Shown: one piece after another, positions 1 to 64,000 of the stretch | Layout of the letters: every line of letters begins with the position of its first letter | Position numbering within the stretch: the stretch's first letter is position 1 | Assembly: GCA_030390025.1 (NCBI GenBank) | Contig: CM059432.1 | Span: forward strand, 91,576,001-91,640,000 | DNA from: Squalus acanthias | Taxonomy: Eukaryota | Direction of reading: 5' to 3' | DNA: 64,000 nucleotides | Translations under genes and position numbers: made by a program | Notes under the pieces: generated by a model | Seen by the model: the letters and a program-made list of their open reading frames with translations, nothing else | The model's database searches: none | Told to the model about the DNA's origin: nothing

Positions 1-404
1 TCGTGGGAGGTTGAGGGGGTGATCGGAGGCCTCATGGGAGGGATCAGAAGCCTCAAGGGGGTGTCCTTGCAGTGGGTGGGTGAAGCAGGGATGTTAGATC
101 CAGGAGGTAAAGGCACATACAGTTTTCACTTCACTTTAGCTGGCGGGTTCCCCAAGGCCTGAGAAACCCAACCAGCCAAATTTAAAATGGTGGTTAAATC
201 TGAGACACGCAGACTCATTATAATATTTAAATGGGGGACCCGCCTCCTGGGAGTGGGTTGGCTGCCCGCCTACCCGTCCCGTCTCCGTTAAAACCGGAAG
301 TGGGCGTGTTGGAAGTGGGTTGGGGTCGGGATTCAGTTTATTAACACTTTAACCTCCCACCCGACCCCAACCCACCCATTTTCTGGGGTTAAAATTTCCC
401 CCCC
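1..404. mobile_element. Right end of a non-autonomous PIF/Harbinger-type element (MITE), cut by the window edge
   Basis: GC-rich body ending in GGGGTTAAAATTTCCCCC. A similar terminus (GGGTTAAAATCAGCCCC) closes the element at ~6044. Confidence 0.55.
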
Positions 405-1049
405 TTGGTTCTGTTTGCTCAGTAAATTAATAAATGTGGCGAGGAATAAGTGCTTAAAGCCAAAATCAGGTATTTTTAGGCCCTTCACTATTCTTGAATA
501 TTTTTGCAAGCATTAGCAGCTGCTGCAACTGGTCCTTAAACATCATTTCATTTACGTGAAGCTAGCTATCTGTTGGATTAAACTGCAGCAAAGGGCTTTT
601 CTATATCGAAGGCAGCTTTATGAAATAAAGTGAATCATGCGATAGTGCTGCTATTTTAGATGTCTGCTGGCACACTGGCAGAGACAGCTGCACGAGATTT
701 GACGGAAGGTGATGAGATCTTAATAAACCAAAATAGAATAGGAGCTTGGGATTCTGGGAACTACTTGCCTGAAGACAAAAATATTTACAGTTGCCTAAGG
801 CAACCTGCAGAATTTCTGAAAACAGATCTAGTAACAGTCAGCCACATTTGAAATCCTCTAGGTGGCTGTTCATGATTTTTCGTGGGGCAGCTGTGCTTAT
901 GCTTGGAATGATAGCCTATTGTTTTTAATATATAATTAATCTGTATGGTTATGGAATAAACTTTTTCCCTTGCCAACTATTTGAAAATTTATTGAGATTC
1001 ACAAATTATTTCAATGAGCAGGTACATAGAAAATACTTCTTGAGACATA

Positions 1050-1792
1050 GGGGTGATTTTGTGAATGGGGGTGCGTTGGAGGCGGGACTGCTGCTTGTCG
1101 GGTTTAAGTCCCGCCTCCATCGACTTGTGGCCAATCCACGCTATTTTCCCTTGATTGACCTTGTTAAGCCCGCCCAGCGGGCTTAGCAGGCCAATTAAGG
1201 GGAAGCCGGTTACAAAGAACGCCAGCGTATGACGTTTCATCTGTCAAAACCTATTTTGTGAGCAGAAAGCAGATGGCTGTTGCATCGGAGAATGCAGCAG
1301 CCATTCTGTCATCTCTGCCACTGAGATGCCAGAGCCTCTGCATCCCCAACGATTGAAGCCTTCAGGAAGAAACAAAGGTAAGGAAACTTTTTCTATCACT
1401 TTTCACTCACCTCACATACTTACCTCTCCACACTTGCACCCATCACTCACCTCCACAGCGCACTTTTGGACCCCTCCGACCCCCGCAGACCCACTGCTCG
1501 CTTCGCTGACCCTGTCGGGGTTTCCCGACGTCGGGAAGCTTGCACCTCTAATGGAAAAATGGGGATAATCCTTTTAACTGCCTGTTAACTACCTGTTAAC
1601 AGGCAGTTAAGTGGCTGTAATCCCCTTCCCGCCTCCAGGAGACGGGACCTGGCGCGGGTCGGGTACCCGCCTCCTGGGAAGATGGCACAGAGGCGGGTTG
1701 GGGGCGGGATGGGCACCCGCCCCCAGATTCTGCCATTTTCCCGGCAGTTCCGCCTCCAAACCCGCCTCCCCAGGGCTGGCAAAATCGTCCCC
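1050..1792. mobile_element. Non-autonomous Harbinger-type MITE
   Basis: Imperfect TIRs GGGGTGATTTTG / CAAAATCGTCCCC, flanked by ATA on both sides (3-bp TSD). Confidence 0.7.
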
Positions 1793-1846
1793 ATAGTGAT
1801 CTGGATTTTCCTCCCTTTGGCAGGTTTGTGGCAACTCTAATAATGT

Positions 1847-2222
1847 GGGTACGGTAGCATAGTGGTTATGTTACTGGACTAGTAATCCAGGGATACGAGT
1901 TCAAATCCCATCACGGTATCTGTGGAATTAAAAAAATTCAGTTAATTAAATAAATAGTATGAAACCACCGGATTGTTGTAAAAACCCATCTGGTTCACTA
2001 ATATCCTTTAGGAAAGGAAATCTGCTGCCCTTACCTGCTCTGGCCTGTGGTTGACTCTTAACTGCCCTATGAAATGGCCTAGCAAGCCATTCAGTTGTAT
2101 CATCTCACAGACTACAGCGGTTCAAGCAGGTGGCTCACCACCACCTTCTCAAGGGCAATTAGGGATGGGCAATAAATGCTGGCCTTGCCAGCAATGCTCA
2201 TGTCCAATGAAAAAAGAAAAAA
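1847..2222 (+). mobile_element. tRNA-derived SINE with a LINE-derived 3' tail
   Basis: A-box-like TAGCATAGTGG and B-box-like GAGTTCAAATCC. The 3' ~110 nt (CAGCGGTTCAAG...CTCAAGGGCAATTAGGGATGGGCAATAAATGCTGGCC) match the LINE ends at 38.6, 54.0 and 59.8 kb. A-rich tail. Confidence 0.8.
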
Positions 2223-2359
2223 ATACCTGCTGTTAACTTGCTGCAGGTTCCTTGTTCGACAGCAGGATAATTTGCAGGTCAGAAAACAGCCCTTCATTGG
2301 ATTAATGCGGGAGGGAGGGAAATAGTGCTGTGGGATCTTTTATGTCCACCTAAGAGGGC

Positions 2360-2733
2360 ATTGGAGAGGGTGCAGAGAAGATTTACAAGGATGATACCAG
2401 AAATGTGAGGTTAGACCTATCAGGAAAGGATGAACAGGCTGGCTCTCTTTTCTCTTGAAAAAAGAAGGCTGAGGGGTGACCTAATAGAGGTCTTTAAAAT
2501 TATGAAAGGTTTTGATAGAGTGGACACAGAGACAGTGGTTCCACTTGTGGGGAAGAGCAAAACGAGAGGCCATCAATATAAGATAGTCACCAAGAAAACA
2601 ATTGGGAATTCAGAAAAAACTTCTTTATCCATAGAGCAAAGACAGGAGGAGGTTTGAGTGGATCATAAACTCTGCCATGGACTGGTTGGGCCGAATGGCC
2701 TGTTTCTATGCTGTATATTCTATGTAATTCTAT
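2360..2733 (+). mobile_element. CR1 LINE 3' fragment
   Basis: LFSLEKRRLRGDLIEVFKIMKG motif, GGGCCGAATGGCCT 3' hairpin and TTCTATG tail repeats. Confidence 0.85.
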
Positions 2734-2769
2734 GAAATACAGTTCTGGTGCAGTCTTTGAAATCAGCAG

Positions 2770-3000
2770 CTTCAAGGTGTCAGCAGCTGGCAGAGCCCCA
2801 GGTTTTCAAATACATCATTGGAGGTGCTGCTGCCAGGAGGGAACATCTGACGGGCACTGAGGACAGGAGGCCTCATTGGAAAGTTGAGCAGGCTGTTAAG
2901 AGGGAGGTTGGAGAGGCAGTCAGTGAAACCTCCATCAGCTCAAGAACTGATACACCATGCAGAAAGAGATTCAACAACCTCAATAGGATGGCCAAGGTAA
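2770..3000 (+). pseudogene. Degenerate Harbinger Myb/SANT-like DNA-binding gene exon
   Basis: SRTDTPCRKRFNNLNRMAK followed by AAG|GTAAGC donor. Homologous to 33271-33510. Confidence 0.55.
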
Positions 3001-3736
3001 GCCAAGGCTCTTTTGCCTGTACATGTCCTCTATCGCCCATACAGCTTCACTCACCAGTTTAACTATCATACTCTTTCACTCAGCATGTGGATGTTGGGAA
3101 AACTCACTTCTTCCAAGGGCAACCTCTCCAAACACTCAAGCACTTTCTTTACTCAAAACCACTCTCCCAAATCACTTTTCCTGCCACAGGGCTTCTCCGA
3201 GTCTTTGTTCAAAGACACTTCTTTTAAAAGAACAAGACACCTTCACCTCTCATCATCATGGCATGCACAATCTCATATGGTGTGAATCTCTATGCCACTC
3301 ACAGGCCTGTAACATTGGTCCAGATTTTCTCGCAACAATGAGATTGGAGACACACACTGTAAACCTCACCATCTAGCCGCAGTGGAGGGGGTGGGGGGAT
3401 TACCATCGCTGAACCCTCAGTCTGCAGGAAGAGGAAGCATTAGATGTTTGCTGTTCTTTGCAGTGCGCCGTGGGATCTTGTATGTCCACCAGAGAGGCAG
3501 ACGGCCTCGGTTTAACATCTTTTTAAAAAAACACCTCCAACAGTGCAGCATTCCCCTGCTTTGCTTTACTAATACCACATGGTCACTGTTCCCATATGTA
3601 AATTCAAGTTCTTTCTTTCATCATATTCATGATCTATGCTCATCATGCAACTATATCCAATCCTTTGCTGATGATTCCACTCTGTTCATCAAGGTCCTTC
3701 AGAGCCTCAAGTGAACACAACCTGCAGTCTTCTCAT

Positions 3737-3830
3737 AGTGCAATGTCTGTATCATTGCATCTTGATATCCTTCATGTCCTTAAGTGCAATGTCTGTATCA
3801 TTGCGTCTTGATGTCCTCCATGTCCTTAAG
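3737..3830. repeat. 46-bp tandem duplication
   Basis: AGTGCAATGTCTGTATCATTGCRTCTTGATRTCCTYCATGTCCTTA present twice. Confidence 0.85.
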
Positions 3831-3842
3831 CACATAAGCTAG

Positions 3843-4210
3843 GTTGATAACAGTGCAGTACTGAGGGAGTATTGAATTGTTGGAAGTGCCCTCCTCAAGA
3901 TGAAATGCTAAACTAAGCACTCTCTGTCTATTCAGGTGGATGTTAAAAATCCAATGGCACTATTTTGAAGACCAGTAGGAAGTTTTCTTGGTGCCCTGGC
4001 AAACTTTCCTCCTTTAAGCAACACTGCTACAAAACAAATTAACTGGTCATGCATCTCACTGATGTTTGCATGATCTTACTGTGTGCAAAATCACTGCCAT
4101 GTTTGCCTACATAACAACAGTAATTGTACTTCAAAGCAATTTATTATATGTGAGCTCTTTGGGACATTTAAAAGAAATGTAACCATATAAATGCAAGTGT
4201 TGCTTTCTCT
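3843..4210 (+). mobile_element. Deu-domain SINE (DeuSINE/SacSINE-like); further minus-strand fragments at ~2320-2358 and ~3460-3555
   Basis: CAGTGCAGTACTGAGGGAG...CAGGTGGATGTTAAAAATCCAATGGCACTATTTTGAAG and 3' TATAAATGCAAG resemble the Deu domain and tail as I recall them. Confidence 0.7.
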
Positions 4211-4799
4211 TCAAAGACTCCATTTCTTCATCTCTCACAAATCTATCTAACAACTATAACCTCTTACTTTTGTTTGACACTGCTCTTTGACATTTATCTA
4301 TAAGCATTCTTGTCCTCACTATTCCCTCTGACCTCAAATGGAACTTTGATATCTCCTCCATTTCTGCAGTGTCTCCAAACATCTTGGTTTTCTCTTTCAT
4401 GTCAAACACTTATCTTTCCGCCACACATCTTAACTCTCTATAGATCAAAGCCCATCCAAGTCTTAAACATTGCTCCCATGTGGTGGTAATGGCGGGGGGT
4501 GGGGGGGCGGGGGGTTGGGGGGGGTACGGGTTGGGGTGGTTCTTCCAACCTCTCTGTTAAACTCTTACATAGCATGTTAGAAAATGGTTCTTGTCTAATT
4601 GAAAATCCCTTTCTCACTTCTAGCCTCTACCTCTCTTTCACCATCACAACATTCTTGTCTTTTATTTGTTTTACTAATACCACTATGGTCATTGCTCCTT
4701 TGAACACCAGTAGCTGCAATGGATAGGTGCTGTATTATTTGAGAGGATAGCACTGTGCTGTGAAAGGGGCTGTTGGGGAGGAGGAGGAGGAGGAACTAA

Positions 4800-5604
4800 G
4801 TGAGGGGCCTGTGGAGGAGGTACTGTACTGAGTGAGGGGTTCTATGGAGGAGGTACTGTACTGAGTGAGGGGTTCTGTGGAGGAGGTACTGTACTGAGTG
4901 AGGGGTTCTGTGGAGGAGGTACTGTACTGAGTGAGGGGTTCTGTGGAGGAGGTACTGTACTGAGTGAGGGGTTCTGTGGAGGAGGTACTGTACTGAGTGA
5001 GGGGCCTGTGGAGGAGGTTCTGTACTGAGTGAGGGGTTCTGTGGAGGAGGAGGTACTGTACTGAGTGAGGGGTTCTGTGGAGGAGGTACTGTACTGAGTG
5101 AGGGGTTCTGTGGAGGAGGTACTGTACTGAGTGAGGGGTTCTGTGGAGGAGGTACTGTACTGAGTGAGGGGCCTGTGGAGGAGGTTCTGTACTGAGTGAG
5201 GGGTTCTGTGGAGGAGGAGGTACTGTACTGAGTGAGGGGTTCTGTGGAGGAGGTACTGTACTGAGTGAGGGGTTCTGTGGAGGAGGTACTGTACTGAGTG
5301 AGGGGTTCTGTGGAGGAGGTACTGTACTGAGTGAGGGGCCTGTGGAGGAGGTTCTGTACTGAGTGAGGGGTTCTGTGGAGGAGGAGGTACTGTACTGAGT
5401 GAGGGGTTCTGTGGAGGAGGTACTGTACTGAGTGAGGGGTTCTGTGGAGGAGGTACTGTACTGAGTGAGGGGTTCTGTGGAGGAGGTACTGTACTGAGTG
5501 AGGGGTTCTGTGGAGGAGGTACTGTACTGAGTGAGGGGTTCTGTGGAGGAGGTACTGTACTGAGTGAGGGGTTCTGTGGAGGAGGTACTGTACTGAGTGA
5601 GGGG
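4800..5604. repeat. 33-bp minisatellite (~24 units) with a 167-bp higher-order repeat
   Basis: Unit GAGGAGGTACTGTACTGAGTGAGGGGTTCTGTG. A 32-bp variant (GGGGCCTGTG) recurs at 5001, 5168 and 5335, each followed by a 36-bp variant. Confidence 0.97.
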
Positions 5605-6091
5605 CTGCAATGAGGAGGAGGCATTTTATCCTGGACCTTAGTGGAGAAGCCACTGTGGTTTTCCTGCTGGGCTGAAACAGGTCGGCAGCTGGTGGGAAGT
5701 ATTAATTGGCCCTCTAGGTAAGCCAAATTATGTCATTTATGGGGCCAGGAGTAGCAGGGGTGCTCTTCCGGACCCCACAAGGAAAGTCACAGCCTCCGCT
5801 GCCCGACTGCCCCTCTCTCCTGCAGGATCCTCCCAGAACAGCCTCCCTGCCACTTACCTGGTAGCTGGTGTATGGCCAATGGTTACCCAATCTTTACCAG
5901 CCTGCATCTGGTCTGCACCCTCTTCCCATTGGCATCATTTAAATGAGGCCCAGGAGTTAAAATACCCCAGGCCTGAAACTTAGGCTAGTGAATGCATTAC
6001 ACCCTCCATTCGCCCGAAACCCAATCAGGGTTAAAATCAGCCCCATGTGGTATTTGTAGATTTTGGGTAAAATACCCACATTTTTCAGAAA

Positions 6092-7316
6092 GGGGGAGAA
6101 ATTCGTGTTAGTCAGTAAAGTTGGCGATGTCACCAGCAAATGGAGTTAACGGCCGCTGAAAATGGCTGCAGTGCTAACAGTGCAGAGATTGTTGGCGCCA
6201 TACTTACCTTCCGTGCAAAGCCGTCCTGGTGGTGTTGCTGGAGGCATCTGCCCGATGTGCAGGTGCGCCGTTCGAGCTTCGCACAGCCTCTGGAAGCGAG
6301 GCTGTGGCGCTCGCAAGGAATTCTGGGCAATGAAAAGGCCTGTGAATTAAAGGAGCCATGCACTCAGAAGTAATACAAATTAAAATCCAGTGAAACAATG
6401 CAGTTTTCAGCCCTTTCTGCCTTTTAAAAAAAAATTAACATTAAAAAATCCCAAATGTGAATATTCAGCTCTTAAAGCTGAATTACCTTCTAACCTCAAA
6501 AATTGGGAAAACTGCCTCAGCACTAACACAAATATCTCAGCAAGCCAGGGAAGGGGCACCCAAGGTCTCGCACGCAGCACTCCAGCTTTGTGCAGGGGGT
6601 CAACACTGCAAGACTGGCCCTCTACCCACAAGGGCCAGGAGGGCCTGCAGAAAGAACAATGTGGGACCACATCACCAAGGCCGTCACTGCAGTGTCGTCC
6701 CCTACCACCTGGCTCCAGTGCCCAAAGAAGCTTCATGACCTCAGACCACTGGTCAAGGTCAGTGAATGCATCTTCAAAAGTCATCTCTTACCAACTGCAT
6801 CACTAGCCTCACACACTGATCAATGCACGACCCCCAATCACTCACCTACCAACAATCTGTACCATCCGAGCCCTTGCAAGTGTCCAGCAGCACTCCCTAC
6901 ACACTTAAAAAAAGTTTTCACTTCTATTGCAGCAAGCCACCACTTCAACAAAATCAAAAAAAAAAATCCAAAAGCTTAAATACATACTTACCTGAACGAT
7001 GTGTATGTCCCTTTAAGAGGTGCTGACATCGCCTCTGTCAGCCTACTTGCAAGCCAGGTTAGGACCCAGCGCTGAATTCAGCACTAGGGTCGAAGTTCGC
7101 GTTTGTGACGTTAAGTCGATGTTGCACGCCGATTGAAGTCACAATGCCGCCATTTTGTTCGGGATGGCGCTGCCAGTTACCAGCTGCGCAAAGGTAGGGA
7201 CGAAAACGGCAGCCACTGTGGGACCCTGTCATCAGCTGGCAAAGGTGCAGCAGCCGCCGTTTAAAGGCCATTTAATGGAGCTGCGAAGTGGTGCTAAAGC
7301 CACGAATTTCTCGCCC
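6092..7316 (+). mobile_element. Non-autonomous Harbinger element with a Myb-like gene remnant
   Basis: TIRs GGGGGAGAAATTCGTG / CACGAATTTCTCGCCC, TSD AAA. Internal WLQCPKKLHDLRPLVK|gtcagt Myb/SANT exon at ~6560-6760. Confidence 0.85.
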
Positions 7317-8098
7317 AAAGAGTTTATTGCTCAGGTTATGAGCAGCTTTCTAAATGAAATATGATTGGAAATCTCTAATTCTAGAATACAGAAATTGGCC
7401 ACTTTGTAAACCAAGACTGACTGCAATGTGGAAAACGGCAGGGCTGTGGCTGTTTATTTCAAGCTGAGACATCCGACAAACATGCAGGCTTTTGTGGGGT
7501 TTTTTGTGATCCCACGTGGTTTACACCTGGAGGTTATCTGGAAATGAAACTGCAGTTGCTGTTTTGAAGCTCATTGATACAGAAACCAAAGCACAAAGAT
7601 GATTTCTGTAACCTTTCACCCTCAGCACTCTTATTTTGTGGTGTTGTTTCCTTTGTTTTGCTGGTGCTCAGTTAAGAATCTCATCCAAATAAGCCACATC
7701 ACAAAGGAAGTGTTGAGGCTTTGGCACAATACTGAACACAGCCTCCGTCACTAAATGTAAATTACTAACACTATTCTGCAACGAGTGCAAAAGCCACAAA
7801 ACCGTTTTTATTCAACAAGCCAAAAATAAAGGTGGAGAAATTCGTGTGGCTTGCACCACACGTTAGCGCCACAAGATGGTGCTAAAATGCCGTTGCCAGC
7901 TGTAACGACAGCTGATGCCGGTTCCAGCGCTGCACGCCATATCGGTGTTGCCAGTAGTGCGGTCGGTAACCTCGATTGTCAAGGAGCTCACCATCATGGA
8001 GATCGTGATCACGCTCACTGGACACCCGCTCTCCCAACTTCGTTTTAAAATGAGAAGTCGCACAACACCAGGTTATAGTCCAACAGATTTATTTAATT

Positions 8099-8137
8099 TT
8101 ACAAGCTTTCGAAGCAGTTCGCTCCTTCGTCAGGTAA
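8099..8137 (-). ncRNA. Minimal type I hammerhead ribozyme motif in the Penelope pLTR
   Basis: Minus strand UUAC-CUGACGA-A-GGAGC gaacu GCUUC-GAAA-GCUU-GUAA: stem I UUAC/GUAA, stem II, palindromic AGCU stem III. Confidence 0.7.
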
Positions 8138-8359
8138 GTTAGCAATGAGAGAATCTCCCAGAATTCACAATTTAAACACAGACAAAATCTATTCACATTT
8201 TTCCTACAACAAAGAGCACAGCCAAGACAATGAGATGTGTCCCAGGGGGTCCAACGTGTCAAACCACCTGCTGGCTGCATATCCTGTCAATTTGTGTTTT
8301 TGTGTTAGTAAAAAAAAAAATTAAAAAAAACACCTGGGAAGACCGGCCATGATGTCAAG

Positions 8360-9493
8360 TCACGTTCTGTATCGTGACATGAACCCGATATCGCGATTGA
8401 GGCCATCCTCATGAGTGCGGAACTTGGCTATCAGTTTCTGCTCTATGATTTTGCGCTGTCGTGTATCTCGAAGGCCGCCTTGGAGAACGCTTACCCGCAG
8501 ATCCGAGGCTGAATGCCCCTGGCTGCTGAAGTGTTCCCCGACTGGGAGGCAACCCTCCTGCCTGGCGATTGTTGCGCGGTGTCCGTTCATACGTTGTCTC
8601 AGTGTCTGCATGGTCTCGCCGATGTACCATGCTCTGGAGCATCCTTTACTGCAACGTATCAGGTAGACAACGTTGGCCGAGTCACATGAGTATGTACCGT
8701 GTACCTGGTGGGTAGTGTCCTCACGTGTAATGAAGGTATCTGTGTCCATGATTTGGCATGTCTTGCAGAGGTTGCCGTGGCAGGGTTGTGTGGTGTCTTG
8801 GTTGCTGTTCTCCTGAAAGATGGGTAATCTGCTGCGAACGATGGTACTTTTGAGGTTAGGCGGCTGCTTGAAGGCGAGTAGTGGAGGCGTGGGGATGGCC
8901 TTAGCAAGGTGTTCGTCGTCATCGATGACATGTTGAAGGCTGCGAAGAACATGGCGTAGTTTTTCCGCTCCGGGGAAGTACTGGACGACGTAGGGTACTC
9001 TGTTGGTTGTGTCCCGTGTTCGTCTTCTGAGGAGGTCTATGCGGTTTTTCGCTGTGGCCCGTCGGAACTGTCGATCGACGAGTCGAGCGTCATATCCCGT
9101 TCTTACGAGGGCGTCTTTCAGCGTCCGTAGGTGTCCATCGCGTTCCTCCTCGTCTGAGCAGATCCTGTGTATTCGCAGGGCTTGTCCATAGGGGATGGCT
9201 TCTTTAACGTGGTTAGGGTGGAAGCTGGAGAAGTGGAGCATCGTGAGGTTGTCCGTGGGCTTGCGGTAGAGTGAAGTGCTGAGGCGTCCGTCTTTGATGG
9301 AGATTCGTGTGTCCAAGAATGAAACCGATTCTGAGGAGTAGTCCATGGTGAGTTTGATGGTGGGATGGAACCTGTTGATGCTATCGTGTAGTCCTTTCAG
9401 TGATCCTTCGCCGTGGGTCCAAAGGAAGAAGATGTCATCGATGTATCTGGTGTACAGCGTTGGTTGGAGGTCCTGTGCAGGTCTCCACATCAT
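8360..9493 (-). CDS. Penelope ORF C-terminal part (RT thumb plus GIY-YIG endonuclease), uninterrupted
   Basis: YTRYIDDIF, Cys motif CHGNLCKTC, VVYLIRC...WYIGET, RMNGH, terminal GLN. 377 codons without a stop; lacks its true N-terminus. Confidence 0.85.
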   Translation of the reverse strand: MMWRPAQDLQPTLYTRYIDDIFFLWTHGEGSLKGLHDSINRFHPTIKLTMDYSSESVSFLDTRISIKDGRLSTSLYRKPTDNLTMLHFSSFHPNHVKEAIPYGQALRIHRICSDEEERDGHLRTLKDALVRTGYDARLVDRQFRRATAKNRIDLLRRRTRDTTNRVPYVVQYFPGAEKLRHVLRSLQHVIDDDEHLAKAIPTPPLLAFKQPPNLKSTIVRSRLPIFQENSNQDTTQPCHGNLCKTCQIMDTDTFITREDTTHQVHGTYSCDSANVVYLIRCSKGCSRAWYIGETMQTLRQRMNGHRATIARQEGCLPVGEHFSSQGHSASDLRVSVLQGGLRDTRQRKIIEQKLIAKFRTHEDGLNRDIGFMSRYRT

Positions 9494-9859
9494 AACTTCG
9501 TTTTAGCCAATGTACTTACCGGCTGGAGAAAGCAACGACAGCATCAGGTGGCATGCAGCAGCAGGAAGCTGGCTCAAGCGACGATATTTAAAGGGATCAT
9601 CACCAATCACTCACACATGACAGGGTTTGCAGTTTGAGTGCTGTGTGCTAATACAAGTTTTACTCAGTCATTTCAAGATTTATTGGTATTAGGGAGTGTT
9701 CTGGCAAGTACAAAATTCCCTCATTATTTGTGAAAGGCTTCAAAGTACAAAACTTGCTAAAAATCATGGGGGCTGTACTGTTAGTCGACCTCGCCCTCCA
9801 GGGATCTATGGCGAAGGGAACGAAGGCAGGGAGGAGGAGGGTCATCAGGGCTCTCAACA

Positions 9860-10905
9860 GGATGCCTTACCCACCTAGATCTTCCGACATCATTTCTCCT
9901 ACCTTCAATTAAGTGAGGAGCAGTGTATTAGGAGGCTCCGCTTCACCAAGGAGGTGGTCACAGAACTCTACCACCTCCTGCAACCAGACCTCGAGTCTCA
10001 GACCAGGGCAACCACGACTCTCCCAGTAGCAGTCAAGGTCACCGTGGCCCTCAATTTCTTCGCCAGCAGATCCTTCCAGTCAGCAACAGGAGATATAGCT
10101 AACAACTCGCAGTTCGCAGTCCATCACTGTATCCGGGAGGTCACTGAGGCTCTCTACAGCAGGAGAAGGGATTACATTGGCTTCCCAGTCACCAGAGAGA
10201 AGCAGGATGAGCGTGCATGTGGCTTTTCCAGGGCTTCCCCATGATGCAGGGTGCCATCGACTGCACCCATGTGGCTTTGCAGGCACCGCATAACAATCCT
10301 GAGATCTTCCGTAACTGCAAAGGCTACCACTCACTTAATGTGAAGTTCATGTGTGACCACACACAGCGAATCCTCAATGTCAATGCCTGCTATCCTGGCA
10401 GCAGCCACAATGCCTTCATCCTGCACCAGCACTCTTCCAGCCACCACACCAAGCTCGAGGGTGGCTGCTCGGAGACAAGGGCTATCCCCTCTCCACCTGG
10501 CTTATGACTCCCCTCTGCAACCCCAACACTCGTGCCCAGCACTCATATAATGAGAGCCATGCTGCCACCAGGAACATCATCGAGCACAGCATCAGCATAT
10601 TGAAGCAACAGTTCTGCTGCCTTGACCGCTCGGGAGGAGCCCTCCAGTACTCGCTGGAGCGGGTGTCCCATTTTGTGGTGGTCTGCAGCATGCTTTGCAG
10701 CTTAGCCATCATGAGGGCGCAGCACTTGCCAGCAAAGATTGCGGGCCACTTCAGGAGGAGGACAAGGCAAGGGATGAGGAGGAGGACGAGGAAGAAGCGG
10801 ATGACGAGAAGGAGGAACAAGAGGGAGGGAGGAGGCAGTGAGACAATCGGCCTTCCGGACGGGCTGTCCGTGACCGGCTCATCAGACTGCCATTCGAATG
10901 AGTGA
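9860..10905 (+). pseudogene. Harbinger (HARBI1-like) DDE transposase, frameshifted
   Basis: [57 protein letters not shown], acidic tail; split across several frames. Confidence 0.85.
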
Positions 10906-11254
10906 AACCCCAGATCCCCGTTGCTCACCTGATCCCCATCATACCATCCCTGTCTCACGCCATATCACAGCATCGTCCTGGGCGCAAATGTGAAATGAGA
11001 GAGACCACAAAATATTCCAAACAGCATTAATAAATTTATCTATAAACATATCACACATATCACATGAATTCTAATAACTAATGACCCTTGTGCCTGCCAT
11101 AGTTGAATAGCTGTCATTGTGTGCAAGGTGTGAGATGTGGGTGCGAGTGTTGCTAGGTAGAGATTGTTGGTGGGTGAGTATTGGGGGTGTGGTACATTGA
11201 GCAGTGTGTGAAGCTTGTGGTCAGATGATGGTATGTAACACTTGTTGAAGCCTT

Positions 11255-11490
11255 CACTCACCCTGACCACCAGTGTGAGCTCGTTAAGCTTCCTCCTGTA
11301 CTGGGTGTGGGACCTGGGGATGTGGTGTGCCACCTCCCCCCACATAGTCCGGCAGACTTGTGGCGAGGCCCTCCTGCCAGTTGGTACAGGGCCGCCCGCC
11401 TTCTCTCCGCCGCTGAAACTAATGCCTTCAAAGCTTCCTCGGAAAACCTCCGGGCTCTCTCCCTGGGGTGGTGATCTGCCATCAGCATTT
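11255..11490 (-). pseudogene. Harbinger Myb/SANT-like gene exon 1 remnant
   Basis: MADHHPRERARRFSEEALKALVSAAERRRAALY ... RRKLNELTLVVR|gtgagt. Confidence 0.7.
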
Positions 11491-12307
11491 GTAAATAAGT
11501 GCTCCTTCTCTTTGTCCTTCTTCTTATGGTTGTTGAGGCAGCTGCACACCCAACAATGCTGAGAATGAGCATTAATGGACCTCCCCTTTAATCAGTGAAA
11601 AAAGCCTGTGGCAATCATTACTTGCATTTAGACTACACCCGATATTGGTCCATCTTTTCAGTGTAACGACAATGAGCTTGGGTTTTTAGATGAGAATCAT
11701 GACTGCAATCATTTTAATAAGGAGTGAGGATTAATTTTGCGTGCTGTCTCGACAATTTTCAACTGGCGCTACTTAATAATTTTTAGTCTAAACACTGCCC
11801 ATTCCTTGGCTATAACAAATTTCTCGCCATTAAAGACCTTTCTTGGTAATACCATCCTGGCCCTTAACAGCAGCTCTGGAATCAGTAGTGTCAGTTTTTT
11901 CTGGGAGCACTTTGCCCCTGAACTGTATCTGGTGCTATTAGAGAAGCTTTAAGTGCTCTCTGACATTCATTTGCATGACATTTACATGCTGGGCCCTCCA
12001 GAAAAGCTTCAGAGGAATTTCAGGTGCAGGTGGTACATTTAGCCAGGGAGTCATTGGGAGCACTCTCCACTCTTCAAATTTTAATTCCTCTTTTCTTTCT
12101 TTCATCATACAGCCTCCAGCAGCTGTTGCCTCAACAGTTGGTCTGTTGTAAATTATTTTTGTTATTCATATTCCAGGACAGTATTTATTTATTTTGTTCC
12201 TATATTTACTACAGGTATCTAGAGTTGCATTACTGCTAGGTTTGTGGTCCCATTTTTGGAGTCCCGTTAATCAAGTGAAATAAGTGAAATTGGGGATCCA
12301 AGGGGGA

Positions 12308-12482
12308 GGGGGTAAATTTCCTGGGGGGTGTTCCCCTATTCGTCCGCTGTAACTTCGACGGAAGAGTTGCAAAATCCCCGGAAAATGGTATGAGCACAGT
12401 TGACGCCATTTTTCTGGAGTTTCTATGGCCCTTCCGCAAAAGTTGCAGCGGACGAGTGGGAGACCCCCTGGGAATTCACCCC
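12308..12482. mobile_element. Short palindromic MITE; second copy at ~13524-13699
   Basis: Arms GTCCGCTGTAACTT / AAGTTGCAGCGGAC; termini GGGGGTAAATTTC / GAATTCACCCC. Confidence 0.7.
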
Positions 12483-12503
12483 TTTAGTGTAGATTCCAGT
12501 TGT

Positions 12504-12958
12504 GGGCTAGATTTTGGACTGAGCCTGTTTTCAGGCCCAGACTTGGCGCTGCACCCCCAGCAGGCCTGAACCAAGAGGCACAAAGCGCAATGGAAGTTGG
12601 TCCTTTGGCCTCATCAGCTTACTCAGCACGAGCTGCCGGTGTAGGGATCTCCACAGGCAGCTCGCCCGAGTGAAGGCATCAATGCCGGGCTGCCTGCCTC
12701 CCCAGCAGCGGTCCTCAGGTAAGTTCTGGGGGCGGGGAGGGGTTAAAGCAGGCTACGGGGAGAGAGGGAGGGCGATCGCAACTCCTGTGGAGTTGACGGA
12801 GCACTCCTGTTCCTCCAGCTGCACAGGAACAATGGGACCCATGAATTTAATAATAGGACCTTCGCAAATTGGATGCAGCCTGTCCCACTGCTAAATTGAT
12901 ATGCTTTTCACCATTTTACACCCGACAAACGGCTGTAACGCATACCAATTTCTACCCC
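12504..12958. mobile_element. Harbinger-type MITE
   Basis: TIRs GGGCTAGATTTTGG / CCAATTTCTACCCC; TSD not evident. Confidence 0.6.
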
Positions 12959-13053
12959 ATTGTCTCAGTGTAGTCAACTGCTGAGCCAGCCAACATTATG
13001 AAGTAACATGCCATCCTCCTGCTTGTGCAGATGCAACTGTTAGTTGCTATGGT

Positions 13054-13066
13054 GTTGCCTAGCAAC
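13054..13066. promoter_or_regulatory. RFX X-box-like palindrome
   Basis: GTTGCCTAGCAAC, with an adjacent half-site GTTGCTATGG at 13043, in non-repetitive sequence. Confidence 0.4.
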
Positions 13067-14042
13067 TATAACAAAGCACTAATAACAAACTTGCCCAATA
13101 TCTGATCTGGCTTAGTGTGCAATTGAGAAGCTCGGAGTTGCAGTAATTACCCCTTGCACACAGATATTTCTCTGAGAATTCTGAGGGTGATATTATTCAG
13201 GTACCGCTTTATTAGCTCATTGTTCGTCACTTACTTTTTTCTGTCTGCTTTCCCTGCCTTCTTTTTCTGGCAGCTTTCTGCCCTCTTCCGATCTCCAGAA
13301 GGTGCTGACCCTCTTTGGCTTCCAGTTCAAAAAATTGCAGTCATCCTCTGCTACTGTACCGAAGTGATTAGCCTTCATGCGTGGCAATTAACAGTGATTC
13401 TTGGCAGTCTACTCAAACCGAGAGGCACTGGATAACAATCAAGAGCAGGGAGCCCTGACCGATTTTCCCCTTCTAACCCAGGTTCACTGAGGCCAATTAT
13501 AGCCCCCCAGCCTTACAGTTTTACAGGTTGAATTTCCACCAGGGGTTTCCTGATCGTCCGCTGTAACTTCAGCAGAAGAGCCTTGGAAAACCTGGCAACA
13601 CTATCGCTGTTTATCCAGAGTTTCCATGTTCTTCCGCCGAAGTTACAGTGGATGATCAGGAGAGCCCCCATGAAAATTCACCCCATGAAAATTCACCCCA
13701 TAATCTGTTGATTTTCCTGCATAAAGCAGTTGAAGCAGCAAAATGGAGTGCACAATAGAGGATTAGCAGTGGAGCAATACCTCCGAGTTAATTAATGCAG
13801 TTGTTGTCAGCACCCTGGCAGTTGCAACGTTGAGTAGCAGATTCCATCCTGATTCCAGCCTTGGTTTAGTCAGGTATTTCGCTGGACAATTTGTTTGTCT
13901 CACTGAGACACTTTTGGTAATGAGAGCAGGGAAATGTTGTTAGGAAAGGCAATTTCCTGCATCATTCCGACATGTCAGAATTAATGTTCTCTGGAGAAAT
14001 CTGCATGCTGAACTATTGCACCCTCAAACAAGAAAGTGTATG

Positions 14043-14945
14043 GCACAGTTTTGAAATTTACAAATGACACGAAACTTGGAAGTGTAGTAAACAGTGAGGA
14101 AGATAGTAATAGACAAGACAGGCTGGTGAAATGGGTGGACACATGGCAGATGAAATTCAACGTAGAAAAGTGTGAGGTGATACATTGTGGTAGGAAGAAT
14201 GAGGAGAGACAATCGAAGCTAAATGGAACAATTTTAAAGGGGATGCAGGAAGAGAGACCTGGGGGTGTTTGTGCACAAATCTTTGAAGGTGGCAGGACAG
14301 GTTAACAAAGCAGTTAATAAAGCATATGGGATCCTGGGCTTTATAAATCGAAGCATAGAGTACAAAAGCCAGGAAGTTATGCTAAACCTATATAATACAC
14401 TAGTTCGGCCTCAGCTGGAGAATTGTGTCCAATTCTGGGCACCACACTTTAGGAAGGACATGAAGGTTTTGGAGAGGGTACAGAAGAGATTTACTGGAAT
14501 GGTTCCAGGGATGATGGATTACTGTTACACGGATAGACTGGAGAAGCTGGGGTTGTTCTCCTTAGAGTAGAGAAGGTTAAGAGGAGATTTGATAGAGGTG
14601 TTTAAAATCATGAAGGGTTCAGATAGAGTAAATAAAGAGAAACTGTTTCCAATGGCTGAAGGGCTGATAACCAAAGGGCACAGATTTAAGATGATTGGCA
14701 AAAGAACCAGAGGCGACATGAGGAAAATGTTTTTTACACAACAAGTGGTTAGGATTTGGACGCTGATAGGGTGGTGGATACAGATTCAATAGTAGCCTTC
14801 AAAAGGGATTGGATAAATACTTGAAGGAGAAAAATTGCAGGGATATGGGGAAAAAGCGAGGGAGTGGGACTAACTGAGTTGCTCTTCGAAAAACTCGATG
14901 GGCCGAATGGCCTACTTCTGTGCTGCACTATTCTATGATTCTGTG
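14043..14945 (+). mobile_element. CR1 LINE 3' fragment
   Basis: KFTNDTKLG, WQMKFNVEKC, LVRPQLENCVQFWAP, 3' hairpin and TTCTATGA tail. Confidence 0.9.
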
Positions 14946-15294
14946 AAGTGTGGAGTTAAATTTCAAGGAGGCCAGGCAAGAATCAGTATGTGCACCATAG
15001 ATCACTGTGACAGTCACGAATACTGCACCATCCTCAACATACAGCACTCCTCGTTATCCCAAGAGAATATTGGCAGAATCAGATTCTAAAGCTGAAACAT
15101 GACTCAGACTAGATATACATCTAGTCAAGGGAATTTTTTTTTTCATCATTTCATTTTATGGAAAGTATTTTCTGTATTCTGAAGTGTGAGAATAATATAT
15201 GGTTCCGAAATGAAAGCCTGACATTTGGAAATTTCTAGAAATGTGCCTTCCAGCAATCTGTGGTCTGCAGAGGGTGCTTCTAAACAGAATGTTA

Positions 15295-16742
15295 AAGTTG
15301 GGAATTTGGAGAGAGTGGGAACTCGGAGCAGAGAGGTAAGGAGGTGCTGCTTTTTGCCTCCAGTATTTGTACTGCTTTGTGTTACAGGTAAATATTTAAT
15401 TTAATCTACCTATAACTTAAACTAGAACAAGTAATTAGTTAAAAACTAAACTATTAAGCTAAGTTAATTAAATACATAAATGCCAATTAATTAAACAAAT
15501 AAAGCAAGGTTATACAGGGATGGCAGTGCAGGTGGTGTGCTTCAACTGCAGCATGTGGGAGTTTGTGGAGAGCATCGCAGTAAGTGTCTGCATGTCGAGG
15601 AACTTCAGCTTAGAGTTGTTGAGCTGGAGTCCGAGGTGCAGATATTGCGGGGCATCAGGGAGAGGCAGAGTTACCTGGACACTTTGATCCAGGAGGCAGT
15701 CACACCCCTTAGGTTAGGTAGTGGTACAGGTCTGGTTAGTGGTCAGGGACAGGAGTGTGCGACTGCGACTCAGGCAGATAAGAGGACCCCGGGTGCAATG
15801 TTGGAGGAGCCTCGGCCTTTGCCCTTATCCAACAGGTATGAGGTTCTTGCTACCTGTGTGGATGAGGGCAGAGTCTGCAGGGTGGATGAGCAAACTGACC
15901 ACGGCACCATGGTATAGGAGGCCATTCAAGTGAGGGGAGTGAAAAGGAATGTTGTAGTGGTAGGGGACAGTATAGTCAGGGGGGATAGATACTGTTCTCT
16001 GTAGCCGTGACCGGGAGTTCTGAAGGCTGTTTAGCTTGCCCGGTGCCAGGGTTAAGGATATCTCCTCGCTGCTGGAGAAGAATTTGGAGTGGGAGGGGGA
16101 GGATCCAGTTGTTGTGGTCCACATAGGAACCAACGACATAGGTAGAACTAGGACTGAGCTGCTGCTGAGAGAGTTTGAGGAGCTCGGGTCCAAATTAAAC
16201 AGCAGAACCTCAAAGGTAATAATCTCTGGATTGTTACCTGAGCCACGCACAAATGCTTGGCATAGGGACAAGCAGATCAGAGAGTTAAATGCGTGGCTCG
16301 AAGAGTGATGTGGAGCAAGGGGTTTCGGTTCATGGGGCACTGGCACCTGTACTGGGGAAAGAGGGAGCTGTTCCATTGGGACGGGCTGGGATCAGTGTCC
16401 TGGTGAATCGATTAACTAGGGCTGTAGATAGGGCTTTAAATTAAAAAGGGGGGGAGGGGTCAGGTGAGGGGAAATTTAGAAATCTAAAGAGAAAAGTCAA
16501 GGCAATGGAGCAGTGTAGCGATTTGGGTAAAGATAAGCAGAGTGTGACAGGAAGGGACGGAGAGTTTAACGGTAATAATACATCAGTGAATAAAGTGAAA
16601 GCAGGGAATAATGGTAAAAAGTTAAAATTAAAGGCTCTTTATCTGAATGCATGAAGCATTCGTAACAAGATAGACGAATTAGTGACACAGATAGAGACAA
16701 GTGGGTTTGATCTAATAGCCATTCCAGAGACGTGGTTGCAAG
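15295..16742 (+). mobile_element. CR1 LINE 5' part: 5' UTR, ORF1 (Zn-finger/coiled coil plus SGNH esterase) and start of ORF2; 3'-truncated
   Basis: CFNCSMWE, LQLRVVELESEV, PLSNRYEVL, VGDSIVRG, VVVHIGTND, then LYLNA*SIRNK (APE start); degenerate. Confidence 0.85.
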
Positions 16743-17194
16743 GTTAAATTCAGGCTTGTCAGGATCCAGGCAGAAAATTAGTGGGAAAGTCACCCAGGGC
16801 ATTTTAACTGCCCATCATACCTAATTCCCGCCGGGTGTGTAGGGTTATAATTCTCCGTGCCGGACTGGAGCCATGAGCCAGGAATTTAGGGCATGCAGTG
16901 TCTCCACTGAAATGGATAAACTCTTTAGGATTTAAAATTTGTTTCCAAAAAAAGCAATTATTGGATGATTTAATAAAAATGAGGTGCAATAATGAAGGAA
17001 AGGTTATGGGTACCCAGATATACGCATGAACGAGGTGAAGCTGAGTACTTTTTATTTTTCTTCTTTGACTTAGCTTCAAAATATTGATAGAACTCTTTCA
17101 TGTTGTTATTGATTGCATGTAAAATATGTCTGTTGAAAGTATTAATCCAGGTTTTTACAATGTCAAAACTTTTAATCTGTACAAAGGAATACTA

Positions 17195-17343
17195 GGGGTG
17201 AAAATCGACTAGCGAATCAGCAGCCCATTTTACATCCGCCCGATTTTCCTTTCTGTTGGCTTCAGGAAATCGGGCAGGGGTAAAATGAGCTGCCGATTCG
17301 CTATCGCCCGTTTTGTGTCACCACCAAAGTCAAACTTCACTGC
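17195..17343. mobile_element. Palindromic MITE; related copy at ~30505-30695
   Basis: GCGAATCAGCAGCCCATTTTAC / GTAAAATGAGCTGCCGATTCGC inverted arms. Shared CCAAAGTCAAA end motif. Confidence 0.6.
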
Positions 17344-18689
17344 CACTGCGTTGCTGACGCTGGAGCTCCTCAATAACCAATAAAGATCTCCCTCTACTGG
17401 TAAAAAGCTGCTAGAGCATTTTCATATTTCAGCAGGTTCTCCCCACAGAAGAGTGGTATTTCCACAAAATTCTAACGTTGTTTGCTGCAAGTTTCATCCA
17501 CGCAATGCCGGAAAGAAACTGTGCTGTAGAAAAGTGTACTTAATAGATGTTGGCATGAAAAATTATTTCCATATACGTTACAAATATGACTAAGTTGTAA
17601 TCAATAGAAATAGTAAGTAATAGAGGCCCTTCAGTGCAGCACTCAAGTAATGCTCTTCATGTGTGAGGTTAGACAGTGAATGTCAGCACACTATTCAACA
17701 ATTTATGGCACCACAACATAGCCCAGTTCTATCCTTCACGTACTTTCCAATGGTGTCACAGCAGATGCCTTGACTGGTTTTCTTTCAACCCTCCATAGTT
17801 CAGTATTACTGAACCCAATTACATCGCCCGAGCTGTTCTGTCTGAGATGAACTAACTCATCACAGACAAGGAATTGAACCTAGGATCTTCCTGGCCTGTG
17901 TTGCCCATGCTTACGCCAGGTGGTTCCTTTACCCAGTACGCCATTGCAGCTCTTGTATGTGTTTCAAATGGAACAACTTGCAAATGTATTTTTCAAGATT
18001 TCAATCTTCATCGTAGTTTTCCTTGGCCACTTTTCTCTGAATTCACTGGGCACCTGTCTTCTTTAAACCTTTCCTTCCACATAAACTCCCTTACCCATAT
18101 TCACAGCCATCCCCTCAATCTTTCGATCTCCAACAGCCTTTCTATTCCTGTGGTCTCAATCACCAACAAGGCCATCTCCAACCATTTCCTTGTATCCTTC
18201 ACCCCTTTTTTCCCTCTATCCTCCTTCAACCCCACTTCCTTCAACATCAGACCATGGAAAAAATTCCACAACTTCTTTTCATCCGCACTCCTAACCCCAA
18301 TCTTTGCCTCTCTGTCCACTTCAGCTGCTATCACTTTGCTCAGTTATTCCCTCACCTTAATTTTGAAAGCCGCTGTCCAGGAAAACCCTAACTGTCTCCT
18401 ATCCCTATTGTTCCTCCTTATATGGCCCCATCTCCACTCCCTCAAATTACAACAGCACAAACTGAGTAAACCTTATGCACAATTGGCTTAGCCATTCACC
18501 ACCAGCTATGGCTTGACCACATCAAATGTTACCAGGCCTTTGTCTCCCCTGCTAAAACTACCCATTATTCTAGAATTATTCTGAAGGGCAAAGATAACCA
18601 CATGCTCCTTTTCTCTGCTACTGACTGCCTCCTTAAACCCCTCTCAGCTTCCTCACCATCACCTCTAATGCTAAGCACGAAGAGCTCAT

Positions 18690-19550
18690 GGGGGAAAAAT
18701 TCAGTATCGCCCCGTTTGGGGCGCCATCATCGGCCGTGCGCAAAGTTTAGCGCCTGGCGCTAATTATCGCCTCTGACTGCAAACTTGACTTTTATCGCCC
18801 CTGGAGGTGATTGGAGCGCTAAATCAGGCACTACACATCTATCTTAAGGCGCAAAGGCCGAGGAGCGAGGCGCTACCTCAGAGCGCTGGCGAAGCTCATG
18901 TGATATCAGTCAGCAATGGAACACTGGCGCCGGCAAAGGGGAGGGTCGATCTTGCTCTACATCCACATCCTGCTCATTGCAGCCTTGAATCTCAGCCTGG
19001 AGAGACCTGTCCATCAAATCTGTTGGAAAGAACAATGGAGAGGCCCAGGGAAAGAGCTCAGAGTGCAGCCCCCATATTTAAGGAAGATCAAACCAGAAAG
19101 AACCTGCAAAGTGCTGCTCAGTACCCAAAACTCCTCAACACAGCTTTGAATATCTCCTGCAGTCTCTCTCTCTCACTCAGAATGCGTGGTGCAAAAATTT
19201 TGCCGACAAAAAAAGGCAGGAAGCAGTCGCCTTTGAATAGCACTCCCCCAGTCCCTTCCTGACTGCAAAACACTCCCCTCAACCTGTCGTTGCTAGCGGC
19301 AGGCGGTAAGACAGGGGGCGCCACTCAATATCCAGTCCGGGGCGCTACCAGGGCGTTGCACTCTCGACTGACGTCACGATCAGCTGGCGCAGGAGATCGT
19401 GGCGGTAGTGTTTAGCGCCGCCTGCAAAATGTCTAGTTAATTTTGTGAGCGGCGCAAAGATCGCCGCGCATGGGCGCTAGTTGCTTTGCGCCCCATTAGC
19501 GCCCTCTTAAGGCGCTAACGGGAGGCGCAATCCAACTGAATTTTTCCCCC
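18690..19550. mobile_element. Non-autonomous Harbinger element, young
   Basis: Perfect 16-bp TIRs GGGGGAAAAATTCAGT / ACTGAATTTTTCCCCC, TSD CAT, CpG-rich subterminal GGCGC repeats. Confidence 0.9.
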
Positions 19551-20304
19551 CATGTATTTCACTAAGATCAAGACCGTCGATTCCGCTGCCTCTTTACCTT
19601 CCTCTTAGTCCCTTAGCTAATTCCCTAATAATCCTCCGCCCATTGTAGACCTGAACCTACATCTCTCTCCTTTCTCTCCCCCAGCCCCTTCCCTCTCCGA
19701 GATTATTTTGTCCATGAGACTTCTGCTCCCTTGACCCCATTCCCACTAAACTCCATTTCACTCACCTCCCCTTTCTGGTCCACGGGTTATCTAGCATTGT
19801 GAATGGATCCCTCTCAACTGGCATTGTTCTCCTTCAAATCTGTTCTCACCTCAAAAAACCCCACCCTTGAGCTCTCTGTTGTTGCTAATTATCACCCCAT
19901 TTTCAACCTTTTTCTATCCAATATTCTTGAATGAGCTGTCACCTCTCACGTTGATACCCATATTTCCCACAACTTCCTATTTGAATCTCTCCAATCCAGT
20001 TTCCATTCCTACCATAGCACTGACACAGCCCTTATCAAGTCATAAATTACATTCTCCGTGACTGTGCCCAGGGTGCATTATTCTCCTGATCCTCCGTGAC
20101 TCCCCTGCAGCCATTGATGAGGTTGACTACACTATCCTCCTCCAATATGTTTCCTCCGTTGTCTGCCTCAGTGGAACTGTCCGTGCTCGGCTACGTTCTT
20201 ATTTATCTGATCATAGCCAGAGCATCTTTAGCAGCGGCTTCTCTTTCCATCCTTGCACTGTCACCTCTGGGGTCCCCCTAGGATCCATCCTTGGCCCCAT
20301 CTTT

Positions 20305-21165
20305 CATAGAATGGTTACAGCACAGAAGGAGGCCATTCGGCCCGTGGAGCCTGTGCCGGTTCTCTGCAAGAGCACCTCAGCTAGTCCCACTCCCCCACCC
20401 TTTCCCCGTAGCCCGGCAATTTTTTTTCCTTCAGGTACTTATCCAACTCCCTTTTGAAAGCTGTGATTGAATCTGCCTCCACCACCCTTTCAGGCAGTGC
20501 ATTCCAGATCCTAACCACTCGCTGCGTAAAAAAGTTTTTTCTTATGTCTCCTTTGGTTCTTTTGCCAATCACCTTAAATCTGTGTCCTCTGGTTCTAAAC
20601 CCCTCTGCCAATGGGAACAGTTTCTCTCTATCTACTCTCTCCAGACCTCTCATGATTTTGAACACCTCTATCAAATCTCCTCCCAATCTTCTCTGCTCTA
20701 AGGAGAACAACCCCAGCTTCTCCAGTCTATCCACGTAACTGAAGTCCCTCAACCTTGGAATCATTCTCATAAATCTTTTCTGCACCTTCTATAAGGCCTT
20801 CACATCCTTCCTAAAGTGCGGTGCCCAGAATTGGACACAATACTCCAGTTGAGGCCTAACCAGTGTTTTATACAGGTTCATCATAATTTCCACGCTTTTG
20901 TACTCTATGCCTCTATTCATGAAGCCCAGGATCCCGTAAGCTTTTTTAACTGCTTTCTCAACCTGCCCTGCCACCTTCAATGATTTGTGCACATATACCC
21001 CTAGGTCTCTCTGTTCATGCACCCCCTTTAGGATTCTACCCTTTAGTTTATATTTCCTCTCCTCATTCTTTCTACTAAAATGTATCACTTCGCATTTTTC
21101 TGTGTTAAATTTCATCTGCCACGTGTCCGCCCATTCCACCAGCCTGTCTATGTCCTCTTGAAGTC
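20305..21165 (-). mobile_element. CR1 LINE 3' fragment
   Basis: ORFs 20381-20785 and 20789-21139 encode the CR1 ORF2 C-terminus. Confidence 0.92.
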
Positions 21166-23124
21166 TTTTCCTAATCTATATACTGTTCCTTGGTGATATC
21201 ATTCTGACACTGGTTAGTTTCCACTTATATGCTGATAACATCCTGCTCTACCTCTCCATCACACCCTTTGATCCCTCCATTGTCACGTTCTATCAGACTG
21301 GGTGACTTCTAGTCTTGGATAAGCCTTAACTTCCTCCAGTTGAATATTGGGAAGACTGATGCTATTGTCAGCTCTCACCACAGAGTTTTAGATTATTTGG
21401 AAGTTGTGAAAGAGAACAGGCGAATGAGGAGGCCATTTGGGGAAACTGATCCTTTATATTAGAAGAAATTGGGTTTTGCAGTGAAAAAACGAGGTTGGGC
21501 AAACAGCAAACAAAATCCAGGCTCGTGTCCCCAGGCTGAGAAAAGGAAAAAAAATAGCCTAGGTCCATGTTTCTGATTGCTATTTGGAAAGCCTTGCTGG
21601 AAAGTGGGCCGGATGAGGATAGGACCAGACGTAGTTGTGTTATCCCAGAATTAGGACAGGAGTAGAGAGAGTACAGTATTTGCTTTCCTATACCTCTTTA
21701 TCTCATCCTGCTTAGCACAATGCCACACTGAATAGTATTACATAGGATTACATCGGATATACAGCACGGAAACAGGCCATTCGGCCCAACCAGTTCATGC
21801 CGGCAATCGCTGGTAAATCAGCACCACAAGGCCTCAGGCCACCTGATTTCTAAGAGCAGCCAAAGTAAACAGCAGGGGAGTGACACTGTGAACAGTATCA
21901 ACAGTGTAAGTTAGTATAAACTCTCAAAAAAGCATCACATTTTCTTTCTTTTATATAAGATAAATATGTTACTTCTATTTGGATTTTTTCTAAAAAGGAT
22001 TCTTCAGAATCGCATTTGTTTTCTCTTTTCTATCTCCATTTGATTCTGTCTCTAATGTTTGTAGGAGATACTAATCTTCATTTAAAAGATGCATTCTTGA
22101 GGCTCCCTCCCACTCGCATGCCTTATACAATAGTCCTATGTTGTGAGTGGGAGTCTTGAAAATACACTGTCAAAACAGGCCTACTGTGCATACTCCCTCT
22201 GAATGTTTATAACCAGTTTTTTTTATCAGACAATATTAAGAATCACAAACTTCTTGTTAGTCCTTGGAAATTCCTGCTTAGGTGCATTCTTCCAACTGCC
22301 AGAAAACTGCATAATGTCCAGTTGCTTTAACTCTGGAGAAGCCAATCTTTTTGCCATTTTGGGTGACTTGGGTGCATAGCATGAAGCATAAGGGGTAACT
22401 TTCTGACAATGAGCTCTAGCAGGTATCCCAGGGTCGCATTAACGTACAGGCTACAGAGCCCGTGCCCAGAGGCCACAGTCAAACATGGGACCCCGCCAGG
22501 GTCGGCAAACCAAATCAAATAGACGGGCCCTCCTGCTACAACCCAAGGAGCTCAGTCTCTCCATCTCCAATCCCATTGGATCAAGAAGCCGCCTGTCAAC
22601 ACCTGCGAGTCCCAGCACAAGGGAGCACTGGGGTAGGTTTTGACGGATCGGGTGGTGGGGGGGTTGTGCGAGGAGGTGGAGGGGTTCCGAATGTTCTTGG
22701 TGCCCAAAGCCCCATCATGAGCACATATCTGGGTGCACACCATGCACGATTTTCTAAACATTTAAAATAATAGTTGGAAAATGTTGTTCAGTTTGTGTCC
22801 AGATTTCTATATGCGTTCTTGGCAAGTGAGACTCCCTGTCAGAAGTGCAAGGTCGGCAGACTACCCCTATAGAGTTTAAATTAGTTTTCCTACGAATTTA
22901 TATATCTCAAGCTGCTAATGCTAACAGATCTTGCTGTTCAGATAAGCTGATTAAAGTGCTCAAAATTTGCTCTCAGGTTTTTTTTTACTTCTGAATCATT
23001 TATTGTATTGCAGGAGAAACCAGCAGCGAAAGAAATTTAAGTGCAAATTAAAACTCAGTTGTCTGTGCTTTATGGGCTAGTAGCTGGCACAGCTTTAGAG
23101 TGATTAGAATGCTTCCTTCTGCAA

Positions 23125-25790
23125 GTCAGTATGTTTCCTGCCCAACAAGGAAGGAGGCATTGCTGGATCTGGTCCTGGGGAATGAAGTGGGTCAAATGGA
23201 GAATGTCACAGTTGGAGAGCATTTCGGGAACAGTGAACATAGTTTCATAAGGTTTAGATTAGTTATGGAGAAGGACAAGGAGCAATCTAGAGTAAAAATA
23301 CTTAACTGGGGGAGGGCTAATTTCAGCGAATTGAGGAGGAGTCTGGCCTGGGTTAATTGTAGTCAAAGACTGGCAGGCAAAAATGTAATGGAGCAATGGG
23401 CGGCCTTTAAAGAGGAGATGGTTCGGATACAATCTAGGTACATTCCTACAAGGGGGAGGGCGACCAAAGCCAGAGCTCCCTGGTTGATGAAGGAGTTGGA
23501 GAGTAGGATGAAGCATAAAAGGGGGGCGCCCATTTAAAACGGAGATGAGGAGGAATTTCTTCTCTCAGAGGGTTGTGAATCTTTGGAATTCTCTACCCCA
23601 GAGAGCTGTGGAGGCAAGGGTTATGGGGAACGGGCAGGAAAGTGGAGTTGAGGCCAAGATCAGATCAGCCATGATCTTATTGAATGGCAGAGCAGGCCTG
23701 AGGGGCCGAATGGCCTACTCCTGCTCCTATTTCTTATGTTCTTATGACAGATGTCAGCTTGATAATACAAGGGAGAATCAGGCTGAATGTAAAAAGTAAA
23801 GAGAAGTGAAAAAGGAAATAAGAGGGACAAAGAGACAGTACGAGAATAGATTGGCGGCTAACATAAAGGGGAATCCAAAGGTCTTCTATAGGCATATTAA
23901 CAATAAAAAGACTTGCCAGAGGAGTAGTGGGGCCAATTAGGGACCAAAATGGAGAACTACTGGTGAAGGCATGGCTGAGGTACTAAATGAGTGTTTACCA
24001 AGGAAGAGGACTTTGCCAAAGCTATGGTAAACGAGGAGGTTGCTGGGATACTGAATGAGATAAAAATAGATAAAGAGGACGTACTGGAAAGGCTGGTGGT
24101 AATTAAAGTGGATAAGTCACCCGGTCTGGATATGATGCATCCTAGGTTACTAAGGCAAGTAAGGGTAGAAATTGTGGAGGTGCCGGCCACAATCCTAATC
24201 CTCCTTAGATACAGGGGTGGTGCCAAAGGACTGGAGGATTGCAAATGTTACACCCTTGTTCAAATAAGGGGAGAAGGATAAACCTGGCAATTAGAGGCCA
24301 GTCAGTTTAACATCGGTGATAGGGAAGCTTTTAGAAACAATAATCTGTGAGAAAATTAACAGCCACTTGGACAAGCATGGACTAATAAAGGAAAACCAAC
24401 ACAGATTTGTTAAGGGCAAATCATGCTTGATTAACTTGATTGAGTTTTTTGATGAGGTAACAGAGAGGGTGGATGAGGGCAGTGCAGTTGATGTTGTGTA
24501 TATGAACTTTCAAATAGCATTTGGTAGAGTACCACATACTAGGCTTGTTAGCAAAATTGAAGCCCATGAGATAAAAGGGGCAGTAGCAGCATGGATACAA
24601 AATTGGCTAAGGGCTAGAAACAGAGAAGTTGTGGTGAATGGCTGTTTTTCAGACTGGAGGGACATATACAGTGGCATTCCCCAAGTTTCAGTACTAGGAC
24701 CACTACTGTTTTTGCTATACATTAATGACTTGGACTTGGGGGTACAGGGCACAAGTTTCTCTTTTCTATCCCTTAGCCAATTTTGTATCCATGCTGCTAC
24801 TGCCCCTTTTATCTCATGGGCTTCAATTTTGCTAACAAGCCTAGTACGTGGTACTTTACCAAAAAAGTTCAAAATTTGCAGATGACATGAAACTTGGAAG
24901 TGTAATAAACAGTGAGGAATGTAGTAATAGACTTCAAGAAGTCATAGACAAGCTGGTGGAATCGGCGGACACATGGCAGATGAAATTCAGTGCAGAGAAG
25001 TGTGAGGTGATACAATTTGGTAGGAAGAATGAGGAGAGACAATACACAGCTAAATGGTACAATTTTAAAGGGGGTGCAAGTACGGAGAGACCTGGGGATG
25101 CTTGTGCACAAATTATTGAAGGTGGCAGGACAGGTTAACAAAGCAGTTAATAAAGCATATGGGATCCTGGACCTCATAAATAGAGGCATAGAGTAGAAAA
25201 GCCAGAAAGTTATGCTAAACCTATATCAAACACTAGTTCAGCCCCAGCTGGAGTATTGTGTCCAATTCTGGGCACCACACTTTAGGAAGGACATGAAGGC
25301 TTTGGAGAGGCTGCAGAGGAGATTTACTAGAATGGTTCCAGGGATGAGTGCATACAGTTGCGTGGATAGACTAGAGAAGCTGGGGTTGTTCTCCTTGGAG
25401 CAGAGAAGGCTAAGAGGAGATTTGATAGAGGTGTTTAAAATCATGAAGGATTTAGATAGAGTAAATAGAGAAACTGTTTCCAATGGTTGAAGAGTCGATA
25501 ACGAGAGGGCACAGATTTAAGGAGATTGGCAAAAGAACCAGAGGCGACATGAAGAAAAACCTTTTTTTGCAACGAGTGGTTAGGATTTGGAATGCACTGC
25601 CTGATAGGGTGGTGGAAACAGATTCAATAGTAACCTTCAAAAGGGAATTGGATAAATACTTGAAGGAGAAACAAATTGCAAGGATATGGGGAAAGAGCGG
25701 GGGAATGGGATTAACTGGATTGCTCTTCGAAAGAGCCGGACTCGATAGGCCGAATGGCCTCCTTCTGTGCTGTACTATTCTATGATTCTA
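23125..25790 (+). mobile_element. CR1 LINE ORF2 (long, degenerate), with a nested CR1 3' fragment (~23529-23742) and an inverted duplication (~24751-24862)
   Basis: ALLDLVL, KSPGLDMMHPRLL, KSCLINLIEFF, KFADDMKL, 3' hairpin and TTCTATGATTCTA tail. Confidence 0.92.
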
Positions 25791-26421
25791 AGTGTTTCCA
25801 GTTGATGGCAGTGGCATGATTAAAGAAGGGAGAAAAAAATAATTGCTTTATTCTGCCAACATCAGTATTGTTTACCTTGTAACATTACACAGTGGTGAAA
25901 ATAAAACTAGTGTTACACAGGAATAAGTATCTTGCATGGAGTTCGAGAGACATCGCGAGAACAATTAACAACCAGGAGGAGAGCAAATCCTCAGGCTTAT
26001 ACTTAGGGAGTTGGAAGATAATAATGACTTTCTGAATGTTTTTACTTTTTGGTTATTTATAAAATATTATAGTTATTTTCCATTAAAATAAAATTTGCAG
26101 AATAAAATAAATATTGGCCTGTTTCAGTGCTTTTAGTACATTTGTTAATCTTTTCAGGGCTAAAAAATTTAATGAATTTGAGATTATGGGTTTTCACACT
26201 CATAAGATGCCCCTTATAATGCAGTATTACCAATATGATATGCTACATATAAACAGCATTGGTACAAGTCTCTGGGTCACAAAGTTTACAATATGGCTCC
26301 CATGAACATGTGATTTATAATTTTGTAGCTCTATTTCAGGATTGTTAGCCCAATGCTGCTACTTTCTATGTATAAGCTCTGATGTCTTATTTGTTACTGC
26401 ACCTGACTTGCAGATATTGCT

Positions 26422-26448
26422 ATGTGGAAACCTGTCAGCAATGACTGA
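26422..26448 (+). other. Overlapping upstream ORF (MWKPVSND*) across the PKIA start codon
   Basis: ATG TGG AAA CCT GTC AGC AAT GAC TGA, starting 19 nt upstream of the main ATG and out of frame, inside the exon that begins at 26414. Confidence 0.55.
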
Positions 26449-26591
26449 TGTTGAAACCTCGTATGCAGACTTCATTGCTTCAGGACGGACAGGCCGGAGA
26501 AATGCACTACACGACATCCTGGGTTCTCCTTCAGGTGTAAGCACAAGCGACTTAAGCCTTAAGTTAGCAGAGCTGAGTATTGACAAAAAAG
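26441..26591 (+). CDS. PKIA: cAMP-dependent protein kinase inhibitor alpha, coding exon 1 (exon probably starts at 26414)
   Basis: MTDVETSYADFIASGRTGRRNALHDILGSPSGVSTSDLSLKLAELSIDKK: PKI inhibitory peptide (GRTGRRNA pseudosubstrate) and NES LSLKLAELSI. Acceptor ttgcag ends at 26413; phase-1 donor GTGAGG at 26592. Confidence 0.95.
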
Positions 26592-27132
26592 GTGAGGGTC
26601 ATTCATACTATCAGTTCTTTTAACTGGTTATTTATGGTCTTAGAATATCAGCTTTGTAGTCATTGTAATCCAGTTATAAGAGAAGGATAATCTCTTTTGT
26701 TATATGTCATTTATATAATAGAAGGTGCTAGATTGCAGTCAGTGGTTAACATAGCAATAAACCAGTTGAGGGGTTCAGTTGATGTTCTATCCCTGTTTTT
26801 TAATCCCACATTTGGGTTACTGCCCATTATTTATTGACCACCATCCAGTATCATGGGAGTGTGTATATTCTAGGGAGATCAGTAAAGTTTTATTTGATAA
26901 GATATTTTTTTTAACCAGATGTAGATTTGATGTTGTGGGGTCTAATGTATTAGGCCTGAGACCTATGACCCTGACAGGATATGGGTTATTTTGTAATGTG
27001 AACAAATGTGCACAAGGAACTGGCTCAAGACTACCCAAATTCATTTTGTATAGTTCCCATACACCCAATAGAGAGAGGAGACTTTCATACTATCGTTCCG
27101 GGTTGAATTTGAATGCAAGCATAAAAGGACAT

Positions 27133-28005
27133 TGTGCTGATGACACTAAGTTAGGTGGCATAGTAAATAGTGTAGATAGGAGCAGAAAGTTGCTAAGGGA
27201 CGTTGATAGATTAAGTGAGTGGGCAAAACTGTGGCCGATGGAGTTCAATGTGGGGAAGTGTGAGGTCATCCACTTTGGTCCTAGAAAAAATAAATCAGAG
27301 TATTTTCTAAATGGCGAGAAGCTCGGAACTGTGGAGGAGCAGAGATATTATGGGGTACAAGTACAGAGATCAATAAAAGCTAATGGACAGGTACAAAAAA
27401 TAATTAAAAAGGCTAATGGAATGTTGGCTTTTATCTCAAGGGGTTTAGAATACAAAGGGGTGGAAGTTATAATAAAGCTCTGCTTAGACCCCAGTTAGAG
27501 TAAAGCATTCAGTTCTGGGCAACACACCTCAGGAAGGATATATTAGCCTTGGAGGGGGTGCAGCACAGATTCACCAGAATGGTACTGGGGCTAACAGGGT
27601 TAAATTATGAGGACAGGTTGCACAGACTAGGCTTATATTTCCTTGTGCATAAAAGATTAAGGGGTGGTGTAATTGAGGTGTTTAAGATGATTAAAGGATT
27701 TGATAGGGTAGAGAGAGAGAAACTATTTCCTCCGGTGGGGGGAGTCCAGAAGACATAACCTTAAAATTAGAGCTAGGATGTCGGGAAGCATTTCTTCACA
27801 CAAAGAGTTGTGGAAATCTGGAACTCTCTCCCCTAAAAAGCTGTTGAGGCTAGGTCAATTGAAAATTTCAAAACTGAGATTGATAGATTTTTGTTAGGCA
27901 AGGGTATTAAGGGTTACGGAACCAAGAGAGGTAGAAGGTGTAAAGATACAGATCAGCCATGATCTAATAGAATGGCGGAACAGGCTCGAAGGCCTGTTCC
28001 TATGA
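27133..28005 (+). mobile_element. CR1 LINE 3' fragment inside the PKIA coding intron
   Basis: ADDTKLGG, WPMEFNVGKC, RLRGGVIEVFK. Confidence 0.88.
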
Positions 28006-28154
28006 TGCACTTTGCTACCCAGATCTTTAAAAAAATTAATTGTTGTCATTCGCCATTAGTTGGCTAAGAGCAGAGGACCTTAACCATGTTGTTTTAGTTA
28101 ATTAATTCACTGCAACACTGGCCATAATTTGCAGTAAAGTATATAAGAATAACA

Positions 28155-28228
28155 CAAAAGCAAAATACTGGGATGGCGGAAATCTGAAATAAAAACAGAA
28201 AAGGCTGAAAACACTCAGCAAGTCAAAT
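28155..28228 (-). mobile_element. Penelope pLTR fragment
   Basis: GAAATCTGAAATAAAAACAGAAAAGGCTGAAAACACTCAGCAAGTCA matches the reverse complement of 42250-42293 and the sequence at 61604-61650. Confidence 0.65.
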
Positions 28229-28285
28229 ACCATTCCTTTCAACAACGCTTTTAAAGATTTCTAAATTGACTTTCCTTTTTATTAG

Positions 28286-28368
28286 AAGGGGATGCTGAAA
28301 AGGAAACACAGACTTCAACAAACCAACCTTCTGGATCTCAGGAGGCACAAGAAAAGAGAGAAAGTTAA
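28286..28368 (+). CDS. PKIA: PKIA coding exon 2
   Basis: Polypyrimidine tract plus attag acceptor. In phase 1 it reads EGDAEKETQTSTNQPSGSQEAQEKRES*, giving a 77-aa protein ending in ES, as mammalian PKIA does. Confidence 0.85.
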
Positions 28369-30430
28369 TCTGTCAGAAACATCTTGAACTTGCTGGTACT
28401 GCTTAACAGTTCTTTTGTTACCTAAAGTCATCAGAGGTTGTATACAGAGGAAAGTTAAGAAATTGGAAAATGAGTACCTTAGAAGATTGGCACTCAGCAA
28501 ATGGACTCTTTATTTTGTGGACTGAATATATCACAACACACAAAATGGACTCTACCTTCCACTTTCTCAATGGTTGAAGAGTTGCTGAACTGAACAATTA
28601 AAGAAAATGTGATTTATGGATCAGTTACATCCACAATTAGCTTTAGGAGGATGATGGAACAGATCAAGTATCTGCTCTAGTTGTCAGTCTTTAGTGTGTC
28701 AATATGTGTCAATATCCAAGACAGAGGATCCTATCACATTTTTAAAAAGATTCAGTGATCCATAGAGGACTATAGGTGCCCTGACCAAAGCCCTATAGTC
28801 GCGAATCCTGAAATGGTTTTCATTTGATTTTTGGAAGTGACCAGAAACAGTGCTTTACTGATGCTTGTGTGCACTCAGCACTGTTTACCTGAATGCGTGT
28901 CAACTAGAGAGTGTCTTTGGTCAAATGTAGTTGAAAGGATAGAACCTTTGTAATATAACTGACCTGCTAGGTGCTTACAGTAGTTGTTTGTAAAGATTTG
29001 CTTTAAAATAGTTGGTGTTGTAAAGAATTTTAATTGGATTACTGAAATATGAAATTCACCAAGCATTTGCATTGAGTTTCATGAAGAATCAGCCTCTAGG
29101 CACGCGCATATCCCTGTAGTTTACCATATTTATAATTTGGATTCAGGATAGCTGTCACTATTAAAAGCTCAGCATTCCCAGAGATGCAGATAACCCGGTG
29201 TGGTTTATTCAACTCAAGTATAAATGTTTACTTTATTGATCTGTAAAATATTCATTCTTCTTTATCAGCACCAGAGTTTGTGGAGAGACGGAAGTTGTAT
29301 TGAAAGAACTGACCATTGTCCATGATGATTTCTGGTCATAACTGGTTCAAATATTAAAAATATGATCTTGTAATCTGAAACATTACATGTGTATTTACAA
29401 TTACTTTAATTTCACAGGATTAACCCTTTTTACTGACATAAATCTATATGTGCTTTTAATGGAATGCCTCCCAACAATATAATCCTACATTTGAATTGTG
29501 CTATTTTAATTTTTGTCCTATCAATATAAATTGCCATCCTAGTCACACCCTGTCAGTGAGTAGATAAATCTATTGAACAGAGCATTTTAACCAAATTCCT
29601 TATTATTTCTATTCATAATCTTGCTGCAAAATTATGAGCTTTTCGCTGAATCAGTAGTCAGTAAAGGGTTAAGTAAATATGTTGCTCTTCCAGCAAACTT
29701 ACAATGAAAAAGTACATCACTTTTTCAGACTTAAATTACAATGACCTTTTTCCAGGAACTAAGCAAACATTACGTACTTTTAGAGCTTTATAACCTTTGA
29801 TACATTTTGTGTATTTCTTTTATATCAGTCAACCATTCGAGATTCTGAAACATAGTTTTACTAAAGTATTGGTAAAGATTAACCACATTTACTGTTTTCA
29901 ATTTAAGTGTGTCAGTTAATCTTGCACTGACAGTTTTATTGTGAAATGTATGGGTATGAGGCATAGTATTAATTGTTCTAATAACATTTCTAATTGTTGA
30001 TCATTTTCAAAATCCAGTAGTCAAATATGCTAACATCCATGGAGTAAATATAGCTTTGCACTATTATCTAAATAACCATTGTTAAACTGTTAGGAGGAAG
30101 CTTCATACTGGACCTTTCTTAGTACATGCTTATTGGTTAAGAGGTAATGAATGAAAGGATACAATTTGCAGGAATTATGCACTCCTAGATTAGTTGAGAA
30201 CCAATCAAAGTCTCGGAATGTCTTGAAGTGCATTGTTTATCAATAATGAACCTTGCATTTTTATGATTTCTCTCATGTAATGTCTAAATGTGTCAGTATT
30301 GTTGCTCTGTTCAATTATGAACAAGTTGAATATCCAATATCCTGCTCACTTTTTTGTATGTCTTTTTAGTGTATTTTGAAATGTTCATCTTTTGCTTTAA
30401 ACAATTAAAAACAATCCTTATGTAATTGTG
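28369..30430 (+). other. PKIA: Probable PKIA 3' UTR; candidate poly(A) signal ATTAAA at 30404-30409
   Basis: About 2 kb of AT-rich sequence with no recognisable repeats. ATTAAA is followed by a GT-rich tract; alternative AATAAA at 30849. Confidence 0.6.
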
Positions 30431-32234
30431 ATCCAGAGAACATGGAAAATACTTTTAGAAGTCTTTCAAGTAACAGAATCAGGATCAGGATCAGGATTAG
30501 TCAGTGGGGGGGGGGGGGGACTGTTGATTTGGGGGATAGTGTAACATAGGCGATATCGGATCAGCCGCCAGTTATACATCTCCCCCAGTTTTCATTTATA
30601 CTGAAGTCAATAGAAATGAAAATCAGGGGAGATGTATTATGCGCGGCTGATCTGATGTCGCCCATTTTACACCATCGCCAAAGTCAAATTACCCTTAGTG
30701 TGTTTTGCATAATTCAATGAATTCAGTTCATACGAAATGAGAAAACGGAGCAGTGGAGAAGGCAGTGATGGCTAGAAATTGTGATTTGAAATAGCAGTGA
30801 TCTGCTGTTGGTGGGTATATGTTTGATATTCTGTACGTATTTTCATGAAATAAATTTGCACCTTGTGCTTGTAAATGTGAAAGAATTTGCACCTTCTTGT
30901 GGCTGACCTAAATCTTGGCCTCTGCACAATATATGTGCACAACGGCAGGCTTCTAATCTGATGTCACAAACCTATTTATTCTTCAGCAAACATTGTATTG
31001 CACAAGCGATGAAAATACAAAGAATAAGTAAAATGCAATTTGCCTCTGCAACATGCTAGGGCTCCCAGTGCTGTGCAGTCCATCTTACATTGTGGGATAG
31101 ATTCCACAGCACCAACACAATTTAAAAAAAATCACAATTGTGTCCTTCATTTCCTCGCTGTGGACTTTTCACATTGGTTGGTGAAGGCCAGCACAGAACC
31201 GCAATACGAAAACTGTACCACTGACCTGTTTGGACAGGCTGAGCACTCTATATGCACAGAGCCAGAAAAATGGCAGCAAGTGCCAACACTTAACACCAAT
31301 TGCACTGCTGCCTCTGGAGGAATCTTGGAAAACTATTTCCTGAAGTGATTCTATATGCTACTTTTGACACTAGCGATGCCCTATTTATATTAAAGGTTTG
31401 ACACCTTCAGCAGGTGACTTCAGTAATATAATTATAGATAATGGGGATGTTATAATTCTGGTCTACTGGGGGAGGAACTACAGTGGTGTAGCACACTGGA
31501 ACACACCACAGAGTAGTCAGATGCAGTTTCTGTCCCTGATCCTTCACACAGTGAGTTACCTATCTTGGCTGTGCTGTCGTGAGAAATCACAAACTGGAGA
31601 TGATAAGCTTCTCCACAAGGAGGGAAAGTGACCCTCAGATACATTTACATATACCGTTACAGACAGTTTCAGAGCAACACTGACAGAAACTGAGAAGCAG
31701 GTCACTCACCTGCCCTCAGTCAGGGATGTGGGCAACCTATAAAGGGAGGGCAAGATTTATTTTTTTAAAAAGCTTCTCACTCTCAACAAACAAATACAGA
31801 ACTCTGCTCGACTGTGGGAGGGAATTTTCTACAGTTCCTGTTCTATGCCAGTTGCAGCGGAATTGCATTCAAAGTAACAGCTAAAATGACATGGGTGAAA
31901 TACACAGTGACAGCCAAACTACACACATGAAGAAACTTGTCAACATTTTGTGACCTGAATTCTTTTGATCAGATCATTGCACACCACTTCAAGTGCTTCT
32001 CTATTATTAACACTGTCTCTGAGCCATGCTATCATTAGTGGGGAGAGGAAATATAACTGCGAACACTTCCAATTTTATCACTGTGGATGGAGATGGTAGG
32101 GGAAATTGTCAATTTCACTCAAAATTATAGGAAATATGCAGAGAATAGTGGACAAGTTTACAAGAGAGTTTCAAGAATGCTTTAAAGCATAAACATGAAT
32201 CTTGAACAGTTTGTTTTCTGAACCCTGAGATAAT

Positions 32235-32986
32235 AGCCCAGAATTGGCTCGAGCGGGCCATCTCACAGCGAGCCCTGTTAGTTAGACTTGTTCCTGCACC
32301 CTTCAGCTCCATGTTTTCCCAGAAAGTTTTTGGAAGTACAAGCTGATAACGGTACAGCGAGGGCAACATGGCATCTGGGACCTTGGAGAACTATGGGACC
32401 AACAGTCTATTTCCGTAGCCAATGATATTTAAGATTGAGAAATAAACAGAGGAAGGACTGAGAAGGAGGGTGAATTAGAGTGGGTGCATTCAATGTCAAA
32501 TCAGGTACAGGAAAGAAATAAAGAGAAGGAAAGAAAGATTTGATTAAGAGAGAGAGAAAAAGGAGACAAAGGAAAAGTAAGAAAAAAATGTAAATTTGAT
32601 ATTTTTAAAATCTCCAACAACAATTCACTACATGCAGGAATGTTTTTAATGTTCACTTTCTGGGCCTAAGAGGTTGTTTGGCAGTCATTAACAAATATCA
32701 CTTTGTTAAAATGGTATTTATGGTATTAATTACTAGATTTAACTTTCCATGGCAAGTTTAATGGTCAATTAATGTGCAAATGCAGCAACTTCATGAAACT
32801 CATGGGGAAGTTAAGGGCAGGATGCCGTTTTCACAAAGCTAATGGCGGAGCGGCATAAATCATTCAGCAACTTGTGGCGATTCGCAATTCACGGGGTATC
32901 TCTTTGACACAAATTGCTAGACAATTTGCACATTAATAACAGTGTACGTCATTCACACGCAGTTATTTTTCTGCAAATTCTGAGCC
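32235..32986. mobile_element. Harbinger-type MITE, related to the outer element at 48074-56762
   Basis: Ends AGCCCAGAATTGGC / GCAAATTCTGAGCC, TSD AAT. Confidence 0.65.
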
Positions 32987-32989
32987 AAT

Positions 32990-33860
32990 GGCCGAGGTAT
33001 TTACTTGAAGATGCATTGGGAGCAGGGGGGGCGGGTATTGCGGGTGTCCACTATCGTGTGGGAAACCTGGAAGTAAGTTCAACGTGTCTCTCTGTGGCTT
33101 TTTAACGCAGTTACCTTATTACCATTTTACTTCTGGATTTGCCGTCCAATTCGCAACAGCGGGCATGTTGAGGACCCACATGACGCAATCTTAACTCCAG
33201 CATTTAAAGGACCAATCCAAAGATGGAATTTGGAGGAGTCGTAATTAAGAAGAGATGAGCAACTTCAACAATGGATTCGAGATGTTCAAAGGCTGCACCC
33301 CGGTTCAATGACACCTCGCTTAATGCGCTGCTGGGGGCAGTGAGGAGTCGGAGGGAGGTAGTATTTCTTAGCAACAGAAGGAAGAAACATGCTGCTGACA
33401 CCAAGAAAGCATGGCTGGAGGTGGCCGAGGAGGTCAGCAGCAGGAACATTGTGTCACGCTCCTGCATTCAGTGCAGGAAGCGCTTTAATGACCTAAGCAG
33501 GTCAGGAAAGGTGAGTACAGTTGCACATTCACCTACATCCTGCTATGCGCATCCCCCCACCCCCTCACTCTGCCTTCACAAGCCTACTCCATCATATCAC
33601 TCCTCACACCCAATTACCTTGCATGCCCACCCATCCTTCCCTTTCTATGCTCTTCCTTACATCCCCATCTATCCATCCACCATTCCCATTCACCCTCATC
33701 CTTATGCAATATCATGCCTCTCCCTCATTGTCACCCTCACCAAATGCACTCCATCCATTGGGTGAACACATGCCATTGCATTCACTCATAGGTCTGTTCT
33801 TTCCCTCATTGCAGAAGAAGAGAGCACAGAACACTGAAAGAAATGGAGGTGGCCGTCAAC
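32990..33860 (+). mobile_element. Harbinger end with Myb/SANT-like gene (exon 1 33271-33510, exon 2 from ~33814), truncated by a CR1 fragment (~33865-34220)
   Basis: Terminus GGCCGAGGTATTTACTTG resembles the reverse complement of 56519-56539. MDSRCSKAAPRFNDTSLNALLGAVRSRREVVF...KKAWLEVAEEVSS...CRKRFNDL, donor AAG|GTGAGT, acceptor ttgcag|AAGAAGAGAGCA. Confidence 0.8.
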
Positions 33861-34224
33861 ACATTGTTTACCAAGGAAGAGGACTTTGGCAAAGCTACAG
33901 TAAACAAGAAGGTTGTCGGGATACTGGATGAGATGAAATTAGATGAAGAGGAGGTACCAGAATGACTGGCAGTACTTAAAGTGGATAAGTCACCCAGGCC
34001 GCATATGATGCTTCCTAGGTTGCTGAGGGAAGTCAGGGTAGAAATTGCGGAGGTGCTGGCCACAATCTTCCAATCCTCCTTAGATACAGGGGTGGTGCCA
34101 GAGGAATGGAGGATTGAAAATGTTACACCCTTGTTGAAAAAAAGGGGAGAAGGATAAACCTGGCAATTACAGGCCAGTCAGTTTAACGTCGGTAGTGGGG
34201 AAGCTTTTAGAAACAATAATATAA

Positions 34225-36000
34225 GGACGGTGCTGAATAGGATATATTTTGGATAATCTGAAGTAAACTGAAGGTGGAGGATGGGAGATTGGCTGGGAGA
34301 GCATTGGAATAGTCGAGGCTGGAGATGACAAAGGCATGGAGGAGGATTTCAGTGGCAGATGAACTGAGATGGGGCAGAGGCGGGTGATATTATGTAGGTG
34401 AATGTAGGTGGCCTTTATGATGGAGTGGGCGTGATGTTAGGAGCTCAGTTGGGGTTGAATAGGACACTGAGGTTACAAACAGTCTAGTTCAGCCTTAGAC
34501 AGTGAGTGAGGAAGGAGGTTGAATTGTTGACAAGTGTATGGAATTTGTGGCAGGGGCCAAGATCATAGCTTTGATCTTTCCAACATATAACAGGAGGTGA
34601 TTGCAGCTCATCCAAGATTGGATGTCGGACCAGCATTCTGACAACACAGAGGCAGTGGAGGGGTTGAGAGAGGTCATGGAGAGGTAGAGCTGGATATTAT
34701 CAACATACATGTGGAAACTGACCATGTATTTAAAGATGATGGGGGTAAAATATCCTAGACTCAACCATCTTCAGCTGCTTCATCAATGACTTTCCCTCCA
34801 ACATAAGGTCAGAAATGGGGATGCTCGCTGATGACTGCACAGTGTTCAGCGCCATTCACAACTCCTCAGATAATGAAGCAGTCCATGCCCGCATGCAACA
34901 CGACCTGGACAACTTTCAGGCTTGGGCTGATAAGTGGCAGCTAACATTCGCGCTACACAAGTGCCAGGCAATGACTATTTCTAACAAGCAAGAGTCTAAC
35001 CATCGCCCCTTGACATTCAATGGCATTACCATCGCCGAATCCCCCACCATCAACATCCTGGGGGTCACCATTGACCAGAAACTTAACTGGACCAGCCACA
35101 TAAATAATGTGGCAACAAGAGCAGGTCAGAGGCTAGGTATTCTGCAGTGTGTGTCTCACCTCCTGACTCCCCAAAGCCTTTCCACCATCTACAAGGCACA
35201 AGTAAGAAGTGTGATGGAATACTCTCCACTTGCCTGGATGAGTGCAGCTCCATCAACACTCAAGAAGCTCAACACCATCCAAGACAAAGCAGCACACTTG
35301 ATTGGCAGCCCATCCACCACCTTAAACATTCACTCCCTCCACCACCGGCGTACTATGGCTGCAGTGTGTACCATCTACAAGATGCACAGCAGCAACTCGC
35401 CAAAGCTTCTTCGGCAGCACCTCCCAAACCCGCGACCTCTTCCACCTAGAAGGACAAGGGCAGCAGGCGCATGGGAACACCACCACCTCCATGTTCCTCT
35501 CCAAGTCACGGACCATGGTTTGCTGGGCAAGGGGAAAGGGGGGAAGCAGGAGAGACAGCTGAACAGATGCTATAAATCATAGCAAGAAGAGGTTCATGAG
35601 CTCCTTGCACTTGTTGTTGGAGGTGAGGGTGGAGAGAGCTGAGGAAAGAGGATTAATGATCTGGTTGGTAGTGAAGAAAACAAGCCAGTTATCTTTGCTT
35701 CAGGATGATCCTGGAGTAGAGGGCAGTTTTGGCAAAGGAGAGCGAGGCCCTTTAGCACTGGATGTGGTGCAGCCAGATTTAGTGACAGATGGCTATGCCA
35801 GATATATTCAAATTTGTGGCCCTTGGATGAGGGAGCAAAGACGGGGGCCAAACCAGGGGGAATCATCAGGATGGGAAAGAGTAAAGGTGTTGCTGACAAC
35901 AAGGGCATCGTAGAATGTGTGGGTTTGTTCTATCAGTGCACCGTTCCAGAATTGGCCCTTCAATCCATGGAGGAGCAGTGTGCTAGAAATGGGGCAAGAA
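34225..36000 (-). mobile_element. Old L2 LINE fragments, interrupted by the LINE at 34763-35510
   Basis: SFHMYVDNIQLYLS...WMSCNHLLL on the minus strand; further L2-like sequence at 35515-36000. Confidence 0.65.
34763..35510 (+). mobile_element. Young CR1/L2-group LINE (Zenon/Daphne-like), RT C-terminal fragment
   Basis: ADDCTVF, LSTIYKAQVRSVMEYSPLAW, IHSLHHRR; near-identical to other copies in the window. Confidence 0.85.
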
Positions 36001-36804
36001 CATGAGAATATCATAAATCTTAAAAGTTTTCTGCACCATTTACACTTGCGATGCACTAAGACATTGAAAAACTGCTCTAACCCTTTAGTCACTTTTATGG
36101 GCTGGATGGGTGTATCAATTTCTGGCTTTTGCACCAGATATTCTCTCACCGCGGTTCAGCGTAACTGATCATTCCTGTAAGCAGATCTCACATCCCCACA
36201 ATCTGTCGTGCACCATTTACTGCCCAATATCTAGTTACAGAATAGCGTGACCTAAGGATTGTAAAATAGAACCCTATTCTGCACACTGGCTACGGAACTG
36301 TCTCACGTGTTGCCACGTGAATTATCCTCTCTTTACAGAAGTTGGACTGGAAAGCACTCTATCCAAACAGGTACAGCTTCAAACAATGTACTGGTTTATT
36401 TTACATGAAATGCGTGAATGAACCATATACAGCTTTCACAGTGAGAACATCAATTTCCTATACTTCTGAATTAAAATAATAAAAACACCACCCTACTATC
36501 TCTCAGGGAGATGGCCCAATTTTCTAGCTAAGCTAGAGCACAGATCACCCACTGTTTCTGAGAGAGAGATAAAGCGGCCTTCGCCTTTAGTTTGTGTAAT
36601 AGGTTTGGCCTATTACAGGAAATGCCTCCTGTACAAGGCTCACAAATTTCTGCTCCGTGCATAGCCCCTAGCTATGTGAGTGTAAGGAAACAATTCCTGG
36701 TCTCTTATGTGGCGCAAGAGCACTCTCTACTCACAATGGTAGAAAATGCTTGTGGTTATACATAACAACTTTGTTTACCAATTGGCACTCTAAAACCACT
36801 CCTT

Positions 36805-37413
36805 TCTAGAGGAATAGAATTGAAAAGCAGAGAAGTTATGTTAAACTTGTATAGCACCTTGGTTAGATCACACTTGGCGTACCATGAACTGTTCTGGTCT
36901 CCATATTATAAAAAGGATATAGAGGCATTGGAAAAGGTGCAAAAAAGATTTACTAGAATTATACCAGAACTGAGGGGTTATACCTATCAGGAAAGATTGA
37001 ACAGGCTGGGGTTTTTTTCTTTAGAAAAAAGACTGAGGGGTGATCTGACAGAGGGTTTCAGGATTATGAAAGGGTTTGATAGGGTAGACAGGGAGAAGAT
37101 GTTTCCACTTGCAGGCGAGACCAGAACTAGGGGCCATAAATATAAGATAGTCACTAATAAATCCAATAGGGAATCCAGGAGAAACATCTTTACCCAGGGA
37201 GTGGTTAGAATGTGGAACTCGCTACCACAAGGAGTAGTACAGGCGAATAGCATAGATGCATTCAATGGGAAGCTAGATAATCACATGAGGGAGAAAGGTA
37301 TAGAAGGATATGTTGATAGGGTTAGATAAAGAGGAGTGGGAGGAGGGTTGTGTGGAGCATAAACACTGGCATGGACTGTTTCTGTGTGGTAAATACTTTG
37401 TAATACTTTGTAA
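36805..37413 (+). mobile_element. CR1 LINE 3' fragment
   Basis: ORF 36820-37329; ATACTTTGTA tail repeats. Confidence 0.88.
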
Positions 37414-37607
37414 CCTGTGGTAACCAACCTGGCTCCAAACTGATAGCTGATTGTTGAGAACAAATGCTGAATTTAACATGGTAAAATATTAGAGTAATTT
37501 TTCAAATTTAGCAGTGGCACAAAAAAAGGCGTTAATGGATCAGACACCCATTATACACCCTGTCCGAGGCTCCTTTCCACTGAAGACCAGTGAAAATCCA
37601 CCCCATT

Positions 37608-38670
37608 GTCTTCAACAAGCAAGCGTCTAACCACCTCCCCTTGACATTCAAAGGCATTACCATCACCGAATCCCGCCCCCCCCCGCCCGCCATCAACATC
37701 CTGGGGGTCACCATTGACCAGAAACTTAACTGGACCAGCCACATAAATACTGTGGCTACAAGAGCAGGTCAGAGGCTGGGTATTCATAAGAACATAAGAA
37801 ATAGGAGCAGGAATAGGCCACTTGACCCCTCGAGCCTGCTCCGCCATTCAATAAGATCATGGCTGATCTTGGGCTCAAGGCCACTTCCCCGCCGTCTCCC
37901 CATAACCCTTCACTCTCTTATCTTGCAAAAATTTGTCTATCTCCACCTTAAATATATTTAATGACCCAGCCTCCACAGCTCTCTGGGGCAGAGAATTCCA
38001 CAGATTTACGACCCTCTGAGAGAAGAAATTCCTCCTCATCTCAGTTCCAAGAGGGCGACCCTTTACTCTAAAACTGTGGCCCCGGAGAGTGTCTCACCTC
38101 CTGACTCCCCAAAGCCTTTCCACCATCTACAAGGCACAAGTAAGGAGTGTGATGGAATACTCTCCACTTGCCTGGATGAGTGCAGCTCCAACAACACTCA
38201 AGAAGCTCCACACCATCCAGGACAAAGCAGCCCGCTTGATTGGCACCCCATCCACCACCTTAAACATTCACTCCCTCCACCACCGGCGTACCATGGCTGC
38301 AGTGTGTACCATCTACAAGATGCACTGCAGCAACTCGCCAAGACTTCTTCGGCAGCACCTTCCAAACCCGCGACCTCTTCCACCTAGAAGGACAAGGGCA
38401 GCAGGCGCATGGGAACGCCACCACCTCCAATTTCCCCTCCAAGTCACACACCATCCTGACTGAGAAGTATATCACCGATCCTTCATCGTCGCTGGGTCAA
38501 AATCCTGGAACTCCCTACCTAACAGCACTGTGGGAGTACCTTCAACACATGGACTACAGCGGTTCAAGAAGGCGGCTCACCACCACCTTCTCAAGGGCAA
38601 TTAGGGATGGGCAATAAATGCTGGCCTTGCCAGTGACGTCCACATCCCATAAACAAATTTAAAAAAAAAA
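37608..38670 (+). mobile_element. Same young LINE family, 3' end complete, with a nested minus-strand CR1 3' fragment (~37786-38083)
   Basis: Host ORF is interrupted at RLGI|. Insert begins with CR1 tail ATAAGAACATAAGAA. Host ends with AATAAATGCTGGCC and poly(A). Confidence 0.88.
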
Positions 38671-39319
38671 TCCAATTCCAACAATTGTTACGTTAATCTA
38701 AAATGAATATTATGTTTTGAAAATAACACTCGAATTGAGATTACATGGAATTATTGTTTACAATGACATATCTTCTGATGTAAGACTTAAAAAATGTTTC
38801 AGCAATATAAAAATTGCAGCTCAGAAACAATTTTGTATATCTACCAGCTACGTTAGAAATGAAATTTGCAAAGTTTGAAAAATTTGCCTTTAAAGGCCAC
38901 TTTATAAACTATCAAACTGTCAAATTTTGTTTTATAACACTCCTGTGAAGCGTCTTGGGATGTTTTACTATGTTAAAGGCACTATATAAATACAAGTTGT
39001 TGTTGTTGTTATCAAAATACATATAGAAGGCCAGTAATCCATCTTTGCTAATCCATCCAGAAAGTCCCTACAGTTCGCCCCACTCCCATAACAGCAACAA
39101 ATTGTTTCTTAAATCAATCCAGGGTTCTTGACTCCATCAACCTATCCAAAAATATGTTGTCCATTCTGTGTGACAAACAGCTTTCTGACATCAGTCCTAA
39201 ATTTGCCTTCTACTAGTTTGAGTCTTGTAGTTCTGTTCCAGGTCAAATCAAAGATGGAGTCCAAACTAGTTTGAAACTTTTAACGCAAACTCATTGGGGT
39301 TCATTTTAACCATCATTTG

Positions 39320-39790
39320 AAGATGGTTCCAAATGCTTCAGCACTCACGCGCTGGGCTCCGCCATCATTGAGGATGGGGGTGTTCATGGAGCCTCCTCTT
39401 CCTGTTAGTTGTTTAATTGTCGTCCACCATTCACGACTGGATATGGAAGGACTGCAGAGTTTTTATCTGATCCGTTGGTTATGGGATCACTTAACTTTAT
39501 CTATAGCATGCTGTTTCCACTGTTTTAGCTTCACCAGATTGGCACTTCAGTTTTAGGTACGCCTGTTGCTGCTCCTCTTCTACACTCCTCATTGAACCAG
39601 GGTTGGTCTCCTGGGTTGATGGTCATGGTAGAGTGAGGGATATGCCAGGCCATGAGGTTACTGATTGTGGTGGAATACACAGCGCCTCATGGATGCCCAG
39701 TTTTAAGCTGCTAAATCTGTTCTGAATCTATCCCATTTAGCACGGTGGTAGTGACACAAAACATGATGGAGGGTGTCCTCAGAGTGAAGA
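39320..39790 (-). mobile_element. LINE endonuclease-region fragment
   Basis: Degenerate minus-strand coding sequence of LINE ORF2 character (CHYHRAKWDRFRTDL). Confidence 0.55.
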
Positions 39791-39804
39791 CATGACTGGA
39801 CTGA

Positions 39805-39920
39805 ACTGAACTTAAATTCCCCAGCTGCGGTGGTGGGATTTAAACTCACGTCCACTGGATCATTAGTCCAGGCCTCTAGATTACTAGTCCAGTAACATAA
39901 CCACTATGCTACCGTACCCC
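39805..39920 (-). mobile_element. tRNA-SINE head, same family as 1847
   Basis: Reverse complement reads GGGGTACGGTAGCATAGTGGTTATGTTACTGGACTAGTAATC. Confidence 0.8.
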
Positions 39921-40114
39921 CATTCCTTTGTTAGGACTTCTACCTGACAGCACACCAGAACTTACACAACACAGGGTACAGTAACAAAGAGCTAACATAC
40001 TACAGAATTCACAGGGTTTTTGGAGCACTAACTTTATTCAATTAAACTGTTCATTCCATTTGAAGGTGGTCATACAGCAATTTTTTTTAAATTCATGTTC
40101 AACTCTTTTATAAT

Positions 40115-40526
40115 TGTTGATGTCTTTGTTACCTCTAGACTTGACTATTCCAATTCTCTCCTGGCCGACCTCTCAACTTCCACCCTCCATAAATTTGATT
40201 TCATCCAAAACTCTGCTGTCTGTATCCTAACTCATATCAAGTCCCGTTCACCCATCACCCCTGTGCTTGCTGACCTACATTGGCTCCTTCTTTTCAAATC
40301 CCTCCATAGCCTCACCCCTCCCTATCACTGTAACCTCCTCCAGTCATACAACCCTCCGAGATCTTTGCGCTCCCCCGATTCTGGCCTCTTTCGCATCCCC
40401 AAATTTCTTCGCTCCACCATTAGCCGTGCCTTCAGCTGCCAAGGTCCTAGGCTCTGGAAATCCCTCCCTAATCCTCTCCGCCTCTCTATTCCTCTTTCCT
40501 CCTGAAAGACACTCCTTAAAACCTAC
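40115..40526 (+). mobile_element. L2 LINE 3' fragment
   Basis: FVTSRLDYSNSLL, IQNSA, PITPVLADLHWL. Confidence 0.85.
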
Positions 40527-40579
40527 TGTTGGATAATTCCTTCCTTATCTTTTAAATAGATTTTTACAACTAGAGACAG

Positions 40580-42293
40580 TCCTAACCGTCTCCTTTTCAC
40601 TATGGACGTCCAATCCCTCCACACCTCCATCCCCCACCAGGATGGCCTGAGGGTGCTCCGCTTCTTCCTTGAACGGAGACCCAACCAGACCCCATCCACC
40701 ACCACCCTCCTCCGCCAAGTTGAACTTGTTCTCACATTGAACAACTTCTCCTTCGACTCCACTCACTTCTTCCAAATAAAAGGTGTTGCTATGGGAACCC
40801 GTATGGGTCCTAGCTATGCCTGCCTTTTCGTGGGATATGTAGAACATTCTTTGTTCCAGTTCTACTCAGGTCCCCTCCCTCACCTCTTTTTCCCTGTACA
40901 TTGATGACTGTATCGGTGCCGTTTCCTGCTCTCGCCCTGAACTGGAAAATTTCATTTACTTTGCTTCCAATTTCCACCCTTCCCTTGCCTTCACATGGTC
41001 CATCTCCGACTCTTCTCTTCCCTTCCTCGACTTCTCTGTCTCCATTTCTGGGGATAGGCTATCGAACAATATCCACTATAAGCCCACTGACTCCCACAGC
41101 TACCTTGACTATACTTCCTCCCATCCCGCTTCCTGTAAGGACTTTATTCCATTCTCCCAGTTTCTCCGCCTCTGTCGCATCTGTTCCAACGATGCCACCT
41201 TCGATACCAGTGCTTCTAATATGTCTTCCTTTTTCTTTAACCGAGGATTCCCCTCCACTGTGGTCGTTAGGGCCCTTGTTCCATTTCCCGCACTTCTGCC
41301 CTCACCCCTTCCCCTCCCTCCCAGAACCACAATAGGGTTCCCCTTGTCCTCACCTTCCAGCTCACCAGCCTTCACATTCAACAGATCATTATCCGCCATT
41401 TTCGCCACCTCCAGCGTGATCCCACCACCAAACACATCTTCCCCTCCCCTTTCAGCATTCCAAAGGGACCGTTCCTTACACAACACCCTCGTCCACTCTT
41501 CTATCACCCCCAACACTCCGTCCCCTTCCCACAGCACCTTCCCGTGCAAGCACAGGAGATGCAACACCTGCTCTTTTACCTCCTCCCTTCCCACCGTCCA
41601 GGACCCCAAACACTCCTTCCAGGTGAAACAGTGATTTACTTGTACTTCTTTCAATTTAGTATACTGTATTCGCTGCTCACGATGCGGTCTCCTCTACATT
41701 GGGGAGACCAAGTGCAGATTGGGTGACCGCTTTGCGGAACACCTCCGTTCAATACGCAAGCGTGACCCCGAGCTTCCGGTCGCCTGTCATTTTAATTCTT
41801 CGGACCACTCCCACTCTGATCCCTCTGTCCTTGGCCTCCTACACTGTTCCAATGAAGCTCAACATAAGCTCGAGGAACAGCTATTTGGCACTTTACAGCC
41901 TTCCGGACTCAATATTGAATTCAACAATTTCAGACCATAACCTCTGCCCCCATTTTTCTGCACAGCAGCTGTTGGTGATGATTCTGTTATTCCTATTTAC
42001 ACCTCCTCTAGACCCATCTTTTGTTTCTTTACTTTTCCCATTACCACCCCCTTTTGCCTTGCACCACCTTTTGGCATTTAATCTCTCCTGCCTTCCACCC
42101 TAGCACAGACCTTCCCTTTTGTTCTTTCCTTCCCGCCCCCCTTTCCCTGCCCCTACACTTGCTTAAAACCTGTTACATCTCCAACCTTTTCCAGATCTGA
42201 CGAAAGGTCATCGACCTGAAACGTTAACTCTGTTTCTCTCTCCACAGATGCTGCCTGACCTGCTGAGTATTTCCAGCATCTTCTGTTTTTATT
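40580..42293 (+). mobile_element. Second Penelope-like element (different family), degenerate RT plus GIY-YIG and 3' pLTR
   Basis: TMDVQSLHTSI, KGVAMGTRMGPSYA, YIDD, VYCIRCSRCGLLYIGET, GLNIEF; pyrimidine-rich 3' region followed by a hammerhead. Confidence 0.9.
42193..42229 (+). ncRNA. Minimal type I hammerhead ribozyme motif
   Basis: AGAU-CUGACGA-A-AGGUC auc GACCU-GAAA-CGUU-AACU: perfect stem II, palindromic ACGU stem III, one mismatch in stem I. Confidence 0.7.
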
Positions 42294-43679
42294 ATAGCAT
42301 AATTTCCTTGCTTTTGTACTCTATTTCTCTATTAATAAACCCAAGGATCCCATATTCTCTTTTAACAGTCTTCTTAATTTGTCCTGCCACCTTCAAAGAT
42401 TTGTGTACATACACCCCCAGGTCTCTCTGTTCCTGCACCCCCTTTAAAATTGTACCATTTAGTTCATATTGTCTCTCCTCATTCTTCCTGCCAAAATGTA
42501 TCACTTCACACTTTTCTGTGTTAAATCTCATCTGTCATGTGTGTGCCTATTTCACCAGTCTGTCTAGGTCCTCCTGAAGTCTGTTACTATCCTCCTCATT
42601 ATTTACTACATTTCTGAGTTTTGTATCATCTGAAAACTTTAAAATTATGCCCTGTATACCCAAGTCCAGGTCATTAATATATATCAAAAAGAACAGTGGG
42701 GAACACCACTGTATAATTTCCTTCAGTCTGAAAAACAACAGTTCACCACTAATCTCTGCTTTCCATCCCTTAGTCAATTTTGTATCCATGCTACCACTAT
42801 CCCTTAAATCCCATGGACTTTAATTTTGCTAACAATTCTATTGTGTGGTACTTTGTCAAAAGCCTTTTGAAAGTCCATATACACAACATTAACCGCACCA
42901 CCCTCATCAGCCTGCTCCGTTACTTCATCAAAGAACTTGATCAAGTTAGTCAAACACAATTTGCCTTTAACAAATCCATGTTGACTTTCATTTATTAGCC
43001 CATACTTTTCCAAATGCCAATTAATTTGTCCCAGATTATTGACTCTAAAAGTTTCCCCACAACCGACATCAGGCTGACTGGCCAGTAGTTGTCGAGTTTA
43101 ACTCTTTCTCTTTTTTAAACAGGGGTGAAGCATTTGCAATCCTCCAGTCCTCTGGCACCACCCCTATATCTAAGGAGGATTGGAAGATTGTGGCCAGAGC
43201 CACTGTAATTTCCACCCTTGCTTCCCTCCGTAACCTAGGATGCATCCCATCCGGACCGGTGAATTTTCTACTTTGAAGACTGCCAATCTTTTAAGTACAT
43301 CTTCTTTGTCTATTTTTATCTTATCCAATATCGCTACTGCTTCCTACTATGCTGCTACATTGACAGCATTCTCTTCTCTGGTGAAGACAGATGCAAATTA
43401 CTCATTTAGTACCTCAGCCATGCCCTCTGCCTCTACAAGAAAATCGCTTCTTTGGTCTCTAATTGGCCACACCCTTCCTTTGACTACCCTTTTACTATTT
43501 ATGTGTTTAGAAAAGATTTTTGAGTTCCCTTTTATGTTAGCCACTAATCTATTCTCATACTCTCTCATTGCCCCTCTTAGTCCCTTTTTTAGATCTTCTC
43601 TGTATTTTCTATATTCAGCTTGGTTCTCTCTTCTTCTTCTTAGGCAGTCCCTTGGAACCGAGGATAACTTGCTTCCACA

Positions 43680-45235
43680 TTAAAAATGAGTTTGCAGGTG
43701 ACTGATGAGTCCAATGCGGGACCTACAGTCTCTGTCACAGGTGGGGCAGACGGTGGTTGAAGGGGCAGGTGGGTGGGGTGCTTGGGTTGACGTGCGCTCC
43801 TTGCGCTTGGCTTCCGCTTGCTCCCGGCGAAGAGACTCGAGGTGTTCGCGCCTTCCCGGATGCTTCTCCTCCACTTTGTGTGGTCTTGGGCCAGGGATTC
43901 CCAGGTGTCGGTGGGGTTCCCAGGTGTCGGTGGGGATGTTACACTTTTTCAAGGAGGCTTTGAGTGTGTCCTTGAAGCGTTTCCTCTGCCCACCTGGGGC
44001 TCTCTTGCCGTGTCGGAGCTCCGAGTAGAGCGCTTGTTTTGGGAGTCTCGTATCGGGCATGCGGACAATGTGACCCGTCCATCGGAGCTGATCAAGCGTG
44101 GTCAAAGCTTCGATGCTGGGGATGTTGGCCTGAGCAAAAACACTGACGTTGGTGCGCCTATCCTGCCAATGGATTTGCAGGATCTTGCGGAGGCAGCGTT
44201 GATGGTACCTCTCCAGTGCTTTGAGGTGCCTGCTGTACATGGTCCATGTCTCTGAGGCATACAGCAGGGCGGGTATCACTGCTGCTCTGTAGACCATGAG
44301 CTTAGTGCCGGGTTTGAGGTCCTGGTCTTCAAACACTCTCTTCCTCAGGTGACCGAAGGCTGCACTGGCACACTGAAGGTGGTGTTGGACTTCGTCGTCG
44401 ACGTCTGCCCTTGTTGACAGTAGGCTCCCGAGGTATGGAAAGTGGTCCACGTTGTCCAAGGCCTTGTCGTGGATTTTGATAATCGGGGGGCAGTACTCTG
44501 TGGTGGGGGCAGGTTGGTAGAGGACCTTTGTCTTACGGATGTTTAGTGTAAGGCCCATGCTCTCGTACGCTTCGGTGAAGGTGTTGATGATGGTTTGGAG
44601 TTCGACCTCCGAGTGAGCGCAGACGCAAGCGTCGTCTGCATACTGTAATTCGACGACAGAGGATGGGACGACCTTGGATCTGGACTGGAGGCGATGGAGG
44701 TTGAACAGTTTCCCATTTGTTCTGTAAATTAGCTCCACTCCAGCGGGGAGCTTACTGAGGGTGAGATGGAGCATTGCAGCAAGGAAGATCGAGAAGAGCG
44801 TTGGTGCGATGACACAGCCTTGCTTGACCCCGGTTCGTACGTGAATTGGGTCTGTGGTGGAACCGTTGGTCAGGATCATGGCTTGCATGTCGTCGTGAAG
44901 CTGGCGGAGGATGGTGACAAACTTTTGAGGGCAGCCGAATTTGCGGAGGATACTCCATAATCCCTCACGGTTGACAGTGTCGAAGGCCTTTGTGAGATCA
45001 AAGAAGGCCATGTACAGCGGTTGGTGCTGTTCCCTGCATTTCTCTTGTAATTGACGTGCAGTGAAGATCATGTCCATTGTGCCCCTTAGTGGGCGGAATC
45101 CGCATTGTGACTCTGGGAGGAGCTCTTCGGCCACTGGGAGAAGGTGATTGAGGAGGATTCTTGTGATGACTTTCCCTGTGGCAGACAGCAGGGAAACTCC
45201 TCTGTAATTACCGCAATCGGACTTGTCACCTTTCT
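43680..45235 (-). CDS. RTE reverse transcriptase and C-terminal CCHH zinc finger (fragment)
   Basis: CGNYRGVSLL, PESQCGFR, FFDLTKAFDTV, GVKQGC, LQYADD, CPTCDRDCRSRIGLISHLQTH. Confidence 0.85.
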
Positions 45236-46467
45236 CAAACAATCCCTGTCCCGAGTCCCAATGGGCGACAAGCTGATCCTCCTTGGAGACTTTAACGCCA
45301 GAGTTGGAAAGGACACTGACCTCTGGGGAGGTGTGATCAGCAGAGAGGGGGTAGGGAAAGCCAACTCCAACGGTACCCTCCTCCTGTCAAAATGCTTAGA
45401 ACATGGCCTTGTCATAACCAACACCTTATTCCGTCAGAGAGACAAGTACAAGGCTTCATGGCAGCACCCTCGCTCCAAGCACTGGCACCTGCTGGACTAC
45501 ATCATCGTCCGAGCGAGGGACCGCAAGGACGTCCGCATCACCCGCGCTATGACAGGAGCTGACGACTGCTGGACAGACCACCGCCTAATCCGTTCTGTCA
45601 TCTCCATCAATGTAACCCCAAAACAGCGGCGGCAACAGAAACAATGCCGCAGGAAAATTAACACTGGAGCACTCAAAGACCCCGCTAAGAAAGCCCTATT
45701 CAGCCTGCGCCTCACAAACAACCTGACGACTCCCAGTGATGCAGAGACACAGAGTGCCCACAGCGCCTGGTCTGCACTCAAGGCCTCCATAATCAGCACC
45801 TGTGAAGAGACGCTCGGTCACTCGACCAGGAAACACCAAGACTGGTTCGACGAGAATGACCAGGAGATCCAGGAGCTAATAAGCCGCAAGCGCAAGGCAT
45901 TCCTGATCTGGAAACAGCAACAGAACTCGAGAGCAAGAAAGCAGCTCTACAGATGCCTGAAGGCTGAGGTCCAACAAAAAACTCGCGACCTAAAGAACAG
46001 ATGGTGGGTGGAGAAAGCGCAGGAGATCCAGCAGCTAGCCGACAACCACGACGTGCGTGGATTCTTTAGCGCAGTCAAGACCATCTGCGGCCCAAGCACC
46101 CAAGGCCCTACCCCACTGCGGGCCAAGAACGGAGTACTCATCAAGGACAGAGAGGCAGTCAGTGCCCGCTGGAAGGAGCACTTCGAAGATCTCCTTAACC
46201 ACGACTCTGTCTTCGACGCGAGTGTCCTCAACTCCATCCCGCAGCATGCTACCCGCCACCATCTCAGCACAACCCCAGCCCGGCATGAGGTTGAAAAGGC
46301 CATCCGACAACTGAAGAACAACAAGGCCTCAGGAGCAGATGGAATCCCCGCCGAGGCACTAAAGCATGGCGGAAAAGCACTACTGGCGCGAATTCATGAA
46401 CTAATTTCTCTTATATGAAAGGAGGAGAGCATGCCAGGGGATCTCAGAGACGCCGTAATTGTGACCA
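45234..46467 (+). pseudogene. RTE APE endonuclease C-terminal half and linker (inverted arm)
   Basis: LLGDFNARVG, HWHLLDYII, WTDHRL, KASGADGIPAE; one TGA in place of a Trp codon at 46416. Confidence 0.85.
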
Positions 46468-49042
46468 TTGGTTCTCTACCAAATTATTGACCTTACAATT
46501 GTCATAAGCCTCCTTTTTCTGTCTCACTTTAACTTCCTTATCTTTAGTCATCCAGGAAGCTCTAGCTTTAGATGCCCTTGCTCTCCCCCTCACGAGAGTG
46601 TGTCTACTTTATACAGAACCATCTCCTCTTTGAAGGCCTCCCATTGTTCAATTACTGTTTTGCCTACCAACTTTTGATTCCAATCCACCTGGGCCAGATC
46701 CCTTTTCAACTCACTGAAGTTAGCCCTCCTTCAGTTAAGGATTTTTACACTTGATTGTACCTTGTACTTCTCCATAAATATTCTCTATCCTGTGCTTGTA
46801 CCAGTGCTCATGTTGGTTACAGAGATGTCTGAGCAGTGTGCATTGCTGGTATTTGTGCTGGTGGAACCTTCGGGTGTTCTGGTGCAAATGATCCCTGCAG
46901 CCTAACAGTCTAACTATTTGAAGGGAGAAAGCTAAGCATTAACAGCTTTCTAATATTTTTGTCACACACAATGTTGAACAGTGCTTGATATTTTCCATGC
47001 TAATATTTTATACTATATTGCTAAATGTATTTTTATATTAGGTTAGATCTTGTGGTAACTTAAGTGGCTCACAAAGGATGATGAAATAGTTAGCATATAT
47101 TGAGACATGCAGCAGGGCATGTACATCTGCTGAAAAGGGAGGAAACATCTTTAGGCAAACCAGACTGCAGAGTGAGATAAGCAAAAGTAAGTGCAGCTGA
47201 TACAGTTTTATGTTTAGCCATAATATAGACTAAAAGTAAGAATGAAAAATTGAATAGATTAGACTGAGTCTTTAATAATGTAAGAATTAACACAATTAAT
47301 AGGAGGTATACTGGTTTAGAGATAATGGGAAAGTACTGAGCAAGAAATGTGCAGCTGAACGATGTAAGGACTAGAATGTAATAACCTTGAGGATCAATAA
47401 GAGTGAGGGCCTTGGAACTCACTGGCAAGATTAGAATTATGTCAGGAGTTGATTACTAATAGGTATAAATATGGCAAACTCCATTTTACTTTGGCACTTC
47501 GTGAGTATGGCTCATTCCATCTTGATTGCCTGACCCAGCTGAGGTGTCCCGGATTGTGAGTATGACTCCTGTCCTTATGATTTGTTACGAGTAGGTTGCA
47601 TGGCTTTAAGATCTAGCTACATACATAGTACTTTCCTATAGTTTATGTGGACTTTGGACTTAATAAAGTTATTCATGACGCTATTATGTGCTGAGATTTC
47701 TTGAACATACCGGGTGAATGCACGCACCCAGGCCAACACACAATGTCAAAGATAATTGCACAAATATTTAGTGTGCATTTGCTTTTAACAATTTGTTACT
47801 TTTTCTCTTTCCACCTGTTTTTCTCCCCTTTCTGGTCATACATCCTGCAATCAAGAAGGCACACAATGCTTTGAGTTATCCTCCCTTCCTGCTTGGAACC
47901 TCCCCACAGCAGCATAGTCAAAATAGAATGAGCATAAAACATATCATTCATTCTGTGGATTTGTGTTCCAATACAATGTGGTAACAGACGAACTTAGAGT
48001 CATATGTTAAGCATGCCTATGCGTGCCAAAGATTGTGTAACAGACTTTATAAATTGTTATATTAAAAGATATTGGCCCGGATATTGCTGTAATAATAGTG
48101 GTGAGGCTATCAGCACTACAGGGTAAATCTGACATTAACTTCTGGCATCCAGACATGTGCAGTTAAAAGCAAAAATCCAGGAGTTACTGTCAGAGACACC
48201 CTACTCCTTTAGATGCTGTTGCAGTCCTTGCCAATAGACTCAGCACTGAAATCACTGTAATGGCGTGAACTTGCTGTACTTGCCCATTAGTTCCGCACTA
48301 AAAATGGCTGAAAAAGTTAGAGCTGGTACATTTAGGAGTGAGTGAGTTTTTAATGGTGTAATGAGGGATAATTACTGCTGAACAACCTCTCTGAACCTGA
48401 AAAAATGTTTTTACAAATCTGGAGTCTCATTCCCTCACAAGAAAATTAATGTTGCAGATTTTTTTTAAAGTATTTTCAATTTTTTTTTACTTTCACTGTC
48501 TCTTTTATCTCTCTCCCTTAATCCCATCTGTATTTCCCAGTCTTTATTTTGCTTCCTGTACATGATTTAAATGTAATTTAGATTTCCTGCTTTTTACTTC
48601 TTGGTTTGGACTCTGTGGGGAGGTGGGGGTTATTTTTACTACAAAAAGCGAGTGGGTTTGGGAGCGGGTGGGTGATTAAAAGTGCTGAAATTGGCAGTGC
48701 ATCAGGAAGCCGGCTCCAACCCACCGACATCCGCATTTAACTGGAGCGCGTTCAACTGCGTGTGAGAAATGCCCTCGGGAGAGCTGGGTTGCTAATTTAA
48801 ATATGTTAAGAGGTAATTAACAGCTTTTTGAACAGGGGTTTTCAACTTTAACTGTGGGTGCACGGGTTTCCCGGGCTTCCTGGACCTCGTCAGTGAAAGC
48901 AAGGTGAGAGCACTACGGTAATTGAGGGGGGCTGAACAAGTGACAGGCAAAAAATTGCCTAAGTACTGAGACCTCATACCTGCTTCCTTGCCTAAGTGAA
49001 AGGCTTTTGCTCACAGCACTTGTTCTGAGAGTTTGCTTTTAG

Positions 49043-49140
49043 TACTTTGCAGGTGATTTCTACAACTTTGGACGTGGTTTCCACTACTTTGGAGGTGATT
49101 TTTATTACCTTAGAGGTGACTTTTACTACTTTGGAGGTTT
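49043..49140. repeat. 21-bp tandem repeat, ~4.5 copies
   Basis: ACTTTGGAGGTGATTTYYAYT units upstream of the transposase. Confidence 0.75.
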
Positions 49141-49329
49141 GTGCGTCTGATCTCCACTTTCCATCTGTCATATATCAGATCAGCATGGGTGCTGCTTGTG
49201 CTGTTTCACCTTGGACCTCAGATGAGGACCAAGATGAGCAGCAGCAGCAACACCACCAGCAGCACCAACAGGAGCAGCAGTAGCCTTCTCCTCACAGACC
49301 TGTGAGGGGTTGAGCACAGAGGTGCAGCT

Positions 49330-50259
49330 CGCAGGAGGCGATACCCACAACACACAGGGTATACAGGCAGAGGATCAGCTTCCTGGACATGACTGAACAG
49401 CAGTGCCTCAGGAGGCTCAGGGTATCACGTCAGGTTGTGGCAGACATTTGTAGCTTGCTGGAACAAGACCTGCTGCCAAGCGGACCTGGTGGACACGCGT
49501 TACCAGTGGCTGTCAAAGTGACCACTGCCTTCAACTTCTTCACCTCAAGCTCCTTCCAGGGATCTGCAGGAGATATTTGTAGGATTTCGCAGTCGGCCGC
49601 CCACAAATGCATCACACAGGTGACCAATGCCATGTTTGCCAGGGCAGGCAATTGTGTACACTTTACCACCGATGAAGCCAGTCAGAATGAGCGGGCGCTC
49701 GGGTTTGCGGCTCTGGCTGGCTTCCCACAGGTGCAGGGCATCATCGACTGCACACATATTGCAATTAAGGCACCCCCAGATCACCCAGGATCCTTATGGT
49801 TCGTGAACCGTAAGGGCTTCGACTCCATCAATGTGTGGCTCGTCTGTAATCACAAAAAAATAATTATGCATGTGTGTGCCAGATTCCCAGGGAGCTGCCA
49901 TGATACATTCGTCCTGCGCCAGTCCACCCTCCCTCAGCACTTCGCACCTCTGAACAGACTTACCGGCTGACTGCTTGGAGTCAAGGGCTATTCACATAAA
50001 ATGTGGCTGATGAGACCCCTAATGAGAAACCCAAGCAATGAGGCCCAAGAGCGCTACAATCAAAGCCAGATGACGACCAGATGTGTAATAGAGCAAGCAA
50101 TCGGGATGCTGAAGATACACTTTAGGTGCCTCAACAGATCTGGAGACGCCCTTCAATACGCACCAGCCAGGGTCTCCAGAATGATCGTGGTGTGCTGCAT
50201 TCTGCAGGAGGAGCAAGGCGCAGAGTGCAGTGCCTCTTCAGAGGATGAACAGGAGGAGG
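49330..50259 (+). pseudogene. Harbinger (HARBI1-like) transposase, disrupted
   Basis: [59 protein letters not shown]; stop at 49968 and LTR insertion in the acidic tail. Confidence 0.88.
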
Positions 50260-51729
50260 TGTAAAAGAATAAGCCATATTCCAAGAAATACATCATCCTA
50301 TGAACCGATTTTGATAACATTAATACATGACATACTGGGTTTAAAAGTCTGGAAAGCCTCAGCAACACAGGCTGCAAACACAATACAGGCTTCTGAGATA
50401 AGATGGTTTGTTAACACAAAGCTGTGAAAACAAGCTTTGAAATGGGAATTAGATTGTAAATACAGAGACAAAGCCCCTATTGAAGCAAACCAATTGGCGC
50501 TTCCAGAATGTCTAGAGTTTGGAACAAAACAATAACAATGCCCAAGTAAAGTGTCAAAATCTAACATGTCGAACAGGTGCACAGAACATTAAAAAAAACA
50601 AGAGCCTTTGAAAAAATGACATCAAGTAAAAGAAATACCTGCCGTAAAACAGTTTTATGTTAAACTTAGAAACAGGAAACAAGATTAAATATGCAATCAA
50701 TTGAAATAGCTAAGAAATGCAAAAAACACCCTGGTTGAAGTGTTTTTGATTTACAAGTTGTAAAAGGTACAAATAGGAAGGCTTTGAAAATATATTATCA
50801 ATAGATGACACCAAGCAATTATATTGTGTTTGTACGGAGTCACGACGTCTGGCTTACAAGCAGTTAAGTGATATTAAGAATTCAATAGAAAGACTTCCTA
50901 AGAATAGCATCAAATAGATCAATCGACAATAACCATAAAAATGATACGTTTTTGAAACACCTAAAGGTAGAGACAGAATTCTAAAAGTTGGCAGCTGAAA
51001 TGACAGTAAGAATAGAAAAGCATTCAATAAAGAATCACTGGAGATAATTAGTTTACATCAGCAGGAAACTTCAAAGAAAATACCACTAAAAAAAGGTATA
51101 AAAATAGAGCTTTTCAGATAGAGAGTCAGAAGTCGCTGGAAGGGCAAACGTTTCTCAACTTCACAGGCACGACCTGTAAGTTTTCAACTCTGAGTCTCGG
51201 GTAATCAAGGTATTTGATTTTGGTGGATATTCTAGATTAAGAAATAAGTAGAAGTGTGGAAATGTAACAAAGTTAAGATTTGAGAATAAGGATCTCTGAT
51301 AAGAAATGTAAGCTATTTGTATTTTGAACGGTTAAAGTCGCGATTGACTTATCAGCTGTTAACTGAATGTCGGCTCTTAAATAAATCTATATATTTTTAG
51401 AATTGTCTCAAGTAGTATTTCTGTATCAACCTCACGAACTCAATTTCTGTACACTCTTCAGAGAGGAGTTGCAGAATTCTGGGGGGTTTTCCGGACCCTC
51501 ATAATATCCGGAAGGTTACAGTCTAGTTAAACTTATTAAAAGTGCTATTCGGAGGATGGTAACATCTTCAGGCCGTTTCTTTCCTTTAGGGAGAGGTAGT
51601 CTGACCTTTAGACCCAATTAAGCGTCTCTAGGATTCGGCTACCGCTAACTTTAGTTGAAGGTGAACGTCTGGGGAATACGTCTGATCTGGGGTAGTCCGA
51701 AAGGGCTAGGACTTGTAATTATCCCCTCA
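50260..51729 (+). mobile_element. Solo LTR, 1470 bp (endogenous retrovirus or LTR retrotransposon)
   Basis: TG...CA termini, 4-bp TSD GAGG (50256-50259 and 51730-51733), TATAAAA at 51097, AATAAA at 51380; sharp compositional break from the host transposase. Confidence 0.8.
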
Positions 51730-53365
51730 GAGGAACAGGAGGAGAAGGAACGTTACGTGGCCATGGCACCAGCAACTGCGCACATTGCTGCCCGAGATGC
51801 CCGGGATGGCCTCATAATGGCAAGATTTAGTTAGGTTGCATCACTGCACCCATCTGGCAGCCACATGCTGAACCCACTTGCCCACCCCCCTCTCCCCCAG
51901 CACAAAGTAGTCCTGCAATCAACAAAGCATTCCTTTCACAGACACCCATTGCTTGGATTTAAGTCTTGTCTTACCATTCACAGGTGACAAGGCCACTTGC
52001 CCGGTAGCAGGGAAAAATGGGCAAGACGGGAAAGTGGTGCAAAGAAATAATTTTTATGTGGCTCAAAATTTAAACAGAAACTTAACATTGTAACATTGTG
52101 TAACACACCAATGGGCATATCCTTGTGCAATTACAAATCATTCATCTTCCTTTTTCTACTACTCCTACATTGTGCAATCCCTGTAGCTTCAGCAGAGGTA
52201 GAGGCAGGCTGCTCACACCCTGCTCTCATTGCTGAGATGCACTTAGCCGACATTCGTTGGGTTTTGGAGCCCGTGAGGGCCCCGCCAAATACTGCTCCAC
52301 CTGCACCTGTGCAGAGGCAAACTCAGCCATCGGGACACAAGGCAGCATGTGGGGCTCTGACTGGGGGTTGGGGGGCAACAGGTGAGAATTGGAAGCGCTT
52401 TGAGCCAAGTCCCCACTTCCATGGCCACTTTCTCCATATTCCCCCTCATGGCCCAGCCGCACTTCGCTGTTAGCAATGAGCTGGAAAGCATTTTGCTGCA
52501 CATCAGTGGGGTGCTGAACAGCCAAGGCTAGGTTTTGATCTATCTTATTTCAGGTGGCATTCATAGTGTGCAAGCCATTGGTGAGGGCCAGCATGCACTC
52601 GTTTGCTGCGTTTGATGCTCCATGCAGGTGGCCACTCTTTCCATGGATGAAGACATCATAGCAAAGGCCTGCGACATCATGCCACTAATGCTTGAGACAA
52701 CTCTTCCATTCTCTCTGCAATTGTGCACAGTGCGGCTGGAAAGCCTGCCAGGACCTCACACATTTTTGCTGCTGCTCCTGAATTATCCTCTTCGTCGACG
52801 GCCCCCAAGGTTCAGCATCTGTGTCCAGCTGAGCAGAGCTTGGAGGGTCCTGCGCCCTTCAACGCGGACTCTCGACTGCTGTCCCTGTCTCCACCATCTG
52901 CTCTTGCTCACATGTGATGTGTGAGACATCAGGTGATAACACAACTATCTACCTTACTGGTCCCACTGACGTGTGTGTATCTGAGCTGATGCATGGTCTG
53001 CATGAGTCCTGTGACGGTGCACCTTCAGAGTGAGTGACCTCTTCTGAGGAGTCGTTGTCGTCCTCTGGCACCACCTCCTGCGGAACACTTGATGGGCTTG
53101 TGGGAGACTAAAGACAGTAATTGGAACTGTCACAGTAAGAATGTTGTAAGTGAATATTATGCACATGATCATATTTCACTGGCTGCTGACATCAAGTCAA
53201 CATAGTGAGTGTTGTATGCCATGTGGCTGTGATATTTATTTCTGTCACTAGGTAACTGGGAGGCCCCCATCTCCAATTGCCAAGCTGACACGCGGCTTAT
53301 CTCCAGCACATCCTCCTCAGCAGCTATCAGTGTGGCGATGGCTGGAGGGCCACCTCTGGTTCTGT

Positions 53366-56241
53366 GGCCTAGAAATTCACTACCTTAGTGCCAAGCGTTA
53401 ACACCGGATTTCTTCAAAAATTGGCGTCCGCCTCGTTTCCGCCTGCTGACACGGCAGCTGCCATTTTGGAGAGGTCAAGAGCGCTACTAGCATTCATCTC
53501 TCCAATGCAAATGTGCAGATCGTGATGTCAATCGGCGTGTAATGCCTGATTTGATGCACGACTGCAATTTTGGATGTCACCGCACACCATATCGGCCTCT
53601 CCAAACCACGCACGGAAGAACGTGCGTGCAGCAGTACTTCAGAGACGCTGTCAGCGCTTCTTAAAAGGACACACACATCTTTCAAGTAAGTTTTGATTTC
53701 AGCTGTTGGAGTCGATTTTTTAGATTTTATTGAAGTAGTGGCTTGATGCAATATATTTAAAAAGTTGTTAAAGAGTGAAGGGAGTGTTGCTGGATGCGTG
53801 CAAGGCCTTGAATGTTAAAGGAAGGCCTCTGAGAAGACCAATTACGCACAGTCCTGGAGGGCACACGGAGATGAAGCAGAGGCATCATCTTGGCCACAAT
53901 GCTGAAATAAAAGCCACCACAAAGCAAATTTTCCAATCCAACATTATCCATATATTTTTCTTTTATTCGTTTTTTTGGGATGTGGGCGTCACTGGCAACG
54001 CCAGCATTTATTGCCGCTCCCTAATTGCCCTTGAGAAGGTGGTGGTGAGCCGCCTTCTTGAACCACTGCAGTCCATGTGGTGAAGGTACTCCCATAGTGC
54101 TGTTAGGGAGGGAGTTCCAGGATTTTGACCCAGCGACAATGAAGGATCGGCGATATACTTCTAAGTCAGGATGGTGCGTGACTTGGAGGTGAACTTGCAG
54201 GTGGCGGTGTTCCCATGCCATGTCCTTCTAGGTGGAAGAGGTCGCGGGTTTGGGAGGTGCTGCCGAAGAAGCCTTGCTGCAGTGCATCTTGTAGATGGTA
54301 CACACTGCAGCCATGGTACGCCGGTGGTGGAGGGAGTGAATGTTTAAGGTGGTGGATGGGGTGCCAATCAAGCTTTGTATTGGATGGTGTCGAGCTTCTC
54401 GAGGGTTGTTGGAGCTGCACTCATCCAGGCAAGTGGAGAGTATTCCATCACACTCCTTACTTGTGCCTTGTAGATGGTGGAAAGGCTTTGGGGAGTCAGG
54501 AGGTGAGACACTCACCGCAGAATACCTAGCCTCTGACCTGCTCTTGTTTCCACAGTATTTATGTGGCTGGTCCAGTTAAGTTTCTGGTCAATGGTGACCC
54601 CCAGGATGTTGATGGTGGGGGATTCGGTGATGGTAATGCCATTGAATGTCAAGGGGAGGTGGTTAGACTCTCGCTTGTTGGAGATAGTCATTGCCTGCCA
54701 CTTATGTGGCGCAAATGTTACCTACCACTTATCAGCCCAAGCCTGAACGTCGTCCAGGTCTAGTTGCATGCGGGCATGGACTGCTTCATTATCTGAGGAG
54801 TTGCAAATGGCGCTGAACACTGTGCAGTCATCAGTGAACATCCCCATTTCTGACTTTATGTTGGAGGGAAGGTCATTGATGAAGCAGCTGAAGATGGTTG
54901 GGCCTAGGACACTGCCCTGAGGAACTCCTGCAGCGATGTCCTGGGGCTGTGATGATTGACCTTCAACCACCACAACCATCTTCCTTTGTGCTCGGTATGA
55001 CTCCAGCTAGTGCAGTGTTTTCCCCTCAATCCCCATTGACTTCAGTTTTACTAGGGCTCCTTGATGCCACACTCGGTCAAATGCTGCCTTGATGTCAAGG
55101 GCAGTCACTCTCACCTCACCTCTGGAATTCAGCTCCTTTGTCCATGTTTGGACCAAGGCTGTAATGAGGTCAGGAGCCGAGTAGTCTTGGCGGAACCCAA
55201 GCTGGGCATCAGTGAGCAGGTTAGTGGTGAGTAAGTGCCGCTTGATAGCACTTTGCTGCTGATTGAGAGTAGACTGATGGGGCGGTAATTGGCTGGGTTG
55301 GATTTGTGCAGCTTGTAAATCAGAAGAGATTGTAGGATGAGGGCGACGTGGGATGTGAGAAAGAGGTTAATGTATGAGGATACTAGCATCTTGTATTCTT
55401 TCAGCTCCGCCGCCGACCAAGGGCTCAGCCATGCCCCTGCCAAGAATGGCCAGCACCGTGTCCTCCAAGGATGTGAGGTGAAGCTAGGAATGTGAGGTGT
55501 GCCTCATGTTTGGTACAGATTGTTGGTAGGTGGGGGTGGGTTGGTCATACATTGAGCATTGTGTGAGGCTAGTGGTACAGTTAGTAGGAGACAGCTTTTG
55601 AAGATGCATTCACTGACCTTGACCACTGGTCTGAGGTCAAGAAACATCTTTGGGCACTGGAGCCAGGTCCTGGGTGGGGCGGCACTGCTGGCAATCTGGT
55701 CCCATATCCTTCTTTCTGGAGGGACTGCTCGCCCCTGTGGGTAGAGGAACTCTCTTCCACTTTTGACCCACTGCACAATGCTTGAGTGCTGTGTGCGAGA
55801 CCAAGGGTGCCCTTTCCCTGGCCTGTTGAGCCATTTGTGTTAGTGCTGAAGCACTTTTAACATGTTTTACATATGAAAGGCAGTTCAGCTTTAAGAGCTG
55901 AAGACTACCTAGTTTGGAATGATTTTTAATGGGCTTTTTTCAGAAGGCAGTTGAGCTCTAAGGGCTAGAGACTGCCTATTTTTGAATGATTTTTAATTTT
56001 TTTTCAGAAGGCAGTTCCCTTTTAAAGGCTTGATAATGCTTTCTAAAATGATAGCCTTAAGAAAAGGCAGCCTTGCTCCAGGGACACTACAGGGATGTGA
56101 TATTGGGCCTCCTGCTGAGTGCACAGCCTGAAGCAGTGCCTTCATCGCTGGGCTGTGCGCTGAAATCATTCAAATCAGCAGGCAGCACCAAAATAACGTA
56201 CTGCCTTCGATTTTTTTACAGGCCCGAGCAAATCTCACCCC
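53366..56241 (-). mobile_element. Non-autonomous Harbinger, related to 6092-7316 and 59974-62225, in inverted orientation
   Basis: Terminus GGCCTAGAAATTC. Myb exon WLQCPKMFLDLRPVVK|gtcagt on -. 53.6-53.84 kb matches the reverse complement of 61.73-61.93 kb. Right end is approximate. Confidence 0.7.
53953..55305 (-). mobile_element. Young CR1/L2-group LINE, RT to 3' end
   Basis: SNPANYRPISLLS, AGVPQGSVLGP, FTDDCTVF, shared 3' tail. Confidence 0.88.
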
Positions 56242-57599
56242 GCGGTGGCACCGCATGTTTTCAACCTTGGCCAGTTGCGAGTCCATTCTTGCTTCCACTG
56301 TTTGCCCCACTTCCACAATTCTTCAACTGTCATCTTTGCAGTGCTCCTTTAAATACTTCAGCTGTAATAGACTCATGTGTGTTGTCAACACGCTCGCCAC
56401 GCTAATTGGTTGGGAAACCTGGAAGTCAGATGCAAGTGCACTGGCTGGGTTAAAAATCCACTGACAGACGTACTGCAGCTACTTCCGGGTTTCCCATGCG
56501 CTACTATTCCCAACGGGTCTCCAAGTAAAAATTCTGGCCTGTGTGTCTCAGTGAGGATACTTCAGTCTGATTGGTTGAAGTGCCTCACTGTTGCTTCCCC
56601 TCTTCACAGACGCCACAGGTCCCCTGTAGAGGGCACTACATTCAAATAGATACCAGATTAGAGGAAATCTCCACTGACAAGCCCGTGAAAAGTCTATGGG
56701 AAGTTATATGTGAGGTGAATGGCAAAAGCCATTCCTTCCCCACTGAGAGCAAAATTCGGACCATTGAGATACACATTACCAGACTCAGTGGTGATCCTAA
56801 TTATTTCATAGATTCCAACTCTCTGCAAGTAATCCAGAGCAAGGAAGGCAAACACTTTCTTCTGCTGCTGTCAGTTTTCTTGGATTGGATACTCCTCTGG
56901 TGGCTGTGTGAGTCTGACAGTTGAATACGATCTCCTCCTTGGCTCTATTTTTCTTTCATTCAATCTTTTTCTGACAGGTTCTTCTGATTCCAGCGATTCA
57001 ACTAATCAGTAGACTCATCCCATGCCCTATGATGTGTCCTGGAGCTAAGATAATTGATGCCCATGCTAAGAGTGACTTATCTCCTCTGCAGTCCCTCATT
57101 TACAATAAGATCTAGGTCATGCTCTGTAAAACTAGGCTTCTTCAACCTTTTCTATTAACCAGCCATTTCTTGAATAGTGATACATTGGTTAAGGGCTAAA
57201 TTTCTAACTTATAACTGTATTCTGATTTGTCATTTAATTACCTTCGGCAGGAATTGCCATTGACAGATGATACTATTCTAACTGCTTGGCAGTAAACATG
57301 TAAGATGTTCTGAGGAATACCATCCAATTTTTGGCCAGTAAAGGTGCAGTGTTCCATTACACTGGCTCTCTACCCATTGTTTGCCCCAACCCAATTCTGT
57401 CATTTCTTGCGGATGAGGCAGTGATGAGATAATGGGATGGATTTTCAGCTTGCCGCTCAAGCATAAAACAGGCATTGTGGATCAGCTGTCCCTTATAGGA
57501 GATGCCTGATTTTCATTTCCATTTCCACAGATGGGATGGGCTGAATGGCCTTCTTCTGTGCTGTAAATTTCTGATTCCATAAATCTCTGGGTGGCTTCC

Positions 57600-57845
57600 A
57601 GGAGATCAAGGCTACCTTCTCCAGCCATGGCTGATGAGGCTAGTGCACTTTCCCAGGACACTAGCTGAGCACTGCTACAAGAAGATCCATTCCTCCCCAG
57701 TGTCATAGAGCACACAACTGGTGTTACAAAGGTGCATTTCAGCTATTTGGATTCGGTCTAAAATTTTCTACATTATAGTCCAGCTAGGATCTCAAGGATT
57801 GTGATGGCATGCTGTCTGCTGAACAACTGTGCTTTAAAGAAAGGC
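57600..57845 (+). pseudogene. Ancient Harbinger transposase C-terminal fragment
   Basis: DQGYLLQPWLM ... VIEHTTGV ... RIVMACCLLNN recognisable by eye. Confidence 0.5.
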
Positions 57846-58089
57846 CTCCTCATAGATTTCCCAGAGGAGTAAGATCACCAGTGGGCTTAGCTAAAGAAGC
57901 TGCAGCAGCCTGAATGGAAAGCGGAGGATCATCTATTGCCAGCTGCAAGACACATATTTGTCAATCTGATTCAGCAGACCTTCACTTGGACACCACATCT
58001 GGCCATTACATGAACAATTCTGTCTCTTGCTTTCCGCTTCCCACCACATGTTGCTATTCTGAGAGACAGCACCTTCATGTTGATTTCTT

Positions 58090-58690
58090 TCCCATACTAT
58101 TTCTAAATTACATCAATGACTTTGATTCATAAACCCAATGCAAACTGGTCAAATTTTCAGAGGTGCAGTGGAATCAAAGGAGGCAGCTCAGAAATCACAA
58201 AATGTAAGTGGGCAGAATAACGACATGACATTTAATACAGACAAGAGTAAAGTACACTGAACATAGGAAAGAAAAATGGGACGCACACATACTCCATAAA
58301 TGGTATCAAAACAGCTACAGCTGAAGCTGAAAGAGACCTAGGAGTCTTATCAGCCTTGAAGTCAACATTTCCGAATACTGCACAAATAGAATGTTGAATT
58401 ACATAGCCAAAATAGTAGAATACAAGTCAGAGAAAATCATAATGAAACTGAATAGTGCTATAATCAGACCACAGCTTGAGTATTCTTCAGACCACACGAG
58501 CTCTGGTGACTGAAACACACGGGTTGGAGGCAGTGCAGAGAAGAGTTATGAGGCTGGTCCCTGGTGCCAAAGGTCTTATTCAAGAGGAAAGACTGTATAG
58601 GGAGCATCTGAGAAGGGATCGTGAAAGGGTATATAAGATATTAAGAAATGGAAAAGGCAAATCCGGAATACTACTTTAAATTAGCTTGCA
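58090..58690 (+). mobile_element. Old CR1 fragment
   Basis: LFLNYINDFD, ERDLGVL, LEAVQRR; heavily degenerate. Confidence 0.6.
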
Positions 58691-58845
58691 AGAGTAAAAG
58701 GGGTTATGGTAGTGTAGTGCTAATGGATTAGCAATCCAGAGGTCAGAGATTTAAGTCCCACTATGGCTAAATTGTGAAACTGAATTCAGTAAAACTGACA
58801 ACTTGTGGACTGGCAGAATAAATGGTGGATTGTTTTAAAAATCAT

Positions 58846-59857
58846 CACAGCCCCAGGACATCACTGCAGGAGTTCCTCAGGGCTGTATCCTAGGCCCAAC
58901 CATCTTCAGCTGCTTCATCAATGACCTTCCCTCCATCATAAGGTCAAAAATGGGAATGTTCACTGATGACTGCACAGTGTTCAGTGCTATTTGAACTCCT
59001 CAGATGATGAAGCAGTCCATGCCCGCATGCAACAAGACCTGGACGACATTCAAGCTTGGGCTGATAAGTGGCAAGTAACATTTGCGTCACACAAGTGTCG
59101 GGCAATGACTATCTCCAACAAGCGAGAGTCTAACCACCGCCCTTTGACATTCAACGGCATTACCATCGCCGAATCCCCCACCATCAACATCCTGGGGGGT
59201 CACCATTGACCAGAAACTTAACTGGACCAGCCACATAAATAATGTGGCAACAAGAGCAGGTTAGAGGCTAGGTATTCTGCGGCGAGTGTCTCACCTCCTG
59301 ACTCCCCAAAGCCTTTCCACCATCTACAAGGCACAAGTCAGGAGTGTGATGGAATACTCTCCACTTGCCTGGATGAGTGCAGCTCCAACAACACTCAAGA
59401 AGCTCGACCCCATCCAGGACAAAGCAACCTGCTTGATTGGCACCCCATCCACCACTTTAAACATTCACACCCTCCACCACCGGCATACCGTGGCTGCAGT
59501 GTGTACCATCTACAAGATGCACTGCAGCAACTCGCCAAGGCTCCTTCGGCAGCACCTCTCAAACCCGTGACCTCTACCATCTGGAAGGACAAGGGCAGCA
59601 GGCGCATGGGAACACCACCACCTCCATGTTCCCCTCCAAGTTATACACCATCCTGACTTGGAAGTATATCTTCATCGTCGCTGGGTCAAAATCCTGGAAC
59701 TCCCTCCCTAATACACTGTGGGAGTACCTTCACCACACGGACTGCAGCAGTTCAAGAAGTCGGCTCACCACCACCTTCTCAAGGGCAATTAGGGATGAGC
59801 AATAAATGCTGGCCTTGCCAGCAATGCCCAGATCCTATGAACGTATAAAAAAAAAAG
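58846..59857 (+). mobile_element. Young CR1/L2-group LINE inserted into an older tRNA-SINE (head ~58700-58845, body ~59860-59945)
   Basis: AGVPQGCILGP through the 3' tail and poly(A); flanks resemble consecutive parts of the 1847 SINE. Confidence 0.85.
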
Positions 59858-59973
59858 AACCTGTCCTCCTGCATGGTCTGGCCTTCACATGACTCTAGTC
59901 CCATACTATATCTTTGACTGTTGCTGCCCTCTGAAGTTGGCCTAGAAAAGAAAAACAATTTCAAAAACACCAT

Positions 59974-62225
59974 GGCCTAGAAATTCGTGAACGCTACAAA
60001 AGTTGCCGGTACCACCGTGGGTGGGTATTAACAGCTGCTGAATATGGTGGTGCTGGTAATAGCAAATAATTGGCGCTGGGGACTAATTAACATTAGCCCA
60101 GCTCTAAACTCACTGTGCAATGCTATCCTGGTGGCATTCATCCGGTAGTAGGCCCCAATGTAGCATGGCCATAGCGTCAGTGCAGCTAGAACAGCCTGCT
60201 ATGAAAGCGAGGCTGTCATTTCAGAAAGTAGTATCGGTTTCTTAAAGGGGAACTGCCTTTTGAAATGAAAAAAATAAAAATCATGTAAAAATAGGCAGTT
60301 TTTAGCCCTTACAGCTCAATTGCCTTCTGGAAAAAAAATTAACATTAAAAAGAATTCCCAAATAGGAGTCTTCAGCTCTTGAAGCTGTATTGACTTCCGT
60401 ACCTAAAAAAATGGGAAAAGTGCTTCAGTAGTAACACAAATGGCTCAACAACCAGGGAAGGGGCACCCAGGGTCTCACACGCAGCACTCCAGCTTTCTGA
60501 GGGGGGATCAACACTGCAAGAGAGGACCCATAGGGACCAGGAGGCTCTCCAGAAAGAGCAATGTGGGACCACATCACCGAGGCCGTCACTGTCAGCAGTG
60601 TTGTCCCCTCCACCTGACTCCAGTGTCCAAAGAAGCTTCATGACCTCAGACCAGTGGTCAAGGTCAGTGAATGCATCTTCAAAAGCCGTCTCCTACCAAC
60701 TGCACCACTAGCCTCAAACACTTCTGAATGCACGACTCCGCACCCCCCCCCCCCCCCCCCCAATCACTCACCTACCAACAATCTGTACCAAACACACCTC
60801 CCATTCCTAACTTCACCTTACCCCCTTGGAGAAGACAGTGCTAGCCATTCTTGGCAGGGGCATGGCTCAGCTCTTGGCCAGCAGCGGGACTGAAAGGATA
60901 CAAGATGCTGGTATCCTCATACATTATCCTCATTCTCGCATGGACCTCTTGCTTTCCTACCCTCCCCTCACCACAACCCTTGTGCCTTCCTCATTTCACA
61001 CACCCAAGAAATGCAACCTGCCCAGCCAGTGGTTTACCAAGAAGAGGGAGAGGGAGAGGGAGAGGCAGAAAAAGATGAAGAAGAAGAAGAAGAAAAAGAC
61101 CACGATGACAACGACCATGACGACGACGATTTGAAGTGTCCCCCAGTCAGCAGTCTTCCACCAGCCATGCTGCAGCCACTGGAGTAGCACTGCATAACAT
61201 CACTTGGATAGGCAAAGGCACACACAAGTCAGTCACTAAGGGAATGCATAAGAGTAATGAGTTGATTTGTTGATTTCATATTGGATGGATAGATATATAA
61301 AGTTATATTGGAAATTTTGCTTTGTGGTGGCTTTTATTTCAGCATTGTGGCCAAGAGGACGCTGTGATGGTCAGTAACAGAGGGAAGATAAGGTGTGGGA
61401 CTAATGTTGAAAGGGGAATTGGGGTTGTGGTCACTGGTACCACAGGCAGATGATTCCATCCCTGATATCCCGGCCAGAAAGGGGCTGTCTGGGTTGCATC
61501 CTTCCTTCTGCTTCCTCCTCTTCTGCTTCCTCCTCTTCTGCTTCCTCCTCTTCTGCGTCTTCCTTTTCTGCGTCTTCCTCTTCCCTCTGCAAGCAGATGC
61601 TATAAATCTGAAATAAAAGCATAAAATGCTGGAAATACTCAGCAGGTCAGGTAGAATCTCGACCTGAGACATGAACTCTGTTTCTCGCTCCACGAATGCT
61701 GCCTGACCTGCTGAGTATTTCCAGCATTTTCTGTCTTCACAGAGGCCTTCCTTTACTATCCGAGGCCTTGCAAGTGTTCAACAGCACTCTCTGCCCACTT
61801 AAAAAACTTTTAACATGTATTGCACCAAGCCACGACTTCAATAAAATAAAAAAAACTCCAGTCCAAAAGCTTTAATGCAAACTTACCTGAAAGATGTGTG
61901 TGTCTCTTTAAGAGCGGCTGACAGCGGCTCTGTCAGTCTGCTGAACTCTCTGTTTTCAGAGCGAGCTTCGGGCCCAGCACTGAACTCAGCGCTAAGGTCG
62001 AAGTTCGTAGAGGTGACGTTAAGTCGGCGTTGCGCGCTGACTGGCATCACCCTCTCTTCATTTACATCTCCAGGGTCAGTCCTGCTATCGGCAGCGCAAA
62101 GGCCCTCACCAAAATGGCGGCCGCCGAGTCCTGCACAAGAGAAGGGCACTAGAGTGGTGGTCACCATTTTTCGTCAGGATAGAGGCGCATCCGGGTGCCG
62201 GTAAGTAGCCCAATTTTTCTGGACC
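59974..62225 (+). mobile_element. Non-autonomous Harbinger with a Myb remnant (+) and a transposase acidic-tail remnant (-)
   Basis: TIRs GGCCTAGAAATT / AATTTTTCTGGACC, TSD CAT. LQCPKKLHDLRPVVK|gtcagt. Simple repeats at 61043-61130 and 61505-61585. Confidence 0.85.
61604..61733. mobile_element. Inverted pair of Penelope pLTR fragments
   Basis: Perfect 29-bp inverted repeat (61623-61651 / 61702-61730) of the motif at 42250-42280. Confidence 0.8.
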
Positions 62226-63522
62226 CATGTTTTCAGAACAACTGGGGATGGGTAATAAATGCAGTTTTGTTAGTATTGTCCACATCCTGAGAATCATTTT
62301 TTTTGAAGTACCTTAAGGAGACACAGGTTCCAACTAGTAAAAGGCAAATTTTAGCTGCTATCAGGAACTTCTTCTTCACAAAGAGTAATCAATACATGAA
62401 TGGATTCCCAGATATAGTAGTGGAGATAACATCCTCAATTGGATGCCTCAATAGGAGGACCTTAGCTTTTTTATGGATGGATGAACTAAGATGAGCCGAA
62501 TGGCCCGCCTCATCTGTAGTTAACTTATAAATGCATTCCTGCCATGCCATTAGTAACAGACATTGCTTCCACATGACCATGCTCAGTGAAAAAACAGCCC
62601 TAATGGTTCCAATGAGATCAGTGAATCCCTGAGAGATACATGTCTGTATCCCAGCCTCAAACGCTTGGGGGTCAGAAGAGTCAGGCCTCTCCAATCTGGC
62701 ATCGCAGCCTCTTTGGCAGCAGTCTGAGCATCCGTGAAAGATGCACAGACTGCCCTAAAGGCCTCTGTCATGGAGACCTCCACTACACTTGTTCCAATGC
62801 AGACTGCAGTAACCATCCATTAGGGTATGACAGATGCAGGTACTGGATTCCTCCAATTAATCTGCCACAGTGTCAAAAACTGTTCCTAATGTCTGTACAA
62901 ATGTTTGATGCTCCGCAAGCATCCTTCTTTTAAAGGGCTTTCAACTCTCCTGCAGATCTCCCTGACATTCTTTGGGATACATAGTTCAATTAATTCTGGC
63001 AGAACAATTTTTGATGTGCTGGCTCCTTCAAGCTGCTGCACGCATTTAAATTCTGCAACAGCACATTCTTCCTGGCCCCCAAAACTCCAAACACCATCAT
63101 CGGGAGCTGATCGTAATATTAAAATTAGGCAGATCCTGGGAAATACAGAAGGTAGCCCAGTTCACTTCTGACGGACGGGAATTCTGCTCTGCTATTTTTG
63201 CCTGAGCAGTACAGTTTTGCTATATTTTGCATGTGCTCACTGCCAGAATTACCGCAGACAAGTAGATTCCCTCCGATGTTGTTTCCTAAAAAATTTTAAA
63301 TAAAGAGATGGAGACAGCATTGTCATAAATGAGATTTCAGAAATCTATACATCATTTACAGTGCATGATCAATAATTTACAGACTATTGCGATAGACCTA
63401 TAGAATACTAAGTCGCTCTCATGGGTATTTTAAGTAATTCAGCATGTAGAATAAGTGAAGGTTGTTACTGAACTGAACTCATTCAATGAATGTTGACAGT
63501 GAGGAGTATTTTGTCATTTATC

Positions 63523-64000
63523 AATCCCCCACCATCAACATCCTGGGGGTCACCATTGACCAGAAACTTAACTGGACCAGCCACATAAATACGGTGGCAA
63601 CAAGAGCAGATCAAAGGCTGGGTATTCTGCGGCAAGTGTCTCACCTCCTGACTCCCCAAAGCCTTTCCACCATCTACAAGGCACAAGTAAGGAGTGTGAT
63701 GGAATACTCTCCACTTGCCTGGACGAGTGCAGCTGCAACAACACTCAAGAAGCTCGACACCATCCAGGACAAAGCAGCCCGCTTGATTGGCACCCCATCG
63801 ACCACCTTAAACATTCACTCCCTCCACCACCGGCGTACCGTGGCTGCAGTATGTACCATCTAAAGATGCACTGCAACAACTCGCCAAGGCTTCTTCGGCA
63901 GCACCTCCCAAACCCGCAACCTCTACCACCTAGAAGGACAAGGACAGCAGGCGCATGGGAACACCACCACCTCCAAGTTCCCCTCCAAGTCACACACCAT
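63523..64000 (+). mobile_element. Young CR1/L2-group LINE fragment running off the window
   Basis: SPTINILGVTIDQKLNW...IHSLHHRR, near-identical to the 34.8, 38.1 and 59.2 kb copies. Confidence 0.88.

What the first reader, a model, noticed from the sequence alone, without database searches (positions are those of the whole stretch)
43620..46477. RTE LINE with a twin-priming-type 5' inversion
Seen: a single insertion bounded by a 10-bp TSD. The 3' arm with its (GAA)n tail is on - and begins at KGDKSDCGNYRG. The 5' arm is on + and ends at DLRDAVIVT(I). These two peptides are consecutive in RTE ORFs, so only a few nt are lost at the breakpoint. The arms meet head-to-head at ~45234-45235. Known: this geometry is the twin-priming signature, best described for mammalian L1 and, to my knowledge, much less for RTE. 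Near-intact frames and high CpG content suggest a recent event.
Basis: partly seen in the sequence, partly recalled or inferred. Interest (0 to 1): 0.72.

Follow-up and report, generated by a model that had tools for sequence, protein, structure and literature searches.

The report
Front-flipped RTE retrotransposon copy
A young, dead copy of an RTE-type jumping gene landed inside an older one with its front 1.2 kb turned around, the pattern that human L1 elements leave when both cut DNA ends start copying the same RNA; the mechanism is known, but it is little described for this family.

Summary
Confirmed. A 2.84-kb RTE-like LINE sits between two exact copies of a 10-bp target (43620-43629, 46468-46477). 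It interrupts an old CR1-type LINE whose frame reads on across the empty site. The 3' arm (RT, short UTR, (AAG)4 tail) is on minus, 45235-43630. The 5' arm (end of endonuclease plus linker) is on plus, about 45234-46468. Contigs of the same family show the normal order and that only 5 nt are lost at the inversion point. This is twin-priming geometry (confidence about 0.8). Microhomologies are only 1 nt and about 2 nt, which chance can give. No listed contig bridges the inverted joint, and no genome was held to count inverted copies. About 0.4% near-fixed differences (lower bound) means young. A second RTE-like head-to-head inversion lies in an unrelated metagenome contig (L026), its break about 9 codons from this one. 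Eight literature searches found no RTE 5' inversion; one paper calls them nearly L1-specific. The scan noted an RTE case before in another genome (e1-7812926, unchecked). A known mechanism in a less-studied clade; moderate interest.

The parts
43620..43629 (-). Target-site duplication, copy next to the tail (AGAGAACCAA in element sense)
   Evidence: Exact match to 46468-46477; only two copies in the window
43630..43641 (-). 3' microsatellite tail, (AAG)4
   Evidence: Sequence
43642..43679 (-). 3' UTR, 38 nt, after the TAA at 43680-43682
   Evidence: ORF end, sequence
43680..45235 (-). Non-inverted 3' arm: RT domain, C-terminal region, weak C2H2 finger, stop codon
   Evidence: PF00078 E 2.9e-37, zf-C2H2 E 0.034 below cut-off; P0002 residues 546-1062; family contigs leave the window sequence after 45235
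43894..43931 (.). 19-bp tandem duplication in this copy; a 1-bp loss near 43847 returns the frame
   Evidence: loose ends at 43913/43916 and 43848, insertion row at 43847
45234..45235 (.). Head-to-head inversion joint; two bases (CT) probably fit both arms
   Evidence: 3' arm fits the family to 45235; one family contig (X1 record 3) fits 45234-45382 over 149 of its 150 nt; tblastn plus-frame hits begin at 45234 in 4 of 5 relatives tried
45234..46468 (+). Inverted 5' arm: C-terminal part of the AP endonuclease and the linker up to DLRDAVIVTI; 5'-truncated; one stop at 46416-46418
   Evidence: P0002 residues 136-546; PF14529 E 0.0033, below cut-off; family continues after 46468 into the start of the 3' arm
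46468..46477 (-). Target-site duplication, copy next to the inverted arm; its T at 46468 also fits the arm (1-nt microhomology)
42641..43629 (-). Host: old CR1-type LINE, part downstream of the insertion
   Evidence: 74% identical to a second copy at 23769-24758; RT fragment PF00078 E 2.6e-6; the CR1 label is recalled, not from a call
46468..46784 (-). Host CR1-type LINE, part upstream of the insertion
   Evidence: 76% identical to 23256-23487; reading ...NNLVENQ|AEYRKYRED... is continuous once the insertion and one duplication copy are left out

Best explanation
One retrotransposition event of a young, high-copy RTE-like LINE, resolved by twin priming. Inferred steps: (1) the element's endonuclease nicked the target before AGAGAACCAA and the freed 3' end primed cDNA synthesis in the AAG tail; (2) the other strand was nicked 10 nt away before copying was finished; (3) that second 3' end (..CCAA) primed on the same RNA at the IVTI|F codons with one paired base and copied 1,235 nt towards the 5' end; (4) the first cDNA stopped 5 nt short of the second priming site; (5) the two cDNA ends were joined head to head through about 2 shared bases and the gaps filled, giving the 10-bp duplication. 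Shown here: the duplication, the continuous host element, arm order and strand, the 5-nt loss, the 1-nt overlap, young age. Inferred from the L1 model: the order of nicks and the priming. The copy is dead (5'-truncated, split ORF).
For: Exact 10-bp duplication at both ends, unique in the window. Host LINE reads through the empty site, and a paralogue aligns across it with one copy of the target; host-family contigs skip the whole element (joints 43628/43629 to 46483-46490 in 4 of 4 runs). Arms are consecutive in the family with 5 nt lost and in relatives: 93 of 93 long relatives are hit by both arms, in N-to-C order in 91. The inverted arm's 3' end lies exactly on the duplication, as the model demands (PMC2912911, passages). 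The 10-bp length fits the RTE peak of 10-12 bp and the 10-20 bp seen with L1 inversions (PMC4245944, passages). A second RTE-like head-to-head case in another host: L026, 1 of 45 metagenome loci.
Against: Microhomology at the priming site is 1 nt (chance of at least 1 is 0.44) and at the inner joint about 2 nt (chance of at least 2 is 0.16), from the null, so neither is evidence of base-paired priming. None of the 32 contig pieces or 15 joints that one search listed bridges 45234-45236 (447,976 pieces and 781 joints were not shown). PMC4245944 found inversions almost only with human L1 in human cells, and none with L1 in chicken cells. Sequence alone cannot separate twin priming from repair that flips a broken cDNA during the same insertion.
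Confidence: 0.8

Rival explanations
1. Same single insertion, but no second priming: one long first-strand cDNA was broken at the IVTI|F site and the far piece was ligated backwards by end-joining repair.
For: Only 1 nt of primer-RNA match and a small loss at the break, both compatible with end-joining. Host repair at LINE 5' joints is accepted (PMC4245944, passages).
Against: It needs a break plus two joins to give what twin priming gives directly. No filler bases at either joint in this copy.
Confidence: 0.12
2. An ordinary 5'-truncated copy inserted first; its front 1.2 kb was inverted later by a genomic rearrangement.
For: The copy has gathered other changes since insertion (19-bp duplication, small losses), and a neighbouring CR1 copy carries a 108-bp inverted duplication, so local rearrangements happen here.
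Against: One breakpoint would have to fall exactly on the element/duplication border with the duplication left whole (roughly 1 in 1,000-3,000 for a random break in 2.8 kb; my estimate). No inverted repeat pairs the two breakpoints among the 25 longest listed.
Confidence: 0.04
3. Two separate truncated copies in opposite orientation.
For: Near-fixed differences are denser in the 5' arm (7-9 in 1,235 nt) than in the 3' arm (3 in 1,606 nt); Fisher p 0.11 or 0.04 depending on two doubtful sites, from a table with 562 rows hidden.
Against: The plus arm has no tail and no duplication of its own; one duplication encloses both arms; the arms abut within 5 nt in family coordinates.
Confidence: 0.02
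4. Assembly error.
For: Very high-copy repeat family; no listed contig spans the joint.
Against: An error is unlikely to drop 5 nt, end exactly on the duplication and leave the host element continuous. Unique flank matches runs X1 and X3 (0-3 differences per 236-316 nt).
Confidence: 0.02

Closest known systems
5'-inverted (twin-primed) mammalian L1 insertions. Model of Ostertag and Kazazian 2001 (not read; seen as described in passages of PMC2912911, PMC4245944, PMC4476161)
   Same: One insertion between duplications of 10-20 bp; 5' part inverted and joined head to head; inverted part ends on the duplication; short overlaps at the joints.
   Different: Element is RTE-like, not L1: relatives have one EN+RT ORF of about 1,050 aa and the tail is (AAG)n, not poly(A). 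Duplication is at the short end (10 bp). Host is not a mammal. In human and chimpanzee about 30% of recent L1 insertions are inverted (PMC2912911); the rate here is unknown.
Single inverted Nimb-2_DR insert in chicken DT40 cells (PMC4245944, passages)
   Same: A non-L1 LINE with a duplication peak near 12 bp can give a 5' inversion.
   Different: Other clade, cultured cells, one event; here a natural germ-line copy.
RTE-clade LINEs of vertebrates (BovB, RTE-1_MD, Anolis and medaka RTEs; PMC6007223, passages)
   Same: 10-bp duplication starting with A, A-rich microsatellite tail, EN+RT ORF; best relatives (61-66% identity) include lizard and fish ORFs.
   Different: No 5' inversion reported in the passages seen; the T-stretch about 10 nt upstream of the target is not clear here (TTT at -4 to -6).

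Membership tests
Twin-primed 5'-inverted LINE insertion | Both arms enclosed by one target-site duplication at a once-continuous site | tested here: met
   10-bp exact duplication; host LINE continuous
Twin-primed 5'-inverted LINE insertion | 5' part inverted, joined head to head to the 3' part that bears the tail | tested here: met
Twin-primed 5'-inverted LINE insertion | Inverted arm's 3' end lies on the duplication and is consecutive with the start of the 3' arm, give or take a few nt | tested here: met
   5 nt lost; family joint 45235<->46469
Twin-primed 5'-inverted LINE insertion | Microhomology between the duplication's 3' end and the RNA at the internal priming site | tested here: inconclusive
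   1 nt; chance of at least 1 is 0.44
Twin-primed 5'-inverted LINE insertion | Microhomology at the inversion joint | tested here: inconclusive
   About 2 nt, from one contig piece; chance of at least 2 is 0.16
Twin-primed 5'-inverted LINE insertion | Structure exists in real molecules (reads across the joint) | tested here: inconclusive
   Only short contigs; none of those listed bridges 45234-45236
RTE-clade LINE | Non-LTR reverse transcriptase | tested here: met
   PF00078 E 2.9e-37
RTE-clade LINE | AP-type endonuclease N-terminal to RT in the same ORF | tested here: met
   5' arm matches residues 136-546 of P0002 (52.9% identity), which carries PF03372 at 6-229 (E 3.5e-9); the arm alone gives PF14529 E 0.0033, below cut-off
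RTE-clade LINE | Single ORF, short 5' UTR, no ORF1 | tested here: inconclusive
   This copy is cut inside the endonuclease. Relatives are EN+RT ORFs of about 1,050 aa, many on 3.4-4.4-kb contigs, which leaves little room for an ORF1
RTE-clade LINE | Short 3' UTR ending in a microsatellite | tested here: met
   38 nt plus (AAG)4
RTE-clade LINE | Duplication of 7-15 bp (peak 10-12), starting with A in animals | tested here: met
   10 bp, first base A (rule from PMC6007223)
RTE-clade LINE | T-stretch about 10 nt upstream of the target | tested here: inconclusive
   TTT at -4 to -6, single T at -9; a statistical rule, one site
RTE-clade LINE | RT groups with reference RTE elements in a tree | not tested
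   No hit or 47 bore an RTE label; the clade name rests on architecture and recalled motifs (CGNYRGxSLL, LQYADD, HQDWFDEND)

The most novel reading that the evidence does not exclude
Twin priming is a regular outcome of RTE retrotransposition in several animal lineages, so it needs neither L1's ORF1 protein, nor a poly(A) tail, nor a mammalian host, nor more than a base of primer pairing; and the second priming may favour the RNA just at the start of the RT-coding region (this copy breaks at P0002 residues 546-548, L026 at 555-556). I put the first half at about 0.5 and the hotspot at about 0.1; the probability given is for the first half.
Probability: 0.5. Interest if true: 0.62.

Novelty: new variant of a known kind. 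Interest (0 to 1): 0.42.

Why it matters
Papers seen here treat 5' inversion as nearly peculiar to mammalian L1 in its own host (PMC4245944, PMC2912911). A clean natural case in an RTE-like family shows that early second-strand nicking and internal priming are open to a single-ORF LINE with a microsatellite tail. A young family with very many copies would allow the timing of the second nick and the need for microhomology to be measured from genome data alone. RTE-1_MD is used as a gene-writing tool and its truncation rates are undisclosed (PMC13708176, passages), so inverted by-products are worth looking for. One dead copy by itself changes little.

Tried and rejected
No whole genome is held, so inverted and plain copies could not be counted. 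No second copy of the family in the window (blastn; tblastn one search gave only one weak 29% hit at 54878-55231). Exact 23-nt pattern in metagenome contigs: 0 hits. Relatives of P0002 in prokaryote genomes and viral contigs: 0 of 11 and 0 of 1 candidates confirmed. The 45 metagenome loci are distant (DNA 65-77% over short stretches) and cannot map breakpoints at base level. RNA structure as cause of the breakpoint: the first 100 nt of the 3' arm fold at z -1.58 against dinucleotide shuffles and rank 7th of 54 windows; the z -2.47 used mononucleotide shuffles; rejected. Horizontal transfer: six coded organisms hold 43-69% of the words, but X15 also matches the unique flank at about 94-96%, so close kinship explains at least that one; not pursued. 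An excess of G-to-A changes in the 5' arm (5 of 9 sites) is too small to read. Depth falls smoothly in family order across the two arms, but the tool warns that contig depth is no copy number; not used as proof. An empty orthologous site was not among the 15 joints shown. Source names for three relatives could not be looked up, which leaves the clade label without a named reference. Literature: 8 searches listed no paper that describes an RTE 5' inversion; Ichiyanagi and Okada 2008 and Kojima and Okada 2009, the likeliest places, were not read, and no supplements were opened.
Full report
Setting. The window is repeat-rich animal DNA full of LINE and transposon fragments. An earlier AI note on the same genome calls it shark-like (e1-7940754); I did not test that. 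No whole genome is held.

Boundaries. TTGGTTCTCT occurs at 43620-43629 and 46468-46477 and nowhere else on either strand of the window. Its chance at one fixed site is about 2e-6. The insertion interrupts an older LINE on the minus strand (CR1 type by recall). Leaving out the insertion and one copy of the 10-mer gives the continuous reading KKEAYDNCKVNNLVENQ-AEYRKYREDLKKG. A second copy of that host family at 23.2-24.8 kb aligns straight across the site at 73% identity with a single target. Host-family contigs in 4 of 4 runs also join 43628/43629 to 46483-46490. The duplication is therefore real and the 2.84 kb between came in as one piece.

Anatomy. On the minus strand, 45235 to 43630 encodes RT (PF00078, E 2.9e-37), a C-terminal region with a weak C2H2 finger, a stop at 43680-43682, a 38-nt UTR and (AAG)4. 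On the plus strand, 45234 to 46468 encodes the end of the AP endonuclease and the linker. Against P0002 (1,063 aa) the plus arm covers residues 136-546 and the minus arm 546-1062. Of 93 relatives of at least 1,000 aa among the 120 listed, all are hit by both arms, in N-to-C order in 91, and the two arms rank the relatives alike (Spearman 0.76).

Breakpoints. I laid contigs of 4 of the 22 listed runs on 42600-47600. Family contigs leave the window after 46468 with CTTCAAGAAAGGTGAC (X1, X15) and after 45235 with the reverse complement of the 5' arm's end (X1, X3, X10); a joint 45235<->46469 on opposite strands is listed for X3 and X10. The family order is thus 5' arm, CTTCA, 3' arm, and this copy lost those 5 nt. 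The T at 46468 fits both the arm and the duplication (1-nt microhomology). One family contig fits the plus arm from 45234, so 45234-45235 (CT) probably fits both arms. Under a simple null, overlaps of 0, 1 and 2 nt have chances 0.56, 0.28 and 0.11, so these overlaps prove nothing alone. The table showed 15 of 796 joints and 32 of about 448,000 pieces; none of those shown bridges the inverted joint.

Age. Twelve positions in the element are listed where family contigs nearly all differ from this copy; ten are near-fixed in all four runs. That is 0.35-0.42%, a lower bound since 562 rows were hidden, plus a 19-bp duplication, a 1-bp loss and perhaps a 3-bp loss. CpG observed/expected is 0.66-0.68 against 0.18-0.23 in the flanks. 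The unique flank matches X1 and X3 almost exactly and X15 at about 94-96%, so the insertion is probably younger than that split (inference). Against a uniform age, differences are denser in the 5' arm (7-9 against 3; p 0.11 or 0.04); the numbers are small and the table is cut.

Mechanism. The geometry is that of twin priming as described in passages of PMC2912911, PMC4245944 and PMC4476161: first priming at the tail, early second nick, second priming inside the same RNA, head-to-head joining of the two cDNAs. The strongest point is that the inverted arm ends exactly on the duplication and within 5 nt of where the other arm starts. Later inversion, two insertions or misassembly each need a coincidence at that border. 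The one rival that sequence cannot exclude is repair that flips a broken cDNA in the same event. No special RNA fold marks the break.

A second case. Among 45 metagenome loci with relatives of the 5' arm, 40 gave hits to P0002 and one, L026, has hits on both strands. Its plus arm (384-1152; 95% identical to L027 over 384-980) ends at KNRGEKTSC and its minus arm starts at SNHRGISLL, which relatives read as consecutive. The tail end is off the contig, so no duplication can be checked, and a short-read chimera is possible. The break lies about 9 codons from the window's. One pair found after the fact is a lead only. These contigs often collapse repeats, so 1 of 45 is no rate.

What is known. PMC4245944 (passages and section 17) found inversions only with human L1 in human cells, save one Nimb-2_DR insert, and tied them to duplications of 10-20 bp; it gives 10-12 bp as the RTE peak, so RTE inversions are plausible on its own model. 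PMC2912911 (passages) gives about 30% inverted among recent L1 insertions. PMC6007223 (passages) gives the RTE target rules. PMC5389967 and PMC11371274 showed twin priming only in their reference lists; PMC13295347 on Bov-B has no 'inversion', 'inverted' or 'twin' in its main text; PMC13174262, PMC5786205 and PMC13708176 (passages) report no RTE inversion. Eight searches listed none, but the library lacks most subscription papers; Ostertag and Kazazian 2001, Ichiyanagi and Okada 2008 and Kojima and Okada 2009 were not read, and no supplements were opened. Within this scan, e1-7812926 reports a front-flipped RTE in another genome with about one in ten long copies flipped, and e1-7627652 a case in a dinoflagellate; both are unchecked AI notes, not support.

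Verdict. It works like a twin-primed L1 insertion and meets the structural tests, with microhomology and read support inconclusive. It looks like an RTE by architecture, tail and duplication; no tree was made. A known mechanism in a clade where I found no description: new variant of a known kind, interest 0.42.

Noticed in passing
L026:1-1152 (metagenome contig): Second RTE-like element with head-to-head arms: plus arm 384-1152 ends at KNRGEKTSC, minus arm starts near 383 at SNHRGISLL after an 11-nt duplicated piece. Same-family locus L027 (95%) leaves it at 384. Tail and second duplication lie off the contig; host unknown; short-read contig. Break is about 9 codons from the window's.
   Followed up: partly
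L034:1071-1360: RTE-like copy with an internal deletion that resumes near P0002 residue 552-556, again at the start of RT.
   Followed up: partly
window:24757-24863: A CR1-type copy carries a 108-bp inverted duplicate (96%) of its own 24520-24627, after which the RT reading resumes: looks like a templated fold-back insertion.
   Followed up: partly
window:8360-9502 (-): 380-aa open frame with an RT-like end and a GIY-YIG-like motif (YIGETMQTLRQR), resembling a Penelope-like element (recalled; no Pfam hit at 0.001). A more decayed similar piece at 40843-41634 (+).
   Followed up: partly
window:10357-10905 and 49314-49970 (+): Harbinger-type transposase fragments, DDE_Tnp_4 E 3e-16 and 2e-14.
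   Followed up: partly
window:4780-5621: Tandem array of about 32-35-bp units giving long spurious open frames.
   Followed up: no
window:34751-35516, 38083-38671, 53954-54957, 58840-59856, 63523-64000: Five 89-96% identical 3' pieces of another young LINE family (RT hit at 34749-35579); not checked for inversions.
   Followed up: no
window:43843-43931: A 19-bp duplication and a 1-bp loss 47 nt apart cancel each other, so the dead 3' arm stays stop-free; probably chance.
   Followed up: partly

Follow-up and report, generated by a model that had tools for sequence, protein, structure and literature searches.

The window analysed here, a stretch of 64,000 nucleotides of the spiny dogfish Squalus acanthias (contig CM059432.1, positions 91,576,001 to 91,640,000), carries a gene for a Harbinger-type transposase that is interrupted by a 1,470-bp block (50260–51729), which we read as the solo LTR of an endogenous retrovirus. 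The features of the locus are given below in window coordinates.

49185..50259, plus strand: host Harbinger-type transposase, 5' part, with three in-frame stops (DDE_Tnp_4, E 2e-14 and 4e-11)
50256..50259, plus strand: GAGG, left copy of the 4-bp target-site duplication
50260..51729, plus strand: solo LTR (TG...CA) from an endogenous retrovirus of the foamy-virus clade; paired homologues surround gag-pol
50260..51125, plus strand: inferred U3, 43% A, the most divergent LTR part between subfamilies (border from TATA box and Initiator)
50334..50336 (LTR nt 75–77), no strand assigned: site of a small inverted-repeat element in at least nine other LTR copies, empty here
51097..51103, plus strand: TATA box TATAAAA, kept in 63 of 72 LTR copies
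51126..51130, plus strand: Initiator-like TCAGA, inferred start of R, in 58 of 72 LTR copies
51176..51181, plus strand: candidate major splice donor GTAAGT inside R (GT in 69 of 72 copies, GTAAGT in 54 of 72)
51380..51385, plus strand: poly(A) signal AATAAA, kept in 70 of 72 copies (99.5th percentile among all 6-mers)
51406..51729, plus strand: inferred U5, with an inferred R/U5 border; in proviruses a tRNA-Lys(CTT) primer site lies 2 nt beyond
51730..51733, plus strand: GAGG, right copy of the 4-bp target-site duplication
51734..51834, plus strand: 3' part of the host transposase, including its acidic tail and stop, assigned by frame and paralogue comparison

The motifs that the first-pass annotation had read in the block, namely TG and CA ends between GAGG repeats, TATAAAA at 51097, TCAGA at 51126, a GT donor at 51176 and AATAAA at 51380, are all present at these positions, and from the motifs alone we place the presumed borders of U3, R and U5. 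Its description of the block as A-rich holds for the proposed U3 (43% A over the first 870 nt) but not for U5 (25% over the last 320 nt), with 37% A overall. A further TCAGA lies at 51114, and an extra AATAAA that the first-pass annotation had not listed lies in U3 at 51026, where it is kept in just 23 of the 72 LTR copies that cover the region and on which motif conservation was scored. The order TATA box, donor, AATAAA appeared in 10 of 2,000 dinucleotide shuffles and never on the reverse strand, under a spacing rule (donor 60–110 nt after the TATA box, AATAAA 100–350 nt further) that was fixed after the block had been seen. The full GTAAGT is no better conserved than background (45th percentile of 6-mers), with GTAGGC in 12 copies.

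In prototype foamy virus (PFV) a donor in R inhibits polyadenylation within the 5' LTR, with the poly(A) signal at +168 in an R of 193 nt, as described in the available text of PMC3694450. By analogy the block would share with PFV, and with mammalian foamy viruses generally, a donor-like site in R ahead of the poly(A) signal, whereas its own signal lies at about +255 and its candidate donor is not specially conserved. The motif order and the conserved TATA box and AATAAA support this analogy. Transcription was looked at in eight contig sets from two studies, which hold 0.25–0.31 of the LTR words and whose RNA nature is guessed. Contig depth was higher over R-U5 than over U3, in material that cannot rank levels, and the low-depth contigs mapped to the window or to the LTR-gag-protease stretch contained no splice joint at the donor at 51176. 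The single joint seen in the possible-RNA contigs (four runs) spans 995 nt and occurs at low depth in three runs; it was rejected as a splice because it equals a gag deletion in genomic DNA copies. One loose contig end close to the donor was matched in none of 89 loci.

The earlier proposal that removal of the block rejoins the transposase with its acidic tail is borne out by the separately translated flanks, which share one frame after discounting one GAGG, and by paralogues that cross the site. Ten of 11 paralogous transposon copies are continuous and without the LTR, thus representing the empty site, and the remaining one is without a right-flank match. The host transposase also misses about 30 nt that its paralogues have, and this short deletion, together with its three own stops, indicates that it is dead independently of the LTR. 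Tested as PIF/Harbinger, the host element has the DDE_Tnp_4 transposase; no Pfam match for a Myb-like second gene was found in four downstream frames, and a search for paired terminal inverted repeats of the element found none. The host Harbinger family is abundant, with all 40 of the scored loci 82–88% identical. For the elephant shark, the available part of PMC9179366 reports that no Harbinger was found and suggests other cartilaginous fishes for checking. Elsewhere the window holds an array of 33-bp units, about 1 kb long in total (4712–5771), in which all three minus-strand frames stay open over some 300 codons. It also holds frames for LINE-type reverse transcriptase (RVT_1) at 43680–46418 and 34749–35582, and many LINE 3' fragments of 75–95% identity. 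No tRNA was found within the 64-kb window, and Rfam gave no match in 48000–54000.

A 1,470-bp solo LTR is by itself an ordinary repeat. When the block was searched against the 3.7-Gb genome, the 40 scored candidates yielded 42 matches, at 86–97% identity. Exact 18-mer LTR ends number at least 1,681 in the genome and LTR-primer-site junctions at least 173, both being exact-match floors with reversed controls at 0. Thirty loci were fetched, comprising 21 full-length LTRs without a following primer site (the window included), three 5' LTRs and six interrupted copies, and the 4-bp duplications at the 21 are exact in 19 and carry one mismatch in two, with L022, exact when both of its ends are shifted, counted among the latter. 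The first-pass annotation had stated that its reading would fall if no other copies shared these exact termini; many do, and the paired LTRs it had proposed to search for were recovered as homologues of the block flanking gag-pol in proviruses. Inspection of the primer-binding site, likewise proposed there, showed that 17 of 17 proviruses have a tRNA-Lys(CTT) site behind their 5' LTR, and 14 nt of this site pair with the 3' end of genes that are tRNA-Lys(CTT) by ARAGORN (6 of 6 loci). A GGG tract directly precedes the TG of the 3' LTR in 16 of 17, and five of the seven proviruses with both outer ends read have an exact 4-bp duplication. These comparisons bear out the block as a solo LTR from an endogenous retrovirus of the foamy-virus clade. 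Among 40 scored loci none was a provirus whose LTR is more than 92% identical to that of the window, so that the interior of its parent can only be deduced. By integrase DNA search, 150 of 150 scored loci were at least 82% identical, out of 13,533 candidates that are not usable as a copy number. As a separate observation, tRNA-Lys(CTT)-like 3' ends are clustered at about 9.9–11.0 Mb of C21 and at about 39.4–44.3 Mb of C26, there in a 1,798-bp tandem repeat.

The element inserted at LTR nt 75–77 in other copies (L009, L028–L032, L037, L050 and L052) measures about 0.8–0.9 kb, has G-rich terminal inverted repeats and is flanked by a 3-bp duplication. As it occurs in both orientations (four and five copies) and in one LTR of a pair only, the insertions are separate later events, and the site is likely a target hot spot of non-autonomous Harbinger elements. 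Similar small elements are inserted at LTR nt 144, 210, 340, 535 and about 565–575.

The interiors of the family carry genes of the foamy type. Gag matches Gag_FV_central (PF20672) at E 5e-15 to 1e-13, finds foamy Gag only among PDB matches and is without a Cys-His box (no CCHC); its N-terminal part had no match against the Atlas, an uninformative blank. The natural pol frame of 1,153 codons encodes protease, RT (YVDD), RNase H and integrase, with Spuma_A9PTase and SH3_11, and its product is 38–39% identical to simian foamy Pol over 92% of its length. For RT, foamy sequences gave E 1e-118, Ty3 2e-32 and MLV-type sequences 8e-30; for integrase, PFV gave E 2e-50, HIV 2e-5 and Ty3 1.5e-4. The protease alone gave weak retropepsin matches only (best E 0.0045), and a homologue search with the Gag-protease part returned nothing at E 0.001, which is again uninformative. 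Foamy_virus_ENV (PF03408) was recognised at at least six loci by Pfam, and protein search found Env at seven loci (34 of 34 candidates scored; PDB foamy Env at E 7e-13). The six env-bearing loci that were fetched have env next to the same gag-pol, and the env of all seven is broken in the stretches read. No tas or bel2 was recognised in the family: one env-bearing copy has about 550 nt between the end of env and the polypurine tract, with no sense frame as long as 100 codons, and in a second none of 60 codons was found, the copies being decayed.

In the RT phylogeny that the first-pass annotation had called for (43 rows), the family stands beside the mammalian foamy viruses with support of 99/96, and in an RT-to-integrase tree (18 rows, with P0028 and near-identical rows omitted) with 99/98, while gamma/epsilon-like and Gypsy rows are separate from it in both. 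Both trees hold few non-mammalian references, with coelacanth, amphibian and named ray-finned fish elements not among the rows. Nearest to the family in both is P0026, a database protein of a foamy-like virus with fully fused Gag-Pol, whose 1,687-residue single frame runs without a stop and encodes protease, RT, RNase H and integrase as well as a region resembling Gag. It is the sole one of the best 150 profile hits to align in one stretch from Gag through RT; the pairwise Gag match of the family to P0026 is weak (E 0.023), and support for grouping the two falls from 98/86 to 82/76 on the longer alignment. A catshark RT is among the nearest named RT matches, and a predicted catshark protein, P0028, joins a foamy-like RT fragment to a PR/SET domain, which may be an artefact of the gene model or a case of co-option.

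The first-pass annotation had suggested a possibly spuma-related origin and had left a Gypsy or ERV1 origin open, naming full-length copies with Gypsy-type pol and no env as evidence against itself. Full-length copies instead carry foamy-type gag and pol, with env at seven loci, and the RT and Pol trees agree with the spuma-related reading. That the block is the LTR of a Gypsy (Metaviridae) element or of a gamma/epsilon-like ERV1 could draw on gamma-like viruses, which also show 4-bp duplications (PMC5210030, available text) and an in-frame gag stop (PMC8278194, available text). Against this, the best matches of Gag, protease, RT, integrase and Env are all to foamy families, each with a wide lead, the trees exclude both groups, and Gag is without a Cys-His box, so that we regard either origin as extremely improbable. 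Gypsy/Metaviridae membership is ruled out by an RT and integrase that do not fall with Ty3/Gypsy, and ERV1 membership by the lack of a gamma-type RT, a Cys-His Gag or a gamma-type Env.

The junction between gag and pol departs from what is known of foamy viruses, for which separate Pol expression is the textbook mark in the available text of PMC7828637. Gag runs for 525 residues from its ATG to a junction codon, and the Gag domain, this codon and the protease lie in one frame, with the protease Asp 29 codons after the stop. The junction codon was TGA in 38, TGG in six, TGC in one and TAA in one of the first 46 copies, and TGA in nine, TGC in two and TGG in one of 12 further copies. TGA is thus found in 47 of 58 copies and in all structural classes, including an env-bearing one, and a sense codon in 10 of 58, far above the neutral rate; the two env-bearing copies in which the junction is present differ, one having TGA and the other TGG. 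An in-frame Met between the stop and the catalytic Asp was seen in only two of the 46 copies, each of them RT-deleted, and the named foamy Pol proteins have their start Met 19–23 residues before this Asp (11 of 12 scored). A separate Pol start, with its own AUG, in another frame and on a spliced RNA, was not found in the family. For this reason we file it as a member of the foamy-virus clade by descent and not as a canonical member of the Spumaretrovirinae by replication strategy.

Comparison of pol between env-bearing and TGA-bearing env-less copies gave 51 non-synonymous to 70 synonymous changes (0.73), against a neutral expectation of 2.57 and a ratio of 1.59 for private changes (Fisher p 1e-4). 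Purifying selection inside the TGA-bearing env-less group alone is weak (p 0.07 for non-CpG sites, 0.015 for all sites). This selection on pol, with copies that bear TGA, suggests that Pol was made despite the stop. Over the 73–103 nt that follow the stop, RNA folding is not better than in shuffled sequence (z about -1.2); the first 30 nt reach z -2.1 in a stretch picked by eye, and two alternative hairpins there are not significant. The tree of junction codons is poorly resolved (four changes), with sense codons of two kinds scattered over it. Read-through of a stop codon for Gag-Pol is used by gamma-, epsilon- and some class III retroviruses. From the layout of the junction we consider it probable that Pol of the family was expressed by read-through of the UGA at the end of gag, in which a minority of ribosomes would continue past the stop to yield Gag-Pol.

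The structure of the copies informs on how the family spread. In 20 position-sampled proviruses, 13 on C3 and seven on C4 out of the 173 primer-site loci, env was found in none, which is firm for the 12 whose 3' LTR was reached; two skipped C4 loci are env-less as well. In the same 20 proviruses the RT core was present in four and integrase in 15, and seven (L130, L133–L135, L142, L143 and L146) are without gag and RT but have integrase DNA, constituting a further non-autonomous class. Interiors measure about 6 kb with RT and 3.4–5.4 kb without it, and an RT DNA search returned 166 candidates, all 40 of those scored being at least 96% identical. Median identity of R-U5 to the window LTR is 94% for solo LTRs, 91% for RT-deleted, 83% for RT-bearing and 79% for env-bearing copies, in sets that, like those of the R-U5 tree, were chosen by similarity. 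In this tree the window LTR falls in a clade with support of 100, made up of 36 LTRs from RT-deleted proviruses, two from RT-bearing copies and 20 solo LTRs, and the env-bearing LTRs form a separate long branch. LTR pairs differ by 2.3–8.5% in 17 copies, by 1.5–6.0% in 10 RT-bearing copies and by 3.2% in one env-bearing copy. The overall range is 1.5–8.5% and the median about 3.3%, loosely equivalent to roughly 30 Myr at the rate of 0.5e-9 assumed for the catshark in the available text of PMC10699275; the family is probably inactive today. Family LTRs were also observed nested within or adjacent to further family proviruses, some of them env-bearing (L076:1449-2838, L079:95-1533, L107:7790-8830).

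Two other explanations of the gag-pol junction concern the same virus. Gag-Pol may first have been one open frame, as in P0026 with its lack of a stop, with the TGA a nonsense change fixed in master copies and Pol supplied in trans. TGG to TGA is a common G-to-A change, and TGG or TGC stands at the junction in the 10 sense-codon copies, one of the two env-bearing junctions included. TGA, however, stands in 47 of 58 copies and occurs in all structural classes, an env-bearing copy included, the pol of env-bearing copies and that of TGA-bearing env-less ones diverged under purifying selection, and the sense codons are of two kinds and dispersed on the tree, so that we find this account unlikely. 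Alternatively, Pol might come from a separate spliced RNA with a non-AUG start, or the stop might be spliced out. Here the donor-like site in R, as in foamy viruses, a CTG in good start context 15 codons beyond the stop, and the separate pol frames of the newt and cichlid foamy-like ERVs (PMC5512871, available text) are set against a purine-rich sequence before the stop that makes a poor acceptor, a first exon that is without ATG and whose end cannot form one, the lack of a splice joint in the low-depth contigs and a pol that lies in the gag frame, unlike in the newt and cichlid relatives. We judge this improbable.

The abundance of env-less copies could alternatively be due to repeated re-infection, with Env provided by env-bearing proviruses or by circulating virus. 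Mammalian foamy capsids in general need Env for release, env-bearing loci do exist, and the LTR pair of one of them, 3.2% apart, falls in the age range of the env-less copies. Seven env loci, all broken where read, are nevertheless few against at least 173 proviruses, and the env-bearing LTRs form their own long branch; re-infection as the source therefore appears doubtful to us. We favour copying inside cells: an enveloped foamy-like virus, whose foamy env seven loci keep beside the same gag-pol, entered the germ line, and env-less gag-pol copies with interiors of about 6 kb would very probably then have been copied intracellularly, joined by copies lacking RT, or gag and RT, that used proteins supplied in trans. 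Integration proceeded with a 4-bp duplication, priming by tRNA-Lys(CTT) and a plus strand begun at the G-rich tract ending in GGG before the TG of the LTR, as the duplications, primer sites and LTR borders of the copies display. In the most likely history, infection was followed by env loss and intracellular copying; deleted copies then acted as parasites, and proviruses collapsed to solo LTRs. The window LTR itself is likely what remained when a provirus integrated in the Harbinger transposon recombined between its two LTRs. For the account as a whole, a foamy-clade solo LTR from a family with likely env-less germ-line spread and likely UGA read-through for Pol, we estimate a probability of about 0.85.

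Foamy endogenous retroviruses of sharks have been published before. Wang, Chen and Cui (2023, J Virol 97:e0181622) reportedly describe a cartilaginous fish endogenous foamy virus, CFEFV, said to lie at the root of vertebrate foamy viruses; judged by the title alone, it and the present family are both root-side shark or ray foamy viruses and very possibly the same lineage, and an account of the family may already be contained in Wang 2023 and Chen 2021. In the literature searched, which did not cover the texts of these two, no foamy virus was described as having an in-frame stop between gag and pol. ERV-Spuma.0-Sca of the small-spotted catshark, compared by description only, comprises 293 elements with an oldest LTR date of about 36 Myr and resembles the family as a foamy-clade shark ERV whose gag and pol ORFs are both annotated in frame 3. 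It differs by an LTR of 866 nt against about 1,480, a gag ORF of 753 codons against 525, its reported grouping with ray-finned fish elements and, in the available text, no recognised Gag domain (PMC10699275).

With the mammalian foamy viruses (prototype, simian, feline and equine) the family shares a long LTR, a tRNA-Lys primer site, the GGGTG border, the lack of a Cys-His box in Gag, homology of Gag, Pol and Env, and a 4-bp duplication (PMC5210030, available text). Mammalian foamy Pol starts at its own AUG on a spliced RNA (PMC7828637, available text), whereas that of the family follows in frame after the gag TGA. Further non-mammalian foamy-like elements with 4-bp duplications are NviFLERV of the newt and AciFLERV of a cichlid, the latter also having an LTR of 1,498 nt and a Lys primer site as in the family; NviFLERV-2 and AciFLERV have a Met-initiated pol in a frame other than gag, and the start in NviFLERV-1 is called 'uncertain' (PMC5512871, available text). 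CoeEFV of the coelacanth likewise shares 4-bp duplications and a PF03408 Env (PMC3386198, available text). The gag-TGA-pol layout in one frame, with read-through proposed, recurs in XtERV-S, a class III element of Xenopus that is, in the text available, not particularly foamy-like and has a gamma-type Env (PMC8278194), in contrast to the foamy Gag, Pol and Env of the family. ERV-L, a class III lineage, is env-less as well.

What is likely new in this family is the combination of env-less mass amplification and a probable read-through Gag-Pol. Foamy viruses rarely settle mammalian germ lines, where their copies are rare (PMC3386198, available text), whereas here an env-less form is abundant and left about 1,700 or more LTRs. 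Loss of env as a route to high copy number, reportedly set out by Magiorkinis in 2012, would by this family be extended to the foamy clade. A foamy-clade gag-TGA-pol in one frame also bears on when separate Pol expression arose. Given the ray-finned fish and newt relatives with their own pol start, the shark layout would be either ancestral, with separate starts arising twice, or a return to fusion, and both histories cost two steps. We tentatively suggest, as somewhat short of an even chance, that a lineage adjacent to the tetrapod-type foamy viruses kept a UGA-read-through Gag-Pol, and that this fusion, by bringing Pol into capsids with no need of RNA tethering, let the env-less virus mass-copy as a retrotransposon in a genome of the shark type. 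If true, the foamy Gag, Env and LTR layout would predate, and be separable from, the separate spliced pol.
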